Of a DNA stretch of 64,000 bases, positions 1 through 64,000 are shown one piece after another. The notes beneath the pieces were generated by a model, which saw only the letters and a program-made list of their open reading frames with translations, did no database searches and was not told the origin of the DNA. The DNA lies in the NCBI GenBank assembly GCA_005889275.1, contig VBFI01000049.1, positions 7,214-71,213 on the forward strand, read 5' to 3'. Within the stretch, counting starts at the first letter, position 1. Every line of letters begins with the position of its first letter. Source of the stretch: Chloroflexota bacterium. GTDB taxonomy: Bacteria; Chloroflexota; Limnocylindria; P2-11E. The translations under genes were made by a program, and so were the position numbers.

Positions 1-1217
1 CCCACCAAAGCGTCGCACTCTTCGGTCGTGTTGTAGAGGTAGAAGCTCGCGCGGGTCGTCGCCGGGACGCCGAGCCGGGTCATGAGCGGCTGGTTGCAGT
101 GGTGCCCGGCCCGGACGCAGACGCCCTCGCGGTCGAAGATCGTCGCCACGTCGTGCGGATGGATGCCCTCGATGTTGAACGAGACGACGCCGACGCGGTC
201 CTCGAGGGTCTTCGGGCCGTAGACGGTCACCCCGGGGATGTCCTGCAGACGAGGGAGGACGTAGGACACCAGGCCGAGCTCGTGCTCGTGGATCCGCGCC
301 AGGCCGACCTCCTGCAGGTAATCCACCGCCGCGCCGAGTCCGATCGCGTCGACGTACGAGCTCGTGCCCGCTTCGAACTTCCAGGGGAGCTCGTTCCATT
401 CGGTCAGCGAGATCGTGACGCGGCTGATCATGTCGCCGCCGTAGAGGAAGGGCCGCATGTTCTCGAGCAGCGCGGTCCGCCCCCACACCCCGCCCGAGCC
501 GGGAGGCGCGAGCATCTTGTGGCCGCTGAAGACGAGGAAGTCCGCGCCGAGATCCTGGACGTCGACCGGCGTGTGCGGGACCGCCTGTGCGGCGTCGACG
601 AGGACCGTCGCGCCGGCCGCATGCGCCTCGGCGGCGATCTCCTTCACCGGATTCACCGTCCCGAGCCCGTTCGAGGTGTGCGTGATGGCGAGGAGCTTCA
701 CGCCCTTGCGCAGCTCCGCGGAGAGCTGATCGCGGCGGAGCCGACCGTCGTCGTCGATATCCACGACGGCGACCTCGGCGCCGACCTCCATGGCGAGCTG
801 CTGCCACGGCACGAAGTCGGAGTGGTGCTCGAGCACCGTGGTGACGATGCGATCGCCGCGTTTCAGGTTGTCGCGGCCCCACGCGTACGCCACGAGGTTC
901 ACACCCTCGGTCGCGTTGCGCACGAAGATGACCTCGCGCTCGCTCGGTGCGTTGATCAGCCCGGCGACCTTGGCGCGCGCCTCCTCGAATACCGCCGTCG
1001 TGCGCTCGCTGAACTCGTAGACGCCGCGATGGATGTTCGCGTTGTGCTCCTCGAACACACGCGACATCGCCTCGATGACCTGACGCGGCTTCTGGCTCGT
1101 CGCGGCGTTGTCCAGATAGACGAGCGGCTTGCCGCGCACCGTCTGGGAGAGCACCGGGAAATCGGCGCGGATCCGCGCGACGTCGAGCCGCGACTCGGCG
1201 CGGGTGGTGACCGCCAT
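1..1217 (-). CDS. sufS: Cysteine desulfurase SufS (class V aminotransferase), 3' end truncated by window edge
   Basis: Hand translation of the minus strand from the ATG at 1217-1215 gives MAVTTRAESRLDVARIRADFPVLSQTVRGKPLVYLDNAATSQKP...HHSDFVPWQQL...SGHKMLAPPGSGGVWG...RAGHHCNQPLM, a clear SufS/CsdA signature. The start overlaps the sufC stop as ATGA. The track shows no ORF because the frame runs off the window. Confidence 0.85.
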   Translation of the reverse strand, partial: MAVTTRAESRLDVARIRADFPVLSQTVRGKPLVYLDNAATSQKPRQVIEAMSRVFEEHNANIHRGVYEFSERTTAVFEEARAKVAGLINAPSEREVIFVRNATEGVNLVAYAWGRDNLKRGDRIVTTVLEHHSDFVPWQQLAMEVGAEVAVVDIDDDGRLRRDQLSAELRKGVKLLAITHTSNGLGTVNPVKEIAAEAHAAGATVLVDAAQAVPHTPVDVQDLGADFLVFSGHKMLAPPGSGGVWGRTALLENMRPFLYGGDMISRVTISLTEWNELPWKFEAGTSSYVDAIGLGAAVDYLQEVGLARIHEHELGLVSYVLPRLQDIPGVTVYGPKTLEDRVGVVSFNIEGIHPHDVATIFDREGVCVRAGHHCNQPLMTRLGVPATTRASFYLYNTTEECDALV

Positions 1218-2008
1218 CAGGCTCGTCCCGCGTAGAGCGCTTCGCGGACGAACTCGTAGCCCTTCGACTCGAGCTCGGCCGCGAGCTCGGGACCGCCGGT
1301 GCGGACGATCCGCCCGTCGACGAGGACATGGACGAAGTCCGGGTGCACGTACCGGAGGATGCGCTCGTAGTGCGTGATGAGGAGGATGCCCACGTCGGGC
1401 GAGCGCAGCGCTTCGATGCCCTCGGCGACGACCTTGAGGGCGTCGATGTCGAGCCCGGAGTCGGTCTCATCGAGGATGGCGAAGCGCGGCTGGAACATGT
1501 GCATCTGAAGGATCTCGAGGCGCTTCTTCTCGCCGCCCGAGAAGCCGTCGTTCACCGACCGCGTGATGAACGAGTCATCGATCTGGAGCAGCTTCATCTT
1601 CTCCGCGAGGAGCTTCCGGAACTGCGGGATCGGCATGTCGTTCTTCTTCATCTCGCCGGAGCCGTCGGGCGCAGGGGAGGCGCGCCGGGCGTTGATCGCG
1701 GTGCGCAGAAAGTTCGCGACGGAGACGCCCGGGATCGCCGAGGGGTATTGGAAGGCGAGGAAGACGCCTGCGCGTGCGCGCGCGTCCACCGGCAGCTTCA
1801 GGAGATCGATGCCGTCCAGAAGGACCGCGCCGCGCTCGACCTTGTACTTGGGGTGACCCATGATCGCGAGCGAGAGCGTGCTCTTCCCCGAGCCGTTCGG
1901 GCCCATGATCGCGTGAGCCTCGCCGCTGCGGACGGCGAGGTCGATGCCGTTGAGGATCGGCTTCCCCTCGACGCTCACGTGGAGGTCGCGGATCGCGAGA
2001 TCAGCCAC
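1217..2008 (-). CDS. sufC: Fe-S cluster assembly ATPase SufC
   Basis: 263 aa: MADLAIRDLHVSVEGKPILNGIDLAVRSGEAHAIMGPNGSGKSTLS...FSGGEKKRLEILQMHMFQPRFAILDETDSGLDIDAL. GTG start, 2 nt after the Rrf2 stop. Confidence 0.9.
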   Translation of the reverse strand: MADLAIRDLHVSVEGKPILNGIDLAVRSGEAHAIMGPNGSGKSTLSLAIMGHPKYKVERGAVLLDGIDLLKLPVDARARAGVFLAFQYPSAIPGVSVANFLRTAINARRASPAPDGSGEMKKNDMPIPQFRKLLAEKMKLLQIDDSFITRSVNDGFSGGEKKRLEILQMHMFQPRFAILDETDSGLDIDALKVVAEGIEALRSPDVGILLITHYERILRYVHPDFVHVLVDGRIVRTGGPELAAELESKGYEFVREALYAGRA

Positions 2009-2420
2009 CCGAGACTCCGCTGAGCGCGGCCTCGCGCGGCGCCGACCTCGCGAGCTCCGCGAGGTTCATGCCGTCGAGCGCCGCGGCGATGCTCGACTGC
2101 AGGCGAAGCCAGACCGTTCGCGTGCCGCAGCTCTGCTCGCGGACGCAGTTCAGGACGGGATCGCCCTCGGCGGTGCAGATCTGCGGCTCGATCGGACCCT
2201 CGAGCGCACGGACGATGTCGCCGGCCGTGATCTTCGCCGGATCCCTGGCGAGCAGGTAGCCGCCCCCGGCGCCGCGCTTCCCGTTCACCAGGCCCGCTCG
2301 CCGCAGCGACGCGACGAGCTGCTCGAGATACGCGAGCGGCAGATCCTCGCGCTCGGCGACGGCGTGCAGCGACACCGTCCCCTGACCCCAGTGGCGCGCG
2401 AGATCGACCATGAGGCGCAT
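2001..2420 (-). CDS. Rrf2-family transcriptional regulator with a 3-Cys motif (IscR/SufR-like)
   Basis: C-terminal 139 aa of the 344-aa track ORF: MRLMVDLARHWGQGTVSLHAVAEREDLPLAYLEQLVASLRRAGLVNGKRGAGGGYLLARDP...ICTAEGDPVLNCVREQSCGT (C-X9-C-X5-C). ATG at 2420-2418; the upstream part of the track ORF is GC-rich read-through. Confidence 0.8.
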   Translation of the reverse strand: MRLMVDLARHWGQGTVSLHAVAEREDLPLAYLEQLVASLRRAGLVNGKRGAGGGYLLARDPAKITAGDIVRALEGPIEPQICTAEGDPVLNCVREQSCGTRTVWLRLQSSIAAALDGMNLAELARSAPREAALSGVSGG

Positions 2421-2467
2421 CCCGTATTCGCCGCGGGTGGAGACGTGAAAGGCCGTGGGGGGGCCGG

Positions 2468-2492
2468 GATTTCCGAGCACTTCACTCGGAAT
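2468..2492. promoter_or_regulatory. Near-perfect palindrome ATTTCCGAG-N7-CTCGGAATT in the divergent Rrf2/yjjX intergenic region; candidate Rrf2 operator
   Basis: Read directly: atttccgag cacttca ctcggaatt (8/9 arm match). It sits about 50 bp upstream of the Rrf2 start on the minus strand and about 30 bp upstream of the plus-strand gene. Confidence 0.35.
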
Positions 2493-2523
2493 TGTACGCG
2501 CCTGACACCGGGGCGAGAAGGCC

Positions 2524-3138
2524 TTGGACCGTGATCCGTGGCCCGACCGGCGCGGGACCGAGAATCCCCGCGTGCCCCTCCTCTTCCGGCGCGCCGCGGT
2601 CGGCTCGGCCAATCCGGCGAAGATCGAAGCGGTGCGGCGCTCGCTCGCCCGCCTCGCGCCCGGGTGCACCCTCGAAGCGGTGGACGTGGCCAGCGGCGTG
2701 TCGGCGATGCCCCTCGCCGCTGACGAGCTCCGCGCCGGGGCGCTCGGGCGCGCGCGAGCGGCGCTCGAGCGCACCGACGCCGAGATCGCGTTCGGCCTCG
2801 AGGGCGGCGCCACTCTCGACGGCGAACGCGCCTGGCTTACCGGCCACGTGATCGCGCTCGCCAGGGACGGGCGGCTCGGCGAGGCGGCCTGGGGCCGGAT
2901 GCTCCTTCCGCCGGCAGCGACGTCGCGGCTGATCGCCGGCGAGGAGCTTGGGGACGTCATCGACGACCTCTTCGGCAGGAAGGAGTCGAAGCGGCAGACG
3001 GGTGCGATCGGCCTGCTGACGGAAAACGTGGTCACCCGAACCGATGCGTTCGCCGACCTCGTCGCGATGGCCTGCGCCCCGTTCCTCCATCCCGAGCTGT
3101 ATCAGCCCGGGCCGAACCGCCGCATCCGTACGATCTGA
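2524..3138 (+). CDS. Non-canonical purine NTP phosphatase (inosine/xanthosine triphosphatase, YjjX/DUF84 family)
   Basis: GSANPAKIEAVRRSL...GLEGGATLDG...TGAIGLLTENVVTRTDAFADLVAMACAPFLHPELY resembles YjjX. The true start may be an internal GTG near 2572. The 3' end overlaps the convergent ABC exporter. Confidence 0.65.
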   Translation: MDRDPWPDRRGTENPRVPLLFRRAAVGSANPAKIEAVRRSLARLAPGCTLEAVDVASGVSAMPLAADELRAGALGRARAALERTDAEIAFGLEGGATLDGERAWLTGHVIALARDGRLGEAAWGRMLLPPAATSRLIAGEELGDVIDDLFGRKESKRQTGAIGLLTENVVTRTDAFADLVAMACAPFLHPELYQPGPNRRIRTI

Positions 3139-4976
3139 CCCGCGAGCTCCGGCGCGACCTCGGGCGGGGTGGCGACGGCGGTCTCGTCCACGAAGCGGCG
3201 GGTGTACAGCCGGTGGTAGAGGCCGCTCTTCGCGAGAAGCTCGCCGTGCGTCCCGTCCTCGACGATCCGGCCCCGGTCGAGGACCAGGATCCGGTCGGCG
3301 CGCTCGACGGTCGAGAGCCGGTGGGCGATGACGATCGTCGTCCGCCCGCGCATGAGCCGGTCCAGCGCCTGCTGGACGAGGAACTCGCTCTCGTTGTCGA
3401 GCGAGCTCGTGGCCTCGTCGAGAAGGAGGATGCGCGCGTCGCGAAGGATCGCGCGAGCGATCGCGACGCGCTGCCGCTGCCCCACCGAGAGACGGACGCC
3501 ACGCTCCCCGACGATGGTCTCCAGGCCCTTCGGCGTGCGCGCGATGAACTCCGTCGCGTTCGCGGCCTGCGCCGCGGCCTCGATGTCCGCGGCGCTCGCG
3601 TCGAGCCGGCCGTAGCGGATGTTCTCGCGGATGGTGTCGCCGAAGAGGATCGGCTCCTGCGGGACGACCGCGATCTGCTCGCGGAGCGAGCGGACGGTCA
3701 CGTCGCGAACGTCGCGGCCGTCGACGCGCACGCTTCCCGCCACCGGGTCGTAGAAGCGGCCCACGAGGTTCACGAGGGTCGTCTTCCCCGCGCCGGAGGG
3801 GCCCACCAGGGCGGTCGTTTCGCTCTCGCGGAACGCGGTCGAGAGGTTCTCGAAGACGAGCGGCCCGTCCGCGTACCGGAAGGACACCTCGTCGAATTCG
3901 ATCTCGCCGCGGACCGGCCCGATCGGGAGCGCGCCCGGCCGGTCGCGCACCTCGGGTTCGGTGTCGAGGAGCGCGAAGATGCGGTCCGCCGCGCCGAACG
4001 CCTGCTGGATCCCGGTCCACTGACCCGCGAGACCGCCGACGGGCCCGGCGACCATGCCCATGTAGAGAAGGAAAGCGACGAGCTGCCCGGGGGTCAGCTC
4101 ACCCGCGGCGACCTGGTGACCTCCGTACCACAGCACCACGATCGACGACGCGAAACCGAGGAACCCGATGGCCGGGAACATGATCGAGCTGATGCGCGAC
4201 CGCTCGATGCTCTTGTCGAACATGATCATGAGCTTCTCGTGGAACCGCTTCGCCTCGTAATCCTCGCGCGTGAACGCCTGGACGACGCGCACTTCCGCGA
4301 GCGCTTCCTGGAGAACGCCGACCGCTTCGCCCTGTGCGTCCTGGGCGGCGCGGGAGATGTCGCGGATCCGCCGGCCGAGGAACTGGCCGATGACCCCGAT
4401 CGGCGGGGCGACGACGAGCGTCAGCAGCGCGAGCCGCCAGTTCATGAGGAAGATCACGGTCACGCCGCCGACGAGCGTCAGCACCTGCCCGAGGACCTGG
4501 ATGATCGTCTGGGTGACGACTCCGTGGACGAGCGTCGCGTCGCTCGTCACGTGCGACATGAGGTCGCCGGTCTTGCGCTGGTTGAAGAAGGAGAGCGAGA
4601 GCGATTGCAGGTGGGTGACGATGCCCATCCGCAGGTCGAAGATCACCTTCTCCCCGGTCCACGACATGACGAACTGGCGCACGCCGTCGATCGCCGAGCG
4701 GATCAGCAGGACGAAGATCAGGAGGACCACGAGTGAGTCGAGGATGCCCGGGTCCTTGAGGCCGAGGTCGAGCACGCGCTGCACGACCTGGGGCCAGATG
4801 AGGCCGAGGGCCGTCGAGAGCACGAGCAGGGCGGCCGCGAACGCGAGGTTCCATCGGTACGGACCGACGTACCGCAGGAGCCTGCGGTACACCGTCAGCG
4901 AGGGACGCTTCTTGTCGGCGGCCCCGCGCGGCCCCATGAAAAACATGTGCATGCCGCCGCCGCCCATTCCGATCAT
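3102..4976 (-). CDS. ABC exporter, fused permease/ATP-binding protein (MsbA/type I exporter family)
   Basis: 624 aa. Six predicted TM helices, then Walker A GPSGAGKTT, LSVGQRQRVAIARA and Walker B LLLDEATSSLD. Confidence 0.85.
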   Translation of the reverse strand: MIGMGGGGMHMFFMGPRGAADKKRPSLTVYRRLLRYVGPYRWNLAFAAALLVLSTALGLIWPQVVQRVLDLGLKDPGILDSLVVLLIFVLLIRSAIDGVRQFVMSWTGEKVIFDLRMGIVTHLQSLSLSFFNQRKTGDLMSHVTSDATLVHGVVTQTIIQVLGQVLTLVGGVTVIFLMNWRLALLTLVVAPPIGVIGQFLGRRIRDISRAAQDAQGEAVGVLQEALAEVRVVQAFTREDYEAKRFHEKLMIMFDKSIERSRISSIMFPAIGFLGFASSIVVLWYGGHQVAAGELTPGQLVAFLLYMGMVAGPVGGLAGQWTGIQQAFGAADRIFALLDTEPEVRDRPGALPIGPVRGEIEFDEVSFRYADGPLVFENLSTAFRESETTALVGPSGAGKTTLVNLVGRFYDPVAGSVRVDGRDVRDVTVRSLREQIAVVPQEPILFGDTIRENIRYGRLDASAADIEAAAQAANATEFIARTPKGLETIVGERGVRLSVGQRQRVAIARAILRDARILLLDEATSSLDNESEFLVQQALDRLMRGRTTIVIAHRLSTVERADRILVLDRGRIVEDGTHGELLAKSGLYHRLYTRRFVDETAVATPPEVAPELAGQIVRMRRFGPG

Positions 4977-5001
4977 CTGGAGTCAACGCTAGCGCATGGC
5001 C

Positions 5002-6492
5002 TCAGGGCCGAAGCCACACCGTGCCGAACGACGCGTTCGTCTCGGCGACATACCCGGCGACGCGCGCCGACGCCGCGATCGCGCGATCGACGATCAGGAG
5101 CGGCACGCGGGTCACCTCGGCGCGCGCGAGCTTCGAGACCTGCTTGTAGAGCTCGGCCCGTTTCGACGGGTCGGCCTCCATCCGCGCCTTGCGGAGCAGA
5201 CCGACGATGAGGGACGCGTCCCGCGGATCGTCGGTGCCGAACAGCGGCCAGAACACGTCGTCGGGGTCGAGCCCGACCAGCGTCGTCTCCAGCGCGAGCG
5301 CGCCCCGAACGTCGCGAAGCGCGGCCGCGTCGACGGCCCGCAGGCGCGCGATGATACCGACCTTCGCGAGGTCCGCGGCGATGGACTGCGCGATGCGCTG
5401 TGGATCGGGATACGCCATCGTCGGGAACGCCGGATACGCCAGATCGACGTTGATCGGAACGGCGATGTGGGCGTCGCTCAGGAGCCGCCGCGCGCCGGAG
5501 GGGTCCAGCGGGGCGAACTCGACCACGCTGTCGTCATAGCCGAGCGTGCCGCTCGGGATCACCTGACTCGCCGGGTGCCCAAGACCGTAGTACGGGCCCG
5601 AGAGCGCGCCCCGGTCGATCGCCATCGCCACCGCTCGGCGCGCGTCCGGCTGGTCGAACGGCGTCGCCGCGACGTCGATGCCGAGCGTGGCCGAGGCGGC
5701 GCTCGGGCGCGTGAGCAGGGCGAGGTTCGGATCGCTGCGCGCGGCGGTCGCCTGCGCGACCGGGAGCTCGAGCGCGAGGTCGACCCGTCCGGCCCGGAGC
5801 TCGGCGAAACGCGCGGCCGCGTCGCGGACCGGACGGAGCACGAGACCGTCCAGGTACGGGAGGGTCCGGCCTCCGGAGGTGCGGAGCCAGTACGCCTCGT
5901 TCCGCCGGAGGGTGATCGATCCGTCCGGCGCGAGGGCGTCGGGGGCGGCCGTGAACGGTCCCGTCCCCGACGTCCCCCGCGCGATCCCCGCCTGCGGTGC
6001 GGCAAGGTGGACGAGGAACGGACCGAACGGCGCGCGGAGCTCGAACCGCACGGTCTTGCCGTCGAGCGCGACCACCCGGCTGATCGCGGATGGCTCGTCG
6101 AAGAGCAGCCGGTATGCGCGGGTTCCGCGCCCGCGGTCGAAGCTCGCGACGACCGTCGCGGCGTCGAACGGCGTCCCGTCCGCGAAGGAGATGCCCCCGC
6201 GTAGCGCGAAGGTCCAGCTCGCGCCGTCGTTCGCCATCTGCCACGAGGACGCGAGTCCCGCGGCGACCGCGCCGGTCGCCGGATCGACCGTGACGAGGGT
6301 CTCGAAGATCTGGCGGGTCGCGACCTGCGACGCGCTGTCGGCGTTCCACGGATCCAGGACGGTGACCTCGGCGGGGATCGCGACGCGAAGCGTTCCGCCG
6401 GCCACGACCGCGGACGGCGCCGGCGTGGCGATGGAAGGCACCGCCTGGCACGCGACGAGAAGGAGCGCGAGCCCCGCCGCGACGCGGGCCAT
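5002..6492 (-). CDS. ABC transporter substrate-binding lipoprotein, family 5 (peptide/nickel), SBP1b
   Basis: 496 aa with lipobox LLLVAC. The family-5 SBP fold is inferred by eye. It is the last gene of the SBP1a/permease B1/permease C1 module. Confidence 0.8.
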   Translation of the reverse strand: MARVAAGLALLLVACQAVPSIATPAPSAVVAGGTLRVAIPAEVTVLDPWNADSASQVATRQIFETLVTVDPATGAVAAGLASSWQMANDGASWTFALRGGISFADGTPFDAATVVASFDRGRGTRAYRLLFDEPSAISRVVALDGKTVRFELRAPFGPFLVHLAAPQAGIARGTSGTGPFTAAPDALAPDGSITLRRNEAYWLRTSGGRTLPYLDGLVLRPVRDAAARFAELRAGRVDLALELPVAQATAARSDPNLALLTRPSAASATLGIDVAATPFDQPDARRAVAMAIDRGALSGPYYGLGHPASQVIPSGTLGYDDSVVEFAPLDPSGARRLLSDAHIAVPINVDLAYPAFPTMAYPDPQRIAQSIAADLAKVGIIARLRAVDAAALRDVRGALALETTLVGLDPDDVFWPLFGTDDPRDASLIVGLLRKARMEADPSKRAELYKQVSKLARAEVTRVPLLIVDRAIAASARVAGYVAETNASFGTVWLRP

Positions 6493-6497
6493 GGCGG

Positions 6498-7460
6498 CTA
6501 GCGTGATGACTTCAGGCGGGGGTCGAGCGCGTCGCGCAGGCCGTCGCCCACGAGGTACAGGCAGAGGACGGTCACGAACACCGCGATGCCCGGCGGGTAG
6601 ATGAGGTACGGAGCCTTGCCGAGGTACTGGGCCGCATTGGTGAGCATGTTCCCCCAGGACGGCGTCGGCGGCTGGATGCCGAAGCCGATGAAGGAAATCG
6701 CCGACTCCTGAAGGATGAGCTGGCCGACCTCGATCATCGTGAGCACGATCATGAGCGGCAGGATGTTCGGGAAGAGGTGCCGCAGCATGAGTCGCCCGGG
6801 CGCGCAGCCGACGGTCCGCGCCGCGAGGACGTACTCACGCTCGCGCAGCGAGATCGTCTGCCCGCGCGCGTAATTCGCGATCCCGAGCCACCCAAGCCCC
6901 CCGAGCAGGAGCGCGAAGGGGAGCGGCTGAAGGCGGAAGAGCACTCCCACGATGAGGAGCAGGTAGAGGATCGGGATGCTGTTGAGCGTCGTCACGACCC
7001 AGACCACGACGTCGTCCCACCGGCCGCGGAAGTATCCGGCCGTCAGGCCCATCGTGAGGCCGATCGCGAACGCGGTCAGCGCGCCGAAGCTGCCGATGAA
7101 GAGCGAGACCCGCGCGCCGTAGAGCAGGCGGACGACCTGGCTGCGGCCGAGCTCGTCGGTGCCGAGCCAGAGCCACGGCTGCGCTCCGCTCGGCTTCGTG
7201 TAGTTGTCGAGGATGCTCTGCTCCCCGAAGCCCTTGTGGAAGAAGTTCTCCGCGAGGAGATCGGCCGCGATCGCGACGGCCACCATCGCGACGATCACGG
7301 CGAGCGCGATCAGCGTCGTGGGGTCGTGGCGGAGGCGCCAGAGCGCATCAGACCAGAGTCCGGCGCTGGCGCGGCGCGCCTCGGCCGGGCGGAGCGACCC
7401 GACCGTCGCGGCGACCGCGTCGGCCGCCATCAGCGCACCTTCACGCGAGGGTCGACCCAC
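6498..7460 (-). CDS. Peptide/nickel ABC permease, DppC/OppC type (C1)
   Basis: ABC permease signature region ...IANYARGQTISLREREYVLAARTVG.... The more likely start is the internal Met at 7430, which overlaps the dppB1 stop by 1 nt. Confidence 0.85.
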   Translation of the reverse strand: MGRPSREGALMAADAVAATVGSLRPAEARRASAGLWSDALWRLRHDPTTLIALAVIVAMVAVAIAADLLAENFFHKGFGEQSILDNYTKPSGAQPWLWLGTDELGRSQVVRLLYGARVSLFIGSFGALTAFAIGLTMGLTAGYFRGRWDDVVVWVVTTLNSIPILYLLLIVGVLFRLQPLPFALLLGGLGWLGIANYARGQTISLREREYVLAARTVGCAPGRLMLRHLFPNILPLMIVLTMIEVGQLILQESAISFIGFGIQPPTPSWGNMLTNAAQYLGKAPYLIYPPGIAVFVTVLCLYLVGDGLRDALDPRLKSSR

Positions 7461-8389
7461 GCGTACGCGATGTCTCGCAGCAGGTACGACAGGATGAGCA
7501 GCACGCTCGAGATGAGGAAGCTCGCCTGCACGACGGGATAGTCCTTCGTGACGGCCGCGTCGAACGTGAGCCGGCCGAGACCGGGCCAGTTGAAGACCCG
7601 CTCGATGATCAGCGAGCCGTTGAAGAACACGAGGAGGATCGCGCCGAACAGCGTCACCACCGGGATGAGCGCGTTGCGCAGGATGTGCGCCGCGATCACC
7701 GATCGCTCGCGGAGGCCCTTGCTCCGGGCCGTTCGGACGTAGTCCTGCGAGATGACCTCGAGGACCTCGGTGCGGAGAATCCGCGGGAGATTCGCGATCC
7801 CGGCGATCGAGATCACCGTGACCGGCCCTACAAGATGCCAGAACCGGTCCCAGCAGAGCCCGCAGTCGACGCCGACCGCGTTCATGCTGCCGATCGGAAA
7901 GAACCGGGCCTGCACGCCGAGCGTCAGCACGAAGATGAGACCAAGCCAGAACTGCGGGATCGCGTGCCCGACGACGCTCAGCACGCGGATCGCGTGGTCT
8001 TCGATCCTCCCGCGGCGCAGCGCCGCGACGACCCCGAGCGGCACGCCGACGAGGACGGTAATGAGGAGCGCGAGCATCGAGATCTGCAGGCTGTTGGGAA
8101 TCCGCTCGGTGATGAGGTCGAGCACCGGCCGGTTGAAGTAGAAGGACTTGCCGAAGTCGAGGTGGGCGATCTGCCAGAGCCAGGCCACGAACTGGAGCGG
8201 GAGCGGCTGATCGAGGCCGAGCGAATGCCGCAGCCCCTCACGGTCCTCCGGCGTCACGTCGTACTGCCCGGCGAGCATGAGCTGCAAGGGGTCGGACGGG
8301 GATAGGCGGCCGAGCAGGAACGTGAGGAGCAGGACCCCGAAGAGCGTCGGGATCGCCTGGATGAGGCGGCGCGCGACGAAGCGACCCAG
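7430..8389 (-). CDS. Peptide/nickel ABC permease, DppB/OppB type (B1), apparent CTG start
   Basis: The track ORF (ATG at 8287) lacks TM1. Reading upstream gives LGRFVARRLIQAIPTLFGVLLLTFLLGRLSPSDP, which aligns residue for residue with the paralog B2 N-terminus MWKYVLRRLLYAIPTLLGISIIVFLVTRLAPGDP. The aligned first codon is CTG at 8389-8387, preceded by GGGGGG and a 6-nt spacer. Confidence 0.7.
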   Translation of the reverse strand: MGRFVARRLIQAIPTLFGVLLLTFLLGRLSPSDPLQLMLAGQYDVTPEDREGLRHSLGLDQPLPLQFVAWLWQIAHLDFGKSFYFNRPVLDLITERIPNSLQISMLALLITVLVGVPLGVVAALRRGRIEDHAIRVLSVVGHAIPQFWLGLIFVLTLGVQARFFPIGSMNAVGVDCGLCWDRFWHLVGPVTVISIAGIANLPRILRTEVLEVISQDYVRTARSKGLRERSVIAAHILRNALIPVVTLFGAILLVFFNGSLIIERVFNWPGLGRLTFDAAVTKDYPVVQASFLISSVLLILSYLLRDIAYAWVDPRVKVR

Positions 8390-8447
8390 AGCGTTCCCCC
8401 CTAGCTCCGCTGAGGCCCGGGCGGCCCCCGCCGCCCGAGCCTCGCGA

Positions 8448-10028
8448 CTAGACCGCGGCTACTGCTTGAACCACCACTTCTCGACGTTCCAGATCGCGCT
8501 GTACGTCGATGGATCGAAGCTCTGAAACGACCGGGTTCGCGTAGAAGACGTCGTTGAACTGGTCCTTGCCCGACTGACTGGAGTGCCAGATCGAGTATGG
8601 GTCGGGGTCGGCGCCGAGGGACCACCCGATGATGAACCCCTCGTAGTCGGGTCCGGGCTGGGTGCGGTCCAGGAGCGCGTTGAACGACTCGAGCAACGGA
8701 TCGATCTGGATCCCGATGTCCTTGTACTGCGCCTGGGCGAACTGGAGGATCGTCTCGCGGACGTTGTTCCCCTGGTTCGTCTCGATGCGCATCTTCATCG
8801 GCGAGCCGTCCGTCCAGCGGTAGACGCCGTCGGGGCCCATCTTCGCGCCGGCCTGCTCGATGAGCTGCTTCGCCTTCGTCACGTCGCGCGTGTACTTCGT
8901 CAGTCCGGTCTCGTCATAGGCCCACGACACCGGCGGGGTGTGCGCGTAGACCTGGGAACCGAAGCCGAAGACCACCTTGTTCACGATGGCCGGGGCGTCG
9001 ATCCCGTAGGCGAGCGCCTGGCGGACCTGGACGTTCGCGAGCCAGGGCGCCTTCGCGGCCTTCAGGTTCCAGCCGATGTAGTCGTAGGTCGACGTCTTGT
9101 AGCGGTAGAACTTGAGGGCGTCGTTCTTCGAGACCTCGTCGTTGTCCGAGGGATTCACGGCCGTGGAGTACGTGACCTCGCCGACCATGAGCGCGTTCTT
9201 GATCGCGGTCGCGTCGGCGTAGTTCTTCACGATGAGCTCGTCGACGAGCGGCGCGCCGCGGAAATACTTGTCGTTCTTCGTCATCGCGACCTGCACGCCC
9301 GGTTGGAACGACTTGAAGATGAACGGGCCGATCGACGCCGGCGGGTTCATGTTGAACGGGACGTCGTCGATGTTCTTCGTCGTGTCCGTGGTCTTGTTGT
9401 CCCACTGCGCCTTGAACGCCTTGCTTGGGAGGATCCCGCCGGCGCCGGCGCCACCGAGTGCCGCGGTCGCCGGGCAGAAGACCTTCGTGAACTTGATCGT
9501 GACGGTCTTGCCGGCGTTGCTGACCTGGATCCCCTCGATGTTGTCGGTCTTGCCGGCGCGGTAGTCGGCGGCGCCGACGACGTTGTCGAAGGTGCTGCGC
9601 CGGACCGTCTTCTGACTGCGCATGACCGCTTCGGCGGTGTACTTGTAGTCGTCTCCGGTGAACGGATCGCCGTTGCTCCACACGAGGTTGTCGCGGATCG
9701 TGTAGGTCAGCGTCAGCCCGTCCGAGCTGATCTCGAACTTCGACGCGAGGTTCGGCTCGGTCTCGCCGGTCTTGTAGTTCGAACGGGTCAGGCTCAGGTA
9801 GAACCACTGCCAGATTCCGCTCGAGGTCGTGTCGCCCGAGATGACCGGCTGCATCGTCTTCGGGTCGCCGGTCGATCCGATCACCACCCTGCCGCCGGCG
9901 ACCGGCTGCTCCGACGGGCCGGCCGAAGCGCTCGTCGAAGGCCCGCCGGTGGGGGCGCATGCGGTCGCGATCAGCGTGAACACGGTCAGGGCCGCGATGA
10001 CCACTCGTGGGATCCCCTGCTGCCGCAC
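8448..10028 (-). CDS. Family-5 SBP lipoprotein SBP1a (paralog of SBP2) with a C-terminal deletion/frameshift; possible pseudogene
   Basis: N-terminus MRQQGIPRVVIAALTVFTLIATACAPTGG matches SBP2 MQQHRTSRVLIAGLAALTLIATACAPTGG. The C-terminus ends in a non-homologous tail, VQRDLERREVVVQAVAAV. The conserved end WNVEKWWFKQ-stop (SBP2 has WNVHEWWIKK-stop) sits in the +1 frame about 50 codons early. Confidence 0.7.
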   Translation of the reverse strand: MRQQGIPRVVIAALTVFTLIATACAPTGGPSTSASAGPSEQPVAGGRVVIGSTGDPKTMQPVISGDTTSSGIWQWFYLSLTRSNYKTGETEPNLASKFEISSDGLTLTYTIRDNLVWSNGDPFTGDDYKYTAEAVMRSQKTVRRSTFDNVVGAADYRAGKTDNIEGIQVSNAGKTVTIKFTKVFCPATAALGGAGAGGILPSKAFKAQWDNKTTDTTKNIDDVPFNMNPPASIGPFIFKSFQPGVQVAMTKNDKYFRGAPLVDELIVKNYADATAIKNALMVGEVTYSTAVNPSDNDEVSKNDALKFYRYKTSTYDYIGWNLKAAKAPWLANVQVRQALAYGIDAPAIVNKVVFGFGSQVYAHTPPVSWAYDETGLTKYTRDVTKAKQLIEQAGAKMGPDGVYRWTDGSPMKMRIETNQGNNVRETILQFAQAQYKDIGIQIDPLLESFNALLDRTQPGPDYEGFIIGWSLGADPDPYSIWHSSQSGKDQFNDVFYANPVVSELRSIDVQRDLERREVVVQAVAAV

Positions 10029-10075
10029 CCTCCTGCTCCTTTCCTGAGCGAGAAAACGCGAGTCTAGGCAAAGGC
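10029..10075 (-). promoter_or_regulatory. Conserved 5' leader/RBS region of SBP1a, duplicated upstream of SBP2
   Basis: Plus strand ctcctgctcctttcctgagcgagaaaacgcgagtctaggca is nearly identical to 13852-13895, ctcctgctccttttcctgagcgagaacgtcgcgagtctaggca. On the mRNA it includes the AGGAAAGGAGCAGGAG ribosome-binding region. Confidence 0.4.
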
Positions 10076-10166
10076 CGGCTCGGTCGCCGCCCTCATCTAT
10101 ACCCGCGTACGCGCCGCCCCGTTCGCGCGATCACGCGCGCCGAGCGGGCAAGCAAGAAGGATCGGA

Positions 10167-11090
10167 CTAGCGCGACTTGAGGCGCGGGTCGAGCGCGTCG
10201 CGCAGGCCGTCGCCGATGAGGTAGAGGCAGAGCACGGTCAGGAAAATCATCGCCCCGGGCGACACGACGAGCCACGGAGCGCGGTTGAAGTACGAAGACG
10301 CGTTGGTGAGCATGTTGCCCCATGACGGCGTCGGCGGGACGATCCCCAGGCCGAGGTAGCTGAGGGCGGACTCCGCGAGGATGATCGTGCCGACGTCGAT
10401 CGCCGTGAGGACGAAGATGAGCGGAAGGATGTTCGGGAGGATGTGGCGGAGCATGATCCGCCACGGCGTCGCCCCCACCGTCCGAGCGGCGGTGACGAAC
10501 TCGCGCTCGCGAAGCGCGAACGTCTGACCGCGCACGAAGTTCGTGATGCCGGTCCAGAAGACCGCCCCGATGATGATGGTCAAGGTGATCGGGCTCGGCG
10601 CGAAGAGCGCCGCGAAGATGATGAGCAGAAACAGCGTTGGGATCGAGTTCAGCGTGGTGATGAACCAGGTGATGACGTCGTCGATGGCGCCGCGGAAGTA
10701 TCCGGCGACGAGCCCGAGCAGCACGCCGATGGTGAGCTGGATGAAGGCGGCCATGAATCCGACGAACAACGAGACCTGCCCGCCGTAGAAGAGCCGGACC
10801 GCCTGGCTGCGCCCGACCTCGTCGCTGCCGAACACGAATCCCGGCGGGTCGAGGGTCGGCGCCGCGTAAGTGCGGAGGAGATCCTGCTTCTCGAAGGTCG
10901 TGCGGAACACGAGCTCGGCGAGGACCGGAGCGCCGATCGAGAGCACGATGATCGTGCCCAGTACCGCCGCCGCGATCATCGTCAGGCGATCGCGACGCAG
11001 GCGGTACCACGCGGTCGACCAGAGCCCCGCGGAGGCCCGCGGCTCGGGCGCGCCCGCGGCCCGCGCCGCGACCTGCGCGCGGACGGCCAC
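10167..11090 (-). CDS. Peptide/nickel ABC permease, DppC/OppC type (C2)
   Basis: Paralog of C1 (ASAGLWSTAWYRLRRDRLTMIAAAVLG versus ASAGLWSDALWRLRHDPTTLIALAVIV). Likely GTG start at 11090-11088, overlapping the B2 stop. The longer track ORF is upstream read-through. Confidence 0.8.
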   Translation of the reverse strand: MAVRAQVAARAAGAPEPRASAGLWSTAWYRLRRDRLTMIAAAVLGTIIVLSIGAPVLAELVFRTTFEKQDLLRTYAAPTLDPPGFVFGSDEVGRSQAVRLFYGGQVSLFVGFMAAFIQLTIGVLLGLVAGYFRGAIDDVITWFITTLNSIPTLFLLIIFAALFAPSPITLTIIIGAVFWTGITNFVRGQTFALREREFVTAARTVGATPWRIMLRHILPNILPLIFVLTAIDVGTIILAESALSYLGLGIVPPTPSWGNMLTNASSYFNRAPWLVVSPGAMIFLTVLCLYLIGDGLRDALDPRLKSR

Positions 11091-12049
11091 TATTTCACCT
11101 TGATGCGCGGATCCACGATCGCGTAGGCGACGTCCCGGATCAGATAGCTCAGCACGAGGAGCGTGCTCGCGACCATCACGCCCGCCATGATCACCGGGTA
11201 GTCGCGGCTCCGCGCCGCGGCGTAGGTGAACTGGCCCACGCCCGGCCACGTGAAGACCTGCTCGACGACGAGCGCTCCGGAGACCAGGACGGCGAGGATG
11301 CCACCGAGTGCCGTGACCATGGGGATGAGCGCGTTGCGCAGCGCGTGGACGTACACGACCGTCCGCTCGCCGAGCCCCTTCGCGTGCGCGGTGCGGACGT
11401 AGTCCTGCGAGATGACGTCGAGGGTCTCGGTGCGCAGATAGCGCGAGTAGTTCGCGATCCCCGCGAGAGCGAGGACGAACGAGGGCATGATGATGTGGCG
11501 TATTCGGTCGGGGACGTCCCAGATGTCCTTGCCGACGGTGAGCACCCCCTGGCTCGGCAGCAGGCGCAGCGTGACCGACACGAGGATGATCGCCATGAGG
11601 CCGAGCCAGAACTGCGGGATCGCGTGCCCGATGACGCCGAAGACGCGGATGACGTTGTCGACCCAGCTGCCGCGCCGGAGCGCCGCCATGACCCCGAGCG
11701 GTATCCCGATGGCGAGCTGAAGGAAGAGGGCGGTGAACGCGAGCTGCAGCGTCGCGCCCATGCGCTCGAAAAGCAGTCCGAGCGCGGGCTGGTGGTACTG
11801 GAGCGACATGCCGAAGTCGCCGCGTACGACCTTGGTGATCCAGCTCACGTACTGGATCCAGAGCGGCTGGTCCAGCCCGTAGTACGCGCGAAGCCCCTGG
11901 ATGTCTTCTTCGGTCACGTTCAGCGCGCCGAAGGTGTAGAGGCGTACGGGATCACCCGGGGCGAGCCGCGTGACGAGGAACACGATGATCGAGATGCCGA
12001 GGAGCGTGGGAATCGCGTAGAGGAGCCTCCGCAGGACGTATTTCCACAT
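11090..12049 (-). CDS. Peptide/nickel ABC permease, DppB/OppB type (B2)
   Basis: 319 aa, MWKYVLRRLLYAIPTLLGISIIVFLVTRLAPGDP...; canonical DppB architecture. Confidence 0.88.
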   Translation of the reverse strand: MWKYVLRRLLYAIPTLLGISIIVFLVTRLAPGDPVRLYTFGALNVTEEDIQGLRAYYGLDQPLWIQYVSWITKVVRGDFGMSLQYHQPALGLLFERMGATLQLAFTALFLQLAIGIPLGVMAALRRGSWVDNVIRVFGVIGHAIPQFWLGLMAIILVSVTLRLLPSQGVLTVGKDIWDVPDRIRHIIMPSFVLALAGIANYSRYLRTETLDVISQDYVRTAHAKGLGERTVVYVHALRNALIPMVTALGGILAVLVSGALVVEQVFTWPGVGQFTYAAARSRDYPVIMAGVMVASTLLVLSYLIRDVAYAIVDPRIKVK

Positions 12050-12124
12050 CTGGGCTGAGACCTCCCGACGACAGAGGGGCGGTGGCCGAACGCCACCGCC
12101 CCAGGTCGTCCGATCAGCGCGTCG

Positions 12125-13849
12125 CTATTTCTTGATCCACCACTCGTGCACGTTCCAGTCGCCGTTCGGGCTGAACGAGCCCGTGAGGACTCCCCGCATC
12201 CTCGCGTCGAGGGCGAGGATCCGGTTGTCGGAGACCCCGAACATGTACGGCACGTCGTCGTTCAGGATCTTGTTCATCTGCTGGTAGACGCTCTGACGCG
12301 CCGCCTGCGTGCAGTCGGGCCCGTTCCGCCCCTGGTCGATCAGCTTGTCGACGGCGGGGTTGTTGTAGCCGACGAAGTTGTTCCCCGCCTTGGTGGGGCT
12401 CGCGACGTTGCTCGAGTGCCAGATCGTGAACGGGTCGGGATCGGCCGAGAGCTGCCAGCCGATGATCACGGCCTCGACCTCGGGGGATCCGCCCGTGAGC
12501 TTCGGGACGAGCGCGGTGAAGTCCTCGAGCTTCGGCGTGATCTTCACGCCGATCTGCTTGTACTGCTCGACGGCGACCTGCAGGAAGGTCTCGCGGGTCT
12601 TGTTGCCCTGGTTCGTCACGATCGTGATCGCCAGCGGCTTGCCGTCCTTCGCGTAGAAGCCGTCGGAGCCCTTCGTGTAGCCGGCCTGCTTGATCAGGTC
12701 CTCGGCCTTCGCCTTGTCGTACGTGTAGGCGTTCAGCTGGGCGGCCGGCGCCGACGCCCAGGCGGCCGGTGGGTGATGGGCGAGCTGCTTGGTGCCCTCG
12801 CCGAAGTACACCGCCTTCACGATCTCGTCGGTGTTGATGCCGTACGAGAGCGCCTGGCGAATCCGCTTGTCACCGAGGAACGCCACGTTCGCGTTGTTCG
12901 TCCGCCAACCGATGTACGTGTAGCCGTTGTTCGCCCACTTGTAGAGCTTCAGGTTGTCGGCCTTCGACAGATCGGCCACGTCGCTGGGCTGGATGAGGCC
13001 GGCGGTGACCTCGCCGGTCTTCAGCTGCGCCGCGAGCACGGTCGAGTCGGCGACCACCTTCTGCACCCACTCGTCGAGGAGCGGGACGCCCTTCCAGTAC
13101 GTGTCGTTGCGGCTGAGGATGACCTGGTCACCCTTCCGCCATTCCTTGAACTTGAACGGGCCGCTCGCCACCGGCGGGGCGTTGTTCTCGGCCGCCTCGT
13201 CCACGGTCTTCGAGGGGTCGTTGTCCACGGTGTACTTGCCGAAGATGTGCTCCGGCATCGGAGCCGCACCGAAGACGTTCGCGAGCGCCGGGCAGAAGAT
13301 CCGGGTGAACTTCACCGTGAACTTCTTGGGGTTCGCTGTATCGATCGTGATCCCGGAGATGCTCGTGGCCTTGCCGGTCGAATAGTCCTGGTATCCCTCG
13401 ACGTCGTTGAACACGCTCTTGTTCGGGGTGACCTTGCTGCGCCCCTGCATCTTCACCCGCGCGAGGAAGTCATTCGCGATGATCGGCTTGCCGTCGGACC
13501 AATTCGCCTTCGCGTCGATGGTCCAGCTGAACGTGAGGCCATCGGAGCTGACGGTCCAGCTGCCGAGCCACGGCTTGATCTCGCCCGTTTGGTAGTCGGC
13601 GATGATGAGCGAGTCGTAGATCTTGCCGCTCACTCGCGACGACGTCGCGTCGTTGGACGTCGCGGGATTCAGCCGCTGGATGTCCGCGAAGTCTCCGTAG
13701 ATGACCCGGCCACCGGCGACCGGCTTCTCGTCCGGCGCGGTGGTGCCCGTGGTCTGGCCTCCGCCGCCGGTCGGCGCGCACGCCGTCGCGATGAGCGTGA
13801 GCGCCGCGAGGCCCGCGATGAGGACACGGCTCGTGCGATGCTGCTGCAT
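12125..13849 (-). CDS. Family-5 SBP lipoprotein SBP2 (full length)
   Basis: 574 aa with lipobox LIATAC. Ends ...GDWNVHEWWIKK. Confidence 0.88.
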   Translation of the reverse strand: MQQHRTSRVLIAGLAALTLIATACAPTGGGGQTTGTTAPDEKPVAGGRVIYGDFADIQRLNPATSNDATSSRVSGKIYDSLIIADYQTGEIKPWLGSWTVSSDGLTFSWTIDAKANWSDGKPIIANDFLARVKMQGRSKVTPNKSVFNDVEGYQDYSTGKATSISGITIDTANPKKFTVKFTRIFCPALANVFGAAPMPEHIFGKYTVDNDPSKTVDEAAENNAPPVASGPFKFKEWRKGDQVILSRNDTYWKGVPLLDEWVQKVVADSTVLAAQLKTGEVTAGLIQPSDVADLSKADNLKLYKWANNGYTYIGWRTNNANVAFLGDKRIRQALSYGINTDEIVKAVYFGEGTKQLAHHPPAAWASAPAAQLNAYTYDKAKAEDLIKQAGYTKGSDGFYAKDGKPLAITIVTNQGNKTRETFLQVAVEQYKQIGVKITPKLEDFTALVPKLTGGSPEVEAVIIGWQLSADPDPFTIWHSSNVASPTKAGNNFVGYNNPAVDKLIDQGRNGPDCTQAARQSVYQQMNKILNDDVPYMFGVSDNRILALDARMRGVLTGSFSPNGDWNVHEWWIKK

Positions 13850-13851
13850 GC

Positions 13852-13895
13852 CCCTCTCCTGCTCCTTTTCCTGAGCGAGAACGTCGCGAGTCTAG
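13852..13895 (-). promoter_or_regulatory. Conserved 5' leader/RBS of SBP2 (copy of the SBP1a leader)
   Basis: See 10029-10075; about 40 nt near-identical. Confidence 0.4.
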
Positions 13896-13988
13896 GCAGG
13901 GCCCGCCCGCACGGCAGAACCCCCCACAGCTATACCGGCGGCCGGCCGGCCGCGTTCGGATGAAGCGGCGCGCGCGACCGCTTGCTGA

Positions 13989-15038
13989 CTAGGCGCCCGG
14001 GAAGTGGCAGGCAGCCCAGTGACGCGGCTCGTGCTCGATGAACTCGGGGTCCACCTCCGAGCAGATCTGCTGCGCCTTCCAGCAACGGGTGTGGAAACGG
14101 CAGCCGGATGGAGGGTTCACCGGTGATGGCACGTCGCCGGTGAGGATGATCCGCTTGCGCTTCGACTCGACCGCCGGGTCCGGGATCGGCACGGCGGAGA
14201 GGAGCGCCTGGCTGTACGGATGGAGCGGCCGCTCGTAGAGGTCGACGCGGTCGGCGAGCTCGACGATCTTGCCGAGATACATGACCGCGACGCGGTCGCT
14301 GATGTGGCGCACCACGGACAGGTCGTGGGCGATGAACAGGTATGTGAGCTTGAACCGGTCCTGCAGCTCCTCGAGCAGGTTGATGACCTGCGCCTGGATG
14401 GAGACGTCGAGCGCGGAGATCGGCTCGTCGCACACGATGAACTCGGGCTCGACCGCGAGCGCGCGGGCGATCCCGATCCGCTGCCGCTGGCCGCCGGAGA
14501 ACTCGTGCGGGTAGCGGTTCGTGAAGTACGGGTTGAGACCGACGACGCGGAGGAGCTCCTGCACGCGTTCGGTCTTCTCGTGGCCCTTCGCGAGGTTGTG
14601 CACCTCGAGAGGCTCTCCGATGATGTTCCCGACGGTCATCCGCGGGTTCAGCGAAGCGTACGGGTCCTGGAAGATCATCTGCAGCCGGCGGCGCATCTTG
14701 CGCATCTGCTCGCCACCGAGCTTCGTCAGCTCGACGCCGTCGAAGACCACCGCGCCGGCGGTGGGCTTGTAGAGCTGGAGGATCGCGCGGCCGGTCGTGG
14801 ACTTGCCGCAGCCGGACTCGCCGACCAGACCGAGCGTCTCGCCCTTCTCGACGAAGAAGTCGATCCCGTCGACGGCGCGGACGGCGCCGACCTGACGCTG
14901 GAAGATGATCCCCTGCGTGAGCGGGAAGTGCATCTTGAGCGCCTTCACCTCGAGCAGGTTCTTCCCGCTTCCCGCGGTCGCGGTGCTTCGGACGCGCGTG
15001 AACTCCGCGTCCGAGGGCGGTGGTGTCGTTACGGCCAT
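13989..15038 (-). CDS. Oligopeptide/dipeptide ABC transporter ATP-binding protein, DppF/OppF type
   Basis: 349 aa. Walker [10 protein letters not shown], signature [15 protein letters not shown], and an oligopeptide C-terminal domain with CRFHTRC. Confidence 0.88.
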
Positions 15039-15050
15039 TGCTGCACCCCT

Positions 15051-16181
15051 CTAGTTCACCGGCGACGGCGGCGGGAGCGGCGGCTCCTCACCGTCCTTCT
15101 TCGTTTCGGCCGGAAGATCCGCGACTTCCTTCTTGATCTCCTCGATCACGCGGGTATCGCCGATCTCACGATGCCAGTCGGTGTCCACGAGCCACCCGCC
15201 CTCCTGCGTCCCCCAGCAGCGCGCCTCGTGGTCGGGCTTGGCGTTCGGGATCCGCTTGAGCTCCGGCTCCTTCTCTTTGCAGACGTCGCGCCGGTACTGA
15301 CAGCGCGGCTCGAAACGGCACCCCGGCGGCGGGGCGATCAGGTCCGGGGGGAGACCCTCGATCGGGACCAGCTTCGCCTTGCGGTGTTCGTCGAGGCGTG
15401 GGATCGAGCGAAGGAGGCCCCATGTGTACGGCATCTTCGGGTTGGCGAAGAGCTCGGCGGTGTCCGCCTTCTCGACGATCTTGCCGCCGTACATGACGTG
15501 GATGCGCTGGGTCATGCCGGCGACGACCCCGAGGTCGTGGGTGATGAGGATGAAGGCCGTGCGGAATTCCCGCGCGAGGTTCTTCAGCAGGTCGAGGATC
15601 TGTGCCTGAATGGTGACGTCGAGGGCCGTCGTCGGCTCGTCGGCGAGGATCAGCTTGGGGTTGCACGAAAGGGCCATCGCGATCATGACGCGCTGACGCA
15701 TGCCCCCCGAAAACTGGTGGGGGTAGTCGTCGAGCCGCTTCTTCGCGCTCGGGATGCCGACGAGATCCAGCAGCTCGATGGTGCGCTTGCGGGCTTCGCT
15801 CTTGTCCATCTTGAGATGCAGCTCGAGCGCCTCGGAGATCTGCCGGCTGATCGTGAGCACCGGATTCAGGCTCGTCATGGGGTCCTGGAAGATCATCGCG
15901 ATGTTGTTGCCGCGGATGCCCCGGACCTCGTCGTCGTCCATCTTCAGGACGTCCTGACCGTCGAAGACGATCGATCCTTCCGTGATCCGCCCAGGCGGCT
16001 GCGGGATGAGGCGCATGAGCGAGAGCGCGGTGACCGACTTCCCGCAGCCGGATTCGCCGACGAGGCCGAGCGTCTCGCCGGCCTCGAGGTGGAACGTCAC
16101 GCCGTCGACGGCGTGCACCACGCCGTCGCGCGTGAAGAACTGCGTGTGCAGGTCCTTGACGTCTAAGAGCTGCTGGGCCAC
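15051..16181 (-). CDS. Oligopeptide/dipeptide ABC transporter ATP-binding protein, DppD/OppD type, with a C-terminal extension of about 55 aa
   Basis: 376 aa. [32 protein letters not shown]; then an extra tail ...WLVDTDWHREIGDTRVIEEIKKEVADLPAETKKDGEEPPLPPPSPVN. Confidence 0.85.
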   Translation of the reverse strand: MAQQLLDVKDLHTQFFTRDGVVHAVDGVTFHLEAGETLGLVGESGCGKSVTALSLMRLIPQPPGRITEGSIVFDGQDVLKMDDDEVRGIRGNNIAMIFQDPMTSLNPVLTISRQISEALELHLKMDKSEARKRTIELLDLVGIPSAKKRLDDYPHQFSGGMRQRVMIAMALSCNPKLILADEPTTALDVTIQAQILDLLKNLAREFRTAFILITHDLGVVAGMTQRIHVMYGGKIVEKADTAELFANPKMPYTWGLLRSIPRLDEHRKAKLVPIEGLPPDLIAPPPGCRFEPRCQYRRDVCKEKEPELKRIPNAKPDHEARCWGTQEGGWLVDTDWHREIGDTRVIEEIKKEVADLPAETKKDGEEPPLPPPSPVN

Positions 16182-16226
16182 CGCTCCCCACCGCCCCGCC
16201 AGAATTCCGCGCAGTCTAGCAACGCT

Positions 16227-17189
16227 TTAGATCTTCATCCGTGGATCGAGGGCGTCCCGGAGGCCGTCGCCGACGAAGGTGAAGGCCAGCAGGATGATCG
16301 AGATGCAGAAAGCCGGGAGCAGAACCGGCCACGGCGTCGCCTGGAAGACGATGAATCCTTCGTTGATCATCGCGCCCCAGGTGGGCGTCGGAGGCCGTAC
16401 CCCGATCCCGAGGAAGGAGAGCGTCGCCTCGGTCAGCATGGCGCCCGGGATGGCGAACGCGAGCGAAACGATCACCGGGGCGAGCACGTTCGGGAAGAGG
16501 TGCCGGATCATGATCCGCACCGGGGTCGCGCCGATGGCCCGAGCCGCTTCGATGAACTCGCGGTGTTTCAGCGAGAGCACTTGACCGCGAATGAGCCGGG
16601 CGAGGCCGACCCAGTTCACGATCGCGAGCGCCACGAAGATGAGGAGGAGCCCGTCCATGGCCGTCCCGAGCTCCGTCCCGCGGAGCGTCGCGACGATGAT
16701 GATCACGAAAAGGAGATCGGGGAACGCGTAGATGATGTCGGTGAAGCGCATGAGGAGGTTGTCGACCCAACCGCCGACGTAGCCCGAGACCATGCCGATG
16801 CTCGCTCCGACGACGAAGATCACCGCGACGGGGACGAATCCGACGATGAGGCTCACGCGCGTCCCGTACATGAGCCGGGTCAGGATGTCCCGGCCAAGCT
16901 CGTCCGAACCGAGGAGATAGCCGGAGTCGGTGAACTGGCTACCGAACCACCTCGTCCAGATGGGCTCCATGAGCTGCTTCGGAGTGTTTTGCTGGATCGG
17001 GGAGTACGGGGCGATGATCGGGGCGAAGATCGCGACGAACGCGGCGAAGACGATCACCGCGAGCCCGGCGATCGCCGCCCGATTACGAAAGAGGCGCCAT
17101 ACCGCGTCGCGCCAGAGGGACCGCTGCTTGCGGGCGGCCAGATCGTGCTGGGCGGCCTGTCTGCGGGTGCTGACCGCCGTCGTCGCCAT
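16227..17189 (-). CDS. Peptide/nickel ABC permease, DppC/OppC type (C3)
   Basis: 320 aa. Permease signature AIVNWVGLARLIRGQVLSLKHREFIEAARAIG. Confidence 0.88.
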   Translation of the reverse strand: MATTAVSTRRQAAQHDLAARKQRSLWRDAVWRLFRNRAAIAGLAVIVFAAFVAIFAPIIAPYSPIQQNTPKQLMEPIWTRWFGSQFTDSGYLLGSDELGRDILTRLMYGTRVSLIVGFVPVAVIFVVGASIGMVSGYVGGWVDNLLMRFTDIIYAFPDLLFVIIIVATLRGTELGTAMDGLLLIFVALAIVNWVGLARLIRGQVLSLKHREFIEAARAIGATPVRIMIRHLFPNVLAPVIVSLAFAIPGAMLTEATLSFLGIGVRPPTPTWGAMINEGFIVFQATPWPVLLPAFCISIILLAFTFVGDGLRDALDPRMKI

Positions 17190-18145
17190 CAGCTGACCTT
17201 GATCCGCGGGTCGAGCGCGCCGTACACGATGTCGACGGTGATGTTCGCGATCATGATCACGAAGGCGTAGAGCAGCGTCGTCGACATGATCATCGGATAG
17301 TCGCGCTGGTTGATGCTGATGACGTACAGCCGGCCGATGCCCGGCACGTTGAAGAGCGATTCGATGATGAACGATCCGGTGATGAGGCCCGCGGTGGCCG
17401 GCCCGATGATCGTGGCCACCGGGATGAGCGCGTTCTTGAGCGCGTGCCCGACGATGACCGACTGCTCCCGCAGGCCCTTCGCGCGCGCGGTCCGCACGTA
17501 GTCCTGGCGGATCGCCTCGAGCATGCTCGCCCGCGTGATGCGGGTGAGGAACGCGCCCGGCGCGAGCGCGAGAACGAACGTGGGCATGACCATGTGCTGC
17601 CAGGTGCCCCAGCCGACGAACGGCAGGAGGTGCAGCGACGCGCCGAGGACGTAGATGAGGAAGATGGCGGTGACGAAGCTCGGAATCGTCGTACCGATCG
17701 TCGCGATCAGCAGGCTCAGATAGTCGAGCGGCGTGTTCTGCTTCAGGGCGCTGACGATGCCGAGCGGGATCGAGAACGCGAGGGCCACGATGAGGGCCTG
17801 GACGCCGAGCTGCGCGGTCGTTCCGATCCCCTGTCCGATGAGGTCGACGACGGGTCGTCCGCGAGTGAAGCTCAGGCCGAGATCACCGCGGAGAAGGTTC
17901 CCGATGTAGTCGACGAACTGGACCGGTATCGGCTGGTCGATGCCGTAGTAGCGGTTGATCTTGTCGAGCTGCTCCTGCGGGAGCGGGCGATTCTCGTTGC
18001 GATCGAAGGGACTCCCGGGTGCGAGGTGCGCCAGCGAGAAGGTGATGAGCGCGACGAAGAACATCGTCGGAATGATCAGGAGGAGTCGGCGAATGACGTA
18101 TCTGAGCACTGCCTTGAGTCCGAGTGTATAGCCCGAAACGTCCAA
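17189..18145 (-). CDS. Peptide/nickel ABC permease, DppB/OppB type (B3)
   Basis: 318 aa, ...VLRYVIRRLLLIIPTMFFVALITFSLAHLAPGSPF.... Confidence 0.88.
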   Translation of the reverse strand: MDVSGYTLGLKAVLRYVIRRLLLIIPTMFFVALITFSLAHLAPGSPFDRNENRPLPQEQLDKINRYYGIDQPIPVQFVDYIGNLLRGDLGLSFTRGRPVVDLIGQGIGTTAQLGVQALIVALAFSIPLGIVSALKQNTPLDYLSLLIATIGTTIPSFVTAIFLIYVLGASLHLLPFVGWGTWQHMVMPTFVLALAPGAFLTRITRASMLEAIRQDYVRTARAKGLREQSVIVGHALKNALIPVATIIGPATAGLITGSFIIESLFNVPGIGRLYVISINQRDYPMIMSTTLLYAFVIMIANITVDIVYGALDPRIKVS

Positions 18146-18209
18146 AGTGCGTCGTGCAAAACAAAAGGGGCCGGCTCGCGCCGGCCCCTTTTTGTCGACT
18201 CGAAGAGCG

Positions 18210-19973
18210 TTAGGTCTTCTTCGTCACGTAGACGTCGGTGAATCGCGCGATCTCGAACCCGAGGGCGGTGATGTAGTAGTTCTTCACCCACGGCTTCTGG
18301 AGGATCTTCGTCGCGCCGTAGTAGATGAACGCCGCGGCGGCGTCCTGCGAGAGGAGCCGCGACGCCTGCTGGTACATGTCGTCGCGCTTCTTGGAGTCGC
18401 CTTCTTTGTCCGCCGCGAAGACCAGGTCGTCGAACTGCTTGCTGGTGTAGCCAACACGACCTGATGAGGCCTTCGAAGAGAAGACCGTCGTCAGCCAGTC
18501 CTGCTGGTCGTAGTAGTCCGGGCACCAGCCGAGAAGGAACATGAGCGGGAGCGTCTCGGGCTTCTTGACCAGCTGCGTGAACGTGGTGGAGTCGACCGGG
18601 TCGAGCGTGATGTTGGCGTTCAGGTTGGTCTTCCACTGCTGCTGGAACCACTCGAGACGCGTCTTGTTCCGGGCGTTCGCGGAGTAGGTGATCTTCACGT
18701 CGGCGAGGGCGGCCGTCGCCGCCGGTGCCGCCTGCGCGAGCGCCGCCTTCGCGGCGGCCGGGTCGAACTTCTGGAAGGTGTCGCCGGCGTCGTAGCCCGG
18801 GAGACCGGGTGAGATGAAGGAAGTCGACGGCTTGCCGATCTTCTGGACGTCGTTGATGTACGCGTCGCGGTCGAAGGACTTCGCGAACGCGACGCGGACG
18901 TTCTTGTCGTTGAACGGAGCCTTGCGGTTGTTGAAGCCGACGTAGTAGCTGCAGCCGTCCGGGCCGTCCACGACCTGCTTCTTGAGGTCGGCGTCGCCGT
19001 CGATCGTGCGGAGGTCTTCCGCGGCCACGCCGTAGAGATCGATCTCGTTGTTGCGGTACGCGGCGAAGGCGACCGCGCCCTCGGTGATCATGACGACGGT
19101 CCACTTCGCGAGCTTGGTCGGGGTCCGGTAGTTCGGGTTGCGGGTAAAGACCATCTTCTCGTTGTGCTTCCACTCGCTGAGGACGAAGGGACCGTTGCCG
19201 ATGAACGTCGCGGGCTCGGTCCACTTGTCGCCACCCTTGGTGACGGTGTCCTCACGAGCTGGTGCGCCGACCCAGATGCTCGCGATCGCGTTGAAATACG
19301 GCGCCGGGTCGGTGAGCTTGAAGGTGATGTCGTTGCCGCTGACGGTGATGTTGCTCAGGAAGTCCGTCTTCGCGGATGCGAGCTTCGCCGGGTCGTCCTT
19401 CTTCGGGTCCATCGAGTTCCAGGCTTCGCAGCCCGCGACGATGTAACCGGTGAAGGCGTACTCACCCGCGGTCGCCGGGTCGCAGAGGCGCTGCCACCCG
19501 TACTTGAAGTCGTTCGCGGTGATCGCCTTGCCGTCCGAATACTTGAGACCGTCGCGGAGCGTGTACGTGTAGGTCTTCCCGTCCGCACTGATCTTCGGCT
19601 GGTCCTTCGCCGCGGCGGGAATCACCTTGCCCGTCTTCACATCGGCCGTCATGAGCGCCTCGAAGACCCTCATGGTGACGCCGATCTCGTCGACGAACGA
19701 CTCCTTTTGCGGGTCGATGGTGTCGGGCTCGCCGCCCACGCGGGTGGTGAGCTCGCCGTTCGGGTCCGCCTGGTCCGTCCCGCCGCCGGTGCTGGGGCCG
19801 CCGCCCTGCTGCGTGCAGGCGCTGACGACGAGTCCCAGGAGCGTCAGGAGGGTCAGGAGCGGAAGGATGCGACTGCGACTTGCGGTCAAGATCCGCCTCC
19901 CTCTCTCTTCTCGTTTGGGTTTGCGCGAATTCTGGGCCATTGTCAGTACCGACGCCACCCGGGACGGGTTCAT
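18210..19973 (-). CDS. Family-5 SBP lipoprotein SBP3
   Basis: Start MNPSRVASVLTMAQNSRKPK...LLTLLTLLGLVVSAC (lipobox). The ATG at 19973-19971 overlaps the SBP4 stop as ATGA. The longer track ORF is read-through. Confidence 0.8.
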   Translation of the reverse strand: MNPSRVASVLTMAQNSRKPKREERGRRILTASRSRILPLLTLLTLLGLVVSACTQQGGGPSTGGGTDQADPNGELTTRVGGEPDTIDPQKESFVDEIGVTMRVFEALMTADVKTGKVIPAAAKDQPKISADGKTYTYTLRDGLKYSDGKAITANDFKYGWQRLCDPATAGEYAFTGYIVAGCEAWNSMDPKKDDPAKLASAKTDFLSNITVSGNDITFKLTDPAPYFNAIASIWVGAPAREDTVTKGGDKWTEPATFIGNGPFVLSEWKHNEKMVFTRNPNYRTPTKLAKWTVVMITEGAVAFAAYRNNEIDLYGVAAEDLRTIDGDADLKKQVVDGPDGCSYYVGFNNRKAPFNDKNVRVAFAKSFDRDAYINDVQKIGKPSTSFISPGLPGYDAGDTFQKFDPAAAKAALAQAAPAATAALADVKITYSANARNKTRLEWFQQQWKTNLNANITLDPVDSTTFTQLVKKPETLPLMFLLGWCPDYYDQQDWLTTVFSSKASSGRVGYTSKQFDDLVFAADKEGDSKKRDDMYQQASRLLSQDAAAAFIYYGATKILQKPWVKNYYITALGFEIARFTDVYVTKKT

Positions 19974-21547
19974 CGGGCGAACGTCCAGCGATATACGTTC
20001 CACGAGAGCGGGGCCGAGGAGGGCGGTGGCTGAAGATCCGCGAGCGCCTGCGGGGCGACGTCGACCCGGAGCTCTTGATAGAGCGGCAGCGCGGGGAGGA
20101 CCGAGGCCCAGAGCCGCTCCATCTCGGCGTAGATCGCGCGCTTTTCGCCGCGGTCGGGCGCGGCGACCGCCGCCGACGCGAGGACGTCGAACCATGGATC
20201 GACGAGGCCGGCCCAGCGTTCGGAGGCGAGGCGCGGATCCGCTGCGTCCTCCGGAGCGATCGCGAGATCGAAGCGCCCGGTGGCGATGTCCGAGCGCAGG
20301 TCGGCAAGCGATCGCTCGCGGACATCCGCGGCGATCCCGACCGCGGCGAGGTCGCCGGCGACACGCCGGGCGACGTCCGTGCGGGCGACCGATCCCGCGG
20401 CGACGAGCACGGTGGCGGTCATCCGCTCGCCTGCCCGCTCGAGGATGCCGAACTGGCCCTTTGTGAATCCGGCTCCGGCGAGCAACGCGCGCGCGCGGTC
20501 GCGGTCCGGGGCGACGGCCGGCACGGTCTCGTCGGCCGATGCCCAGAGCGGGGGCAGAAGGTAGGTGCGTGGTACGAGGGCCCGTCCGACGAAGACATCA
20601 TCGACGATCGACTTCCGGTCCACGGTGAGCTCGACCGCCTTACGAACGCTCGCGTCGCCGAAGCGTTTGGGATCGGCGCCGAACCGGAGCACTTCGAGCG
20701 CCTCCGCGGGCTTGTAGTACGCCTGGAGGCGCGTGCCGTCGGCGAACCGGTCGAGCGTCTTCGCGAGATCCGCTTCGAGGACCGGCCACGGAACGAGGTC
20801 GACGTCGCCGCGGAGCAGCGCCTGCAGCGCCGCGGCACGCGTCGGGAGGAAATGGATCTCGATGCGTCCGAGCCCGGGCGCGCCGAGCGCATACGACTTG
20901 AACGACGAGAGCGTGATGTTCCCCGGCAGCCACGCGGCGATCGCGAAGGGGCCGGCATGGACCGGCTCGCGCGCGTACGCCGCGAGTTGCGGCGCCGTCG
21001 CGCCCAAAAGACGGTGCCGCGGGAGCACGCGTGGACCGAGCGCGTAGTCGTCCCACCGCTCGCCGTCGCGGTAGAGCACCCGAAGGTCGCGCGGTCCGAG
21101 CACCTCGACACGATCGATGCGGTCGGCGTTCCAGCGGAGCGCCGTTCCCGGCGCTTCCTGCGAGTCCCGCTCCCACGCGAAGCGCACGTCGGACGCGGTG
21201 ATCGCCTCGCCGTCCTGCCAGGTCGCGTCGCGCAAACGGAATGTCGCGACGAGACGTCCGCTCGGGGCGGTCGGGTCGTCGGTCACCACCCGGAGGGCGC
21301 CGTTCTCGAGCGTGGGCACGGACTCGGCGAGCCGCGGCACGAGCTCGTCGTGCTCGTCACGGACGACCAGCGTTTCGGTCACGGCCGCCGCGAGAAAACG
21401 CGCGGACGGGTCGTCGTCGAACACCGTGCGCGGCTCGCCGACCAGCCCGACGACGAGGTCACGCCGCGGCGGAGGCGTCGAGGCGCACGCCGTCCCGAGG
21501 ACGATGCCGAGAGCGACGACGTACGCGGCGCGCGCGGTGGAGATCAG
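19970..21547 (-). CDS. Family-5 SBP lipoprotein SBP4; start uncertain (no canonical start codon ahead of the signal peptide)
   Basis: Mature part ...LISTARAAYVVALGIVLGTACASTPPPRRDLVVGLVGEPRTVFDDDPSARF.... The only codon that gives a signal peptide is CTG at 21547-21545, which overlaps the anti-sigma TGA as CTGA. Confidence 0.6.
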   Translation of the reverse strand: MISTARAAYVVALGIVLGTACASTPPPRRDLVVGLVGEPRTVFDDDPSARFLAAAVTETLVVRDEHDELVPRLAESVPTLENGALRVVTDDPTAPSGRLVATFRLRDATWQDGEAITASDVRFAWERDSQEAPGTALRWNADRIDRVEVLGPRDLRVLYRDGERWDDYALGPRVLPRHRLLGATAPQLAAYAREPVHAGPFAIAAWLPGNITLSSFKSYALGAPGLGRIEIHFLPTRAAALQALLRGDVDLVPWPVLEADLAKTLDRFADGTRLQAYYKPAEALEVLRFGADPKRFGDASVRKAVELTVDRKSIVDDVFVGRALVPRTYLLPPLWASADETVPAVAPDRDRARALLAGAGFTKGQFGILERAGERMTATVLVAAGSVARTDVARRVAGDLAAVGIAADVRERSLADLRSDIATGRFDLAIAPEDAADPRLASERWAGLVDPWFDVLASAAVAAPDRGEKRAIYAEMERLWASVLPALPLYQELRVDVAPQALADLQPPPSSAPLSWNVYRWTFAR

Positions 21548-22122
21548 CGCGGTGTGGCGGTCGGGTTGGTGACGATCTCCACCTGTTCGACTTCGACGTC
21601 GTAGCGTCCGCCCGCCGGAAGCCGGACCGTGCTGCGGACGATGACGGGCGCGCCTGCCGCGGCGGTCTGCGCGCGCAGCCAACGGAAGTAGTCGATGCTC
21701 GTGTCGTCGACGGGTGGCTGCGCCCGGAAGTAGTCGCGGATCACCGAGTGTGGCGCCGGCGCCGCCGTCTGCTGCTCGACCGATCCGGTCAGGGCGAAGA
21801 GCGCCACGCCGAGGGCGACCGAGACCTCGGCGAAGCGCGCGAAGAGCGCCGGTGCGCGAAGCCAGGTCGTCGGCTCTTCGCGTCGGCTGCCCAGGGCGGC
21901 GAGACGCACTCGGCCAGGGGCGACCGCGGCACGCTGCGACCGCAGGGGCGCGAAGGCGCGCTCGAGCGCGCGGTCGATGGCGACTGCGTCGCGGAGGGCT
22001 TCGGCGCAGTCGAGGCACGTCGCGGCGTGCGCCTCGAGATCAAGGCGCTCGCGCACCGACAGCGAGCCGGTCGCGCCGGCGTACGGGACCACTGACGTGC
22101 AACCGCGAGCGAAGATCCTCAT
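21544..22122 (-). CDS. Anti-sigma factor, ZAS family (H-X3-C-X2-C) with one TM helix
   Basis: MRIFARGCTSVVPYAGATGSLSVRERLDLEAHAATCLDCAEALRDAV...VSVALGVALFALTGSV. The ATG overlaps the sigma stop as ATGA. Confidence 0.75.
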   Translation of the reverse strand: MRIFARGCTSVVPYAGATGSLSVRERLDLEAHAATCLDCAEALRDAVAIDRALERAFAPLRSQRAAVAPGRVRLAALGSRREEPTTWLRAPALFARFAEVSVALGVALFALTGSVEQQTAAPAPHSVIRDYFRAQPPVDDTSIDYFRWLRAQTAAAGAPVIVRSTVRLPAGGRYDVEVEQVEIVTNPTATPR

Positions 22123-22784
22123 TCGTCCTCGATGGGCACCGGCGCCGTTATCGGCTTGGCCCTGCGAAATCCTGTAGCCGGTGCGGGCCGGCTCGGTTCG
22201 ATCCCGAGCTCGGGATGTGCCGCAAGATGCGTTCGGAGTCGGCGCAGGGCGTAGTGCAGCCGGGACTTCACGGTGCCGACGGGGCAATCCACCACCTCGG
22301 CGATCTCCGCGAGGTTGAGCCCGTTCAGGTAATGGAGGACGACGACGATCCGGTGCTTGGGTCCGAGCGCGTCGACGGACTGGAGCACGAAGCGCCGGAG
22401 CTCGGCTTGCTCGGCGATGCTCGGCGGCGATCCCTCGTCGTTCGCGAAGGTGTCGCCCGCCGCCTCCTCGAGGGACGACAGGATCACGTTCTTTCGGGGC
22501 CGCCGGTTGTACGAGAGGTTCACCGCGACGCGGTAGAGCCACGGCCGAAGGGAATTGTCCGGCTCGAGGCGCGCGAGCGCGCGGTGCGCTCGGGTGAACG
22601 TGTCGACGACGATCTCTTCCGCCGCGGAGGGATCCTTGGTGATCGCGAGCCCGAGGCGAAAGATCCCGTCCCGATACCGGTAGAAGAGTGCGTCGAAGGC
22701 GAGCATCTCCCCGGTCCGCGCCGCGTACACGAGCTCGCGGTCGCTGCGCTCTTCGCCCGAGATACCTTGCTTCGCGGCCTTCAT
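22119..22784 (-). CDS. ECF (sigma-70 family group 4) RNA polymerase sigma factor
   Basis: MKAAKQGISGEERSDRELVYAARTGEMLAFDALFYRYRDGIFRLGLAITKDPSAAEEIVVDTFTRAHRAL (region 2) ... LNGLNLAEIAEVVDCPVGTVKSRLHYALRRL (region 4). The ATG overlaps the NlpC/P60 stop as ATGA. Confidence 0.85.
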   Translation of the reverse strand: MKAAKQGISGEERSDRELVYAARTGEMLAFDALFYRYRDGIFRLGLAITKDPSAAEEIVVDTFTRAHRALARLEPDNSLRPWLYRVAVNLSYNRRPRKNVILSSLEEAAGDTFANDEGSPPSIAEQAELRRFVLQSVDALGPKHRIVVVLHYLNGLNLAEIAEVVDCPVGTVKSRLHYALRRLRTHLAAHPELGIEPSRPAPATGFRRAKPITAPVPIEDE

Positions 22785-23620
22785 CCCCCGCCCACCTCCG
22801 GTACCGGCGGAAGGTAGCGGCGGATCGCGCTCAGCGTGCGATCGCCACCGAGCTGTCCCCGCTCCACGACGCCACCGCTCATCGGTGCGTGGAGGAAGTC
22901 GCGCGCGCCGGTCGCCAGGGCGACGTGTGTCACGGACTCGGCGCCGAAGAAGAGGAGATCGCCCGGTGCGGCGTCCTCCACCTTCGTACCGAGCGTGGCC
23001 TGCTGATCCGCGTCTCGCGGCAGGGACAACCCGTTCAAACGGTACACCTGCTGCACGAAACCGGAACAGTCCATGCCACGGGCGGTCGTCCCACCCCACA
23101 GGTACGGAGCTCCGATGAACGCCTCGGCCGTGCGGAGAAGATCGGAGGGGGTCGGATACCCGTGCGGCACGTCGACGAGGGCGGCGACGTGCTCCCCGGA
23201 GATGAAACCGGTTCGCTCGCCCCGGTCGCCCAGGATGCTCACCTCGAGCCAACCGCCGAGCGGGGACGGCGCCGGGACGAGACCGCCGGCCCCGGTCGAG
23301 AGGCGCGTCTCGGGGACGAGCGCGCCGCACGGGAGCTCCGCGATCACCGCCGACGCCGGCGCGGGACGCTCGCGCACCGGCGCGAGGATGACGGTCACGA
23401 CCGCGTTCCGTCCGTACTTCGTGAACTGGTAGAGCGACGCGCGCGTGCACCAACCGAAGTAGAGATCCTCTCCCTGCACGTAGCGCCAGTCCCCTTCCGC
23501 CCCGAGGACGCGCACGTGCTCGCCCCAGTGCGCCTGATCGACGAGCTCGGCGTCGTGACCCGGGGACGCGCGAAGATCGACGAGGGCCTGGCGAACGACC
23601 GCCCGGTGCGGCCAGGTCAT
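22781..23620 (-). CDS. NlpC/P60 (C40) peptidoglycan peptidase with an N-terminal SH3b-like domain
   Basis: MTWPHRAVVRQALVDLRASPGHDAELVDQAHWGEHVRVLGAEGDWRYVQGEDLYFGW ... GAPYLWGGTTARGMDCSGFVQQVYRLNGLSLPRDADQQATLGTKVEDAAPGDLLFF...THVALATG (Cys and His of the catalytic triad). Confidence 0.8.
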   Translation of the reverse strand: MTWPHRAVVRQALVDLRASPGHDAELVDQAHWGEHVRVLGAEGDWRYVQGEDLYFGWCTRASLYQFTKYGRNAVVTVILAPVRERPAPASAVIAELPCGALVPETRLSTGAGGLVPAPSPLGGWLEVSILGDRGERTGFISGEHVAALVDVPHGYPTPSDLLRTAEAFIGAPYLWGGTTARGMDCSGFVQQVYRLNGLSLPRDADQQATLGTKVEDAAPGDLLFFGAESVTHVALATGARDFLHAPMSGGVVERGQLGGDRTLSAIRRYLPPVPEVGGG

Positions 23621-23643
23621 CGCCACCTTCGTGGTGGGCCGTA

Positions 23644-25158
23644 CTAGACCGGTCGCTGCCACCTGAGGACCGGCTTTCGCGCGGCGGTGACCTCGTCCAG
23701 CCGCGCGAGCGGCGTGTACTTGGGCGCGGCCTTCACCGAGGCGGGATCGCTCTCCGCGCGTTCGGCGATCCGCTTCATCGCCGCCGCGAACGCGTCGAGG
23801 GTCTCGCGCGGCTCGGTCTCGGTCGGCTCGATCATCATCGCCTCGGCCACGATGAGGGGGAAGTACACGGTCGGGGAGTGGAAGCCTTCGTCGAGGAGCG
23901 CCTTCCCGATATCGAGCGCGCTCGCACCTTGCCGCTTCTGTTTCGCGGCCGACAGAACGAACTCGTGCATCGGGGTCCGGTCGTACGCGACGTCGTACTT
24001 GTCCCGGAGCAGCGCGAGCAGGTAGTTCGCGGCGAGGATCGCGTCGCGCCCCGTCTCCAGCATGCCGTCTTCGCCCAGCGTCTTCATATAGGTGTAGGCG
24101 CGCACGAGGACACCGAAGTTCCCGATGCGCTGCTTGATCGTGCCGATCGAGTCGCCGAGCCCGGCGGGCGCCCGGTCCTCCCGCGCGGTGTCGTAGTGGT
24201 ACGAGCCGTCGGCCTCGCGAACGATCCACGGCTTCGGCAGGAAGGGACGGAGATGCGCCTTCACGCAGAGCGGCCCCGCGCCCGGACCGCCGGCGCCATG
24301 GGGAGTCGAGAACGTCTTATGGACGTTGATATGGACGCAGTCGAAGCCGAGATCACCCGGGCGGGCAATACCGAGGAGCGCGTTCATGTTCGCGCCGTCG
24401 CCGTACACGAGCGCGCCCGCGCCGTGCACAGCGTCGCAGACCTCACGCACGCGCTCCTCGAAGAGACCGAGCGTGTTCGGATTCGTCAGCATGAAGCCCG
24501 CGACGTCGGGTCCCAGCGCGCTCTTCAGCGCGTCGAGGTCGACGTTGCCGCGCGCGTCGCTCTTCACGGTCGTGACCTGGTAGCCGCACATCGCCGCGGA
24601 CGCGGGGTTCGTCCCATGCGCGGAGTCGGGGACGATGATCCGCCGCCGCGTCGCGGCCTCGCCTCGTTTCGCGTGGTAGGCCTTGAACACGAGCAGCGCG
24701 GTGAACTCCGATTGCGCACCGGCCTGCGGTTGCAGGCTCACGAAATCCATGCCGGTGATCTTCGCCAGCATCTGCTCGAGCTCGTACGCGAGCGCGAGGA
24801 CACCCTGGGTCGTGCGATACGACTGACGCGGATGCAGGTCGGCGAACAGTGAAGCGACGCGATCGTTCACCTTCGGGTTGTACTTCATCGTGCATGAGCC
24901 GAGCGGATACATCCCGGCATCCACCGAATAGTTCAGCTGCGCGAGGTGCGTGTAGTGGCGCACGACCTGCGGCTCCGTGAGCTCGGGGAGGTGCAGCGGT
25001 GTCTTGCGCTGGAATGCAGCGGGGATGTCGGCCGCGTCGTCCGAGACCACGTGCCGACCGCTCCGCCCCGGCCGCGCGAGCTCGAAGAGGAGCGGCTCGA
25101 GCGCCGGCACCGCCGTCTTGGCGCCGACGTCGGGGATCACATGCGTACGGACCGTCAT
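23644..25158 (-). CDS. gcvPB: Glycine dehydrogenase (decarboxylating) subunit 2
   Basis: MTVRTHVIPDVGAKTAVPALEPLLFELARPGRSGRHVVSDD...YPLGSCTMKYNPKVN...; the ATG at 25158 overlaps the gcvPA stop. Confidence 0.88.
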   Translation of the reverse strand: MTVRTHVIPDVGAKTAVPALEPLLFELARPGRSGRHVVSDDAADIPAAFQRKTPLHLPELTEPQVVRHYTHLAQLNYSVDAGMYPLGSCTMKYNPKVNDRVASLFADLHPRQSYRTTQGVLALAYELEQMLAKITGMDFVSLQPQAGAQSEFTALLVFKAYHAKRGEAATRRRIIVPDSAHGTNPASAAMCGYQVTTVKSDARGNVDLDALKSALGPDVAGFMLTNPNTLGLFEERVREVCDAVHGAGALVYGDGANMNALLGIARPGDLGFDCVHINVHKTFSTPHGAGGPGAGPLCVKAHLRPFLPKPWIVREADGSYHYDTAREDRAPAGLGDSIGTIKQRIGNFGVLVRAYTYMKTLGEDGMLETGRDAILAANYLLALLRDKYDVAYDRTPMHEFVLSAAKQKRQGASALDIGKALLDEGFHSPTVYFPLIVAEAMMIEPTETEPRETLDAFAAAMKRIAERAESDPASVKAAPKYTPLARLDEVTAARKPVLRWQRPV

Positions 25159-26513
25159 CGCGCGGCCACCGTCTCTGGTGAACGCGCGAGCTGCGCGACG
25201 GCGTCGACGAGGGCGTCCGCGTCCGCTTCGCTGGTGAGCTCGGTGCACTGCGCGATCACGTCGTCCCGACCCTCGCGGCGTCCATCGACGTAATGCGACG
25301 CGGTCGCTTCGACCTGGATCCCGCGCGCGATGAGCGCGTTCCGCAGATCCCATCCCCCGATCTCGGTGCGCAGCGTGAAGCGATCGAAGAACGGACCTTC
25401 GTTTGCGATCGCGCAGCCCGGGAGCGCGGCGAGACGCTTCGCGAGCGCGTGCGCGCGCGCGACGCCGGCTCGCGCCGCGGCGCGGAGGCCCTCCGGACCG
25501 AGGAGCGAGAGGTACACGGCGGCCGTTATCGCGGCGAGCGCCTCGTTCGTGCAGATGTTGCTCGTCGCCTTCTCGCGGCGGATGTGCTGCTCACGCGTCT
25601 GGAGCGTGTTCACGAATCCGCGGGTGCCGTTCGCGTCGAGTGTCTGGCCCGCGATGCGGCCGGGCATCTGGCGCACGAGCGATTCGCGACACGCGAAGAT
25701 CCCAAGATGCGGGCCGCCGTACGACATCGTGATGCCGAGCGGCTGGCCCTCGCCGACGGCGATGTCGACGCCGAGCGCGCCCGGCGGCTCGAGCAGCGCG
25801 TTCGCATGCGGCTCGGTGACCTGCACGCAGAGCGCGCCTGCGGCGTGCGCCGCGTCCGCGATCTGGCGAACGTCGACGAGCGAGCCGAACGCGTCGGGGT
25901 GCTGGACGATGAGGCAGGCCGCGTCCTCGGCGGATGCCGCGAGCTTCGCGGTCGGCACCTCGACGATCTCGAGCTCCGGCCCGCGGCCGTACGTACGCAG
26001 AGTGCGGCGGTAGGTGAAGTCGACCTCGGTCGCGACGACGACCTTCTTCCGCCCGGTCACCCGAACGGCCATGAACGCCGCTTCGGCCGTGGCCGAACCG
26101 CCGTCGTACATGGAGGAGTTCACGACTTCCATCGCGAGCAGCTCGGCGATGAGCGACTGGTACTCGAAGACCCCCTGGAGCGTGCCCTGACTGACCTCGG
26201 GCTGGTACGGCGTGTACGCGGTCAGGAATTCGCCGCGCAGGGCGAGCACGGGCACCGCGGCGGGGATGTAGCGGCGCTGGATCGGCCCGCCGATGAAGAA
26301 CGGACCCGAGCCGGCCGTTCGGTTCATCGCCGCGAGACGCTCGAGGTGGGCCTGCACCTCCATCTCGGAAAGACCCGAGGCAAGACCGAGCCTCGGGAAG
26401 CGAGCGTCCTTCGGGATCGCGGTGAGCAGGTCGTCGACGCTCCGGACGCCGATCCGCTCGAGCATCGCCGCTCGGTCTTCTTCGGTGTGCGGCGAGTACG
26501 GGTTCGCGTTCAT
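25155..26513 (-). CDS. gcvPA: Glycine dehydrogenase (decarboxylating) subunit 1
   Basis: MNANPYSPHTEEDRAAMLERIGVRSVDDLLTAIPKDARF...TAYTPYQPEVSQGTLQ...; ATG at 26513. Confidence 0.88.
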   Translation of the reverse strand: MNANPYSPHTEEDRAAMLERIGVRSVDDLLTAIPKDARFPRLGLASGLSEMEVQAHLERLAAMNRTAGSGPFFIGGPIQRRYIPAAVPVLALRGEFLTAYTPYQPEVSQGTLQGVFEYQSLIAELLAMEVVNSSMYDGGSATAEAAFMAVRVTGRKKVVVATEVDFTYRRTLRTYGRGPELEIVEVPTAKLAASAEDAACLIVQHPDAFGSLVDVRQIADAAHAAGALCVQVTEPHANALLEPPGALGVDIAVGEGQPLGITMSYGGPHLGIFACRESLVRQMPGRIAGQTLDANGTRGFVNTLQTREQHIRREKATSNICTNEALAAITAAVYLSLLGPEGLRAAARAGVARAHALAKRLAALPGCAIANEGPFFDRFTLRTEIGGWDLRNALIARGIQVEATASHYVDGRREGRDDVIAQCTELTSEADADALVDAVAQLARSPETVAAR

Positions 26514-26632
26514 GCCGGGTCTCCGGCCCTCGGCCGCAAGACGCGCACATGGCTGGTGGTCTCGCTCGTCGCGGCCAGGGGAAGGGGCCCCTGAGCGCGA
26601 AGCGCCACGCTCCTCGCTCGTTCCACCCTTGA

Positions 26633-27037
26633 CTAATCCGCTCCGGCGCCGGCGGTCTCGCCGATATGCGAGCGGTAGTCGGCTGGAGAAAGGAGCTTCG
26701 CGAGCTCGCCTTTGTCGGCGAGGCGGACCTTGACCATCCAGCCGTCGCGGTAGGGGTCCGTGTTCACGAGCTCGGGGCTCTCGATGACTTTGACGTTCCG
26801 CTCCAGGACCTCGCCAGAGATCGGCGCGTAGATGTCGGACGCGGCCTTCACCGATTCGACCACGCCGAGGCTCGAGTACTGGCGCACCGTGGCGCCCTTC
26901 TCGGGAAGCTCGACGAAGACGACGTCTCCGAGCTGCTCCTGCGCGAAGTGCGTGATGCCGATCGTGGCCACGTCCCCGTCCGCACGCACCCACTCGTGCT
27001 CCTTGGAGTAGCGCAGATCGTCGGGAACGGTGCTCAC
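26633..27037 (-). CDS. gcvH: Glycine cleavage system H protein (lipoyl carrier)
   Basis: 134 aa, ...[21 protein letters not shown]... (lipoyl-Lys motif). Confidence 0.9.
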
Positions 27038-28155
27038 TCAGACCTCCGGTAAAAAGGCGTCTTCACTACCGTAGCGGGAACGTCCTTTCCGCGAATTCGG
27101 ACCCCGAGCGCGGTCCCCACCTTCGAGAGCGGCGTCGGGACGTAGGCGAGCGCGATGTTCCGGTCGACGGTCGGACCGTACGTGCCACTCGTCACCAGCC
27201 CGACGACCTCGCCGCCACTGGTGACCTCATGGCCATGGCGCGCGACCCCGCCTTCGACGACCAGGCCCGCGATCTTCCGTTTGGGGCCTTCGGCCTTCTT
27301 CGCCACGATCGCGTCGCGGCCGATGAAGTCCTTGTCCAGCTTGCACGTCCAACCGAGGCCGGCCTCGATCGGGTTCGTGGTCTCGTCGATGTCGTTGCCG
27401 TAGAGCGAGAAGCGCGCCTCCAGACGCAGTGTGTCGCGCGCCCCCAGGCCGATCGGCTTGAGCCCGGCGTCGCGTCCTGAAGCGAGCAGCGCGTCCCAGA
27501 CCGTGCTCGCGTCGTCGTTCGCCACGAAGATCTCGAATCCGTCTTCGCCCGTGTAGCCGGTCCGCGCGACGGTCGCGTTCACGACCCCGTGCCGATCGGG
27601 ATGGCCGAGGATGTGGCGCCGGGCGACTCCGAACGAGGCCAGTCCGCTCACAGCGGAACCCGTCTGGGCGTCCAGGATCTCCGCCGCGCGCGGCCCCTGC
27701 ACTGCGATGAGCGCCGTGGCGAGCGAGCGATCGTCGAACGCCGCGTCGTCGCCGAGCGACCGCAGGACGTGCGCGCGGTCCTTCGCGATGTTCGCCGCGT
27801 TCACGACCATGAGGAATTCCGTCTCGCCGGTGCGATACACGATCACGTCGTCCACGATCGTGCCGCCCTCGTTGCAGAGGAGGCCGTAGCGCGCCTCGCC
27901 GATCGCGAGTCCGGCGATGTCGCTCGAGACGAGGCGCTCGACGTCCGTCCGCGCGCCTTTCCCGGTGAAAAGGAATTCGCCCATGTGCGAGAGGTCGAAG
28001 AGGCCCGCGCGCGACCGCACGGTCCGGTGCTCGACGACGATGCCGTCGTACTGGATCGGCATCTCGTATCCGGCGAACGGGACCATCTTCGCGCCGAGCG
28101 CGACGTGCCGGTCATAGAGCGGGGTGCGCCGCAGCGTCGCCGCCTCGGTCGCCAT
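27034..28155 (-). CDS. gcvT: Glycine cleavage system T protein (aminomethyltransferase)
   Basis: [61 protein letters not shown]...; the 327 Arg-rich residues upstream in the track ORF are read-through. Confidence 0.88.
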
Positions 28156-28607
28156 CAGGCGGCCTCGCTCGCTGCGGCGAGGGCGCGGTCGAGGATGTCG
28201 CGGTAGGTGTCGAACGAGAGCAGCCGGCGGGCCTCGTCGGCCGGGACCCAGCGGACCTCGTCGTACTCGTGGTCGTGACGCGAGACGTCGCCGCCGGTCG
28301 GCTCCATCAGGAAGAAGTGGACGAACTTGTGGACGCGCTCGCCGGGCGCGGCGAACCAGTAGTCGGTCGTGCCGATCGGCGCGAGGATCCTCACCTTCAG
28401 GCCGGTCTCCTCCTCGACCTCGCGGAGCGCGGTGTCCTCGATCTCCTCGCCCTTGTCGGGCGTCCCCTTGGGAAAGACCCACGTGCCGTCCGAGTGACGA
28501 CCGGTGAGCACGACCTCGCGCTTGCCTTCGCGCTCGCGGACCACGACACCGCCGGCCGCGACCGCGTTGCGCACGCGGCCAGGGCGGCGGGAACGGATGC
28601 TCGGCAT
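28155..28607 (-). CDS. NUDIX hydrolase
   Basis: 150 aa, Nudix box GTWVFPKGTPDKGEEIEDTALREVEEETGL. Confidence 0.8.
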   Translation of the reverse strand: MPSIRSRRPGRVRNAVAAGGVVVREREGKREVVLTGRHSDGTWVFPKGTPDKGEEIEDTALREVEEETGLKVRILAPIGTTDYWFAAPGERVHKFVHFFLMEPTGGDVSRHDHEYDEVRWVPADEARRLLSFDTYRDILDRALAAASEAA

Positions 28608-28643
28608 CGGGTTTGAAGCCTCCCCGGAGTGTCGCGGTGGAGT

Positions 28644-29429
28644 CTAGAGGAGGCGGGTGTTGTTGATGACGAGCGCGAAATTGCAGTGAAGGAACTCGGC
28701 GGCGCGCCGCGAGAGCATCATGCGCGGCAGGAAGATCTCGAAGTACTCCATGATCGGCGAGACCTCGGTGTCGACCGCGAGCTCGAGGGTGATGAGCTTC
28801 TCCTTCCGGCTCACCTTGATCTCGGAGGCCGTGACCGCGTAGTTCACCCGGTCGTGGATGTCGAACGACGTCGACTTGGGGTTGCGCACGCGGCTGCGGT
28901 GCACGTCGCTCTTGTCCGCGATGATCACCGCCGCCGAGACCGCGCTCACCGGAAGCCCGCCCTCCGCCTCCTCGTGGTTCGCGACCGCGCCCATCACCGT
29001 CGCCACCTCGTCGAGCGGGAAGCCGAGGTCGAGGAGGATGTCCTTCGCGAGGAGCGCCCCGGTCTGCGCGTGCTTCTCGCGGGTCACCACGTTCCCCATG
29101 TCGTGGAGATACGCGGCGACGGCCGCGACCTCGCACCGGCGGGCGTCGTGGCCGAGCGATTTCAGGATGAAGCGTGCCCCGTCGGCGGAGGTGTTCGCGT
29201 GGCGCTCGCCGTGCTCGGTGTAGCCGATGGCCCCGGTTTGCTGGTTCGCCGAGCGGATGAAGACCTTGACGCGCTCGTCGCCCTTCACCACATCGAGCGT
29301 CGGCCCCTCGCGCCTGGCCTCGACGGGGGTGCGCGTCTTCGTCTCGGCGCGGTGCACCTTGACCCGCTCGTCGGGCGTCTTCGTGTTGTCCGGCCCGCCC
29401 GGTCGCGGCGCCTGAAGCGCGTCAGCCAT
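28644..29429 (-). CDS. HD-domain phosphohydrolase family protein
   Basis: 261 aa; ...HANTSADGARFILKSL...AAYLHDMGNVV... reads as an H...HD metal-binding pattern. Family level only. Confidence 0.55.
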   Translation of the reverse strand: MADALQAPRPGGPDNTKTPDERVKVHRAETKTRTPVEARREGPTLDVVKGDERVKVFIRSANQQTGAIGYTEHGERHANTSADGARFILKSLGHDARRCEVAAVAAYLHDMGNVVTREKHAQTGALLAKDILLDLGFPLDEVATVMGAVANHEEAEGGLPVSAVSAAVIIADKSDVHRSRVRNPKSTSFDIHDRVNYAVTASEIKVSRKEKLITLELAVDTEVSPIMEYFEIFLPRMMLSRRAAEFLHCNFALVINNTRLL

Positions 29430-29450
29430 CGGCGAAACTCTAATCCGCCG

Positions 29451-29873
29451 TCATTCGGCGTACGCCTTTTGCAGCCGCTCCGCGACCTGCTGCATCCAGC
29501 GCAGCTCGGTGAGTCCGGCGCGGCAGACCACCATGCCGCGCGTGAACGCGAGCCACGGCTTCAGCGTTCCGCCGAGCAGACCGAGCCAGGTCGCGCTCGT
29601 CGCGTCCACCTTCGGGCCGGGGCCCTTCGTGTCGGCGATCTCGGCGTGCAGGTTCCCATCCCCGGCCTGGAACTCCAGCGCGCGGCCGATGTCGGTGAAA
29701 CGGAGGAGCGCGCGACCCGCCTTCACGTCCTTCAGCGAGTCCCTCACGGTTCCGGTGGTGCTCGCCGCGGTGAGGATCCGCAGGACGATCTCGGGAACGT
29801 CGTTGCCCGAGCCGTCCGCCTTCGCACGCGCCTGCGCCTCGGCGAGCGCCGCCGAGAGCTCCTCCTTGGTCAC
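29451..29873 (-). CDS. SCP2 sterol-binding domain protein
   Basis: VTKEELSAALAEAQARAKADGSGNDVPEIVLRILTAASTTGTVRDSLKDVKAGRALLRFTDIGRALEFQAGDGNLHAEIADTKG...; GTG start overlaps the tsaD TGA (GTGA). Confidence 0.55.
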   Translation of the reverse strand: MTKEELSAALAEAQARAKADGSGNDVPEIVLRILTAASTTGTVRDSLKDVKAGRALLRFTDIGRALEFQAGDGNLHAEIADTKGPGPKVDATSATWLGLLGGTLKPWLAFTRGMVVCRAGLTELRWMQQVAERLQKAYAE

Positions 29874-30865
29874 GCGAGCTTGAGATCGCTGCGCACCGCG
29901 ACGGGGATCTCCGTCCCGCGGTGCCGCAGCGCGAAGAAGGCCGCGGCGCCGATCATCGCGCCGTTGTCGGTGCAAAGCGCCGGCGACGGGACCCGCAGCG
30001 GATGCCCGATGCGCCGCGCGATCTCCTCGCGCAGTGCGAGATTCGCGGCAACGCCGCCTCCGAGCAGCACCGTCTGCACCGCGTGCTCCGCGGCCGCGCG
30101 CGCCGTCTTCTCGGCGAGCATCTCGGTGATCGCTTTCTGGAAGGACGCGGCCACGTCCGCGACCGGGACCTCACCCTTCTTCTCGAGCTCGCGCACCAGT
30201 CGGAGGACGGCGGTCTTGAGGCCGCTGAACGAGAAGTCGAACCGGTCGGCCACCGCCGCCCGCGGCAGCGGGAACGCCTTCGGGTCGCCCGCTTTCGCGA
30301 CGCGCTCGATGATCGGCCCGCCGGGGAAGCCGAGATGGAGAAGCCGCGCGACCTTGTCGAAGGCCTCACCCGCCGCGTCATCGATGGTCCGACCGAGCGG
30401 ACGGAAGCGGCGGTGCGCCTCCATCAGCACGAGATCGCTGTGCGCTCCGGAGACCACGAGCACCACCGCCGGGAGCTCGGGCTCGGGCGTCGCCTCGCGC
30501 TCCTCGAGCCAGTTCGCGTAGACGTGTCCCTCGAGGTGATTCACACCGACGAAGGGCAGCCCCGCCGAGAGCGCGAGACCCCGCGCGTAGTTCGCGCCGA
30601 CGAGGAGGCACCCGATGAGCCCGGGGCCGACGGTCGCCGCGATCGCGTCGATCTCGGTGAGCTGGCAGCCGGCGTCGCCGAGAGCCTTCTCGGTCAGCGC
30701 GTCGATCGCGCGCAGATGCTCGCGTGCCGCCACCTCCGGAACGATGCCGCCCGTGTCCTGGTGCACGAGCTGTGAGGCGACGATGTTCGAGCGGATCCGC
30801 CTGCCGTCCTCGACGATCGCGACGCCGGTCTCGTCGCACGAGGTCTCGATCGCGAGGATCCTTAT
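29870..30865 (-). CDS. tsaD: tRNA N6-adenosine threonylcarbamoyltransferase TsaD (Kae1/YgjD); start codon unclear
   Basis: (I)RILAIETSCDETGVAIVEDGRRIRSNIVASQLVHQDTGGIVPEVAAREH...GVNHLEGH.... The family-consistent first codon is ATA at 30865-30863, overlapping the rimI TAA. Confidence 0.8.
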   Translation of the reverse strand: MRILAIETSCDETGVAIVEDGRRIRSNIVASQLVHQDTGGIVPEVAAREHLRAIDALTEKALGDAGCQLTEIDAIAATVGPGLIGCLLVGANYARGLALSAGLPFVGVNHLEGHVYANWLEEREATPEPELPAVVLVVSGAHSDLVLMEAHRRFRPLGRTIDDAAGEAFDKVARLLHLGFPGGPIIERVAKAGDPKAFPLPRAAVADRFDFSFSGLKTAVLRLVRELEKKGEVPVADVAASFQKAITEMLAEKTARAAAEHAVQTVLLGGGVAANLALREEIARRIGHPLRVPSPALCTDNGAMIGAAAFFALRHRGTEIPVAVRSDLKLA

Positions 30866-31380
30866 GGCTCGCTCTCCAGCGCGCTCTTGAGCTTCGCGAG
30901 ACGATCGCGCACCGGACGGTCGCGAAGACGCTCCGTCCACATGATGAGCGCGTCCTCGTTGTTGTCGGAGTAGTACCGGCGGCGCACGCCGGCGCGCCGG
31001 AACCCGTACTTCTCGTAGAGCTTCTGCGCCGCGAGGTTGGACGCGCGCACCTCGAGCGTGAGCCACTCCGCGTTGAGCGCCGCGGCCATCTCGAAGATCC
31101 GCACGAGCAGGCGCTCGCCGATCCGACGGCGCCGACTGTCGGGATGGACCGCGAAGGTCGTGATGTGCGCCTCGTCGACCATGAGCCAGAGGCCCGCGTA
31201 CCCGACGACGTGGTCGCCCTCGCGCGCGACGAGGTACCGCGCGTTCTTGTTCTGGGTGAGCTCGTGGCGGAACGCGTTCACCGGCCACGGAACCGGGAAC
31301 GACGCGCGCTCGACCTCCTGGACCGCGGCGACGTCGTCGAGGGTCATGTCCTCGATGACGATCGGAAAGGTGGCGACCAT
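30862..31380 (-). CDS. rimI: Ribosomal-protein-alanine N-acetyltransferase RimI (GNAT)
   Basis: 172 aa, ...RRRRIGERLLVRIFEMAAALNAEWLTLEVRASNLAAQKLYEKYGF.... Confidence 0.8.
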   Translation of the reverse strand: MVATFPIVIEDMTLDDVAAVQEVERASFPVPWPVNAFRHELTQNKNARYLVAREGDHVVGYAGLWLMVDEAHITTFAVHPDSRRRRIGERLLVRIFEMAAALNAEWLTLEVRASNLAAQKLYEKYGFRRAGVRRRYYSDNNEDALIMWTERLRDRPVRDRLAKLKSALESEP

Positions 31381-31391
31381 CTCCTCTGACT

Positions 31392-32126
31392 TTAGCTGCG
31401 CTTGGGCAGACCGAGCGCGCGTTCATCGGTGGGCGGCGGCGCGAAGGGCTGGTCGAACGACACGCGGATGGACGGCTGGCGGACGTACAGCGGCTCGATC
31501 TCGGCCATCTTCACCTGTTTTGTCGACTCGAGCTCCTTCCATCCGAGCTCGGCGAGGTAGCCCGCTCGCCGCATGCGCGATGCCGGTGACGCGAAGATTG
31601 CATTCGGGCCGAGGAGATCGCGAAGGGTCGTCTCGACCTCGGCATCGAGCTCGCCGACGAAGAGCGTGTGCGTGCCGATCTGCCGGGAGAGCTCGGGGAG
31701 CGTCGCGACGATGAACGGGGAGCGGCGCTGCCACTTTCGGTTGCGCTCCTGATAGAAGGCCGCGTAGTACTGGTCGCGACCGGCCGGGAGGAGCGGGCAC
31801 GTGCGCAGCTTCGAGGGCGCGTGCGGGTACGCGAGCACGTCGAGCGTGGAGATGCCCACGAGCGAGGCGCCGCTCCCGCGCGCGATCCCCTGCCCGGCCG
31901 CGATGGCGACGCGCAACCCCGTGAACGAGCCGGGGCCGGTCGCGACCGCGATCCGGTCTACCGACGCGAGGGCGGTGCGCGTCGACAGCAAGAGGCGCTC
32001 GATCGCCCCAAAGAGCTCGTCGCCGTGCCTGCGTTGCGCGCGCCAGGTCTCCTCGCCGAGGACGTCGCGACCGTCGAAGAGCGCGACCGAGGCCCACTCG
32101 GTCGAGGTGTCAAGCGCCAACAACAC
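31392..32126 (-). CDS. tsaB: tRNA threonylcarbamoyladenosine biosynthesis protein TsaB (YeaZ)
   Basis: MLLALDTSTEWASVALFDGRDVLGE...IAVATGPGSFTGLRVAIAAGQG.... Confidence 0.85.
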   Translation of the reverse strand: MLLALDTSTEWASVALFDGRDVLGEETWRAQRRHGDELFGAIERLLLSTRTALASVDRIAVATGPGSFTGLRVAIAAGQGIARGSGASLVGISTLDVLAYPHAPSKLRTCPLLPAGRDQYYAAFYQERNRKWQRRSPFIVATLPELSRQIGTHTLFVGELDAEVETTLRDLLGPNAIFASPASRMRRAGYLAELGWKELESTKQVKMAEIEPLYVRQPSIRVSFDQPFAPPPTDERALGLPKRS

Positions 32127-32607
32127 TCGTGCGAAGCTCCCCCACGAGCGCGGCGGATCGCGGCCCGGTCGCCTCGATGACGACCCGCCGTTTGGTGTCC
32201 GCGATGGGCTCGAGCCGGATGTCGAGGCGGTCGTCGGGCAGCGCCGCGCCGGCTCGGTCAGGCCACTCGATGACCGTCACTCCGCCCGCCTCGAGACACT
32301 CCTCCCACCCGGTGTTCGTGAGGTCGGCGCCTTCGAGGCGGTAGAGATCGATGTGAAAGAAGGGCAGACGACCGCCGAAGCTCTCGCGAAGGATGATGAA
32401 CGTCGGGCTCGCCACGTCGCTGGCGTCGATCCCGAGGCCGATCGCGACCCCCCGCGCGAGCACGGTCTTCCCGGCTCCGAGCTCACCCCAGAGCGCGAAC
32501 ACGTCGTTCGGCCGGGCCGACCGCCCGAGCCGCTCCCCGAGCCGCTCGGTGTGGAGCGAGGAGTGGCTCACCAGATCGAGCGCCGGTCGCTCACGCGGAT
32601 CGGCCAC
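32110..32607 (-). CDS. tsaE: tRNA threonylcarbamoyladenosine biosynthesis ATPase TsaE (YjeE)
   Basis: ...ERLGERLGRSARPNDVFALWGELGAGKTVLARGVAIGLG...; GTG at 32607-32605. The N-terminal part of the track ORF is read-through. Confidence 0.75.
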   Translation of the reverse strand: MADPRERPALDLVSHSSLHTERLGERLGRSARPNDVFALWGELGAGKTVLARGVAIGLGIDASDVASPTFIILRESFGGRLPFFHIDLYRLEGADLTNTGWEECLEAGGVTVIEWPDRAGAALPDDRLDIRLEPIADTKRRVVIEATGPRSAALVGELRTSVVGA

Positions 32608-32938
32608 TCGCCGCTCCTCTCTGAAATTTGCGGCGCTCAAGGACGAGCCGAATCGTAATGCCGAGGAACGACCCGAAGAGCGCGGCCCAGATGGCCAGCC
32701 AGATCTCCTGCGGGACCGCGCAGAAGAGCGCGATGCCGCCGTTGCAGCCGAGCGCTCCGGCGAGCGGTATGAATCCAAGCGCGCCGACGATGGTCCGCCG
32801 CCGGTTCAGCGACCGCTGCTGCGATGCGAACGCCTCTCGTCGCTTCTCGCCGGCGCGCGATGCGCGCTTCTCTTCGCGGCCCTGCCGATCTTCGCCATCG
32901 GTCTGGGGCCGGTCCCGCCGGCGGCGCCGTCGTGCCAC
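32591..32938 (-). CDS. Small hypothetical membrane protein (two TM helices); start uncertain
   Basis: C-terminal 70 aa: IVGALGFIPLAGALGCNGGIALFCAVPQEIWLAIWAALFGSFLGITIRLVLERRKF. The Arg-rich N-terminus is probably not translated. Confidence 0.35.
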   Translation of the reverse strand: MARRRRRRDRPQTDGEDRQGREEKRASRAGEKRREAFASQQRSLNRRRTIVGALGFIPLAGALGCNGGIALFCAVPQEIWLAIWAALFGSFLGITIRLVLERRKFQRGAASGRSA

Positions 32939-32947
32939 CTCGCGAGG

Positions 32948-35104
32948 CTAGCGCGGCTCGTCGACGCGACGAACGTTGGCCGCCGGAAAGACCTCATCGG
33001 CGCAGCGCACCGCTTGGGCGCGGACGCCGCTCGCGAACTCCGCCTCGCCGGCCGCCGCGCAGTCCGCCGTGACGACACGAACGCCGCCGTAGTCCGCCGC
33101 GATGGCGATCGACGGCGCGGTCGTCGCGGTCTCGATCGCGTCGGATGGCGCGAAGACGAAGAGCCGCGCCGTGGCGGTGTGGATCGCGGCACGCGAACCG
33201 GCGAGCGCTTTCAGCGGGCCGAAGAGCTCGCGCGGAAGCGCAGCCGCGCCGAAGCCGATCAGGGAGAGGACGGTCGGCCGATCCTCCCGGGTCGCGAAGC
33301 CGCCGATCAAGGCACCGTCGTCGTACACCACGCGCAGCCCCGCCGCGGGCACGGCGCCGCCGACGATCCCCGCGATGCCGCACGCGTGCGCCCGGGTCAG
33401 CGCCTCCGCGGAGACGCGAGCGCCGCCGATGACGATCCGGCCTCCGATGCGCACGTCCAGGCGTCCCGGCGAAAGCTCTCCGCTCGGCGAGTCGACAGCG
33501 AGAAGGAGCTCGCCGACCGCATCCGGACCGTAGGCGGCGAAGCCGCCCAGCCCCCACGCCGACCCCTCGACGGTGACGACCGCGTCGTCCGAGCGGGTCA
33601 CCGAGCCGTCGAGCGTCGAGCGGATGACCCATCGGCCGACCACCGGAGCGAGGTACAGGTCACCGTCGGCGGTGATCTGCAGGACCCGGCCGTCGTGCGG
33701 CGCCGTGACCGCCCGGGCGAACCGCCGTCCCGTCCGCGCGATGACCGTCCGCGCGGGGATCTCCGCGCCGACCGGGACGCGCAGCACCCGGTCGAGATCG
33801 TCCGGCTCGAGTCCGAGGCGGCGCGCGCCGCTGAGCCGCGTCGGCGTGGCGAGCATCAACCCGGCGGCGATGACGTCACCCGCATTGACACGATCTCCGA
33901 CCGGCGCCCGCTCGACGCGGCCGATCGGCAGCGGGTGATCGGCCGACCAGGTCGCGTACCGCCAGCCCACTACGGGTGCTTCCCGGGGAACGCACCCGCG
34001 CTTTGGTGCCACCGGACGAGGACCGGCAGTCGTTCGGCGTCGCGATGCGGCAACGGCAGCGAGCTTCGCCGCGCGTCGTCCCCAGACCGTGACGACGAGT
34101 CCGAGACGCTCGGCGCGTCCGTCGTCAGGCTCGCGCCAGACCGTGACCACGCCGGTCGGCTGAAGCCCATCGACGAGGACGAGGAGTGTCTCCGCGGGCC
34201 GAGGGAACCCCGCGGCGCGGCCGGTCACGAGCATGTTCGGCGCGGCCCGCAGCTCGGAGACGTCGATGCTCGCGCGCTCCGCCGCCCGGACCGCCGCGGC
34301 GATCGTCTCACGCGCGACGGCCATCTCGATCGCGAGCGCGAGCTCGCTCGCGGGAAGGGCGCCGGGCCATCGCGCGCGGTTGTAGATCCGTTCGAGCAGC
34401 GCGGGCGCGTCGATGGGCCAGGGCAGCCAGCGGCGCACGCCGTCGGCGCCGACCTCGGCGAGGATGCGATCGACGGACGCGCCGATCCCGGCTCGCGTGA
34501 GATGAACCGACTCGATCCCGCCGACCGCACGCGCGAGCACGCACGAGGTGGTCGTCTCGGTGACGTCGACGACCAGCCCGCTTGAGCCCGTCGACGCCAC
34601 GAGCGCTCGTGCCGCGTCCTCGACGAGCTCGTCGCGGAGCGCGGCGTCCGGCTGGGCCGACCGGCGGAGTGCCCGGAGCGCGACGAGCGCGGCCGTCGCG
34701 TCGGCGTGGACGTCCAGGACGAAGGGGTTCGCCGCCGGTCGCAGCCGCTCGCCGACGCGGGCGTCCGCGACGACATGCACCGTCGGCCGCGGCCGCTGGA
34801 ACGCGCATCCGAGGCGGAGCGCCTCGAGCGCCACGGCGACGCGCCGAACGTCCCGTCCGTCGCAGGCGATGAGGACCGCGTCGGGCGACGCGTCGCGAAA
34901 CGCCTGCGCGATCTCGACGAGCGAGCCCCGGTCGTCGGCCGCGACGGCGAGGACGGCGTCAAGCGACGCCGCGAGGGCGATGCGGGAAAGAAGGACGCGG
35001 TGCCGCGCGTCCCGCCCGTAGACCAGCGCGACACGAAGGTGCCTCGCGAGGCCGACGACGCTCGGCTCGACCGGGGTCTCTGGCTCCCCGGTCGAGACGG
35101 TCAC
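32948..35104 (-). CDS. Large uncharacterized protein (about 718 aa); a possible actin-like ATPase segment and a barrel-sandwich hybrid-like segment; family not recognized
   Basis: GTG start at 35104-35102 overlaps the C26 amidotransferase TGA (GTGA). Motifs: ...TGSSGLVVDVTETTTSCVLARAVGGIESVHLTRAGIG... and ...PVGDRVNAGDVIAAGLMLATP...HDGRVLQITADGDLYLAPVVGRWVI.... Confidence 0.5.
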   Translation of the reverse strand: MTVSTGEPETPVEPSVVGLARHLRVALVYGRDARHRVLLSRIALAASLDAVLAVAADDRGSLVEIAQAFRDASPDAVLIACDGRDVRRVAVALEALRLGCAFQRPRPTVHVVADARVGERLRPAANPFVLDVHADATAALVALRALRRSAQPDAALRDELVEDAARALVASTGSSGLVVDVTETTTSCVLARAVGGIESVHLTRAGIGASVDRILAEVGADGVRRWLPWPIDAPALLERIYNRARWPGALPASELALAIEMAVARETIAAAVRAAERASIDVSELRAAPNMLVTGRAAGFPRPAETLLVLVDGLQPTGVVTVWREPDDGRAERLGLVVTVWGRRAAKLAAVAASRRRTTAGPRPVAPKRGCVPREAPVVGWRYATWSADHPLPIGRVERAPVGDRVNAGDVIAAGLMLATPTRLSGARRLGLEPDDLDRVLRVPVGAEIPARTVIARTGRRFARAVTAPHDGRVLQITADGDLYLAPVVGRWVIRSTLDGSVTRSDDAVVTVEGSAWGLGGFAAYGPDAVGELLLAVDSPSGELSPGRLDVRIGGRIVIGGARVSAEALTRAHACGIAGIVGGAVPAAGLRVVYDDGALIGGFATREDRPTVLSLIGFGAAALPRELFGPLKALAGSRAAIHTATARLFVFAPSDAIETATTAPSIAIAADYGGVRVVTADCAAAGEAEFASGVRAQAVRCADEVFPAANVRRVDEPR

Positions 35105-35808
35105 CGTGCCGAGGCCGTGGTGCGCGCGGCCGCCGCGACGAAGGCGTCGAAGATGCGGCGTGCCTCGGGCGAGACCTCGGCGGTCCGCTCGGGATGCCAC
35201 TGGACGCCGAGGACCCAGCGCTGATCCGTCGCCTCGAACGCCTCGACGAGTCCGCCGACCGCGGCCGTCGGGACAAGACCACGTCCGAGGAGCTCCTCGG
35301 TCACGGCCTGGTGGTGCCGCGAGTTCACGTCGAGCCGCTCGCTCCCGCAGGCTTCGGCGAGCTTCGAGCCGCTCCTCACGATCACCTCGCGATGGGCGCG
35401 GACGCCTCCCGGGTCGTCGGGCTCGTGGTCGTCGACGTGCAGAACGAGCTTTCCGCCGCGCGCCACGTTCAGGACCTGGAAGCCACGGCAGATGCCGAGG
35501 ACCGGAAGGTCCCGAGCGAACGCGCGCGTCGCCGCGTCGAGCTCCAGCTCGTCACGGGGCGGATCGGGCTCCTTCGCGAGGTGGCCCGGATCGGACTCGC
35601 CGTAGCGGCCCGGCGCGATGTCCGGCCCGCCCGCGATGCAGAGGGCGTCGACGTCAGCGGGAAGCTCGTCGCCGGGCTCGACGACCACGACCTCGGCGCC
35701 GGCCCGCTCGAGGGCGTCGACGTAGCTCCGGCGCGACGCGAGTGAGCGCGCGGTGGTGGCTTTTCCGATCGTGAGGGCGACGCGCGGCCTTCGCTCCACC
35801 TCCGTCAT
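35101..35808 (-). CDS. Class I glutamine amidotransferase-like / gamma-glutamyl hydrolase (peptidase C26, PuuD-like)
   Basis: ...DALCIAGGPDIAPGRYGE...LPVLGICRGFQVLNVARGGKLVLHV...GVQWHPER... (Cys-His catalytic pair). Confidence 0.75.
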   Translation of the reverse strand: MTEVERRPRVALTIGKATTARSLASRRSYVDALERAGAEVVVVEPGDELPADVDALCIAGGPDIAPGRYGESDPGHLAKEPDPPRDELELDAATRAFARDLPVLGICRGFQVLNVARGGKLVLHVDDHEPDDPGGVRAHREVIVRSGSKLAEACGSERLDVNSRHHQAVTEELLGRGLVPTAAVGGLVEAFEATDQRWVLGVQWHPERTAEVSPEARRIFDAFVAAAARTTASAR

Positions 35809-36230
35809 GGTATCGGCGCGCGAAGGCTCGCGCGGTCGATGAGCTCGACGAGGACGCCACCCGATGCGCGAGGATGCAGGAAGGCCACGTCGCCCTCGGC
35901 TCCGCGGCGCGGCGCGCGGTCGATGAGCTCGACACCGTCGCGCGCCAGGCGGGCCAGCGTTCCGTTCAGGTCGTCCACGACGTAGCAGATGTGGTGGAGC
36001 GTCGGCCTCCCGCGCTCGGCGACGAAACGGCCCACGCCGCTTTCGGCGTCGAGCGGCTGCACGAGCTCGATGCGCTGGCCGCCGTCGCCGATGAAGATCA
36101 CGCGCACGCGCTGATCCGGGATCTCACGGATTTCGCCGCCGGCGAGGCCGAGCGTCTCGCGGAAGAACGGAAGCGCGTCCTCGATCCGCGGCACGGCGAT
36201 GGCGACGTGATGGATCGCGCCGAGCTTCAC
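35805..36230 (-). CDS. mce: Methylmalonyl-CoA epimerase (VOC/glyoxalase family)
   Basis: 141 aa, [28 protein letters not shown]...[13 protein letters not shown]...[14 protein letters not shown]. Confidence 0.75.
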
Positions 36231-37897
36231 GAGCGCGGCGGGACGTACGCGCCGAAGACCGCGCGCAGATCGGCGCAGATCTCCCCGAGGGTCACGTCGG
36301 CCTCGACCGCGGCAAGGATGAGCGGCACGAGGTTCGCGCTCCCCCGAGCGCCCGCTGTCAGGTCGGTCCGCACCTTCTTCGCTCGTGCGCCGTCGCGGTG
36401 CGCGCGGAGGGCGGCGAGCCGCTCGCGCTGGCGCGCGACGACCGTTTCGTCGACACGGGTGATCGGGACACGCGATCGGTCCTCCGTGTCGGCGAACGCG
36501 TTCACGCCGACGATCAGCTTCTCCCCGCGCTCGATCGCCTGTTGCTGCTCGTAGGCCGAGTCCTCGATCTCGCGCTGCTGATAGCCCCGCTCGATGCCGG
36601 CGAGCGCACCGCCGAGACGGTCGATCTTCGCGATCTCCTCGTGGACGCGCCGCTCGATGTCGGCGGTGAGCGCCTCGATCGCGTACGCGCCGCCGAGCGG
36701 GTCGATGGTCTCCGCGACCCCGGACTCCTCGGCGATGATCTGCTGCGTCCGGAGCGCGACGCGGACCGACTCTTCCGTCGGCAGGCCGAGGGCCTCGTCG
36801 TACGCGTTCGTGTGGAGGGACTGGGTTCCGCCGAGCACGGCCGCGAGCGCCTCGATGGCCGTCCGGACGATGTTGTTCCGCGGCTGCTGCGCGGTCAGCG
36901 TCGAGCCCATCGTCTGGGTGTGGAACCGAAGCGCGAGCGAGGCCGCGTCCTTCGCTCCGTACCGGTCGCGCATGATCGTCGCCCAGATCCGTCTCGCCGC
37001 GCGGAACTTCGCGACCTCCTCGAGGAGCGTGCTGTGCGCGGCGAAAAAGAAGGAGAGCTGCGGCGCGAAGCGGTCGACGTCGAGGCCTCTTTCCACAGCG
37101 GAGTCCACGTACGCGATCGCGTCCGCGAAGGTGAACGCGAGCTCCTGCACGGCGTCCGCGCCCGCCTCGCGGATGTGGTAGCCGCTGATCGAGATGGGGT
37201 TCCAGCGGGGCAGCTCCGACGCGCAGTAGGCGATGAGGTCGGTCGCGAGGCGCATCGAGGGGCGCGGCGGGAAGATGTACGTACCCCGCGCGATGTACTC
37301 CTTCAGGATGTCGTTCTGCGTGGTGCCGCCGATGCGGTCCGCGGTGACGCCCTGCCGCCGCCCGACCGCCACGTACATCGCGAGGAGGATCGGCGCGGTC
37401 GCGTTGATCGTCATCGAGGTCGTGACCTCTCCGACCGGGATGCCCTCGAAGAGCCGCGAGAAGTCGTCGAGTGAGCTCACCGAGACGCCGACCTTCCCCA
37501 CCTCACCGGCGACCTCGGGATCGTCCGCGTCGTAGCCCATCTGGGTGGGAAGGTCGAACGCAACCGAGAGACCGGTTTGCCCGTGCTGCAGCAGATAGCG
37601 GTATCGGGCGTTGGATTCCTCCGCCGTCCCGAAGCCCGCGTACTGGCGCATCGTCCAGAGGCGGCCGCGGTACATCGTCGGCTGGACGCCGCGGGTGTAC
37701 GGCGGCTCGCCGGGAAGACCCGGGTCGGCTCCATCGGGATCGAAGACCGGCGGGAGCGGCGTGCCATACGTGGTCGCGAATTTCGCGCGCTCCCCAACGC
37801 GTTTGGTCGCTTCCGCGTACTTGGCGCGCTCCCATTCAGCGCGGTCGCGGCTTCGCTTCGGCACCGTGCCGATGGTACCGGCCGGTATCTTCGCCAC
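36227..37897 (-). CDS. Acyl-CoA mutase large (substrate-binding TIM-barrel) subunit without a B12 domain, paralog 1 (MCM/ICM family)
   Basis: 556 aa, ...[58 protein letters not shown].... It stops before any B12-binding domain. Confidence 0.85.
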
Positions 37898-37900
37898 GCG

Positions 37901-40270
37901 TTAGCGGGCCCTGAAGACGAGCGTTCCCTCGAGCTTGCCGAGACGATCGCGCGAGAAGCGCATCGGCTTGTAGTCACCGGCCGCCCAGAGCGGCGTCTGG
38001 TCGCGCGAGAACGCCGACCCGGCCTGGCCCGATTCGCCGACCGGGATGATCGAGACGGAACGGTCGAGGTCCGCGAGGTCCGCGATCATCCGTTCGGAGG
38101 GATGGGTGATCACCGCGTACGGCTTGGCGAGCGAGTACGTCTCCTTGTTGACCGAGTTCTCGTCGCCGGGACGGCGCAGCGGACCGACGTTCAGCAGCAG
38201 GGCGAGCGGACCGACCGCCAGCGGATGCGCGAACGTGATCGTGTGCGCGTCGCCCCACCGCCACGTCGCCAGATCCGGACCGAGGCGCCGCCCGAGCTCG
38301 AGGAGCGCGTCGCCGAGCGCGACGCCGGCGAGCGCGTCTCGGCCCCGCACGGCGGGGTCGCCGATCTCGGAGAACCAGGGATCGTCGGCGCGACCAACAA
38401 GCCGGTACAGCGCGGCGACAGCGCGGCCGTCGTCGAGATACTCCGTGAAGAGCGGCTCGCCGAGCTTGTCGGCGAACGTGCGCTGGACCATGTGCACGAG
38501 CCACGCCTCGTAGATCGCGGCCGCCGGCGAGTCCGCGCCAAGCGAGCCGTCCCACCCGCGCACGATGGCCTGGGCCTGGCGCCCCAGGTCGGTGCGGGGC
38601 GTCGCGGCGAGCAGCGCGTCGCGGAAACGCGCGACCGGTGAGGAGGTGAAGTCGGTCTGGAGCGCGCGGGTCGACGCGATGTCCGCCTTGCCCACCGCGT
38701 CGAGCCGTCGCGAGATGTAGGCCGCCCGGAAGCCGGGATCCCACTCGCCGACGTATCCCGCGGACTTCGGATCCGCTGAGGGCCGGTCGTTGGCGTTCAC
38801 GATCACGCCGCTCGGTGGATCGAGGATGCTCGGGTTCGCGTCCGCGGGAAGTAGCCCGGTCCAGTCGTACTCGCCGGTCCACCCCGGCGCGGGCATGCGC
38901 CCGTCGCCGGGCCGCGCGGGTAGCCGGCCCACGAGCTGATAGCCGATGTGTCCGTCGACGTCGGCGTAGCAGGTGGAGACGGCCGCGCCCTGGAAGTCCG
39001 CGGCCGCCGCGCGGAAATCGGCCCAGCTTCGCGCCCGCGCGACCTCGAGAAGCCAGTCCACGACATGGCCGGGATCGAGCGACGTCCAGCGAAGCGCGAG
39101 CTGCGCGGTCTGCCCCTTCAGCGTCGAGGTGACGATCGGTCCGTGGCGCGTGGTGACGACGTCGAGCAGGACCGGGTCCGCGCGGCCTTTCACGAGGATC
39201 TCCTCGCGGACGACGGCGGCGCTCTCGAAGGCACCGCGGTACTCATAGCGCCGTGGATCGGTCGGATCGGTCCGCTCGACGAAGAGATCCTGGGTGTCGG
39301 CGTACGCGTAGGTGAGGCTCCAGGCGATCCGGTCGTTGTGCCCGATCACGACGGCGGGCGTACCCGGGAGCGAAAAACCGACGACCTTGTAGCCGGCCCC
39401 CTCGAGCCCGATCTCGTACCAGATCCCCGGGTTGCGCACCGCGAGGTGCGGGTCGCCGGCGAGGAGCGGTTTTCCCGTGGCCGTTCGCGCGCCCGCGAGG
39501 GCCCAGCAGTTCGAGCCCGACGAGCCTCCCGCGCCGGGGACGATCTCGCGCAGGGCGGCCAGGCCGGCGTCGACCGAGCTCGTCGAAAGGAGCGGCGCGA
39601 CCAGGGCCCAGGCGTGCTCGTCGACGGCGCTCGCGGACACGCCCGACGGATCGGGCATGAGCGTGTCGAGCGCCGCGGTCCCGAGACGGAGCGCGATGTT
39701 CGCGCGAAGGATCTCCTGCGCCTCGTTCCCGGAGGCGTCGAACGTCTGGAGCTTCCCCACGACGATGGAGTCGGTCGCCGTCCAGCGATCCGGCCGGTAG
39801 CCGAGGAGCACGAACTCGAGCGGGAGCGACTCGCCGTGTTGCTCGAGGAACTTGTTCACCCCTTCGGCGTACGCGTCGAGCGCCGCGCGCCCGTCGGGCC
39901 GCAACACCAAGAGCTCCTGCGCCGCGACGCGGGCGAACCCGAGGGTGCGCATCGAGCGGTCCGCTTCGAGACCAGGCTCGCCGAGCACCTCGGCGAGGCG
40001 CCCTTCGCCGGCGCGCCGGTAGAGGTCCATCTGGAAGAGCCGGTCCTGCGCGGTGACGTACCCCTGGAGGTAGAAGAGGTCGTGCGCGTTCTGCGCGTAC
40101 ACGTGGGGGACGCCGAAGGCGTCGCGCAGCACCTCGGCCCGCTGCTCGATGCCGAGGAGGCGGTACTCGCCGTCGATCGTCGGGAGCGGCCGGTACACGA
40201 GGATGAGCCCCGTGACCACGACGCTCGCGACGAGGAGCAGCGCGCACCAGGCCGCCACCTTCGCTTTCAT
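37901..40270 (-). CDS. Penicillin amidase / acyl-homoserine-lactone acylase family (Ntn hydrolase), secreted
   Basis: 789 aa, N-terminal TM/signal, ...YLQGYVTAQDRLFQMDLYRRAGEGRLAEVLG.... Confidence 0.75.
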   Translation of the reverse strand: MKAKVAAWCALLLVASVVVTGLILVYRPLPTIDGEYRLLGIEQRAEVLRDAFGVPHVYAQNAHDLFYLQGYVTAQDRLFQMDLYRRAGEGRLAEVLGEPGLEADRSMRTLGFARVAAQELLVLRPDGRAALDAYAEGVNKFLEQHGESLPLEFVLLGYRPDRWTATDSIVVGKLQTFDASGNEAQEILRANIALRLGTAALDTLMPDPSGVSASAVDEHAWALVAPLLSTSSVDAGLAALREIVPGAGGSSGSNCWALAGARTATGKPLLAGDPHLAVRNPGIWYEIGLEGAGYKVVGFSLPGTPAVVIGHNDRIAWSLTYAYADTQDLFVERTDPTDPRRYEYRGAFESAAVVREEILVKGRADPVLLDVVTTRHGPIVTSTLKGQTAQLALRWTSLDPGHVVDWLLEVARARSWADFRAAAADFQGAAVSTCYADVDGHIGYQLVGRLPARPGDGRMPAPGWTGEYDWTGLLPADANPSILDPPSGVIVNANDRPSADPKSAGYVGEWDPGFRAAYISRRLDAVGKADIASTRALQTDFTSSPVARFRDALLAATPRTDLGRQAQAIVRGWDGSLGADSPAAAIYEAWLVHMVQRTFADKLGEPLFTEYLDDGRAVAALYRLVGRADDPWFSEIGDPAVRGRDALAGVALGDALLELGRRLGPDLATWRWGDAHTITFAHPLAVGPLALLLNVGPLRRPGDENSVNKETYSLAKPYAVITHPSERMIADLADLDRSVSIIPVGESGQAGSAFSRDQTPLWAAGDYKPMRFSRDRLGKLEGTLVFRAR

Positions 40271-40272
40271 CG

Positions 40273-40767
40273 CTACTCGCTCGCGATGACGACGAGGACG
40301 CTTCCGCCTTCCACTTTCGTACCCGCGCTCGCACCAATCTTCGTGACGCGACCCGCGGCCGGGGCGCGGAGCTCGTTCTCCATCTTCATGGCCTCCAGGG
40401 TCGCGAGTGGCGCGTCCTTCGCGACGGCGTCGCCCTCTTTCACGTGAATGGCCTTGAGGAGCCCGGGCATCGGTGCGCGAATCTCGACGCGGCCGGAGCC
40501 GGCGCGGGGGGCGCCGCCCCGTGCACGCGCGGCTCGTTCATCGACGACCGCGACGCGGACCTCGGTCCCGTTCACGTCGACGCGCATGGGATCGTGGCCG
40601 AGCAGGGTGACCTCGTGGCTCTCGCCATCGAGCGTCACGGACCAGAGCCAGCCGCGCACGATCTCGCGGACCTCGGCGGCGACGGCGCGATCGTCGATCG
40701 TGAAGCGGCCGTCGGGCGTCAGCTCGACACGAACGAGACGCTCGTCGAGCGTGACCTCGTAGCGCAT
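40273..40767 (-). CDS. Biotin carboxyl carrier protein (BCCP) of an acyl-CoA carboxylase
   Basis: C-terminus ...GDAVAKDAPLATLEAMKMENELRAPAAGRV... (biotinyl-Lys EAMKM). Confidence 0.8.
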   Translation of the reverse strand: MRYEVTLDERLVRVELTPDGRFTIDDRAVAAEVREIVRGWLWSVTLDGESHEVTLLGHDPMRVDVNGTEVRVAVVDERAARARGGAPRAGSGRVEIRAPMPGLLKAIHVKEGDAVAKDAPLATLEAMKMENELRAPAAGRVTKIGASAGTKVEGGSVLVVIASE

Positions 40768-42248
40768 CAGCGGAGCCCATCCTCACGGGCCGCGCGCGCC
40801 CAGGCCGTATCCGTGGGCGTCGCGGCGCGGCGCTCGGTCCGCGACCGCACCGCGAGGACGGCGGCGAGCGCGCCGGCGGCGGCCGCGCCGTCGGGGAGGT
40901 CGCCGCGCTCGGCGGGGGGCCAATGGGTCGGGACGTAGTCGGTGTCGTACTGCCCGGCGAGGAAGTCGGGCTCGCCCATCGCGTAACGAAGAAAGGGCAG
41001 CGCGGTCGGAACGCCGGCGACGCGCATCTCGTCGAGGGCGCGGCGCATCCGGGCGACCGCCTCGGCGCGGTCGCGGCCGTGGGCGATGACCTTCGCGAGC
41101 AGCGGGTCGTACTCGCTCGGCACGGTCATGCCGGCGAAGAGCGCGGAGTCGACGCGGACGCCCGGCCCGGCGGGCTCACGAACGAGCGCGACGATCCCGC
41201 CCGCGGGCAGGAACCCGCCGAACGAATCCTCGGCGGTGACGCGGCACTCGATCGCGGCGCCTCGGCGGACGATGTCGCCCTGCGCGAACGGCAGCGGCTC
41301 GCCCCCCGCGATGCGCAGCTGCAAGGTCACCAGATCCAGGCCCGTGACCATCTCGGTGACGGGATGCTCGACCTGCAGGCGGGTGTTCACCTCGAGGAAG
41401 TAGAAGCGCCCGTCCCCGTCGACGAGGAACTCGACCGTCCCAGCGTTGGTGTAGCGGACGGCCTTCGCGACCTTGACGGCGGCGACGCCGAGCCGACCCC
41501 GCAGCTCGTCGTCGACCGTCGGCGCGGGCGACTCCTCGACCAGCTTCTGATGCCGCCGCTGGATCGAGCAGTCGCGCTCGCCCAGCCAGACCACCTCGCC
41601 GCGCGCGTCGCCGAGGATCTGCATCTCGATGTGACGCGCGTGCGGCACCAACCGCTCGACGTAGAGGGCCGGCGCTCCGAACGCCGTCATCGCCTCGCCG
41701 GTGGCCCCCCGCCATGCGGCGGCGAACTCCGACTCGTCCGCGACCGCGCGCATGCCCTTCCCGCCGCCGCCGGCGGCGGGCTTCAGCAGCACCGGATAGC
41801 CCATGCGCTTCGCCGCGGCGCGCGCCGCCGCGACGTCGCGGAGCGGCTCGGTCCCTTCCGCGAGCGGGACGCCCGCCTCGCTCGCGACGCGGCGCGCCGC
41901 CGTCTTCTCGCCGAGGAGCCGCTGCACCGTCGCCGGCGGGCCGATGAAGACGAGGTCCGCGGCGGCGACGGCCTGGGCGAAGTCGGCGTTCTCCGCGAGA
42001 AAGCCATAGCCCGGATGGACCGCGTCGCAGCCCGCGCGTTTTGCGACCTCGATCAGCCGCGCCGCGTTGAGATAGCTCTCCTTCGGCGCGGCTCGGCCGA
42101 TGGGATAGGCGGCGTCCGCGGCTCGCACGTGGAGTGCGTCGCGGTCGACGTCGCTGTACACGGCGACCGCGCGCATCCCAAGGTCGTGACACGCGCGGAT
42201 GATCCGAAGCGCGATCTCGCCGCGATTCGCGACGAGTACGGAGGTCAA
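40767..42248 (-). CDS. accC: Biotin carboxylase subunit
   Basis: 493 aa, MTSVLVANRGEIALRIIRACHDLGMRAVAVYSDVDRDALHVRAADAAY...GYPVLLKPAAGGGGKGMR.... Confidence 0.88.
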   Translation of the reverse strand: MTSVLVANRGEIALRIIRACHDLGMRAVAVYSDVDRDALHVRAADAAYPIGRAAPKESYLNAARLIEVAKRAGCDAVHPGYGFLAENADFAQAVAAADLVFIGPPATVQRLLGEKTAARRVASEAGVPLAEGTEPLRDVAAARAAAKRMGYPVLLKPAAGGGGKGMRAVADESEFAAAWRGATGEAMTAFGAPALYVERLVPHARHIEMQILGDARGEVVWLGERDCSIQRRHQKLVEESPAPTVDDELRGRLGVAAVKVAKAVRYTNAGTVEFLVDGDGRFYFLEVNTRLQVEHPVTEMVTGLDLVTLQLRIAGGEPLPFAQGDIVRRGAAIECRVTAEDSFGGFLPAGGIVALVREPAGPGVRVDSALFAGMTVPSEYDPLLAKVIAHGRDRAEAVARMRRALDEMRVAGVPTALPFLRYAMGEPDFLAGQYDTDYVPTHWPPAERGDLPDGAAAAGALAAVLAVRSRTERRAATPTDTAWARAAREDGLR

Positions 42249-42263
42249 CGTCGCCGTGGCCCC

Positions 42264-43877
42264 CTAGAGCGGGATGTTGCCGTGCTTACGTCGCGGATTC
42301 GCTTCCCGCTTCCCAGCAAGAGAGCGTAACGCGGCGACGAGCTTGCGCCGTGTCTCGCGCGGCTCGATGACGTCGTCGACGTAGCCGCGTGCCGCGGCCA
42401 CGTACGGGTTCGCGAAGCGCTCGACGTACTCGGTGACCAGCTCGCGGCGGCGCCCATCGGGGTCCTTCGCCTTCGCGATCTCATCGCGGTAGATGACGTT
42501 CACCGCGGCTTCCGGTCCCATGACCGCGATCTCCGCCGTCGGCCAGGCGACGTTGTAGTCCCCGCGGAGGTGCTTGCTCGACATCACGTCGTACGCGCCG
42601 CCGTAGGCCTTGCGCGTGATGACCGTGAGCTTCGGCACGGTCGCCTCGGCATACGCGTAGAGAAGCTTGGCGCCGTTGCGGATGATCCCGCCGTGCTCCT
42701 GCGCGGTGCCCGGGAGGAAGCCGGGGACGTCGACGAAGGTGAGGAGCGGGATGTTGAACGCGTCGCAGAACCGGACGAACCGCCCGGCTTTGATCGATGC
42801 ATCGATGTCGAGCACCCCCGCGAGCACCATCGGCTGCTGCGCGACCACACCGATCGATCGGCCGTCGAGTCGCGCGAACGCGCAGATGATGTTCTGGGCC
42901 CAGGCCTCATGGACCTCGAGCACGTCGCCGTCGTCGACGACGCGGCGGATCACGTCCTTCATGTCGTACGGCTTCGTCGCCACATCGGGAACGAGATCGT
43001 CGAGCGCGGGGTCCTCGCGGTCGTGGGGATCGTCCGTCGCCACCACCGGTGCGGGATCGAGGTTGTTCGACGGAAGGAAGCCGATGAGGCGTCGTACCAG
43101 GGCCGCACAGCTGACCTCGTCGTCGGCCTCGAAGTGCGCGACGCCGGACTTGCGCGCGTGGACATCGGCACCGCCGAGCTCGTCGAGCGTGACGTCCTCG
43201 TGCGTCACCGTCTTCACGACGTTCGGTCCGGTGACGAACATGTAGCTCGTGTCGCGGACCATCGCGACGAAGTCGGTGATCGCCGGCGAGTACACCGCCC
43301 CGCCCGCGCAGGGACCCATGATCGCGGAGACTTGAGGGACGACCCCCGAGGCCATCACGTTCCGCAGGAAGATGTCCGCGTATCCCCCCAGGGAGACGAC
43401 GCCCTCCTGGATCCGGGCGCCGCCCGAGTCGTTGAGTCCGATGATCGGCGCGCCGTTTCGCACCGCGAGGTCCATGACCTTGCAGATCTTCTCGGCGTGC
43501 GCTTCGGCGAGTGACCCGCCGAACACCGTGAAGTCCTGTGAGAAGAGGTAGACCAGGCGACCGTCGATCCGGCCGAAACCGGTCACGACGCCGTCGCCCA
43601 TGACCCGTTCGTCGTCGGGGATGAGCTCGGTCGGCCGCGCGAGGACGAACGCGTCGAGCTCGGTGAACGAGTCCTCGTCGACGACGAGGTCGATGCGCTC
43701 GCGCGCGGTGAGCTTCCCCTTCGCATGCTGCTGCGCGATCCGCTTCTCGCCGCCGCCGCGCGCCGCCCGCGATCGGATCTGCGAGGGGCGATCGGTGATC
43801 TTCACGCGGTGAGAGTAGATGACGCCCGCGCCTCGTCGGAACTTTCCGTCCGGCCCGGCGTCATCCGCGTAGATCAA
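42264..43877 (-). CDS. Acyl-CoA carboxylase carboxyltransferase subunit (propionyl-CoA carboxylase beta-like)
   Basis: ...[37 protein letters not shown].... The true start is probably an internal GTG near 43805. Confidence 0.85.
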
Positions 43878-43893
43878 CGGAGGGGGTCATCAG

Positions 43894-44664
43894 ATGCTCA
43901 CGCTCTTTCAGAAGAGCCTGCTTGCCACGATCGCTCTCGGCGTTCTCCTCGTCGCGTTCGTGATCGCCGCGAAGGCGCCCGCACAGGCGACGACGATCGC
44001 GCCGGCCGTGCAGGTCCCGGTGAACGCGGTCGTCCCGCAGGGGATCGTCACGACCGGTGACGCGACGGTCCGCGTGAAGCCTGACGCCGCGATCGTCACG
44101 GTGGGCGCGGTCGTCCAGGGCGCCACGGCGGACGAGGCCCAGGCGCTCCTGTCCGACCGGATCGCGAAGGTGCTGGACCGGGCGAAGGTGCTCGCGATCG
44201 CCGACGGCGATACGAAGACCGTGGCGTATCGCATCGATCCGCAATACGCGTACGAGCAAGGCAAGGCGCCGCGCCTCGTCGGGTTCCAGGCGAACCAGCA
44301 GCTCGCGCTCACCCTCCACGGGACGGACGGCGTCGGCAAGGCGCTCGACACACTGGTGCAGAACGACGGGGCGACGACGGCGACCGTGCAGTTCACGCTC
44401 CTGGACGCGAAGGCGGCGCAGGCGAGCGCCCGCGAGCAGGCGATCCAGGACGCCCGGGGGAAGGCCATCGCCATGGCCAGGACCGCCGGCGTGCAGCTCG
44501 GCAAGGTCACGAGCGTCAGCGATCTGGTCTCGTCGCCCTCCTTCGACGCGTTCAAGGCCATGATCCCCGCGCCGGGTCCGCTCGGTCCGAGCGCCGCCGC
44601 TCAGCTGCCGACCGGCCAGCTGGACGTCGTCGTCCGCGTTCAGGTCCAGTTCGAGATCGGCTGA
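43894..44664 (+). CDS. SIMPL-domain protein (DUF541, BP26/OmpP-like), signal-anchored
   Basis: 256 aa, N-terminal TM, ...VQFTLLDAKAAQASAREQAIQDARGKAIAMARTAGVQLGKV.... Confidence 0.65.
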   Translation: MLTLFQKSLLATIALGVLLVAFVIAAKAPAQATTIAPAVQVPVNAVVPQGIVTTGDATVRVKPDAAIVTVGAVVQGATADEAQALLSDRIAKVLDRAKVLAIADGDTKTVAYRIDPQYAYEQGKAPRLVGFQANQQLALTLHGTDGVGKALDTLVQNDGATTATVQFTLLDAKAAQASAREQAIQDARGKAIAMARTAGVQLGKVTSVSDLVSSPSFDAFKAMIPAPGPLGPSAAAQLPTGQLDVVVRVQVQFEIG

Positions 44665-44703
44665 GCGCTCGCGGTTGGCACGCAAGTCGCTCTGTCTTGG
44701 GGA

Positions 44704-44901
44704 GTGCAAGAGCTGAACGCGAGCGCGACCGCCGCGCAGTTCGTCGACGGCCTCGCCTACCCGATCGCGAAGGCCGACGTGCTCGCGCGGGCGCGCGAGG
44801 CCGAGCTTGCCGCGGCGATCGTCGATCAGCTGGCGGCGGTTCCCGACCGCACCTACGAGAGCGCCGAGGATCTCACGGGAGCGCTGAACGCGGCGAGCTG
44901 A
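44704..44901 (+). CDS. DUF2795 small protein
   Basis: 65 aa, ...FVDGLAYPIAKADVLARAREAELAAAIVDQLAAVPDRTYESAEDL.... Confidence 0.5.
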   Translation: MQELNASATAAQFVDGLAYPIAKADVLARAREAELAAAIVDQLAAVPDRTYESAEDLTGALNAAS

Positions 44902-44907
44902 GCCGGG

Positions 44908-45795
44908 CTAGGTCTGCGCGCTGAAGATCACGAGCGCGCGGAGCGCGAGGACGCCGAGGAGCGCGAGCAGCGGCGCCGCGACCGGCGGCCAGCCGCGCAC
45001 GCGCGATGCGAGGAACGGCACGACGATGCCGGCGAGGACGACGATCCAGAGCAGCACCCAGATCCCGAGCACCTTGGTGAGCGACCCGGCGACCGCGACC
45101 GCGACGAGGAAGAGCACGATGAGAACGGCCTCGAGGACGACGAAGTAGCGGTCGGCCCGCTCCAGACGGTAGGCCGTGTCGAGGTCGACATCGCGGCGTG
45201 AGCGGGCGAGGAAGAGCAGCAGCGCCGCCGACCCCGAGAGCGCGGACGCGAGGAAGAGACCGCCCAGGACCCAGCCGGCGTCGCTCCACACGGCCTGGTT
45301 CGAGACCGCGAGCACCACACCGGTGTAGCCGCAGATGAAGAGGCCGAGCGCGGTCCCGATCACCCCCCAGATCGTCGCCGGCAAGCCGCGGATCGCGCTT
45401 GCGAGCGACGACGCTCCGCGGATCCGTCCTGTCTCGGCCAGCGCCCCGAGGAACGAGACGAACGAGAACAGCCCGAACGCGAGCAGCGCCCACGACCCGA
45501 GGCTCATCGGGCTCCACGGTTTGAACACGAGCCCCCCTCCGCTCGTGTCGACGAGCATGTGATAGAAGAGGGTGGGCTGGCCGAGGTCGAGCGTCAGGAA
45601 GATCGGACACGGAATGAGCGCGATGAAGCTCGCGATGTACGCGATCTGGGAGGCTCGGCGGTCGCGCGGATCGCCGGCGAGGCGGAGGAGCGTGCCGATC
45701 GCGTAGCTCCCACCCGAAAGACCGCCAAAGAAGAAGTACGCGAGGATCCACCACTGCCACTCGGGTGGTGCCGCGAAGTGCTCAGCGGGGTTCAC
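44908..45795 (-). CDS. Formate dehydrogenase membrane anchor, NrfD/PsrC family
   Basis: 295 aa, about 8 predicted TM helices; overlaps the fdhB stop. Confidence 0.7.
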   Translation of the reverse strand: MNPAEHFAAPPEWQWWILAYFFFGGLSGGSYAIGTLLRLAGDPRDRRASQIAYIASFIALIPCPIFLTLDLGQPTLFYHMLVDTSGGGLVFKPWSPMSLGSWALLAFGLFSFVSFLGALAETGRIRGASSLASAIRGLPATIWGVIGTALGLFICGYTGVVLAVSNQAVWSDAGWVLGGLFLASALSGSAALLLFLARSRRDVDLDTAYRLERADRYFVVLEAVLIVLFLVAVAVAGSLTKVLGIWVLLWIVVLAGIVVPFLASRVRGWPPVAAPLLALLGVLALRALVIFSAQT

Positions 45796-46634
45796 GAGCG
45801 GCCCGTCGTCGTGTGGTCGGTCCCGCTCATCCGCCCGCTGCGGAAGGCGACAAGCCCCGCGATGAGGCCGAGGACCGCGGTCGCGACGCCGCCGACGTAT
45901 CCCGGCAGGTTGTTGCGGCTCGGGAGCGTCGCATTGGCCTCGTTCGGGAGCTTGTAGACCTCGGGCTTGTCCATCAGGAGGAAGAACGCGTTGAGCCCGC
46001 CGTACACCTTGGTGTCACGGCCGTAGAGCTGCGCCTTCTGATAGCCCGCCTTCTGAAGCGCGGCGAGGCGATCGTCGGCGACCGCGTGCAGGTCATCGAT
46101 GTATCCGAACTTGATCGACTCGGTCGGGCACGCCTTCGCGCACGCCGGCTGGAGCCCGCCCTGCAGGCGGTCGTAGCAGAGCGTGCATTTCTGCGCGACC
46201 CCGGCCTGCTCGTTGAAGCCGATCACGCCGTACGGGCACGCCGAGATGCAGTTGCGGCAGCCGTTGCAGACGTCGGGCTGGATGAACACGGTGTCGAACT
46301 CGGTGCGCACGATCGCGTTCGTCGGGCAGACCTCGAGGCACGACGCCTCCTTACAGTGCTTGCAGACGTCGCTCATCATCAGCCAGGCCTGCCCGCCGGC
46401 GATCGGGGTGGGTGTCGCGATGGTTCCCTTGTTGTCGGGGATCTGCTCGATGAACTGCACGTGCCGCCAGTTCTGCGCGTCCAGCTGGCCGGTGTTGTCG
46501 TACGAATCGGCCGTGAACGTCGCCGGATCCCCCTTGAGCTGATTCCATTCCTTGCACGCGACCTCGCACGCCTTGCAGCCGATACAGATCGACGTGTCGG
46601 TGAAGAATCCGAGCGGCTTCTCCTGCCAGGCCAT
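45792..46634 (-). CDS. fdhB: Formate dehydrogenase iron-sulfur (4x[4Fe-4S]) subunit, FdnH/FdoH-like, C-terminal TM
   Basis: 280 aa, CIGCKACEVAC...CKHCKEASCLEVCP...CNGCRNCISACP...CTLCYDRLQGGLQPACAKACP. Confidence 0.88.
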   Translation of the reverse strand: MAWQEKPLGFFTDTSICIGCKACEVACKEWNQLKGDPATFTADSYDNTGQLDAQNWRHVQFIEQIPDNKGTIATPTPIAGGQAWLMMSDVCKHCKEASCLEVCPTNAIVRTEFDTVFIQPDVCNGCRNCISACPYGVIGFNEQAGVAQKCTLCYDRLQGGLQPACAKACPTESIKFGYIDDLHAVADDRLAALQKAGYQKAQLYGRDTKVYGGLNAFFLLMDKPEVYKLPNEANATLPSRNNLPGYVGGVATAVLGLIAGLVAFRSGRMSGTDHTTTGRS

Positions 46635-46638
46635 CTTC

Positions 46639-47427
46639 CTAGAACCCCATCAGGTTGCGCGAGATCTTCGAATATCCGCGCTCGGCGGCCGCGAGATCGA
46701 GCGGCAGCGCGACGAGCTCGTCGACGAGCGGAACGGCCCGCGGGTCCTTGCGCAGGTCGATGGTGAGCAGATAGCGGCGGCAGATCTCACACGCGTCGAT
46801 CCGCACGTGCGGAAAGTGATCGACGTCCGAGAGGATCGGCATCTTCGCGCCGGCCGTCTCACCGCACGACGCGCAGGTCATACGGCTCAACACCCATTCA
46901 CCCGCGCAGCGCGAGCAGACCAAAGTTCTCTGGCCGGTGAGGAGCGCCTCGCCGGTGTCGGGAAAGAACGCGAGCTGCGGAAGCCCGCCGCAGCGCGGGC
47001 ACCGGCGGTCGTCGCTCTCGGCTGACCGGAGGGCCGCGGCCACCTCGGGAAGGGCCTCGAGGACCGGGGCGGCGGCCGCCCGCGCGAGGAAGGTGTCGGT
47101 CCCGCCCTGCTGCTCGCCGCGAAGCCACGCCTCCACGATGCCCTCGAGGTCGCCCTCGGCGAACCGCAGCAACACCGCCTCGCGGAGCGTTTCCGTCCCG
47201 GCCGCGACGGCGGCCTCCATGACACCGGGCAGGGCGACCCGCACGGCGTACGCGGCGATCTCCTCGGCGCCGGGGCCGTCCGCGAGCGCGCGCTCGAAGG
47301 CACGCTCCTGCGCGTCCACGACCGCGAGGTAGAGCCGCAGCGGCCCCTCGGCGAAGTCGTATCGCGCGCCGAGCTCGCGTGCGCGCTCGCGGCGCTCGGC
47401 ATGCACGGTCGAAGCGAGCAGCGCCAT
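46639..47427 (-). CDS. fdhE: Formate dehydrogenase accessory protein FdhE
   Basis: 262 aa, MALLASTVHAERRER..., four CxxC motifs (RCPRCGG, CSRCAGEW, CASCGE, CEICRRY). The ATG overlaps the fdhA stop. Confidence 0.85.
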   Translation of the reverse strand: MALLASTVHAERRERARELGARYDFAEGPLRLYLAVVDAQERAFERALADGPGAEEIAAYAVRVALPGVMEAAVAAGTETLREAVLLRFAEGDLEGIVEAWLRGEQQGGTDTFLARAAAAPVLEALPEVAAALRSAESDDRRCPRCGGLPQLAFFPDTGEALLTGQRTLVCSRCAGEWVLSRMTCASCGETAGAKMPILSDVDHFPHVRIDACEICRRYLLTIDLRKDPRAVPLVDELVALPLDLAAAERGYSKISRNLMGF

Positions 47428-50400
47428 CAGATCTTCTCGATGTTCACGAGGAACGCCTTGAACTCGGGCGTCCTCGCTCCGACATCGCCGACGAACGGCG
47501 TGAGCGCGTTCGCGAGCCAGTACTTCGAGCGTTCGGGATTCTGCTCGGCGGAGACGCCGATGAATCCCCAGTGGATGGGGATGCCGATGTGGTAGACGGT
47601 CTTGTTGCCGGCGAGGGTCATCGGCCCGAGACGCTTGGTGACGAGGGCGGCCACCTCGATCTTGCCGCGCTCGCTGAACACCCGCACGCGGTCGCCGTTC
47701 TTGATGCCTTTCTCGTTCGCCAGCTCCTCGGGGATCTCGACGAAGGCCTGCGGCTGCAACCCGACGAGCAGCGGGACGTGCTGCGTCACGTAGTGCTCGT
47801 GCTCGGTGAGGCGGTAGCTCGTCGCGACGTACGGGTACTTGTCCACCTTGCCGAAGCGGTTCGGCCTGCCGGCGGCCTGGTCGTAGAGGAACACGACCGG
47901 ATCCTCCGACTGGCTCGGGTGGAGCGGGTTCGCTATCGGCGCCTCGACCGGCTCGTAGTGCTCCGGGATCGGACCGTCGAGCATCGCGGAGGAGAAGAGC
48001 CTGCCGACCCCCTCCCCGTTCATGATGAAGGGGTTCCACGACGCGGGATCCTTGGGGTTCATCGTCGCCGGGTAGTCCGGCACGTCGCCGGTCCACGTCG
48101 TGCCGTTCCACTGGATGCCGGGGCGCTTGGGGTCCCACGGCTTGCCGTCGGAGTCGGCGGACGCGCGGTTGTACATGACCCGTCGGTTGAGCGGCCAGCT
48201 CCAAGCCCACATCGGGTAGAAGCCCATCCCCGTGGGATCGTTCTTCGCCGGATCCTGAATGCCGTTCCGGCGCTTGCTCAGATTTCCGTCCTCGGTGTAG
48301 CTCCCCGTATAGATCCAGTCACCGGCGGTCGTGGTGCCGTCGGCCTTGAGGTTCGCGAAGCTCGACATCTGCTTTCCGGTCGCGAGGTCCTTGCCGTTGA
48401 TCTCCTTGGCGATCTCGTCCAGCTCGGGCTTCTTGGGATCCTTGTACCAATCGGTGGTCATCGCGTTGATCGCGTCCGGAAACTTCCCGCCCTGCTGCTT
48501 GTAGAGGCTCTTCACTCGGTCGAAGAGGTCCGCGAAGATCCAGTGGTCGTGCTGCGCCTGGCCTTCGGGCGGGATCACCTGCTCCTTCCACTGCATCCAC
48601 CGGCCGCTGTTCACGAAGGAGCCATCCTTCTCGATCCAATGCGTCGTCGGGAGCATGAAGACCTCGGTCTGAATCTTCGAGGGGTCCATGTCCGGGCCGT
48701 GCCAGAACTCCGAGCTCGTCGTCGGCAGCGGATCCATGATCACGAGCCACTTGAGGTTGGAGAGCGCCTGCAGCACCTGGTTCACGTCCGGACCGATGCT
48801 CGTCGCGGTCATGCCGTTCAGGATCAGGCCCTCCATCTTGCCCTTGAGCGCCTGGTCGTAGATCGACATCCATGACGAGTTCGTCGCCGGCTTGGGGATG
48901 AAGTTGAAGGCGTACTCGTTGTCCTTCGTGGCCGCGGCACCGTACCAGCCCTTCAGCAAGCTGACCATGAAGTTGCGGTAGTTGAGGCCGAAGAAGTTCC
49001 ACGAGTTCGGGTCGCTCTTCACCGGCGCGCTCTGCCGGACGTAGTCGTCCAGGTTCTTCTGGCCGGGCGCGGGAATGCGGAGGTATCCCGGCAGGATCTC
49101 CCAGCTGATCGCGTGATCGGTGTTGCCCTGGATGTTCGCGTGGCCGCGCTCCGCGTTCATGCCGCCGCCGGGCCGGCCGATGTTCCCGAGGAGGAGCTGC
49201 AGCACCGCGCCCGAGCGGATGAGCTGCCCGCCGGTGGTGTGGTGCGTGAGGCCGACGGCGTACACGATCGTCATGACCTTGTCGGGCCTGCCCATCTCGC
49301 CGACGATCTTCGCGACCTGCAGGAACTGATCGGCGGGAATCCCGGTGATGCTCGCGACCATGTCCGGCGTGTAACGCGAGTAGTGCTTCTTGAGGAGCTG
49401 GAAGACCGAGCGCGGGTCCTGGAGGGTCATGTCGCGCTTGGCGAAGCCGGTCTGCGTCGTCGCCGGCCCCTCGACCTGTCCTCCCGCCTGCGCCGGCGGC
49501 GCGGTGAGCTCGTACGCCCACGTCGAGAGGTCGTAGGAGCGGGTCGCCGGGTTGTATCCGGAGAAGAGTCCGTCCTTGAAGTCGAAGCCCTCCTTCACGA
49601 TGAAGGAAGCGTTCGTGTAGTTCTTCACGTAGTCCTCGTGGTAGAGCGTGTTCTGGAGGACGTAGTTGATGAGCCCACCGAAGTAGGCGACGTCGGTCCC
49701 CGTGCGGATGCGCAGGTACATGTCCGACATCGCCGAGGTCCGCGTGTAGCGCGGATCCGCGTGGATGATCTTCGCGCCGCCGCCCGCCCCCGGGCCCTTC
49801 GTCGGGTCCAGCTTCGCCTTCACGAACCACTGGAACCCGACGGGGTGCGCTTCCGCCGGATTCGCCCCGTTGATGAGGATGACGTCGGCGTGCTTGATGT
49901 CGCGCCAGTGGTTCGTCATCGCTCCCCGTCCGAACGTGGCGGCCAAACTGACCACCGTTGGGCCGTGTCAGACCCGGGCTTGCTGCTCGATGTGCACGAC
50001 GCCGAGCGTCCGCATCAGCTTGGTCGCGAAGTAGCCCTCTTCGCTGCTGAACGCGGCGCCGCCGGCGAAGGCGACCCCCTCGGTGCGATTCACAGTGTTG
50101 CCGTTCGCGTCCTGCGCGACGAACGTGTTGTCGCGCGACGCCTTTAGGTTCTGGGCGATCTTGTCGAGCATGAAGTCCCAGCTCTTCTCTTCCCACTTCG
50201 CGCTGCCCGGGGCTCGGTAGAGCGGTTTCTCGACGCGGCGCGAGCTCGTCGCCAGCTGCATCGCCGTCGCGCCTTTCGGGCAAAGGCGTCCCTCGTTGAC
50301 CGGGCTGTCCGGGTCGCCTTCGATCTGCAGCAGCTGGGTCGTGCCGTTCGCCTGCTTCGTGTAGGCGATGAGCGCGCAGCCAACGGCGCAGTACGGGCAG

Positions 50401-50558
50401 ACCGAGTGGACTTCCTTCGCGCCCGCGATCCGCAGCTCGAGCGTGCGTCGCTTGACGCTTTTGAGGTCGAATCCAAGGGGGTTCGCGATGGGGACCGCCA
50501 GACCGGCTGCGCCGGCGGCACCGAGCTTCAGGAACTCACGTCGCGTGATTTCCGCCAT
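47427..50558 (-). CDS. fdhA: Formate dehydrogenase catalytic (molybdopterin) subunit, Tat-exported, selenocysteine-containing (in-frame TGA at 49970-49968)
   Basis: The track splits this into two ORFs (49968-50591 and 47427-49955) joined by one TGA. The junction reads ...HIEQQARV-U-HGPTVVSLAATFGRGAMTNHW..., matching E. coli FdnG ...QARV-U-HGPTVASLAPTFGRGAMTNHW. Tat motif TRREFLKLGAAGAAGLA. Start is probably MAEITRREFL (50558) or the GTG at 50591. Confidence 0.88.
49935..49967 (-). other. Candidate SECIS-like hairpin immediately 3' of the Sec UGA in fdhA
   Basis: mRNA: UGA CAC GGCCCAAC GGUGGUCA GUUUGGCC GCC; an 8-bp stem with one mismatch, starting 4 nt after the UGA. Confidence 0.3.
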
Positions 50559-50603
50559 CGGATCGGTCACTCGTTCTACTCCGATGCGCACACCCTCGCA
50601 AGC

Positions 50604-50909
50604 GTGGCGCTACCGTTTCGCCTGGTGAACGAGTTCTTCGGCGCGCTGGGCAGGCGGTGGCGCGACGGGGCCGAGCGCCGCGGCGCGAAGATCGAAGAGC
50701 CGGACCTCGATCCGTCGGTCGCGGCCGAACTCCTCGAGCTCGCACGGGTCGCGGCGCACACGAAGGAGCGCCGCTTCGCCCCGCTGGCGACGTACACGGC
50801 CGGGATCGCCGCGGAGCGCCTGCGCGCCGCGAACGGAGCCGACGCCGCGTCGATCGCGGCGTACATCCGCGAGGTGCGTGAGGAGCTCGAGCGCGAGACG
50901 CCCGGATAG
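50604..50909 (+). CDS. Small hypothetical protein divergent from fdhA
   Basis: GTG at 50604; VALPFRLVNEFFGALGRRWRDGAERRGAKIEEPDLDPSVAAELLELARVAAHTKERRFAPLATYTAGIAAERL.... Followed by a weak hairpin plus T-run. The earlier part of the track ORF is antisense to fdhA. Confidence 0.3.
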   Translation: MALPFRLVNEFFGALGRRWRDGAERRGAKIEEPDLDPSVAAELLELARVAAHTKERRFAPLATYTAGIAAERLRAANGADAASIAAYIREVREELERETPG

Positions 50910-50936
50910 GCCAATTTCGGCCTGTTTTGGCCCCCG
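50910..50936 (+). terminator. Weak terminator-like hairpin plus T-tract after the small plus-strand ORF
   Basis: ggccaatttcggcc tgtttt ggcc (4-bp GC stem, 6-nt loop, TGTTTT). Confidence 0.2.
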
Positions 50937-50975
50937 CTACCGAACCGAAATCTCCGCCAGATACGCTCCTCGGCC

Positions 50976-51167
50976 ATGTCGTCGAATAACCGCCCGGTGG
51001 CCGATTTCGTCCGCGACGACGCGGGCGCGGGCCTGATCGAGTACGCGCTCATCCTGAGCATCGTCTCGGTGGCGGCGATCCTCGCGATGGTCGTGATGAA
51101 GGACCAGCTGACCTCGTACTTCAGCAACATCGGCAACACCGTGGGGCAGTACCCGGGGGGTCCCTAG
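50976..51167 (+). CDS. flp: Flp/Fap family type IVb pilin (orphan)
   Basis: 63 aa, MSSNNRPVADFVRDDAGAGLIEYALILSIVSVAAILAMVV; canonical Flp G-x4-EY motif followed by a hydrophobic segment. Confidence 0.75.
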   Translation: MSSNNRPVADFVRDDAGAGLIEYALILSIVSVAAILAMVVMKDQLTSYFSNIGNTVGQYPGGP

Positions 51168-52093
51168 CCTCCACCGAGCGCGCCGCGAAGCGCGGCGCCC
51201 GCATCGTCGTACGCCTGGGCCGCCTCAGCAAGAAGATTCGGAAACGCCATGAAGCCGTGGAACATCCCGCGGTACCGCTTCGCCGTCGCCGAGATCCCGA
51301 CCTCGCGCAGCTTCGCCGCGTAGGCTTCGCCGTCGTCGCGGAGCGGATCGCACTCGGCGGTGATGACGAGGGCGGGCGGCATCCCGCGGAGGTCGGCCCG
51401 CAAGACCGACGCGTAGGGATCGTCGAGATCGGCGGGGGTGCGGATGTAGTGCTCGGCGTACCACTCCATGTCGGCCCTGGTGAGGCCGAAGCCGGTCGCG
51501 AACTCGTCGTGTGAGGCCGCGCCGTACCGCAGATCGGTCACCGGCACGGTGAGGAGCTGGAACGCGACCCTCGGTCCGCCTCGGTCGCGCGCGACGAGCG
51601 CCGCCGCGGCCGCGAGGTTCGCGCCCGCGCTCGAGCCGCCGACGGCGACGCGGGCAGCGTCGATCCCGAGCTCCGCCGCGTGATCGGCGACCCACCGCAC
51701 GGCGGCGTACGCATCCTCGACCGGCCCTGGGAACTTCGCCTCGGGAGCCAGGCGGTAGTCCACCGAGACGACGACGCACCGGCCGCGGTTCGCGAGCGCG
51801 CGGCACGGCTCGTCCGCCTCGTCGATCGATCCGATGACCCAGCCGCCGCCGTGGAAGTACACGAGGGCCGCGCCACTCGCGTTCTGCGGCCGGTAGATGC
51901 GCAGCGCGAGCGGGCCACCGGGGCCGGTGATGCTCTGAGCGATCACGCTCTCGACGGCCTCCGGTGCCGCCGCGAGCGGGACGGGGACGCCCCTCGCCTG
52001 GGCGGGGGTCATCGATGAATAGCGTGGCCGCGCGGCGATCTGCTCGACGATCGCGCGGACGACCGGGTGCAGGCGATCCTGGGTGACCGCCAT
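51164..52093 (-). CDS. Alpha/beta hydrolase, HSL-family esterase/lipase
   Basis: 309 aa, ...ALVYFHGGGWVIGSIDEAD...VAVGGSSAGANLAA... (HGGG oxyanion motif and GxSxG nucleophile elbow). Confidence 0.8.
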   Translation of the reverse strand: MAVTQDRLHPVVRAIVEQIAARPRYSSMTPAQARGVPVPLAAAPEAVESVIAQSITGPGGPLALRIYRPQNASGAALVYFHGGGWVIGSIDEADEPCRALANRGRCVVVSVDYRLAPEAKFPGPVEDAYAAVRWVADHAAELGIDAARVAVGGSSAGANLAAAAALVARDRGGPRVAFQLLTVPVTDLRYGAASHDEFATGFGLTRADMEWYAEHYIRTPADLDDPYASVLRADLRGMPPALVITAECDPLRDDGEAYAAKLREVGISATAKRYRGMFHGFMAFPNLLAEAAQAYDDAGAALRGALGGG

Positions 52094-52929
52094 CAGTGTC
52101 CGATCCGTTCGGGCGACGTGTACACGTTGAAGCGATCATCGCGCAGGAAGCCGACGAGCGTCATGCCGAAACGCTCGGCGGTGGCGACGGCGAGGCTCGA
52201 GGGCGCCCCCACGGCGGCGAGGATCGGGATGCCCGCGGCGACCGCCTTCTGCACGACCTCGTAGCCCGCGCGTCCGCTCACCGCCAGGACGGCGCCGCGC
52301 AGCGGGACGCGTCCGTCCAGGAGCGCGCGGCCGACCACCTTGTCGACCGCGTTGTGCCGTCCGATGTCCTCACGAAGGAGCTGAAGCTCGCCACGGTCGT
52401 CGAAGAGACCCGCCGCGTGCAGCCCGCCGGTGGTCTCGAAGAGGCGCTGCCGCTCGCGAAGCCGATCCGCGAGCGGCGGCAGGAGCGCCGCGTCCACGAG
52501 CGGGCCGGGCGCGAGCCGCGCGAAGTCGAGCGCGAGCGACTCCAGCGTCGTCGCGCCGCAAACCCCGCAGGCGGAGGTCGCGAGAAAGGATCGCTCGGGA
52601 CGCCGGCTCCCGTTCTCACGGACGTGGACGTCGACCTGGTTCGATTCGACGAGGTCGCCGCTGAGCGGCACCGCGGCCTCCCGCTCCTGGGCTTCGGCGC
52701 TGATGCGCACGCGCACGACGTCGTCGAGCGACCGAATCACCCGCTCCGCCCAGAGGAGACCGAGGGCGAGCTCGAGATCGTTTCCCGGGGTCCGCATCAC
52801 GATCGAAAGCGGCCGACCGTCCAGCGACAGCTGAAGCGGCTCCTCCGCCGCGACCTGGTCGCGGTCGTCGCGCCACTCGCCGGTTCGCCAGCGCGCGATG
52901 GTCACGGGCGGCGCCTGGGGCCGCGGCAT
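52093..52929 (-). CDS. fdhD: Formate dehydrogenase accessory sulfurtransferase FdhD
   Basis: 278 aa, ...SFLATSACGVCGATTLESL...EDIGRHNAVDKVVGRALLDG.... Confidence 0.85.
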   Translation of the reverse strand: MPRPQAPPVTIARWRTGEWRDDRDQVAAEEPLQLSLDGRPLSIVMRTPGNDLELALGLLWAERVIRSLDDVVRVRISAEAQEREAAVPLSGDLVESNQVDVHVRENGSRRPERSFLATSACGVCGATTLESLALDFARLAPGPLVDAALLPPLADRLRERQRLFETTGGLHAAGLFDDRGELQLLREDIGRHNAVDKVVGRALLDGRVPLRGAVLAVSGRAGYEVVQKAVAAGIPILAAVGAPSSLAVATAERFGMTLVGFLRDDRFNVYTSPERIGH

Positions 52930-52962
52930 CCGCCGATCCTAGGCGCTTAGGATCGGGGCTCG

Positions 52963-53433
52963 ATGAGAGTCGGCGTCGAGCTGCGCCTCGCGGGCGACCC
53001 GGGGGAGCTGTTCGCCGATGCGCGCGCCCTCGAGACGGCCGGCGTCGATTCGTTCTGGGCGCCGCCCGACCGGGACCAGCTCACGCTCCTCGCGGCCGTC
53101 GCGGCGGTGACCTTGCGGGCCCGGATCGTCGCCGTCGATGTGACGCCCGAAAGCGGCGGCACCGCGATGCTCGATCGGCTCTCACGCGGCCGCGTGGCGG
53201 CGGCCGCGTCGCACGGGGAAGAGTTCCGGATCTCCGCGGCGGAGGGTGAGGACGAGCGGTGGACGCGCAGCGACGTCCCGGTGGGACGCGCGGCCTGGCG
53301 TGAGCTCCGCGACGCGAGCGAGGCCGCGGGGTTCGCGGGGATCGTTCTGCCGAACGGCCCGCGGCTCCTCGACCTGTTGCGCAATCCCGACGTCGAGGAC
53401 GACCGGCCGGACCTTCGTCTCGCGTTCGGCTAG
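52963..53433 (+). CDS. Short luciferase-like-monooxygenase (LLM)-related protein; truncated or minimal
   Basis: 156 aa: MRVGVELRLAGDPGELFADARALETAGVDSFWAPPDRDQLTLLAAVAAVTLRARIVAVDV...AMLDRLSRGRVAAAASHG resembles the LLM N-terminal half. The C-terminal half of the barrel is missing. Confidence 0.4.
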   Translation: MRVGVELRLAGDPGELFADARALETAGVDSFWAPPDRDQLTLLAAVAAVTLRARIVAVDVTPESGGTAMLDRLSRGRVAAAASHGEEFRISAAEGEDERWTRSDVPVGRAAWRELRDASEAAGFAGIVLPNGPRLLDLLRNPDVEDDRPDLRLAFG

Positions 53434-53445
53434 CAGGAGCTCGCG

Positions 53446-53754
53446 ATGCGACCGCTGCTCACGCTTGGGATGTACTCCGGCGGCTGCCTGATGCTCCTCG
53501 GGCTGCTCTCCGCGTGCACGATCATCCTCATCCCGGTCGGCGTGCACCTCATCTGGCTCGGCTTTCTCGTCACCGCAGCGTTCTGGGCGGCTCGCGAGCT
53601 CTTTCGCGGAGAGTTACGCGGCGCGTCCCAGCGCGCGCCGGACGCGCCAGGAGTCCGCGTCCGGCGTGATGAAGAGCGTGAGCATGATCCCGTAGAACGG
53701 GAGATGCCCGATGAGCTCGGGCAGCCCGAAGACGACGAGGGTCACCGTGAATAG
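53446..53754 (+). CDS. Small hypothetical membrane protein (first ~55 aa hydrophobic); the 3' part overlaps the convergent DoxX gene
   Basis: MRPLLTLGMYSGGCLMLLGLLSACTIILIPVGVHLIWLGFLVTAAFWAARELF...; the tail is antisense to the DoxX C-terminus. Confidence 0.3.
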   Translation: MRPLLTLGMYSGGCLMLLGLLSACTIILIPVGVHLIWLGFLVTAAFWAARELFRGELRGASQRAPDAPGVRVRRDEEREHDPVEREMPDELGQPEDDEGHRE

Positions 53755-54618
53755 CGCGAACCCGACGGCCATGACCGGCCGGGTGAGCTGACCCGACAGG
53801 ATCACCGCTCCGACGACGAGCTCGGTGAGACCGGCGAGCCAGATGAACGTCGGGTCACCGACGCCAAGCGGACGCAGCACGTTCAGGAAAGGGCTCTGAT
53901 CGAGGAGGGCCTGCGCGAGCGGCGGGTTGAGGAGCTTCTCGGTGAGCGCGTTGTACGCGATCCCGAAACCCATCGCGACGCGGAGGAGGGTCAGGGCGGC
54001 GGCCGGCGACCGATCGTGCTGGATCGCGCGATGCGCGTCACGCTGCGCGTCGAGCGAGACGCGACCTGGACCGGCGATGAACAGGAAGATCGCGATCCCG
54101 AGGATATGGACCTGCTCGAGGATGCTCTCGGGACTGAACGGCGCCATCGCCACCACGCCGAGCAGCGCGAGCGCCACGGCCGCGCCCCGTGTGAAAAGGC
54201 CGAGGAGCACCAGGATGCCGCACGCCGCCTCCACGCCGCCGATCGCGAGACCGAACGCGTCGCGCTCCACCGGGAGCGACGGGACGAAAAGCCAGCCGGC
54301 GAGGGCAGCGGCCAGCAGCGAGATCCCGAGCGCGGCTCGGAGCGCGAGCGGGCCGGTGCTCGCGAAGCGCTCGAGGGAGCGGATCGCGCGGGGCTCCGCG
54401 ACGTGGTGCTGGATCCAGTAGGCGACCGCCGCGGCGGCGAGGGCGATCGCGAACGCGGCCAGGACCGGCACGCTCAGGAGGAGCCCGTACTCGGTCGGAT
54501 GCGGCCGGGGATCGGTGAACCACTTCACGTGTGCGAGCGCGCCGAGGAGGATCACCCCGGCATCGCGGGCAGCCGGCGTGCCGGGCGCTAGCGGTACCAC
54601 TCGGGCGCGTGGCGCCAA
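53614..54618 (-). CDS. DoxX-family integral membrane protein (tandem DoxX-like halves)
   Basis: 334 aa, multiple TM helices, ...GLAIGGVEAACGILVLLGLFTRGAAVALALLGVV... and a second half ...TELVVGAVILSGQLTRPVMAVGFALFTVTLVVFG. Confidence 0.55.
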   Translation of the reverse strand: MAPRARVVPLAPGTPAARDAGVILLGALAHVKWFTDPRPHPTEYGLLLSVPVLAAFAIALAAAAVAYWIQHHVAEPRAIRSLERFASTGPLALRAALGISLLAAALAGWLFVPSLPVERDAFGLAIGGVEAACGILVLLGLFTRGAAVALALLGVVAMAPFSPESILEQVHILGIAIFLFIAGPGRVSLDAQRDAHRAIQHDRSPAAALTLLRVAMGFGIAYNALTEKLLNPPLAQALLDQSPFLNVLRPLGVGDPTFIWLAGLTELVVGAVILSGQLTRPVMAVGFALFTVTLVVFGLPELIGHLPFYGIMLTLFITPDADSWRVRRALGRAA

Positions 54619-55325
54619 CGCGCGAAGGCCGCCGCGTCATGGCTGACGAAGATCCGATCGAGGTCGTCGCCGACGAGCGACCTGATGAGCGCGAGCGACT
54701 CCTTCGCGGCGGTCTCGTCGGGTTGGCGAATCTCGCCACGCTCGAGGTTCTCGCGGGTGAAGGCGGCGTCGCCGCTCAGCACGACGCGGCCGGCTTCGGC
54801 GAGGTCGACGACGAGGGATTGGTGCCCGGGCGCGTGACCCGGCGTTGGCACGACCTCGACGCCGGGTGCGACCCGCGCGCGGCCTGTCGTCGGCAGGTAG
54901 GTGAGCTCGGGGATGTCCCAGTAGACGCCGGGGAAGTTCGGCTTGCCCTTCGCGAACGCGAGATGGTCGGCCTGAACGACGAACGTCGCCTTCGGGAAGG
55001 CGCCGTTGTTGCCAGCGTGGTCGAAATGGAGATGGCTGTTGACGACGACGCTCACGTCCTCTGGGCGCACGCCGAGCGTCGCGAGCCGCGCGACGATCGC
55101 GTCCTCGCGTGCCATCACCACCTTGAGGGCGCTCGGACCGAACGTCGCATCAGGGCGATCGATGTGTATTGGATGGAGCCCGGTGTCGAACAGGATGTTC
55201 CCCTCGGACGTGCGCAGGAGCGCCGACCAAACCGGCGCGTACGCCTTCTCGCTCGATCCAGCGGAAAGGAACGAGGAGGGGGCGATCTCGACTCCGCCCG
55301 TGCGGAAGATCGCGAGCTCGATCAC
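54588..55325 (-). CDS. MBL-fold metallo-hydrolase (lactonase-like)
   Basis: 245 aa, ...VVVNSHLHFDHAGNNGAF... (HxHxDH), ...PTPGHAPGHQSLVV.... Confidence 0.75.
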   Translation of the reverse strand: MIELAIFRTGGVEIAPSSFLSAGSSEKAYAPVWSALLRTSEGNILFDTGLHPIHIDRPDATFGPSALKVVMAREDAIVARLATLGVRPEDVSVVVNSHLHFDHAGNNGAFPKATFVVQADHLAFAKGKPNFPGVYWDIPELTYLPTTGRARVAPGVEVVPTPGHAPGHQSLVVDLAEAGRVVLSGDAAFTRENLERGEIRQPDETAAKESLALIRSLVGDDLDRIFVSHDAAAFARWRHAPEWYR

Positions 55326-56263
55326 CCGCGCAGCAGCTCCTCGACGGCCGCGTACGGATCGAGCGAGCGTTCCGCGACGCGAGCGACCGCGGCCGCAAGA
55401 CGCGATTCACCCACGCGTCCTGCGAGCTCGCGCAGCAGCGCCTCGCGGAGCAGCCCCTCGACCTCGACGCGCGCGGCCGCGCGGCGACGCCGGACCTGCT
55501 CGCCGCTTCCGGCGGACCAGGCGCGGTGCTTCTCGATCGCGTCGACGAGCTCGCGCGTTCCTTCGCCCGACCGCGCCGAGGTTCGGATGATCGGCGGCTT
55601 CCACGGGTGGTCCTTCGCGAGCGAGAGCATCTGCGCGAGATCGCGCACGGTCTCATCGGCGCCTGGCCGATCGGCCTTGTTCACGACGAGGACGTCGGCG
55701 ATCTCGAGGATCCCGGCCTTGATCGCTTGGATGTCGTCGCCCAGGCCTGGGACGGTCACCAGGCACACGGTGTCGGCGACGCCGATGACGTCGACCTCCT
55801 CCTGGCCCACGCCGACGGTCTCGACCAGGACGACGTCGGTGCCGAGCGCGTTCAGCACGTTGACCACTCGCGCGGTGGCTCGCGCGAGTCCGCCCGCGTG
55901 GCCGCGGCTCGCCATCGAACGGATGAAGATGCCCTCGTCGAGGAAGCGCTCGCGCATGCGGATGCGGTCGCCCAGGATCGCCCCGCCGCTGAAGGGGCTC
56001 GAGGGATCGACGGCGACGACCGCGACACGCGAGGAACGCTCGCGGTACGCGCCCGCGAGGTTGTTCACCAGGGTCGACTTCCCGCCGCCGGGCGGACCGG
56101 TCACCCCCACGACCTGGGCGCGGCCGGTGTCCGCGTAGAGCGTGCGCAGGATCTCGGCCGCGCCCGGGTCGTCGTTCTCCACGACGCTCACGAGCCGCGC
56201 GAGGGAACGCTTGTCGCCCGCGCGCGCGCGGGCGACGAGGTCACCGGTCGCGGTCGCCGCCAT
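55322..56263 (-). CDS. meaB: Methylmalonyl-CoA mutase-associated G-protein chaperone MeaB (ArgK)
   Basis: 313 aa, MAATATGDLVARARAGDKRSLARLVSVVEN...VVGVTGPPGGGKSTLVN...VLVVNKADR.... The start overlaps the acyl-CoA dehydrogenase stop. Confidence 0.85.
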   Translation of the reverse strand: MAATATGDLVARARAGDKRSLARLVSVVENDDPGAAEILRTLYADTGRAQVVGVTGPPGGGKSTLVNNLAGAYRERSSRVAVVAVDPSSPFSGGAILGDRIRMRERFLDEGIFIRSMASRGHAGGLARATARVVNVLNALGTDVVLVETVGVGQEEVDVIGVADTVCLVTVPGLGDDIQAIKAGILEIADVLVVNKADRPGADETVRDLAQMLSLAKDHPWKPPIIRTSARSGEGTRELVDAIEKHRAWSAGSGEQVRRRRAAARVEVEGLLREALLRELAGRVGESRLAAAVARVAERSLDPYAAVEELLRG

Positions 56264-57396
56264 CAGGACGCGCGCAGGAGATCGCGCGCGATGACGATGC
56301 GTTGGACTTCGCTCGTGCCCTCGCCGATCTCCATGAGGCGGGCGTCGCGGAGATGGCGCTCGACGGCGAAGTCGCGCAGGTATCCGTACCCGCCGAGGAC
56401 CTGCAGCGACGCGTCGGCAGCACGCGTCGCGGCCTCCGACGCGTAGAGCTTGGCCTTCGAGGCGGCATTCGAGAACGGCCGGCCCGCGTCGGCGAGGGCC
56501 GCCGCGCGGTGGACGAGGAGGCGCGCCGCGTCGAGCTCGGTCCGCGCCTTGGCGAGCTTCCACTGGATCATCTCGAACTCGGCGATCGGCCGCCCGAACT
56601 GCGTCCGCTCCTTCGCGTAGCGGGTCGCGATCTCCACCGAGGCACGCCCGAGCCCGGTCGCGAGCGCGGCGATCCCGATGCGTCCGCGATCGAGGACCTT
56701 CTTCACGTCGTCGAAGGCCGTGCCCTCGGCGCCGATGCGGTCGCCGGCCGGGACGCGGCACCCCGCGAGGATGAGCTGGGTCGTGTCCGACGCGTGCAGG
56801 CCCATCTTCTCCTCGCGCCGTCCCGCGCGGAACCCGGTCGTCCCGCGTGCGATGCCGAACGCCGTGAGCGTGCGCTCGCCGGTCGCCGCGAGGACCACGG
56901 CGAAGCCCGCGAGCCCGCCGTTGGTGATGAACTGCTTCGTTCCGCTGATCACGTAGGCGTCGCCGTCGCAGCGGGCGCGGCTCTGGACGGCGGCCGCGTC
57001 CGAGCCGGAGGATGGCTCGGTCAGGGCCCAGCAGCCGAGGTGGTCGCCCCGCGCGAGCGGGGGAAGCCAACGCTCCTTCTGCTCGTCGCTGGCGGCGACG
57101 AGGAGATGACCGATGCAGAGGGAGTTGTGTGCGGCGAGGGTGAGCGCGATCGAGCCATCGCCCGCGCCGAGCTCCTCCATCACGAGTGCGATCGAGACGC
57201 TGTCGAGCGCGGCGCCGCCGTACTCCGCGGGGACGGCGAGGCCCGTCAGGCCCAGCGTCGCGAGCTCCGGGAGGAGCGCGAGCGGGAACTCGCCGGCCTC
57301 GTTCCATGCGTCCGCGTTCGGGACGATCCGCGTGCGCACGAAATCGCGGACCGTGTCGCGAACGAGGAGCTGCTCCTCGCCGTAGCGAAAGTTCAC
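56263..57396 (-). CDS. Acyl-CoA dehydrogenase (paralog 2)
   Basis: 377 aa, ...ALTEPSSGSDAAAVQSRA...YASEAATRAADASLQVLGGYGY...GEGTSEVQRIVIARDLL. Confidence 0.85.
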   Translation of the reverse strand: MNFRYGEEQLLVRDTVRDFVRTRIVPNADAWNEAGEFPLALLPELATLGLTGLAVPAEYGGAALDSVSIALVMEELGAGDGSIALTLAAHNSLCIGHLLVAASDEQKERWLPPLARGDHLGCWALTEPSSGSDAAAVQSRARCDGDAYVISGTKQFITNGGLAGFAVVLAATGERTLTAFGIARGTTGFRAGRREEKMGLHASDTTQLILAGCRVPAGDRIGAEGTAFDDVKKVLDRGRIGIAALATGLGRASVEIATRYAKERTQFGRPIAEFEMIQWKLAKARTELDAARLLVHRAAALADAGRPFSNAASKAKLYASEAATRAADASLQVLGGYGYLRDFAVERHLRDARLMEIGEGTSEVQRIVIARDLLRAS

Positions 57397-57403
57397 TCGC
57401 CTG

Positions 57404-57793
57404 TCAGCGGGCCGCGGTCGGCTGCCCCGGATAGCCCTTCGCCTCCGGGATGTTCGGCGTGAGCTCGTCGACCATTCGCTGGTCTTCCTCGAGGACGGCG
57501 CGGTCCACGTCGTAGGCGGCCTGGCGCGTCTTCATGATCCGCTCGCGCTGGTCGGCCGGCAGCTGCACGAACGCCTTGATGCGCGCGGTGGTAAGCCGCT
57601 TGCGCTCCTCGCGATCCTCCATCCGCACGAGCTCGCGGAGCTGCGGTGTGAGCGCTCCGACACGGGCCGTGTCCACCGGGATCGCGGAGATCAGGCCGAA
57701 CCGGTGCTTCCAGAATTCGATCGCCTTCGCCTCGTCCTGTCCTCGCAGAGCCGCGAGTCCCGCGTCGACCGGTCGGTCGTCCTTCTTCGCCAT
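57404..57793 (-). CDS. Hypothetical protein
   Basis: MAKKDDRPVDAGLAALRGQDEAKAIEFWKHRFGLISAIPVDTARVGALTPQLRELVRMEDREERKRLTTARIKAFVQLPADQRERIMKTRQAAYDVDRAVLEEDQRMVDELTP...; no family recognized. Confidence 0.35.
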   Translation of the reverse strand: MAKKDDRPVDAGLAALRGQDEAKAIEFWKHRFGLISAIPVDTARVGALTPQLRELVRMEDREERKRLTTARIKAFVQLPADQRERIMKTRQAAYDVDRAVLEEDQRMVDELTPNIPEAKGYPGQPTAAR

Positions 57794-57890
57794 GTTCGTC
57801 GTCCCCCTTGCTGCGTGAACGTCACGCTCTATTTCGCTGATCCGCCGTCCACCGACGTCGCGCTCCACGGGCTGGCGGATGCCCATGTTC

Positions 57891-58310
57891 TCAGGCACCT
57901 GTGGCGATCCCACGCCTTTTCGGCACGGCGTCGCGCACGTACTTCGTGATCTCCTCGAGCGACGCGCCCGGCTGGAAGATGCGTTCTACGCCGATCTTCG
58001 CGAGGGCGGGGACATCCGCTTCCGGGATGATTCCCCCGCCGAAGAGCAGCACATCGTCCATGCCTTTCTCACGCATGAGCTCGGCGATGCGCGGGAAGAT
58101 GTAGTTGTGCGCCCCGGACAGGAGCGACACGCCGACCGCGTCGGCGTCCTCCTGCAACGCGGTCTCCACGACCTGCTCCGGGGTCTGATGGACGCCGGTG
58201 TAGATCACCTCCATGCCGGCGTCGCGCAGCGCGCGAGCCACCACCTTCACCCCGCGGTCGTGTCCGTCGAGGCCGGCCTTGGCCATGACCACGCGGATCG
58301 GGCGCTTCAC
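57891..58310 (-). CDS. Acyl-CoA mutase small subunit, B12 (cobalamin)-binding domain
   Basis: [70 protein letters not shown]...; the DxHxxG B12-binding motif is present in [11 protein letters not shown] start overlaps the upstream TGA (GTGA). Confidence 0.85.
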
Positions 58311-60046
58311 AGAACGATCCCGAGCTCCCCGAGGTGCTCCTCCCAGTGGAGGTACGTGTAGAAGGCGGCGATACCGAAGATGTTCGCGTCGGCGACCTGC
58401 CTCTCGGTGAGCGAGCCGATCGCCTCGCGAACGCGACGCGCCGAGGTGTCGAGCTCGTCGAGCATCGCCTCGGCTCCGACGAGCCGGTGTGCCTCGACGG
58501 CCCGGTCGTTCTCGGCCTGGATCGACGACGCGTCCCATTTCACAACGGTCCCAGCCGCGAGGTCGCGCACCGCGAGCTGCATCCAGTTCGCCGCGTGCGC
58601 ACAGAGATCGCGATACGTCCAGCCAGCGGGCGTCGTTTCGCCGAGGCCGGCGCGGCCACGCTCGCGGATCGCGCCGCGGAACGCGCGCCAGCCCTCGTCG
58701 AAGCGTGCGACCATCGCCGCCGCTGTCCGTGGCAGGGCCGCCTCGAGCTCCGCCCCGTGCTCGACGAAGTGGACGTAGGTCTCGCCCGCGACGAGCCGGA
58801 CGGCCATGAAGTGAACGTCGCGATCGGGCGGCAACGCGCCCAGGACGTCGAGGACGCCCTTGTAGGCCCGGTCGAGCCGCGCCACGACGTCGTGCGCGGA
58901 GCGGTCGCGCGCGAGATCGACTTCCCGCGCGTTCCGCTCGTCAACGTCGAGCACCCGCGCCCCGCGCGTGCCCAAAAGACGGTTCGGGAGCTCGGCCGGG
59001 ATCTCCTCCATCCAGAAGGCGAGGTGGCCGAGCATCGCTTTCAGGGTCCACCCCGCCGAGCTCGTGTTCGAAAGGGGCGCGAGGCCCAGCCGGCCGAGCG
59101 CGCGGCGCAGCGGGCGCCAGCCCTCGCGGACCCTCTCGAGGAGCTGCGCGGGCCGGGACGGAACGGCGGCGAATACCTCGTCAAAGTGCTCCGCGTAGTG
59201 CCCGTACGTGTTGCCGGCGACCACGGCGACGACCCAGTCCTCGTCAGCGTGGATCTGCTCGGTCGAGAGCATCTTGATCTCGGCGACGATCCGCTCGTGA
59301 GCCGCGTCGAGCTCGCGCATGACCTCGCGCCCGTCGCGACCCCGCGTGCGCGCGACCACGGCCGCGTTGAACTCGTCGGTGTCGTCGACCCCGGCATGGC
59401 GCTTCGCCTCACCGCTTTGGCGGAAAACATCGAGCCGGTCGGCCGTGCGTGCCTCCCACGCCGCCGCGTGCGCGGCGACGTCCTTGTACGTCCAGCCCGT
59501 CGCGGTCTTCTCCTCGAGCGTCGGGAGGCCGAGGGCCCCGAGCGCGAGCCGGAACGGGACCCAGTTCGTCCCCACGAGACCGAGGAGGTCGTCGCTGCCG
59601 CGGATGGCCGCGCCGATGTCCGCGTAATGGTCCGGGTAATGCCCGGTCGTGTTCCACTCCACGATCTGGGCGGCGAGACCCGGCGCGTCGTCCGGGAGCG
59701 CCTCGACGGTCTCAAGCAGCCGGTCGTGGGCGGCGCGCCACCGGGCGAACAGCTCGTCCGTCGTCCGGCCCTTCGCCTCCGCGGCCACGCGCGCGTTGAA
59801 CACATCGACCTCGTCGTAGAGCTTGGGATCTTCGCCGCGCTCGAGCACCGCCGCGACCCGTGGCGGCACGGTCTCCTCCCACGCGGCCAGGTGCGCGAGG
59901 TTCTCATTGAGCGACCAGCCCGTCGAAAGCGTTTCGCCGAAGCGGTCGGGCGGCAACGCCTCGAGCGCCGAGCGCAGCCGCCGATAGCCCTGGCCGATCT
60001 GCCGGCGGAGCGTGTCCTTAGAAATACCCCGGATCGTGGTACTCAC
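58307..60046 (-). CDS. Protein made of four tandem ClbS/DfsB-like (DUF1706, DinB/YfiT-like four-helix-bundle) domains
   Basis: 579 aa; four ~145-aa repeats, each with G-W-(S/T)-x-(K/N)-(D/E)-x-x-A-H-x-A-x-W ([56 protein letters not shown]) and a C-terminal His-rich helix ([53 protein letters not shown]). Confidence 0.7.
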
Positions 60047-61697
60047 CGAACACCTCCTTCAGCACGGCCACCTGCTCGCCGACGCTCGCGTACGCGCGGG
60101 CGCACTCGAGGAACCGCGGCATGAGCTCGCCCTTCGCCTTCGCGGCCCGCCGCAGCTCTTCGAGCGAGCTTCGCCAGCGTTCCTTGTCCCTCGTGCGGCG
60201 CGTCTCGGCGAGCCGTTCGTTCTGCTTCCGCTCGACGTCGGGATCGATCGCGAGGGTCGGGATGGGCACCTCCTCGTCGGTGGCGTACTTGTTGATCCCG
60301 ACGATCGTCTTCTCCCCTTCCTCGACCTGCTGCTGGAAGTGGAAGGCCGACTCGACGATCTCACGCTGCGGATAACCCTGCTCGACCGCTTCGACCATGC
60401 CGCCCCGCTTCTCGATCTCCGCGAGGTAACGCGCGAAACCGTCCTCCATCCGATCGGTGAGGTGCTCGAGGTAATACGAGCCCGCGAGCGGATCGATGGT
60501 GTCGGCGACCCCGGACTCGTGGGCGATGACCTGCTGCGTCCGGAGCGCGAGCGTCACCGCCTCCTTCGTGGGGAGCGCGTACGTCTCGTCGAGCGAGTTC
60601 GTGTGCAGCGACTGCGTGCCGCCGAGCACCGCGGCGAGGGCCTGCAAGGTCACGCGGACGACGTTGTTGTACGGCTGCTGCGCGGTGAGCGAGACTCCCG
60701 CGGTCTGCGCGTGGGTGCGCATGAGGAGCGCGCGCTCGTTCTTGGGGTGGTAGCGGCGCTCGATCTCCTTCGCCCAGATGCGCCTGGCCGCGCGGAGCTT
60801 GGCGACCTCCTCGAAGAAATCGTTGTGCACGTCGAAGAAGAACGACAGGTGCGGCACGAAGTCGTTGGGGTCGAGCCCGGCGTCGACGCCCCACTTCACG
60901 TATTCGAGCCCGTCGATGAGCGTAAAGGCGAGCTCCTGAACCGCGGTCGCCCCCGCCTCGCGGATGTGGTACCCGGAGATCGAGATGGTGTTCCACCTGG
61001 GTACCTCGCGTGAGCCGAAGCGGAACGTGTCGACCACGAGGCTCATCGCCGGCTTCACCGGCACGATCCACTCGCGCTGGGCGATGTACTCCTTCAAGGC
61101 GTCGTTCTGGATCGTCCCTCCCAGACGGTCGAGCGGGATCGCGCGCTTTTCGGCAGCGGCGAGGTACATCGCCCAGACGATCGAGGCCGGTCCGTTGATC
61201 GTCATCGACGTGGTGACCAGGTCGAGCGGTATCCGATCGAAGAGGATCTCCATATCGCGCAGCGTGTCGACGGCCACGCCCTCGCGCCCGACCTCGCCGC
61301 GCGACAGCGGATCGTCCGAGTCGCGGCCCATGAGCGTCGGCATGTCGAACGCCACGCTCAGTCCGTTCACGCCCTGCGAAAGCAGGTAGTGGAACCGCTC
61401 GTTGGAGTCCTCCGCCGAGCCGAAGCCGGCGAACTGCCGCATCGTCCAGAGGCGGCCCCGGTACATCGACGCCTGCACCCCGCGCGTGTACGGAAACTCC
61501 CCCGGGAAGCCGAGATCGCGCAGCGCATCGAAGCCGCCGAGGTCCTCCGCGGTGTAGACCGGCTCGATCGGATCGTCCGACAGCGTCGAGAAGCGTCGCC
61601 TGCGCTCGGGGTGCCGCTTGACGGCGGCCCCGTACACCTCCTCGAGCCAGCGTTGTTTGGCGGACTTCTGCGCCGGTGGCTCGACCTTCTGCTTCAT
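60018..61697 (-). CDS. Acyl-CoA mutase large (substrate-binding) subunit without a B12 domain, paralog 2 (ICM/MCM family)
   Basis: 559 aa from MKQKVEPPAQ...: [58 protein letters not shown].... The ATG overlaps the acyl-CoA dehydrogenase stop (ATGA). Confidence 0.85.
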   Translation of the reverse strand: MKQKVEPPAQKSAKQRWLEEVYGAAVKRHPERRRRFSTLSDDPIEPVYTAEDLGGFDALRDLGFPGEFPYTRGVQASMYRGRLWTMRQFAGFGSAEDSNERFHYLLSQGVNGLSVAFDMPTLMGRDSDDPLSRGEVGREGVAVDTLRDMEILFDRIPLDLVTTSMTINGPASIVWAMYLAAAEKRAIPLDRLGGTIQNDALKEYIAQREWIVPVKPAMSLVVDTFRFGSREVPRWNTISISGYHIREAGATAVQELAFTLIDGLEYVKWGVDAGLDPNDFVPHLSFFFDVHNDFFEEVAKLRAARRIWAKEIERRYHPKNERALLMRTHAQTAGVSLTAQQPYNNVVRVTLQALAAVLGGTQSLHTNSLDETYALPTKEAVTLALRTQQVIAHESGVADTIDPLAGSYYLEHLTDRMEDGFARYLAEIEKRGGMVEAVEQGYPQREIVESAFHFQQQVEEGEKTIVGINKYATDEEVPIPTLAIDPDVERKQNERLAETRRTRDKERWRSSLEELRRAAKAKGELMPRFLECARAYASVGEQVAVLKEVFGEYHDPGYF

Positions 61698-62842
61698 GCT
61701 GCGAGCAGCGAGCGCGCGATCACCAGGCGTTGGATCTCGCTCGTCCCTTCGTAGATCGTCGTCGCGCGGCCATCGCGGGCGTAGCGCTCGACGTCGTACT
61801 CGCGCATGTAGCCGTTGCCGCCGAGCGTCTGCACCGCCGCGTGCGTGGCCCGCTGCGCCATCTCGCTCGCGTAGAGCTTGGCCATCGCCGCTTCGCGCGT
61901 GAAGGGCCGGCCGCGATCGCGCAACCAGGCCGCCCGAAGCATGAGCAGGCGCGCGGCGTCGACCTGGGCCTCGAGCGCGGCGAGCGGGAAGCGCACGCCC
62001 TCGAAGTCGGCGATGGGGCGGCCAAACTGCCGGCGCTCCTTCGCGTACGAGCGCGCCCGGCGGAGCGCCGCCTTCGCGATCCCGATCGATTGCGCGGCGA
62101 TGTTGATCCGCCCCCCATCGAGTCCGGCCATGGCGAGGGCGAAGCCCTTTCCGACCTCGCCGAGCACCGCGTCGGCGCCGACGCGCGCGCCGTCGAGGAT
62201 GAGCGCGCTCGTGTCCGAGGCGCGCAGGCCGAGCTTTCGCTCCGCGGGACCCACGCTCACGCCTGGCGCGGCGAGCGGGACGAGGAAGGCGGTGATCCCT
62301 GCGGAGGCCTTCCGCGGATCGGGCGCGCCCACGCGCGCGAACACGATCGCGACCGGCGCGTAGCGCGCGTTGGTGATGAACTGCTTGCGGCCGTCGAGGA
62401 CCCAGCCGTCCCCGTCGCGGCGGGCAGCGGCGCGAAGCGACGCGGCGTCGCTTCCCGAGGTCGGCTCGCTCAGGGCGAACGCGCCGAGCCCGCTCCCGTC
62501 CGTGAGCTGAGGGAGCCAGCGGCGACGCTGCTCGACGGTGCCATTCCGCACGATCGTGCCGATGACGATCCCGCTGTTCACCGCGACGCCGACCGCGAGG
62601 GAGGCCCACGCGGCGGCAAGCTCCTCGAGGACGAGCGCGAACGCGACCGCCGACGCGCCGAGGCCGCCGTCAGCTTCCGGGACGCTCATCCGCAGCACCC
62701 CGAGCGGGCCGAGCTCGGCGATGACCTCACGCGGTATCGCGCCCGCCTTCTCGGCGGCCGAGATGCGCGCGCCAAGGCCGGCCGACCATGCGGCGACCGC
62801 CGCGGCCAGATCGCGCTCCGTCTCGCCGACAAAGCAGTTCAC
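61694..62842 (-). CDS. Acyl-CoA dehydrogenase (paralog 1)
   Basis: 382 aa from the GTG at 62842 (VNCFVGETERDLAAAVAAWSAGL...), overlapping the etfA TGA. ...ALSEPTSGSDAASLRAAARRDGDGWVLDGRKQFITNA...YEGTSEIQRLVIARSLL. Confidence 0.85.
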   Translation of the reverse strand: MNCFVGETERDLAAAVAAWSAGLGARISAAEKAGAIPREVIAELGPLGVLRMSVPEADGGLGASAVAFALVLEELAAAWASLAVGVAVNSGIVIGTIVRNGTVEQRRRWLPQLTDGSGLGAFALSEPTSGSDAASLRAAARRDGDGWVLDGRKQFITNARYAPVAIVFARVGAPDPRKASAGITAFLVPLAAPGVSVGPAERKLGLRASDTSALILDGARVGADAVLGEVGKGFALAMAGLDGGRINIAAQSIGIAKAALRRARSYAKERRQFGRPIADFEGVRFPLAALEAQVDAARLLMLRAAWLRDRGRPFTREAAMAKLYASEMAQRATHAAVQTLGGNGYMREYDVERYARDGRATTIYEGTSEIQRLVIARSLLAA

Positions 62843-63720
62843 GAGGCGGCCTTCACCTTCCTCACCGCCTCGGTGAACGCCGGGACGAACTCGAAGACAT
62901 CGGCGACGACGCCGTAGTCGGCGATCTTGAAGATGTCCGCGTCGGGATCCTTGTTCACCGCGACGATGACCTTGCTCGAGGTCATCCCGGCGAGGTGCTG
63001 GATCGCCCCCGAGATGCCGAGCGCGACATACAGGTCCGGGGTCACCGTCTTGCCGGTCTGCCCGACCTGCTCTTCGTTCGGCCGCCATCCCGCGTCGGTG
63101 ACCGCGCGCGACGCGCCGACCGCCCCGCCGAGGGCGTCGGCGAGTTGCTCGACGAGGTGCCAGTTCTCGGGCCCCCGCAGCCCTCGGCCGCCGGAGACCA
63201 CGACGCGTGCGTCGGCGAGCGAGACGCGCTTCCCGCTCGACGCCACCTCGGCGAACTTCACGAACTCGAGCTTCTCGGCGGCCGCGTCGGCGGGGATCTC
63301 CTCGACCGCCGGCGCGGCGGTCGCCTTGAGCGGCACCGCCCCGGGGCGGATCGTGACCACCGCGGGGAGCGGCACGCGGAGCCTCGCTCGGACCTTTCCG
63401 GCGTACATCGGACGCGTGACCTCGAGGTGATCGCCGCTCGTCTCGAGCGACGTCACGTCGGCCGCGTAGGCCCACGCTAGTCGCGCGGCGAGTCGCGCGC
63501 CGAGATCGCGGCCGTTCAACGTGGCCCCGAGGACCACGAGGTCCGCTTTGTCGGCCTCGACCCGCTTGGCGAGCGCGCTGGTGAAGGCGAGCGGCGAGTA
63601 GCGCTCGCCGGTGATCTCGACGACCGTCGCGGCTCCGAGATCCTTCGCTCTCGCGGCGGCCTCGAGCGACACCCGGCGGAGCTCGGCGCCCTTCCGTTCG
63701 GCGACGACGAGGATCTTCAC
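62839..63720 (-). CDS. etfA: Electron transfer flavoprotein alpha subunit
   Basis: 293 aa, MKILVVAERKGAELRRVSLEAAARAKDLG...GASRAVTDAGWRPNEEQVGQTGKTVTPDLYVALGISGAIQHLAGM.... Confidence 0.85.
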   Translation of the reverse strand: MKILVVAERKGAELRRVSLEAAARAKDLGAATVVEITGERYSPLAFTSALAKRVEADKADLVVLGATLNGRDLGARLAARLAWAYAADVTSLETSGDHLEVTRPMYAGKVRARLRVPLPAVVTIRPGAVPLKATAAPAVEEIPADAAAEKLEFVKFAEVASSGKRVSLADARVVVSGGRGLRGPENWHLVEQLADALGGAVGASRAVTDAGWRPNEEQVGQTGKTVTPDLYVALGISGAIQHLAGMTSSKVIVAVNKDPDADIFKIADYGVVADVFEFVPAFTEAVRKVKAAS

Positions 63721-64000
63721 AGGACCTTGGCCTCGTCGCGCAAGAGGGTCGCGAGCCGCTGGGCGGTCGTGGCCGCGTCGCCGTCCTTCAGGATCTTCCC
63801 GCCGCCGCGCGCCGGCGGCGGCTCCATCGAAAGGACCTCGAGCAGGGGCGCCGTCGCGTCGATCCCGAGCGAGCCGAAGGCGCGCTCGGGGATCTCCTTC
63901 TTCTTGGCCTTCATGATCCCGGGAAGCGACGGATACCGCGGCTCCTTCTCGCTCTTGTGCACGGTCGCGAGCGCGGGCAGCGCGGCCTTCCAGACCTCGT
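63717..64000 (-). CDS. etfB: Electron transfer flavoprotein beta subunit, C-terminal part only (5' end outside window)
   Basis: ...EPRYPSLPGIMKAKKKEIPERAFGSLGIDATAPLLEVLSMEPPPAR...; overlaps the etfA start. Confidence 0.7.
   Translation of the reverse strand, partial: EVWKAALPALATVHKSEKEPRYPSLPGIMKAKKKEIPERAFGSLGIDATAPLLEVLSMEPPPARGGGKILKDGDAATTAQRLATLLRDEAKVL

Follow-up and report, generated by a model that had tools for sequence, protein, structure and literature searches.

Two open reading frames on the reverse strand of the window (the whole stretch of DNA that we analyzed, 64 kb long), 49968-50591 and 47427-49955, share one frame, and the TGA codon at 49970-49968 is all that separates them. 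This arrangement raises a simple question: does the TGA end a gene, or is it an internal codon of one longer gene, read as selenocysteine (Sec)? The earlier note on this DNA had favored the second answer and had taken the two frames for a single formate dehydrogenase gene joined by the TGA.

The DNA belongs to an uncultured soil bacterium of the phylum Chloroflexota, class Ca. Limnocylindria. Identical copies of the window's FdhD protein occur on soil-metagenome scaffolds of the CRIT18-1 series and in the metagenome-assembled genome (MAG) GCA_005889415.1. Among GTDB species representatives, the closest FdnG genes are 84-89% identical and come from MAGs named Ca. Limnocylindria or Chloroflexota. 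In tetranucleotide composition, the correlation of the window with these Limnocylindria/Chloroflexota loci is 0.995, versus 0.93 with loci of the Dormibacterota type.

A TGA codon within an fdnG-type reading frame

We translated the frame through the TGA. The product has 1043 amino acids and runs from ATG 50558 (MAEITRREFLK...) to the stop at 47427. This ATG, which opens a predicted Tat signal, is most likely the start of the gene, rather than GTG 50591; a 196-aa N-terminal product called independently in related contigs has the same start. The read-through protein aligned over its full length with E. coli FdnG (PDB 1kqf_A, E 8e-292), which, together with the single frame, bore out the proposal that the two open reading frames are one gene. 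In a residue-by-residue alignment, the TGA fell on the Sec position of 1kqf_A (written there as 'X'), and the His that follows it was conserved, as were the N-terminal 4Fe-4S motif CxxCxxxC...C and the catalytic Arg (IR). The earlier note had described the peptide around the TGA as almost exactly that of the E. coli site; its reading, ...QQARV*HGPTVVSLAATFGRGAMTNHW, is exact, and the predicted peptide across the Sec site is V-U-HGPTVVSLAATFGR. A TGA on the single catalytic residue of a 1043-aa alignment is far beyond chance.

Domain profiles told the same story. The NCBIfam equivalog for the formate dehydrogenase-N alpha subunit, TIGR01553, matched at profile positions 2-1009 of 1009 with 1282.3 bits (cut-off 814.2). 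Pfam returned TAT_signal, Molybdop_Fe4S4, Molybdopterin and Molydop_binding domains, the first of them (PF10518, motif RREFLK) with 23.3 bits against a cut-off of 22.7. We assign the predicted catalytic subunit to the FdnG/FdoG family. The features of the locus are collected in Table 1.

Table 1. Features of the formate dehydrogenase locus, by position in the window.
Feature	Position	Strand	Support
fdnG-type formate dehydrogenase alpha subunit	47427..50558	-	1043 codons + stop; predicted Sec at codon 197
In-frame UGA, very probably read as selenocysteine (Mo/W ligand, then His)	49968..49970	-	1kqf_A alignment, conservation, dN/dS
Predicted SECIS stem-loop	49938..49956	-	8-bp stem GGUGGUCA/UGGCCGCC, loop GUU; 5' arm 49956-49949, loop 49948-46, 3' arm 49945-38
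Match to Rfam RF01989 SECIS_3, full extent	49915..49973	-	60.3 bits, E 7e-14, model positions 1-59 of 59
FdhE-like accessory gene, C-terminal domain only	46639..47427	-	Start overlaps fdnG stop by 1 nt
4Fe-4S beta subunit, FdnH-like	45792..46634	-	Fer4_11 and related Pfam families
NrfD/PsrC-type membrane anchor, in place of cytochrome b subunit FdnI	44908..45795	-	PF03916 NrfD, E 6e-17
fdhD, sulfurtransferase maturing formate dehydrogenase	52093..52929	-	PF02634, E 3e-66; NF001943 278 bits, cut-off 269

The TGA is strictly conserved. We compared 86 related copies of the gene, which span several phyla: 80 from GTDB species representatives, and 6 more that accompany an FdhD identical to that of the window. 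All 86 had TGA at the Sec codon and none had TAA, TAG or a Cys codon. Pairwise comparison of the window with about 50 relatives gave a median dN/dS of 0.185 upstream of the TGA (196 codons) and 0.189 downstream from it (~840 codons). Ratios near 0.19 on either side argue that both parts are translated in this frame. They also effectively refute a pseudogene produced by a nonsense mutation, for which a ratio near 1 would be expected: the in-frame stop and the lack of Sec machinery in the window would suit such a relic, but the same TGA is found in 80 species-level representatives, and the operon and its accessory genes are intact. We regard a pseudogene as hardly conceivable.

The TGA might instead be a true stop in a split enzyme, with a 196-aa Tat/Fe-S fragment followed by an 842-aa fragment that starts at GTG 49955. 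This GTG lies only 4 codons past the TGA, genes of this genome often end in TGA, and automatic gene callers cut the gene into two such products in every assembly and contig examined. However, an enzyme cut at this point would lack its metal-ligand residue, and at a plain stop one would expect a mixture of TAA, TAG and TGA from phylum to phylum, which the 86 copies do not show. Further evidence against a split enzyme comes from the RNA beyond the TGA (see below).

We also checked whether TGA has another meaning throughout the window. It is the normal stop in 16 of the 35 Pfam-supported genes; thus, any recoding must be specific to the site, and the genetic code has not been reassigned. A scan for in-frame TGA junctions identified fdnG as the only site in the window at which a TGA connects the two parts of a single homologous protein. 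Two other junctions were considered and rejected: the junction at 29453-29451 consists of two neighboring genes that share a frame, and at 44664-44662 a SIMPL-domain gene (43894-44664) ends at its normal stop, with an unannotated open frame beyond it.

A hairpin downstream from the TGA

In bacteria, the general SECIS element is a stem of 6-8 bp with a conserved loop G ~20 nt after the UGA (PMC4605307). The earlier note had proposed a hairpin, GGCCCAAC/GGUGGUCA/GUUUGGCC, four nucleotides downstream from the TGA. We found these segments at 49964-49941; the hairpin starts after 3 nt, and seven of its eight pairs form, the eighth being a C.U mismatch. To compare structures, we aligned 51 distinct orthologous sequences of 72 nt, which contain no indels (column c corresponds to window position 49977-c), and counted the paired cells for three of them: the hairpin of the earlier note, the consensus of Rfam SECIS_3, and a stem formed by columns 21-28 with 32-39.

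The three structures behaved very differently. In the hairpin first proposed, 75% of the cells were paired and covariation was not above that of shuffles; pair 13-36 was broken in 9 of the 51 sequences and pair 18-31 was open in 35. We rejected it as the conserved element, and its supposed loop, GGUGGUCA, turned out to be the 5' arm of the stem that is conserved. The unmodified Rfam pairing was rejected as well: 72% of the cells were paired and 22-37 (G-G) never pairs, and a shifted register was used in its place. In the stem of columns 21-28 and 32-39 (GGUGGUCA-GUU-UGGCCGCC), on the contrary, 99% of the cells were paired across the 51 sequences. Compensatory changes were found at 24-36 (G-C to C-G, 9 sequences) and at 21-39 (G-C to A-U, 1 sequence), and the covariation of this stem was reached by none of 500 shuffles. 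Alternative structures obtained by sliding 1-3 columns were at most 62% paired. The conserved SECIS is thus predicted to be 49956-49938, which begins 8 nt further 3' than the hairpin of the earlier note.

The geometry of this element agrees with the description cited above: the stem has 8 bp and begins 11 nt past the UGA, and the loop G (49948) stands exactly 20 nt past it. The minimum-energy fold computed for 48 nt from the UGA onward includes this stem, and its energy is -12.2 kcal/mol. Synonymous entropy at 4-fold sites was 0.68 in codons +1 to +11 versus a gene mean of 1.16, and only 0.6% of sliding windows were as low. When the whole 69-nt stretch was folded, its energy was no better than that of shuffles (z 0.27), a comparison that is uninformative in a coding region of 69% G+C. 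Near the UGA the gene retains rare A/T-ending codons (AGT, TTG) despite a G+C content of ~94% at its third codon positions.

These data bear directly on the split enzyme. The four codons from the TGA to the GTG and the RNA beyond show synonymous-site conservation and compensatory pairs, a pattern expected of a SECIS rather than of an intergenic junction, and the same region matches a SECIS model with an E value of 7e-14. Given also the invariance of the TGA, we give a split enzyme very little credence.

How does the selenoprotein element relate to known SECIS families? On RF01989, the E. coli fdoG gene reaches 84.3 bits, which shows that SECIS_3 is the FdnG/FdoG-type element. The resemblance to bacterial SECIS models that the earlier note had anticipated held in extent, since the match covers the full length of SECIS_3, and fell short in score, which is 2.7 bits below the gathering score of 63. 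A default Rfam scan found nothing because the score lies just under this limit; the match came with permissive thresholds. The gathering score was reached in only 1 of 20 orthologous loci, so the soil clade carries a slightly divergent variant of SECIS_3 that default annotation overlooks.

The divergence can be traced to the base of the stem. Position relative to the UGA, apical stem and G-U loop are shared with SECIS_3. In E. coli, the stem base consists of G21-C38 and G22-C37 with a bulged U23. In the clade of the window, a Pro-to-Ala codon change has turned position 37 from C to G, which puts the stem base in a shifted register: G21-C39, G22-C38 and U23.G37. The A-U compensatory change at 21-39 backs this register. 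Since its full-length match scores below the gathering limit, we describe the window element as a clade variant of SECIS_3, not as a curated member. The SECIS of E. coli fdhF makes a second comparison: it is also a hairpin within the coding sequence, with a loop G-U ~20 nt after the UGA, and its stem also begins 11 nt after the UGA. It differs in having another sequence, and the window element is without a clearly unpaired bulged U.

From the UGA to the end of the stem, the sequence is almost invariant in at least 8 phylum-level groups. The SelB proteins of Limnocylindria and Dormibacterota are 44% identical. It is conceivable, though we think it rather unlikely, that the soil-clade SECIS is a distinct functional variant in which a U.G pair within a continuous 8-bp helix replaces the bulged U. 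SelB proteins this far apart would then have to read the one element, which would point to transfer of the fdnG-plus-SECIS module between phyla and to a mode of SelB recognition with no need for a bulge.

Selenocysteine genes of the lineage

A selenocysteine codon calls for a decoding machinery, and the earlier note had expected selA, selB, selC and selD elsewhere in the genome. The 64-kb window itself contains no tRNA and no open reading frame with SelA, SelB or SelD domains. ARAGORN, which recovered both E. coli tRNA-Phe and selC as controls, detected no tRNA in the 86 fdnG loci plus the window (1.36 Mb) and none in the selA-selB loci described below. In most relatives, sel genes are absent within 10 kb of fdnG. 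A tblastn search of the fdnG loci with E. coli SelA, SelB and SelD returned only IF-2, BipA and one SelD fusion; this sole SelD among the fdnG loci is fused to an oxidoreductase domain and belongs to a Methylomirabilota MAG (L042).

E. coli SelA was also used as a database query. It was 99-100% identical to database entries, found Enterobacteria only, and led on to cluster representatives. Two sets of candidates reached through 50%-identity representatives were rejected: the selA-selB operon of MAG VBHO01 (L088) is of the Dormibacterota type by its tetranucleotide signature and so not of the window's lineage, and P0258 and P0260 come from unrelated lineages.

We then scanned metagenome contigs for the SelA motif GDKLLGGPQ, which yielded 120 loci, and ranked these by their tetranucleotide similarity to the Limnocylindria loci. 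One contig, L210 (r 0.989 to the Limnocylindria loci), carries both selA and selB. Its SelB led to GenBank proteins annotated as 'selenocysteine-specific translation elongation factor', from Ca. Limnocylindria and, within the same soil study, from MAGs of 'Chloroflexi bacterium'. On two contigs that encode such proteins, VBIR01000182 (L221) and VBHL01000142 (L222), the gene order is DAGK-selA-ridA-selB-peptidase M17, and a further soil contig (L223) has the same order. The tetranucleotide correlation of these contigs with the window is 0.982-0.987. SelA of L221 scored 519 bits on TIGR00474 (cut-off 268) and SelB 330 bits on TIGR00475 (cut-off 242); L210, L222 and L223 likewise encode a SelA and a SelB that exceed these cut-offs. 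The selB gene of this lineage appears to begin at AUC.

We considered whether this SelB could be placed in the very MAG that holds the window's genes and rejected this placement, since the protein accession blocks differ; the blocks identify the selA-selB MAGs as siblings of that MAG. The expectation of a Sec machinery is thus borne out in part: by profile and composition, selA and selB are assigned to the Limnocylindria lineage, and a tRNA-Sec (selC) and selD of the lineage were not found in the window, the fdnG loci or the selA-selB loci. We infer that the window's own genome has all four genes. A literature search for Limnocylindria together with selenocysteine found no papers.

The location of selA and selB in sibling MAGs, and not in the MAG carrying the window's genes, leaves some room for a UGA that is read without selenium, as Cys or Trp, either after loss of the Sec genes or through a SelB-dependent Cys-tRNA(Sec). 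Yet the lineage has retained selA and selB, the SECIS is still under selection, and no ortholog has a Cys codon, which would be expected once Sec had been abandoned. Read-through of this kind is in our judgment highly improbable. Even when a split enzyme, a pseudogene and selenium-free read-through are taken together, they remain improbable, because each conflicts with the conservation data.

Taken together, the homology to FdnG, the conservation of the TGA, purifying selection of equal strength before and after it and the match to an FdnG-type SECIS model lead us to conclude with high confidence that the locus holds one selenoprotein gene of the FdnG type, an ordinary gene of its kind, with its UGA recoded as Sec.

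The predicted enzyme complex and its proposed decoding

We examined the genes around fdnG for the remainder of the complex. The beta subunit found its best match in TIGR01582 (FDH-beta), with 167.7 bits against a cut-off of 334.7. The FdhE-like gene encodes a protein whose ortholog carries PF24860 (FdhE_C); on TIGR01562 (FdhE) it scored 67 bits, below the cut-off of 188. Pfam and NCBIfam profiles revealed no cytochrome b gene (FdnI-type gamma, b556) in the operon, and an NrfD-type gene occupies its slot.

The window shares with E. coli FdnG/FdoG the Tat signal, the 4Fe-4S motif, a UGA-encoded Sec-His and a 4Fe-4S beta subunit. The E. coli fdoG locus has the arrangement fdhD / fdoG-fdoH-fdoI-fdhE, and the window is similar in that fdhD and an fdhE-type gene are both in the locus. 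However, the fdhE-like gene of the window stands between the alpha and beta genes, unlike in E. coli; its product and the beta subunit fall below curated cut-offs; and the anchor is of the NrfD/PsrC type, whereas E. coli has cytochrome b556 (FdnI/FdoI). Because an NrfD-type anchor is encoded where a cytochrome b would be expected, the catalytic subunit is best described as a member of the FdnG family within a predicted complex whose architecture differs from that of E. coli FdnGHI.

A model for the enzyme and its synthesis can be proposed from these observations. The product would be a Tat-exported, membrane-bound formate dehydrogenase catalytic subunit of the FdnG/FdoG family that faces the periplasm. 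UGA at codon 197 would be translated as Sec, and this residue would coordinate the metal of the cofactor, molybdenum or tungsten. Decoding would rely on the SECIS inside the coding sequence, the 8-bp hairpin that begins 11 nt past the UGA and carries a GUU loop. The C-terminal winged-helix domains of SelB would be tethered to hairpin 49956-49938 while the UGA is in the ribosomal A site, and the SelB.GTP.Sec-tRNA(Sec) complex, on entering this site, would outcompete release factor 2. Binding of the hairpin by SelB and the actual insertion of Sec are extrapolated here from the sequence. Electrons would pass from the formate dehydrogenase to the 4Fe-4S subunit and then to the NrfD-type quinone-reducing anchor. 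The best-supported view is that this is the textbook mechanism in a new lineage, and nothing changes in the mechanism as it is known.

The alpha subunit of formate dehydrogenase is the most widespread bacterial selenoprotein family (PMC13326102). For annotation, the value of the present case is that gene callers split the gene and that the default Rfam threshold misses the SECIS of nearly the whole clade. For the organisms, a single Sec enzyme would give abundant soil Chloroflexota back the catalytic subunit of a respiratory formate dehydrogenase, would imply that these bacteria require selenium, and would place Ca. Limnocylindria among the Sec-using lineages.

SECIS score and distribution of FdnG

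The SECIS element of the window fdnG gene scored 60.3 against SECIS_3, the Rfam model for FdnG/FdoG-type elements, versus a gathering score of 63. That threshold was attained at only one of 20 orthologous fdnG loci tested (among L007–L083). The SECIS of the whole soil clade lies slightly under the SECIS_3 gathering score, so default Rfam annotation overlooks it.

FdnG proteins of loci L033–L086 showed 73–78% identity, and the stretch from the UGA through the SECIS was almost invariant. The corresponding MAGs are assigned to Dormibacterota, Methylomirabilota, Eisenbacteria, Verrucomicrobiia, Gemmatimonadales, Bacillota, Thermoanaerobaculales and even Saccharimonadales. This wide spread of FdnG, together with the near-invariant UGA-SECIS stretch, could reflect strong conservation, inter-phylum transfer or mis-binned contigs. 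At strain level, FdnG from scaffold L001 is 13 aa shorter than the window copy, the difference lying 3' of the Sec codon (833 downstream codons versus 846); apart from this length difference the two proteins are identical. The difference is a strain-level indel.

Surroundings of the fdnG genes

The window operon contains no cytochrome b subunit gene. Its fdhE-like gene encodes the C-terminal domain only, and the product, like the beta subunit, scored under the curated NCBIfam cut-offs. The fdhD-fdnG interval holds an alpha/beta-hydrolase (Abhydrolase_3) gene, a small Flp/Fap pilin-like ORF and a DUF6457 ORF, an arrangement kept in the closest contigs.

Features of the window and related contigs
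Feature	Location	Strand
fdnG SECIS, SECIS_3 match	window 49915-49973	-
FdnG copy compared with L001	window 47427-49967	-
Gene order fdnG - fdhE-like - 4Fe-4S subunit - NrfD-type anchor	window 44908-47427	-
fdhD-fdnG interval	window 50604-51167	+
fdhD-fdnG interval	window 51164-52093	-
SelD (AIRS/AIRS_C), N-terminally fused to pyridine nucleotide-disulfide oxidoreductase domain	L042 17031-19250	-
selB	L210 5054-7105	-
selB	L221 5271-7178	+
selB	L223 4855-6666	+

In L042, from a Methylomirabilota MAG, the fdh operon is followed, ~4 kb downstream, by the SelD fusion gene. ARAGORN, for which a control worked, found no tRNA gene in the window or the 86 fdnG neighbourhoods (L001–L086), which together span 1.36 Mb. 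One neighbourhood, L084, carries a run of 87 N at 2800–2886, which may be a masked stretch.

Start codon of selB

In three of four Limnocylindria-type contigs, no ATG, GTG or TTG was found across the 51 open codons upstream of the selB P-loop (GHVDHGK). The GenBank call for L221 takes ATC as the first codon (IATAGHVDHGK); other gene callers gave a 603-aa product missing the P-loop. The stretch lacking these codons and the ATC-initiated call together suggest a conserved AUC start for selB in these contigs. This predicted start possibly holds SelB levels low.

Follow-up and report, generated by a model that had tools for sequence, protein, structure and literature searches.

The DinB/YfiT-like superfamily, which takes in the Pfam family DinB_2 (PF12867), the YfiT/BstA bacillithiol S-transferases, mycothiol S-transferase and TTHA0303, is known from single domains of ~150-170 aa, most of which form homodimers (PMC10693628). 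ClbS and DfsB (DUF1706, PF08020; ClbS structures 5cof and 6anr, DfsB 5civ, and the yeast protein IRC4, 5cog) are without the DinB metal motif and occur largely as monomers of one domain (PMC10693628). [quoted passage not shown] Its metal ligands are reportedly H52, E144 and H148.

Two helpers, a G-protein (MeaB/MMAA) and an adenosyltransferase, are considered necessary for the maturation and repair of B12-dependent mutases. In the case of glutamate mutase, the accessory gene mutL is located between mutS and mutE. The MutL/GlmL protein is the reactivating chaperone of this enzyme and has been shown among co-localised glutamate mutase genes (PMC4682846), while MeaB binds the B12 domain directly (PMC9974510). 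No member of the DinB/YfiT superfamily has been reported from a B12-mutase operon, and searches of the literature gave no link of DinB, ClbS or DUF1706 proteins with B12 mutases, nor one of Limnocylindria with a mutase. The original prediction, which could name no described equivalent of the protein discussed here, is matched in this respect by the literature, where none was found either.

The gene in question, DinBx4, encodes four tandem DinB-type repeats and lies in the window (the whole stretch of DNA analysed, 64,000 nt) among the genes of an acyl-CoA mutase operon, with the following features.

63717..64000, minus strand: electron-transfer flavoprotein beta subunit (etfB), 3' part only, running off the window
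62839..63720, minus strand: electron-transfer flavoprotein alpha subunit (etfA)
61694..62842, minus strand: acyl-CoA dehydrogenase (ACAD) directly upstream of the mutase
60018..61697, minus strand: acyl-CoA mutase large (substrate-binding) subunit, 559 aa (TIGR00641, 1.8e-219)
60053..60059, minus strand: Shine-Dalgarno sequence AAGGAGG, 6 nt upstream of the DinBx4 GTG, within the 3' end of the gene of the mutase large subunit
58307..60046, minus strand: DinBx4, gene of a four-repeat DinB-fold protein, 579 aa (ORF and translation), with its GTG start at 60046 and its TGA stop at 58307-58309
57891..58310, minus strand: B12-binding small subunit, 139 aa, GTG start (TIGR00640, 2.4e-47)
57404..57793, minus strand: conserved 129-aa protein, found at the same position in lineage-1 loci (see below)
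56263..57396, minus strand: acyl-CoA dehydrogenase, second copy in the operon
55322..56263, minus strand: MeaB, G-protein chaperone of AdoCbl mutases (TIGR00750, 3.3e-103, above cutoff)

The gene chain reads etfB(partial)-etfA-ACAD-mutase large-DinBx4-B12 small-129 aa-ACAD-MeaB-MBL, and all members of the contiguous series from etfB to the B12 subunit that had been proposed from the sequence, with MeaB nearby, could be identified; the etfB fragment is 81% identical to the C-terminus of ETF-beta from locus L001. The junction sequences likewise agree with the description of DinBx4 as wedged between the two mutase subunits and overlapping both, the large-subunit stop falling 29 nt inside the DinBx4 gene and the DinBx4 TGA stop overlapping the small-subunit GTG start as GTGA. 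Start/stop overlaps occur, however, at most junctions of the operon and are thus not specific evidence for DinBx4, so that the proposal of an expression stoichiometric with the mutase is not supported. The large subunit carries a probable ICM-like signature (RQFAGF, and the Gln in KEYIAQ), read from the specificity residues in alignments to HcmA and to the MCM-type paralogue. Its nearest solved structure is HcmA (4r3u, E 2.8e-162); an assignment as HCM was rejected despite this best PDB match, since the Ile and Asp positions are occupied by Phe and Ala. A tblastn search of the window identified 57891..58310 as its sole small-subunit gene. An Rfam scan of the window returned no cobalamin riboswitch and no other RNA family, and the ORFs scanned elsewhere in the window include no adenosyltransferase or other B12 gene.

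That an ORF of 579 aa with four repeats of ~145 aa exists at 58307-60046 was confirmed, on the minus strand, and DinBx4 is a real, conserved protein made of four DinB-type helical bundles. The GC3 of the gene, 0.90, is the same as that of the adjoining genes, while a shadow ORF on the plus strand (58334..60124) was dropped, having failed the codon-composition filter. The protein has 418 homologues, more than 100 of them full-length; the 120 matches listed are all 469-595 aa long, mostly ~577 aa, and identities among the matches listed are 55-69%. Comparison of the gene with itself at the DNA level detects recurring segments of at most 51 nt, at 65-78% identity, which excludes both a recent duplication and an assembly repeat that has been collapsed or expanded. 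The possibility that the ORF is an assembly artefact, on which the original prediction would have fallen, was excluded together with that of a recent tandem duplication by the full-length homologues, by conserved synteny in 41 of 42 loci and by the low DNA-level identity of the repeats.

The repeats and the residues that could bind metal in each are as follows.

59597..60046, minus strand: repeat 1, aa 1-150, putative ligands H52, H136 and H140
59162..59596, minus strand: repeat 2, aa 151-295, putative ligands H193, H283 and H287
58733..59161, minus strand: repeat 3, aa 296-438, putative ligands H341, H426 and H430
58310..58732, minus strand: repeat 4, aa 439-579, putative ligands H484, H567 and H571

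Pairwise BLASTP comparisons of the repeats give 29-35% identity with E values of 1e-5 to 1e-18, far beyond chance. All four share the motif G-W-x7-H-x3-W, followed by a conserved Asn and by H-x3-H in the last helix; the helix motif and the His-rich C-terminal helix noticed at the outset are therefore present in each repeat across the 51 homologues aligned. In this alignment the His...HxxxH triad is invariant or nearly so in all four repeats, and each repeat has 18-24 invariant columns that include every triad His, a pattern which, by sequence comparison, points to clear purifying selection on the same motif positions in all four. The triad is also kept in 29 single-domain relatives. With the conserved Asn and Trp it forms a complete putative active site in every repeat, and in each predicted bundle its His residues are located on two helices, the first long one and the last. 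A profile built from the single domain, compared with PDB sequences, places its invariant first His on the Zn ligand H52 of MDMPI, a match of 21.8 bits that drops to 15.3 with the chain of the H52A mutant; the same profile matches YfiT at 1.5e-4, with the first His aligned to a YfiT His. The third putative ligand is His in the DinBx4 repeats and Glu in MDMPI. Each repeat is a DinB-like four-helix-bundle module that probably binds metal, and the suggestion of a DinB-like, possibly metal-binding scaffold gains from the position of the triad, in all four repeats, at the metal-ligand positions of the superfamily.

MDMPI_N is the sequence family with the highest scores, both over the full length and repeat by repeat. 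The whole protein matches Pfam MDMPI_N with 99.7 bits (cutoff 24.2; 2.9e-28) and DinB_2 with 60.8 bits (cutoff 24.8; 2.3e-16), each in four stretches, and TIGR03083 with 86.8 bits (cutoff 50), also in four, whereas DUF1706 (PF08020) matches only two stretches, with 48.2 bits (cutoff 24.2; 1.5e-12). Scanned singly, repeats 1 to 4 score 41.5, 21.8, 37.0 and 37.4 bits against MDMPI_N (E 2.8e-10, 3.3e-4, 6.5e-9 and 5.2e-9), repeat 2 alone lying just below the cutoff, and repeat 1 matches DinB_2 at 2.4e-9. Against DUF1706, repeat 1 passes the threshold of 24.2 with 28.3 bits (1.9e-6), repeat 2 stays below it with 19.2 (1.2e-3), and the last two repeats give no match; MDMPI_N outscores DUF1706 throughout. 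The AlphaFold model is all-helical (pLDDT 90.2, pTM 0.80) and has the four-helix-bundle DinB fold; its pTM suggests a defined packing between the repeats. The predicted fold is nearest to the ClbS/DfsB crystal structures, with MDMPI next. A full-length DinBx4 profile found nothing meaningful among PDB sequences, although the single-domain profile did. The description of the protein as four ClbS/DfsB (DUF1706) domains is favoured only by the ranking of folds. By sequence its repeats are of the MDMPI_N/DinB_2 type, families that match all four of them, and with the His triad kept, the ClbS/DfsB label needs correcting. DinBx4 differs from MDMPI as well: no MDMPI_C match was obtained (Pfam scan, E <= 1), TIGR03084 reaches 36 bits against a cutoff of 248, and genes of the gentisate/maleylpyruvate pathway are found neither at the locus, where the neighbours are ETF, ACADs, mutase subunits and MeaB, nor elsewhere in the window. 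Mycothiol, moreover, is not known from Chloroflexota.

These assignments bear on the idea that DinBx4 has a ClbS/DfsB-type function, as a genotoxin-inactivating hydrolase, a DNA protector or the precursor of a lethal peptide. Apart from the DUF1706 matches of the whole protein and repeat 1, this idea could draw on one NCBI record that labels a homologue 'ClbS/DfsB family four-helix bundle protein'. Against it stand the absence of the metal motif from ClbS and DfsB (PMC10693628), the profile alignment in which ClbS (5cof) has Tyr at the family's invariant His and no HxxxH, and the lack of any DUF1706 match in repeats 3 and 4. ClbS and DfsB are, moreover, single domains of ~170 aa in a toxin context; DinBx4 has four domains in an acyl-CoA mutase operon, and no toxin or polyketide context was seen in the window. 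A function of this kind would come as a great surprise.

The family is confined to the class Limnocylindria (Candidatus Limnocylindria; uncultured soil Chloroflexota), in which two lineages can be recognised. In lineage 1, the DinB gene immediately precedes that of the B12 small subunit in 41/42 species-representative loci and immediately follows that of the mutase large subunit in all 35 loci with upstream sequence. Lineage 2 has the order folE-DinB(1-2 domains)-B12 small-MeaB-HCDH-ACAD, with the mutase large subunit not adjacent; among the 57 metagenome loci whose sequence continues for 300 nt or more downstream, the B12 gene lies within 300 nt in 37 and within 1.6 kb in 47. In some lineage-2 loci DinB and B12 are separated by other genes (L090, L099), or B12 is missing downstream of DinB (L105, L123). 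The metagenome loci were scanned with a narrow domain alignment, a broader one being too diverse. Between the lineages, identity is 56-69% for the B12 subunits, 42-58% for MeaB and about 26-40% for the DinB domains. The recurrence of such genes beside mutase genes, a question raised at the outset, was thereby confirmed for lineage 1 and, in lineage 2, for the B12 small subunit and MeaB. The tie to the mutase as a whole is fixed in the lineage-1 operon but does not extend to the large subunit in lineage 2, so that the neighbour common to both lineages is the B12 subunit/MeaB module.

The most constant neighbour in lineage 2 is folE (GTP cyclohydrolase I), directly upstream of DinB in 64/65 loci and often overlapping it. 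FolE requires Zn and, when Zn is scarce, is supported by G3E GTPases of the COG0523 branch. The DinB modules could accordingly be metal-handling partners of FolE and/or a G3E GTPase, buffering or delivering a divalent metal such as Zn, with the link to the mutase secondary; one to four sites of three His per chain would suit a metal buffer, and four lineage-1 loci have a folE homologue 2-3 kb beyond MeaB. The window, however, contains no folE, and most lineage-1 loci have none adjacent; the GTPase of the window scores above the equivalog cutoff as a true MeaB and is not a COG0523 protein, and an adjacency confined to one lineage may be plain inheritance. This role is considered very unlikely.

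The number of domains varies widely. As to whether multi-repeat versions exist elsewhere, which had also been asked, they do: members of the family hold 1, 2, 3 or 4 repeats, drawn from four orthologous repeat classes. The repeat 1 class, with the lowest conservation (median 51% identity), is restricted to four-repeat proteins; repeat 2 is the most conserved (median 68%) and its class is common to the single-domain proteins of lineage 2; the repeat 4 class forms the final repeat of most multi-repeat relatives. Sequence comparison of the classes shows a stepwise gain in situ, from a single R2-type domain through R2+R4 and R2+R3+R4 to R1+R2+R3+R4. The DinB gene is also the fastest-evolving of the operon, with a median identity of 55%; the B12 subunit, the large subunit and MeaB reach 86%, 81% and 77%. 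Rapid divergence and an unstable domain number are unusual for an obligate subunit, and with copy numbers from 1 to 4 the family cannot depend on an assembly of exactly four bundles, such as the pseudo-tetramer raised at the outset. DinB domains are joined head to tail in other proteins too (for example P0201, P0212 and P0229, of 474 aa with three repeats, and P0222, with two); these are only 27-30% identical and do not have the N-terminal stretch encoded in the overlap with the mutase gene.

Divergence and variable domain count, together with a distribution limited to one class, are what would be expected if DinB were a syntenic passenger, a generic stress protein captured in the Limnocylindria ancestor that has stayed in place through operon inertia and is functionally unconnected with the mutase. 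Soil bacteria carry many genes of the DinB superfamily, with diffuse functions (PMC10693628), and two single-domain relatives have neighbours of other kinds, L045 with no mutase genes nearby and L053 beside an EamA transporter; these were the two genes outside the operons with visible context, the contigs being otherwise <2 kb. Mere carriage nevertheless fits poorly with a gene wedged, in overlapping reading frames, between two subunits of one enzyme, with purifying selection on the same motif positions in all four repeats, or with an adjacency to the B12 subunit that survives in two lineages with differing flanks and proteins diverged to 26-60% identity, and a passenger is accordingly regarded as unlikely.

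It is also conceivable, if somewhat unlikely, that DinBx4 is itself a detoxification or pathway enzyme, a DinB-type metal-/thiol-dependent transferase, isomerase or hydrolase with several active sites per chain, acting on a reactive small molecule of the operon, for example electrophilic methacrylyl-, crotonyl- or acryloyl-CoA from three acyl-CoA dehydrogenases. The complete putative active site in every repeat and the acyl-CoA and hydroxyacyl-CoA dehydrogenase genes that surround DinB in both lineages speak for such an enzyme, and a variable count of independent catalytic modules suits it better than a fixed-stoichiometry subunit. Yet the fixed place of the gene is directly before the B12 small subunit rather than beside any particular dehydrogenase, and it evolves much faster than the enzymes of the operon. 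The MDMPI C-terminal domain is absent and no genes for low-molecular-weight-thiol biosynthesis were found in the window.

The reading that we prefer, tentatively and as one that may well be right, although we would not call it probable, is that DinBx4 serves the cofactor module of a split AdoCbl-dependent acyl-CoA mutase as a metal-binding accessory factor specific to Limnocylindria, a function suggested by its neighbours alone. Each repeat would bind one metal ion, and the tandem repeats may be covalently linked counterparts of the homodimers formed by most DinB proteins. The protein would act with or on the small subunit/MeaB module in the loading, protection or repair of cobalamin, and would not be a step of the carbon pathway. 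Since characterised DinB-superfamily enzymes mostly activate a thiol by a metal, its chemistry would most likely be metal- and thiol-dependent. An accessory role is consistent with the co-orientation and start-to-stop packing of DinBx4 with the B12 small subunit, in the same string as MeaB, with the recurrence of the DinB -> B12 small -> MeaB pairing in a strongly diverged second lineage, where MeaB again co-occurs with the DinB gene, and with the precedent of MutL/GlmL as a B12-mutase accessory protein (PMC4682846). The conserved architecture and purifying selection described above, the putative metal site, the gain of repeats in situ and the direct binding of the B12 domain by MeaB (PMC9974510) speak for it as well. 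The likeness to MeaB/MMAA, PduO-type adenosyltransferase and MutL/GlmL is one of gene position, beside the B12-binding subunit in the mutase gene string; no Pfam, NCBIfam or fold match indicated homology to MeaB, PduO-type ATR or MutL/GlmL, and DinBx4, unlike these proteins, has no P-loop, PduO helical-bundle trimer signature or ASKHA fold, and no evident nucleotide-binding motif. Pointing away from an accessory role are the pace of evolution and variable domain number of DinB, the greater constancy of folE than of the B12 gene as its lineage-2 neighbour, the lineage-2 loci where B12 is separated from DinB or missing, the unrelated neighbours of L045 and L053, and the existence elsewhere of split mutases that function with no protein of this kind.

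A bolder reading, which we consider decidedly unlikely, would make the DinB modules a cobalamin-processing or cobalamin-holding protein of unrecognised kind, in which the upper ligand of corrinoids, whether incoming or damaged, is removed or exchanged by a metal-activated thiol, or in which His-lined bundles park cob(II)alamin, the cofactor then being passed to the small subunit under the control of MeaB. The chemistry would be that of a thiolate on carbon, as in the DinB S-transferases, the function would be analogous to that of CblC/MMACHC, and the protein could possibly serve both ICM-type and MCM-type large subunits through one shared small subunit. If true, this would add a third player to bacterial B12-mutase maturation. 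More generally, a third conserved protein whose gene lies directly upstream of the cofactor-binding subunit would be a concrete, testable candidate for an unrecognised maturation step, be it cofactor tailoring, protection from radical or electrophile damage, or subunit assembly. The large and mostly uncharacterised DinB superfamily gains a rare and sharply defined genomic context, and the natural series of 1-, 2-, 3- and 4-domain proteins, set against the single domains described elsewhere in the superfamily, offers material on how homo-oligomers become tandem repeats. Were DinBx4 a mere passenger or a detoxification enzyme, the outcome would be a modest gain in annotation for an abundant class of soil Chloroflexota. 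Finally, the 129-aa neighbour encoded at 57404..57793, for which NCBIfam, Pfam and PDB gave no match, is conserved at 46-83% identity in 35 loci.

The DinB-type protein is encoded within a run of ten genes on one strand, in which the chain from etfB to the B12-binding subunit is contiguous and MeaB (the G-protein chaperone of AdoCbl mutases) lies nearby, as the original prediction had stated.

Mutase operon, from upstream to downstream, and repeats of the DinB protein
63717 to window end, minus strand: etfB (partial)
62839-63720, minus strand: etfA
61694-62842, minus strand: acyl-CoA dehydrogenase (first)
60018-61697, minus strand: mutase large subunit
58307-60046, minus strand: four-repeat DinB protein (579-codon ORF)
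residues 1-150: repeat 1
residues 151-295: repeat 2
residues 296-438: repeat 3
residues 439-579: repeat 4
57891-58310, minus strand: B12-binding small subunit
57404-57793, minus strand: 129-aa protein, no detectable family
56263-57396, minus strand: second acyl-CoA dehydrogenase
55322-56263, minus strand: MeaB
54588-55325, minus strand: MBL-fold lactonase-like protein

The DinB gene starts at a GTG (60046), preceded by AAGGAGG at a spacing of 6 nt and located 29 nt upstream of the large-subunit stop, and it ends in a TGA that shares the sequence GTGA with the start codon (GTG) of the B12 subunit gene. Stoichiometric expression with the mutase had been read from these overlaps; however, most junctions in the operon overlap or almost touch, and they are therefore not special evidence for such coupling. 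The GC3 of the ORF (0.90) is that of the flanking genes, in a window of ~70% G+C, and an overlapping plus-strand ORF failed the codon-composition filter. The presence of four repeats in one 579-aa ORF is borne out by BLASTP (29-35% pairwise identity, E-values 1e-5 to 1e-18), while recurrence in the DNA is confined to segments of at most 51 nt, 65-78% identical, at motif-coding stretches, so that the repeats must be old, and an assembly artefact is ruled out as their origin.

The whole protein falls in the DinB clan of Pfam, with MDMPI_N (E 2.9e-28) and DinB_2 (E 2.3e-16) each matching four stretches and DUF1706 (E 1.5e-12) two; TIGR03083 of NCBIfam also matches four. When the repeats were scanned singly, MDMPI_N scored best for all four, whereas the expected DUF1706 match passed threshold for repeat 1 only and was absent for repeats 3 and 4. 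The structural neighbours are, in order, ClbS 5cof (17.5), DfsB 5civ (16.2), MDMPI 2nsg (15.5), TTHA0303 (13.2), YfiT (12.9), EgtB (12.5), mycothiol S-transferase (10.5) and BstA (9.1), and Foldseek returned the same order.

What separates these families is the metal motif. In every repeat, G-W-x7-H-x3-W is followed first by a conserved Asn and next by H-x3-H, with His residues that are all invariant or nearly so in 51 full-length homologues and 29 single domains; the G-W...H...W helix and C-terminal His helix predicted for each repeat are thus confirmed. A PDB search with a profile built from a single DinB domain matched TTHA0303 (E 1e-6), YfiT (E 1.5e-4) and MDMPI (E 1.6e-3), and the MDMPI H52A mutant more weakly (E 0.15), which shows that the first conserved His of the repeats coincides in position with the Zn ligand of MDMPI. 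ClbS, in a weak profile alignment, has Tyr at that position and misses HxxxH, and both ClbS and DfsB, which belong to DUF1706, are without the metal-binding motif of the superfamily (PMC10693628). Because the repeats keep this motif, they are DinB/MDMPI_N-type domains with a metal triad, even if the nearest backbone is that of ClbS/DfsB; the ClbS/DfsB label originally given to them falls, and a ClbS/DfsB-like function is very unlikely.

A search of 5.8 billion proteins yielded 418 homologues; among the 120 matches listed, lengths are 469-595 aa (mostly ~577 aa), identities 55-69%, and the names, where given, are hypothetical, DinB family, MDMPI-like or ClbS/DfsB family protein of Chloroflexota or Candidatus Limnocylindria. 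The operon recurs with the same genes on three long contigs. With each species represented by a single genome, a scan gave 42 loci, in Chloroflexota/Limnocylindria MAGs except for two contigs deposited as 'Candidatus Acidiferrales' (L029) and 'Candidatus Saccharimonadales' (L046), labels that are probably binning errors, since the operon genes are 75-87% identical. The anticipated recurrence beside mutase genes is clear: the B12 subunit directly follows the DinB gene in 41 of the 42 loci, and the large subunit directly precedes it in all 35 with upstream sequence. Most loci encode four repeats, L034 and L037 three, L041, L042 and L043 two, and L045 one, in an unrelated context. Multi-repeat versions with two, three and four repeats thus do exist elsewhere, and in an exhaustive search of representatives the relatives numbered 710 at E <= 1e-3 (44 at E <= 1e-30), with lengths clustering near 150, 295, 445 and 579 aa. 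Many two- and three-repeat forms start with M-S-T-x-x-P-x-T-S, a segment overlapping the mutase stop region. Unrelated tandem DinB proteins occur as well (P0201, P0212, P0229).

A second lineage has another arrangement. At the loci of P0161 (two repeats) and the more distant P0273, the order is folE, DinB, B12-binding small subunit, MeaB, 3-hydroxyacyl-CoA dehydrogenase and acyl-CoA dehydrogenase, with no large subunit adjacent; this lineage-2 order is the same on three long contigs. The P0273 family (194 matches, some named Candidatus Limnocylindrales) mostly has one DinB domain after a Pro/Glu/Ala-rich extension of variable length. This low-complexity extension, seen in P0273, P0279, P0294 and P0319, is ~20 aa long in the short P0343 and P0382, reaches ~170 aa in the longest proteins and differs widely between close relatives. 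A metagenome scan added 80 loci: 75 analysable ones of lineage 2, four of lineage 1 and one duplicate of an earlier locus. Among the 57 lineage-2 metagenome loci with at least 300 nt downstream, the B12 gene lies within 300 nt in 37, lies 0.5-1.6 kb off behind an inserted gene in 10, and is absent from the available downstream sequence of 10, two of which (L105, L123) are genuinely different downstream. In a subset of lineage 2, an O-methyltransferase-like gene, judged by translation, stands between the DinB and B12 subunit genes (L090:433-1569, L099:843-1973). On a 2.9-Mb contig, a single gene call of 474 aa spans the B12-binding domain and MeaB (L050:7910-9334); it reflects either a frameshift or a natural fusion of small subunit and chaperone like that in IcmF.

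The folE gene encodes GTP cyclohydrolase I and immediately precedes the DinB gene in 64 of 65 lineage-2 loci (within L047-L130), stop and start often overlapping (e.g. L051:6621-7525). This linkage supports a role in handling metal together with FolE and the GTPase, a reading that we nevertheless consider quite improbable. A homologue of folE (38-40% identity) is found in four lineage-1 loci (L019, L029, L035, L039), where it lies 2-3 kb beyond MeaB and on the other strand. Between the lineages, B12 subunits are 56-69% identical, MeaB proteins 42-58% and DinB domains ~26-40%, and what they have in common is the string of DinB, B12 small subunit and MeaB, not the large subunit.

The DinB fold with a metal triad in each repeat, the expansion of repeats in situ, the constant place ahead of the B12 subunit in both of the diverged lineages and the co-occurrence of MeaB lead us to propose, tentatively, that the DinB protein is an accessory factor working with the small subunit/MeaB cofactor module. 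DinB proteins are mostly homodimers (PMC10693628); here, tandem repeats would take the place of homodimerisation, the repeats would bind metal, and the protein would act together with the cofactor module. The main rival, a thiol-dependent DinB enzyme disposing of reactive enoyl-CoA species from the operon's dehydrogenases, agrees with known superfamily chemistry (PMC10693628) and with modular copy number, but does not account for the constant place ahead of the B12 gene, and seems rather unlikely.

Four orthologous repeat classes are resolved when 53 separate domains are placed in a neighbour-joining tree, which is indicative only as it carries no bootstrap values. Lineage-2 single-domain proteins and the first repeat of two- and three-repeat forms group with window repeat 2, the final repeat of most forms with repeat 4 and middle repeats with repeat 3, while repeat 1, sister to the repeat-3 class, occurs in four-repeat proteins only. 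Together with the architectures found (R2; R2+R4; R2+R3; R3+R4; R2+R3+R4; R1+R2+R3+R4), these classes indicate that repeats were gained stepwise, and some lost, in place. Among the repeats, conservation is highest in repeat 2 (68%) and lowest in repeat 1 (51%). Within lineage 1, no gene of the operon has diverged further than the DinB gene (55% median identity with the window version, against 86% for the B12 subunit, 81% for the large subunit, 78% for etfA, 77% for MeaB, 71-77% for the two acyl-CoA dehydrogenases and 63% for the 129-aa protein). Such fast evolution would suit a passenger gene, an improbable reading given that the DinB-B12 pairing is kept across lineages.

Known mutase helpers comprise MeaB/MMAA, adenosyltransferase and the MutL/GlmL chaperone for glutamate mutase (PMC4682846; PMC9974510; PMC10356863), and in Pfam, NCBIfam and fold searches the DinB protein showed no homology to any of these. 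A full-text literature search found no paper linking DinB, ClbS or DUF1706 proteins to B12-dependent mutases and no description of the Limnocylindria mutase-DinB operon; the domain superfamily is already known, and the tandem architecture and genomic role appear undescribed. The association is robust and would be of relevance to B12-enzyme specialists; the protein is restricted to a single uncultured class.

The large subunit of the operon has HcmA as its nearest solved structure and reads RQFAGF, SVAFD and KEYIAQ at three mutase-distinguishing positions. From alignments, we take Phe/Gln to mark isobutyryl-CoA mutase (ICM), Ile/Asp the HcmA type (HCM) and Tyr/Arg the methylmalonyl type (MCM); its Phe and Gln, in place of Ile/Asp or Tyr/Arg, would make the subunit ICM-type, and an HCM identity was rejected despite the structural match. 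A second large subunit (36227-37897, minus strand) has the MCM signature (RQYAGF plus Arg) and lies in a propionyl-CoA carboxylase/epimerase cluster without its own small subunit. The 64-kb window holds one B12-binding subunit gene only; this subunit may be shared by the MCM-type and ICM-type enzymes, or a second copy may lie elsewhere. A penicillin-amidase-family gene (37901-40270, minus strand; Pfam 1.1e-217), an odd insertion for a propionate-pathway cluster, separates the biotin-carboxyl-carrier/carboxylase genes from the MCM-type large subunit.

The helical-looking 129-aa protein, encoded after the B12 subunit and before the second acyl-CoA dehydrogenase, has no match in Pfam, NCBIfam or PDB; it is 46-83% identical in 35 lineage-1 loci, absent from lineage 2, and may be one more uncharacterised member of the operon. 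Over its first third (1-22000), the window consists mostly of several paralogous oligopeptide/dipeptide ABC transporter sets, among them permeases, ATPases and five family-5 solute-binding proteins. Finally, a formate-dehydrogenase-like molybdoenzyme (47427-50591, minus strand), near FdhD (52093-52929) and a 4Fe-4S subunit (45792-46634), is split into two ORFs by one in-frame TGA at 49968-49970 (...EQQARV*HGPTVVSLAATFGRGAMTNHW...), the place where FdnG/FdoG-type enzymes classically carry selenocysteine, and is probably a single Sec-containing gene.
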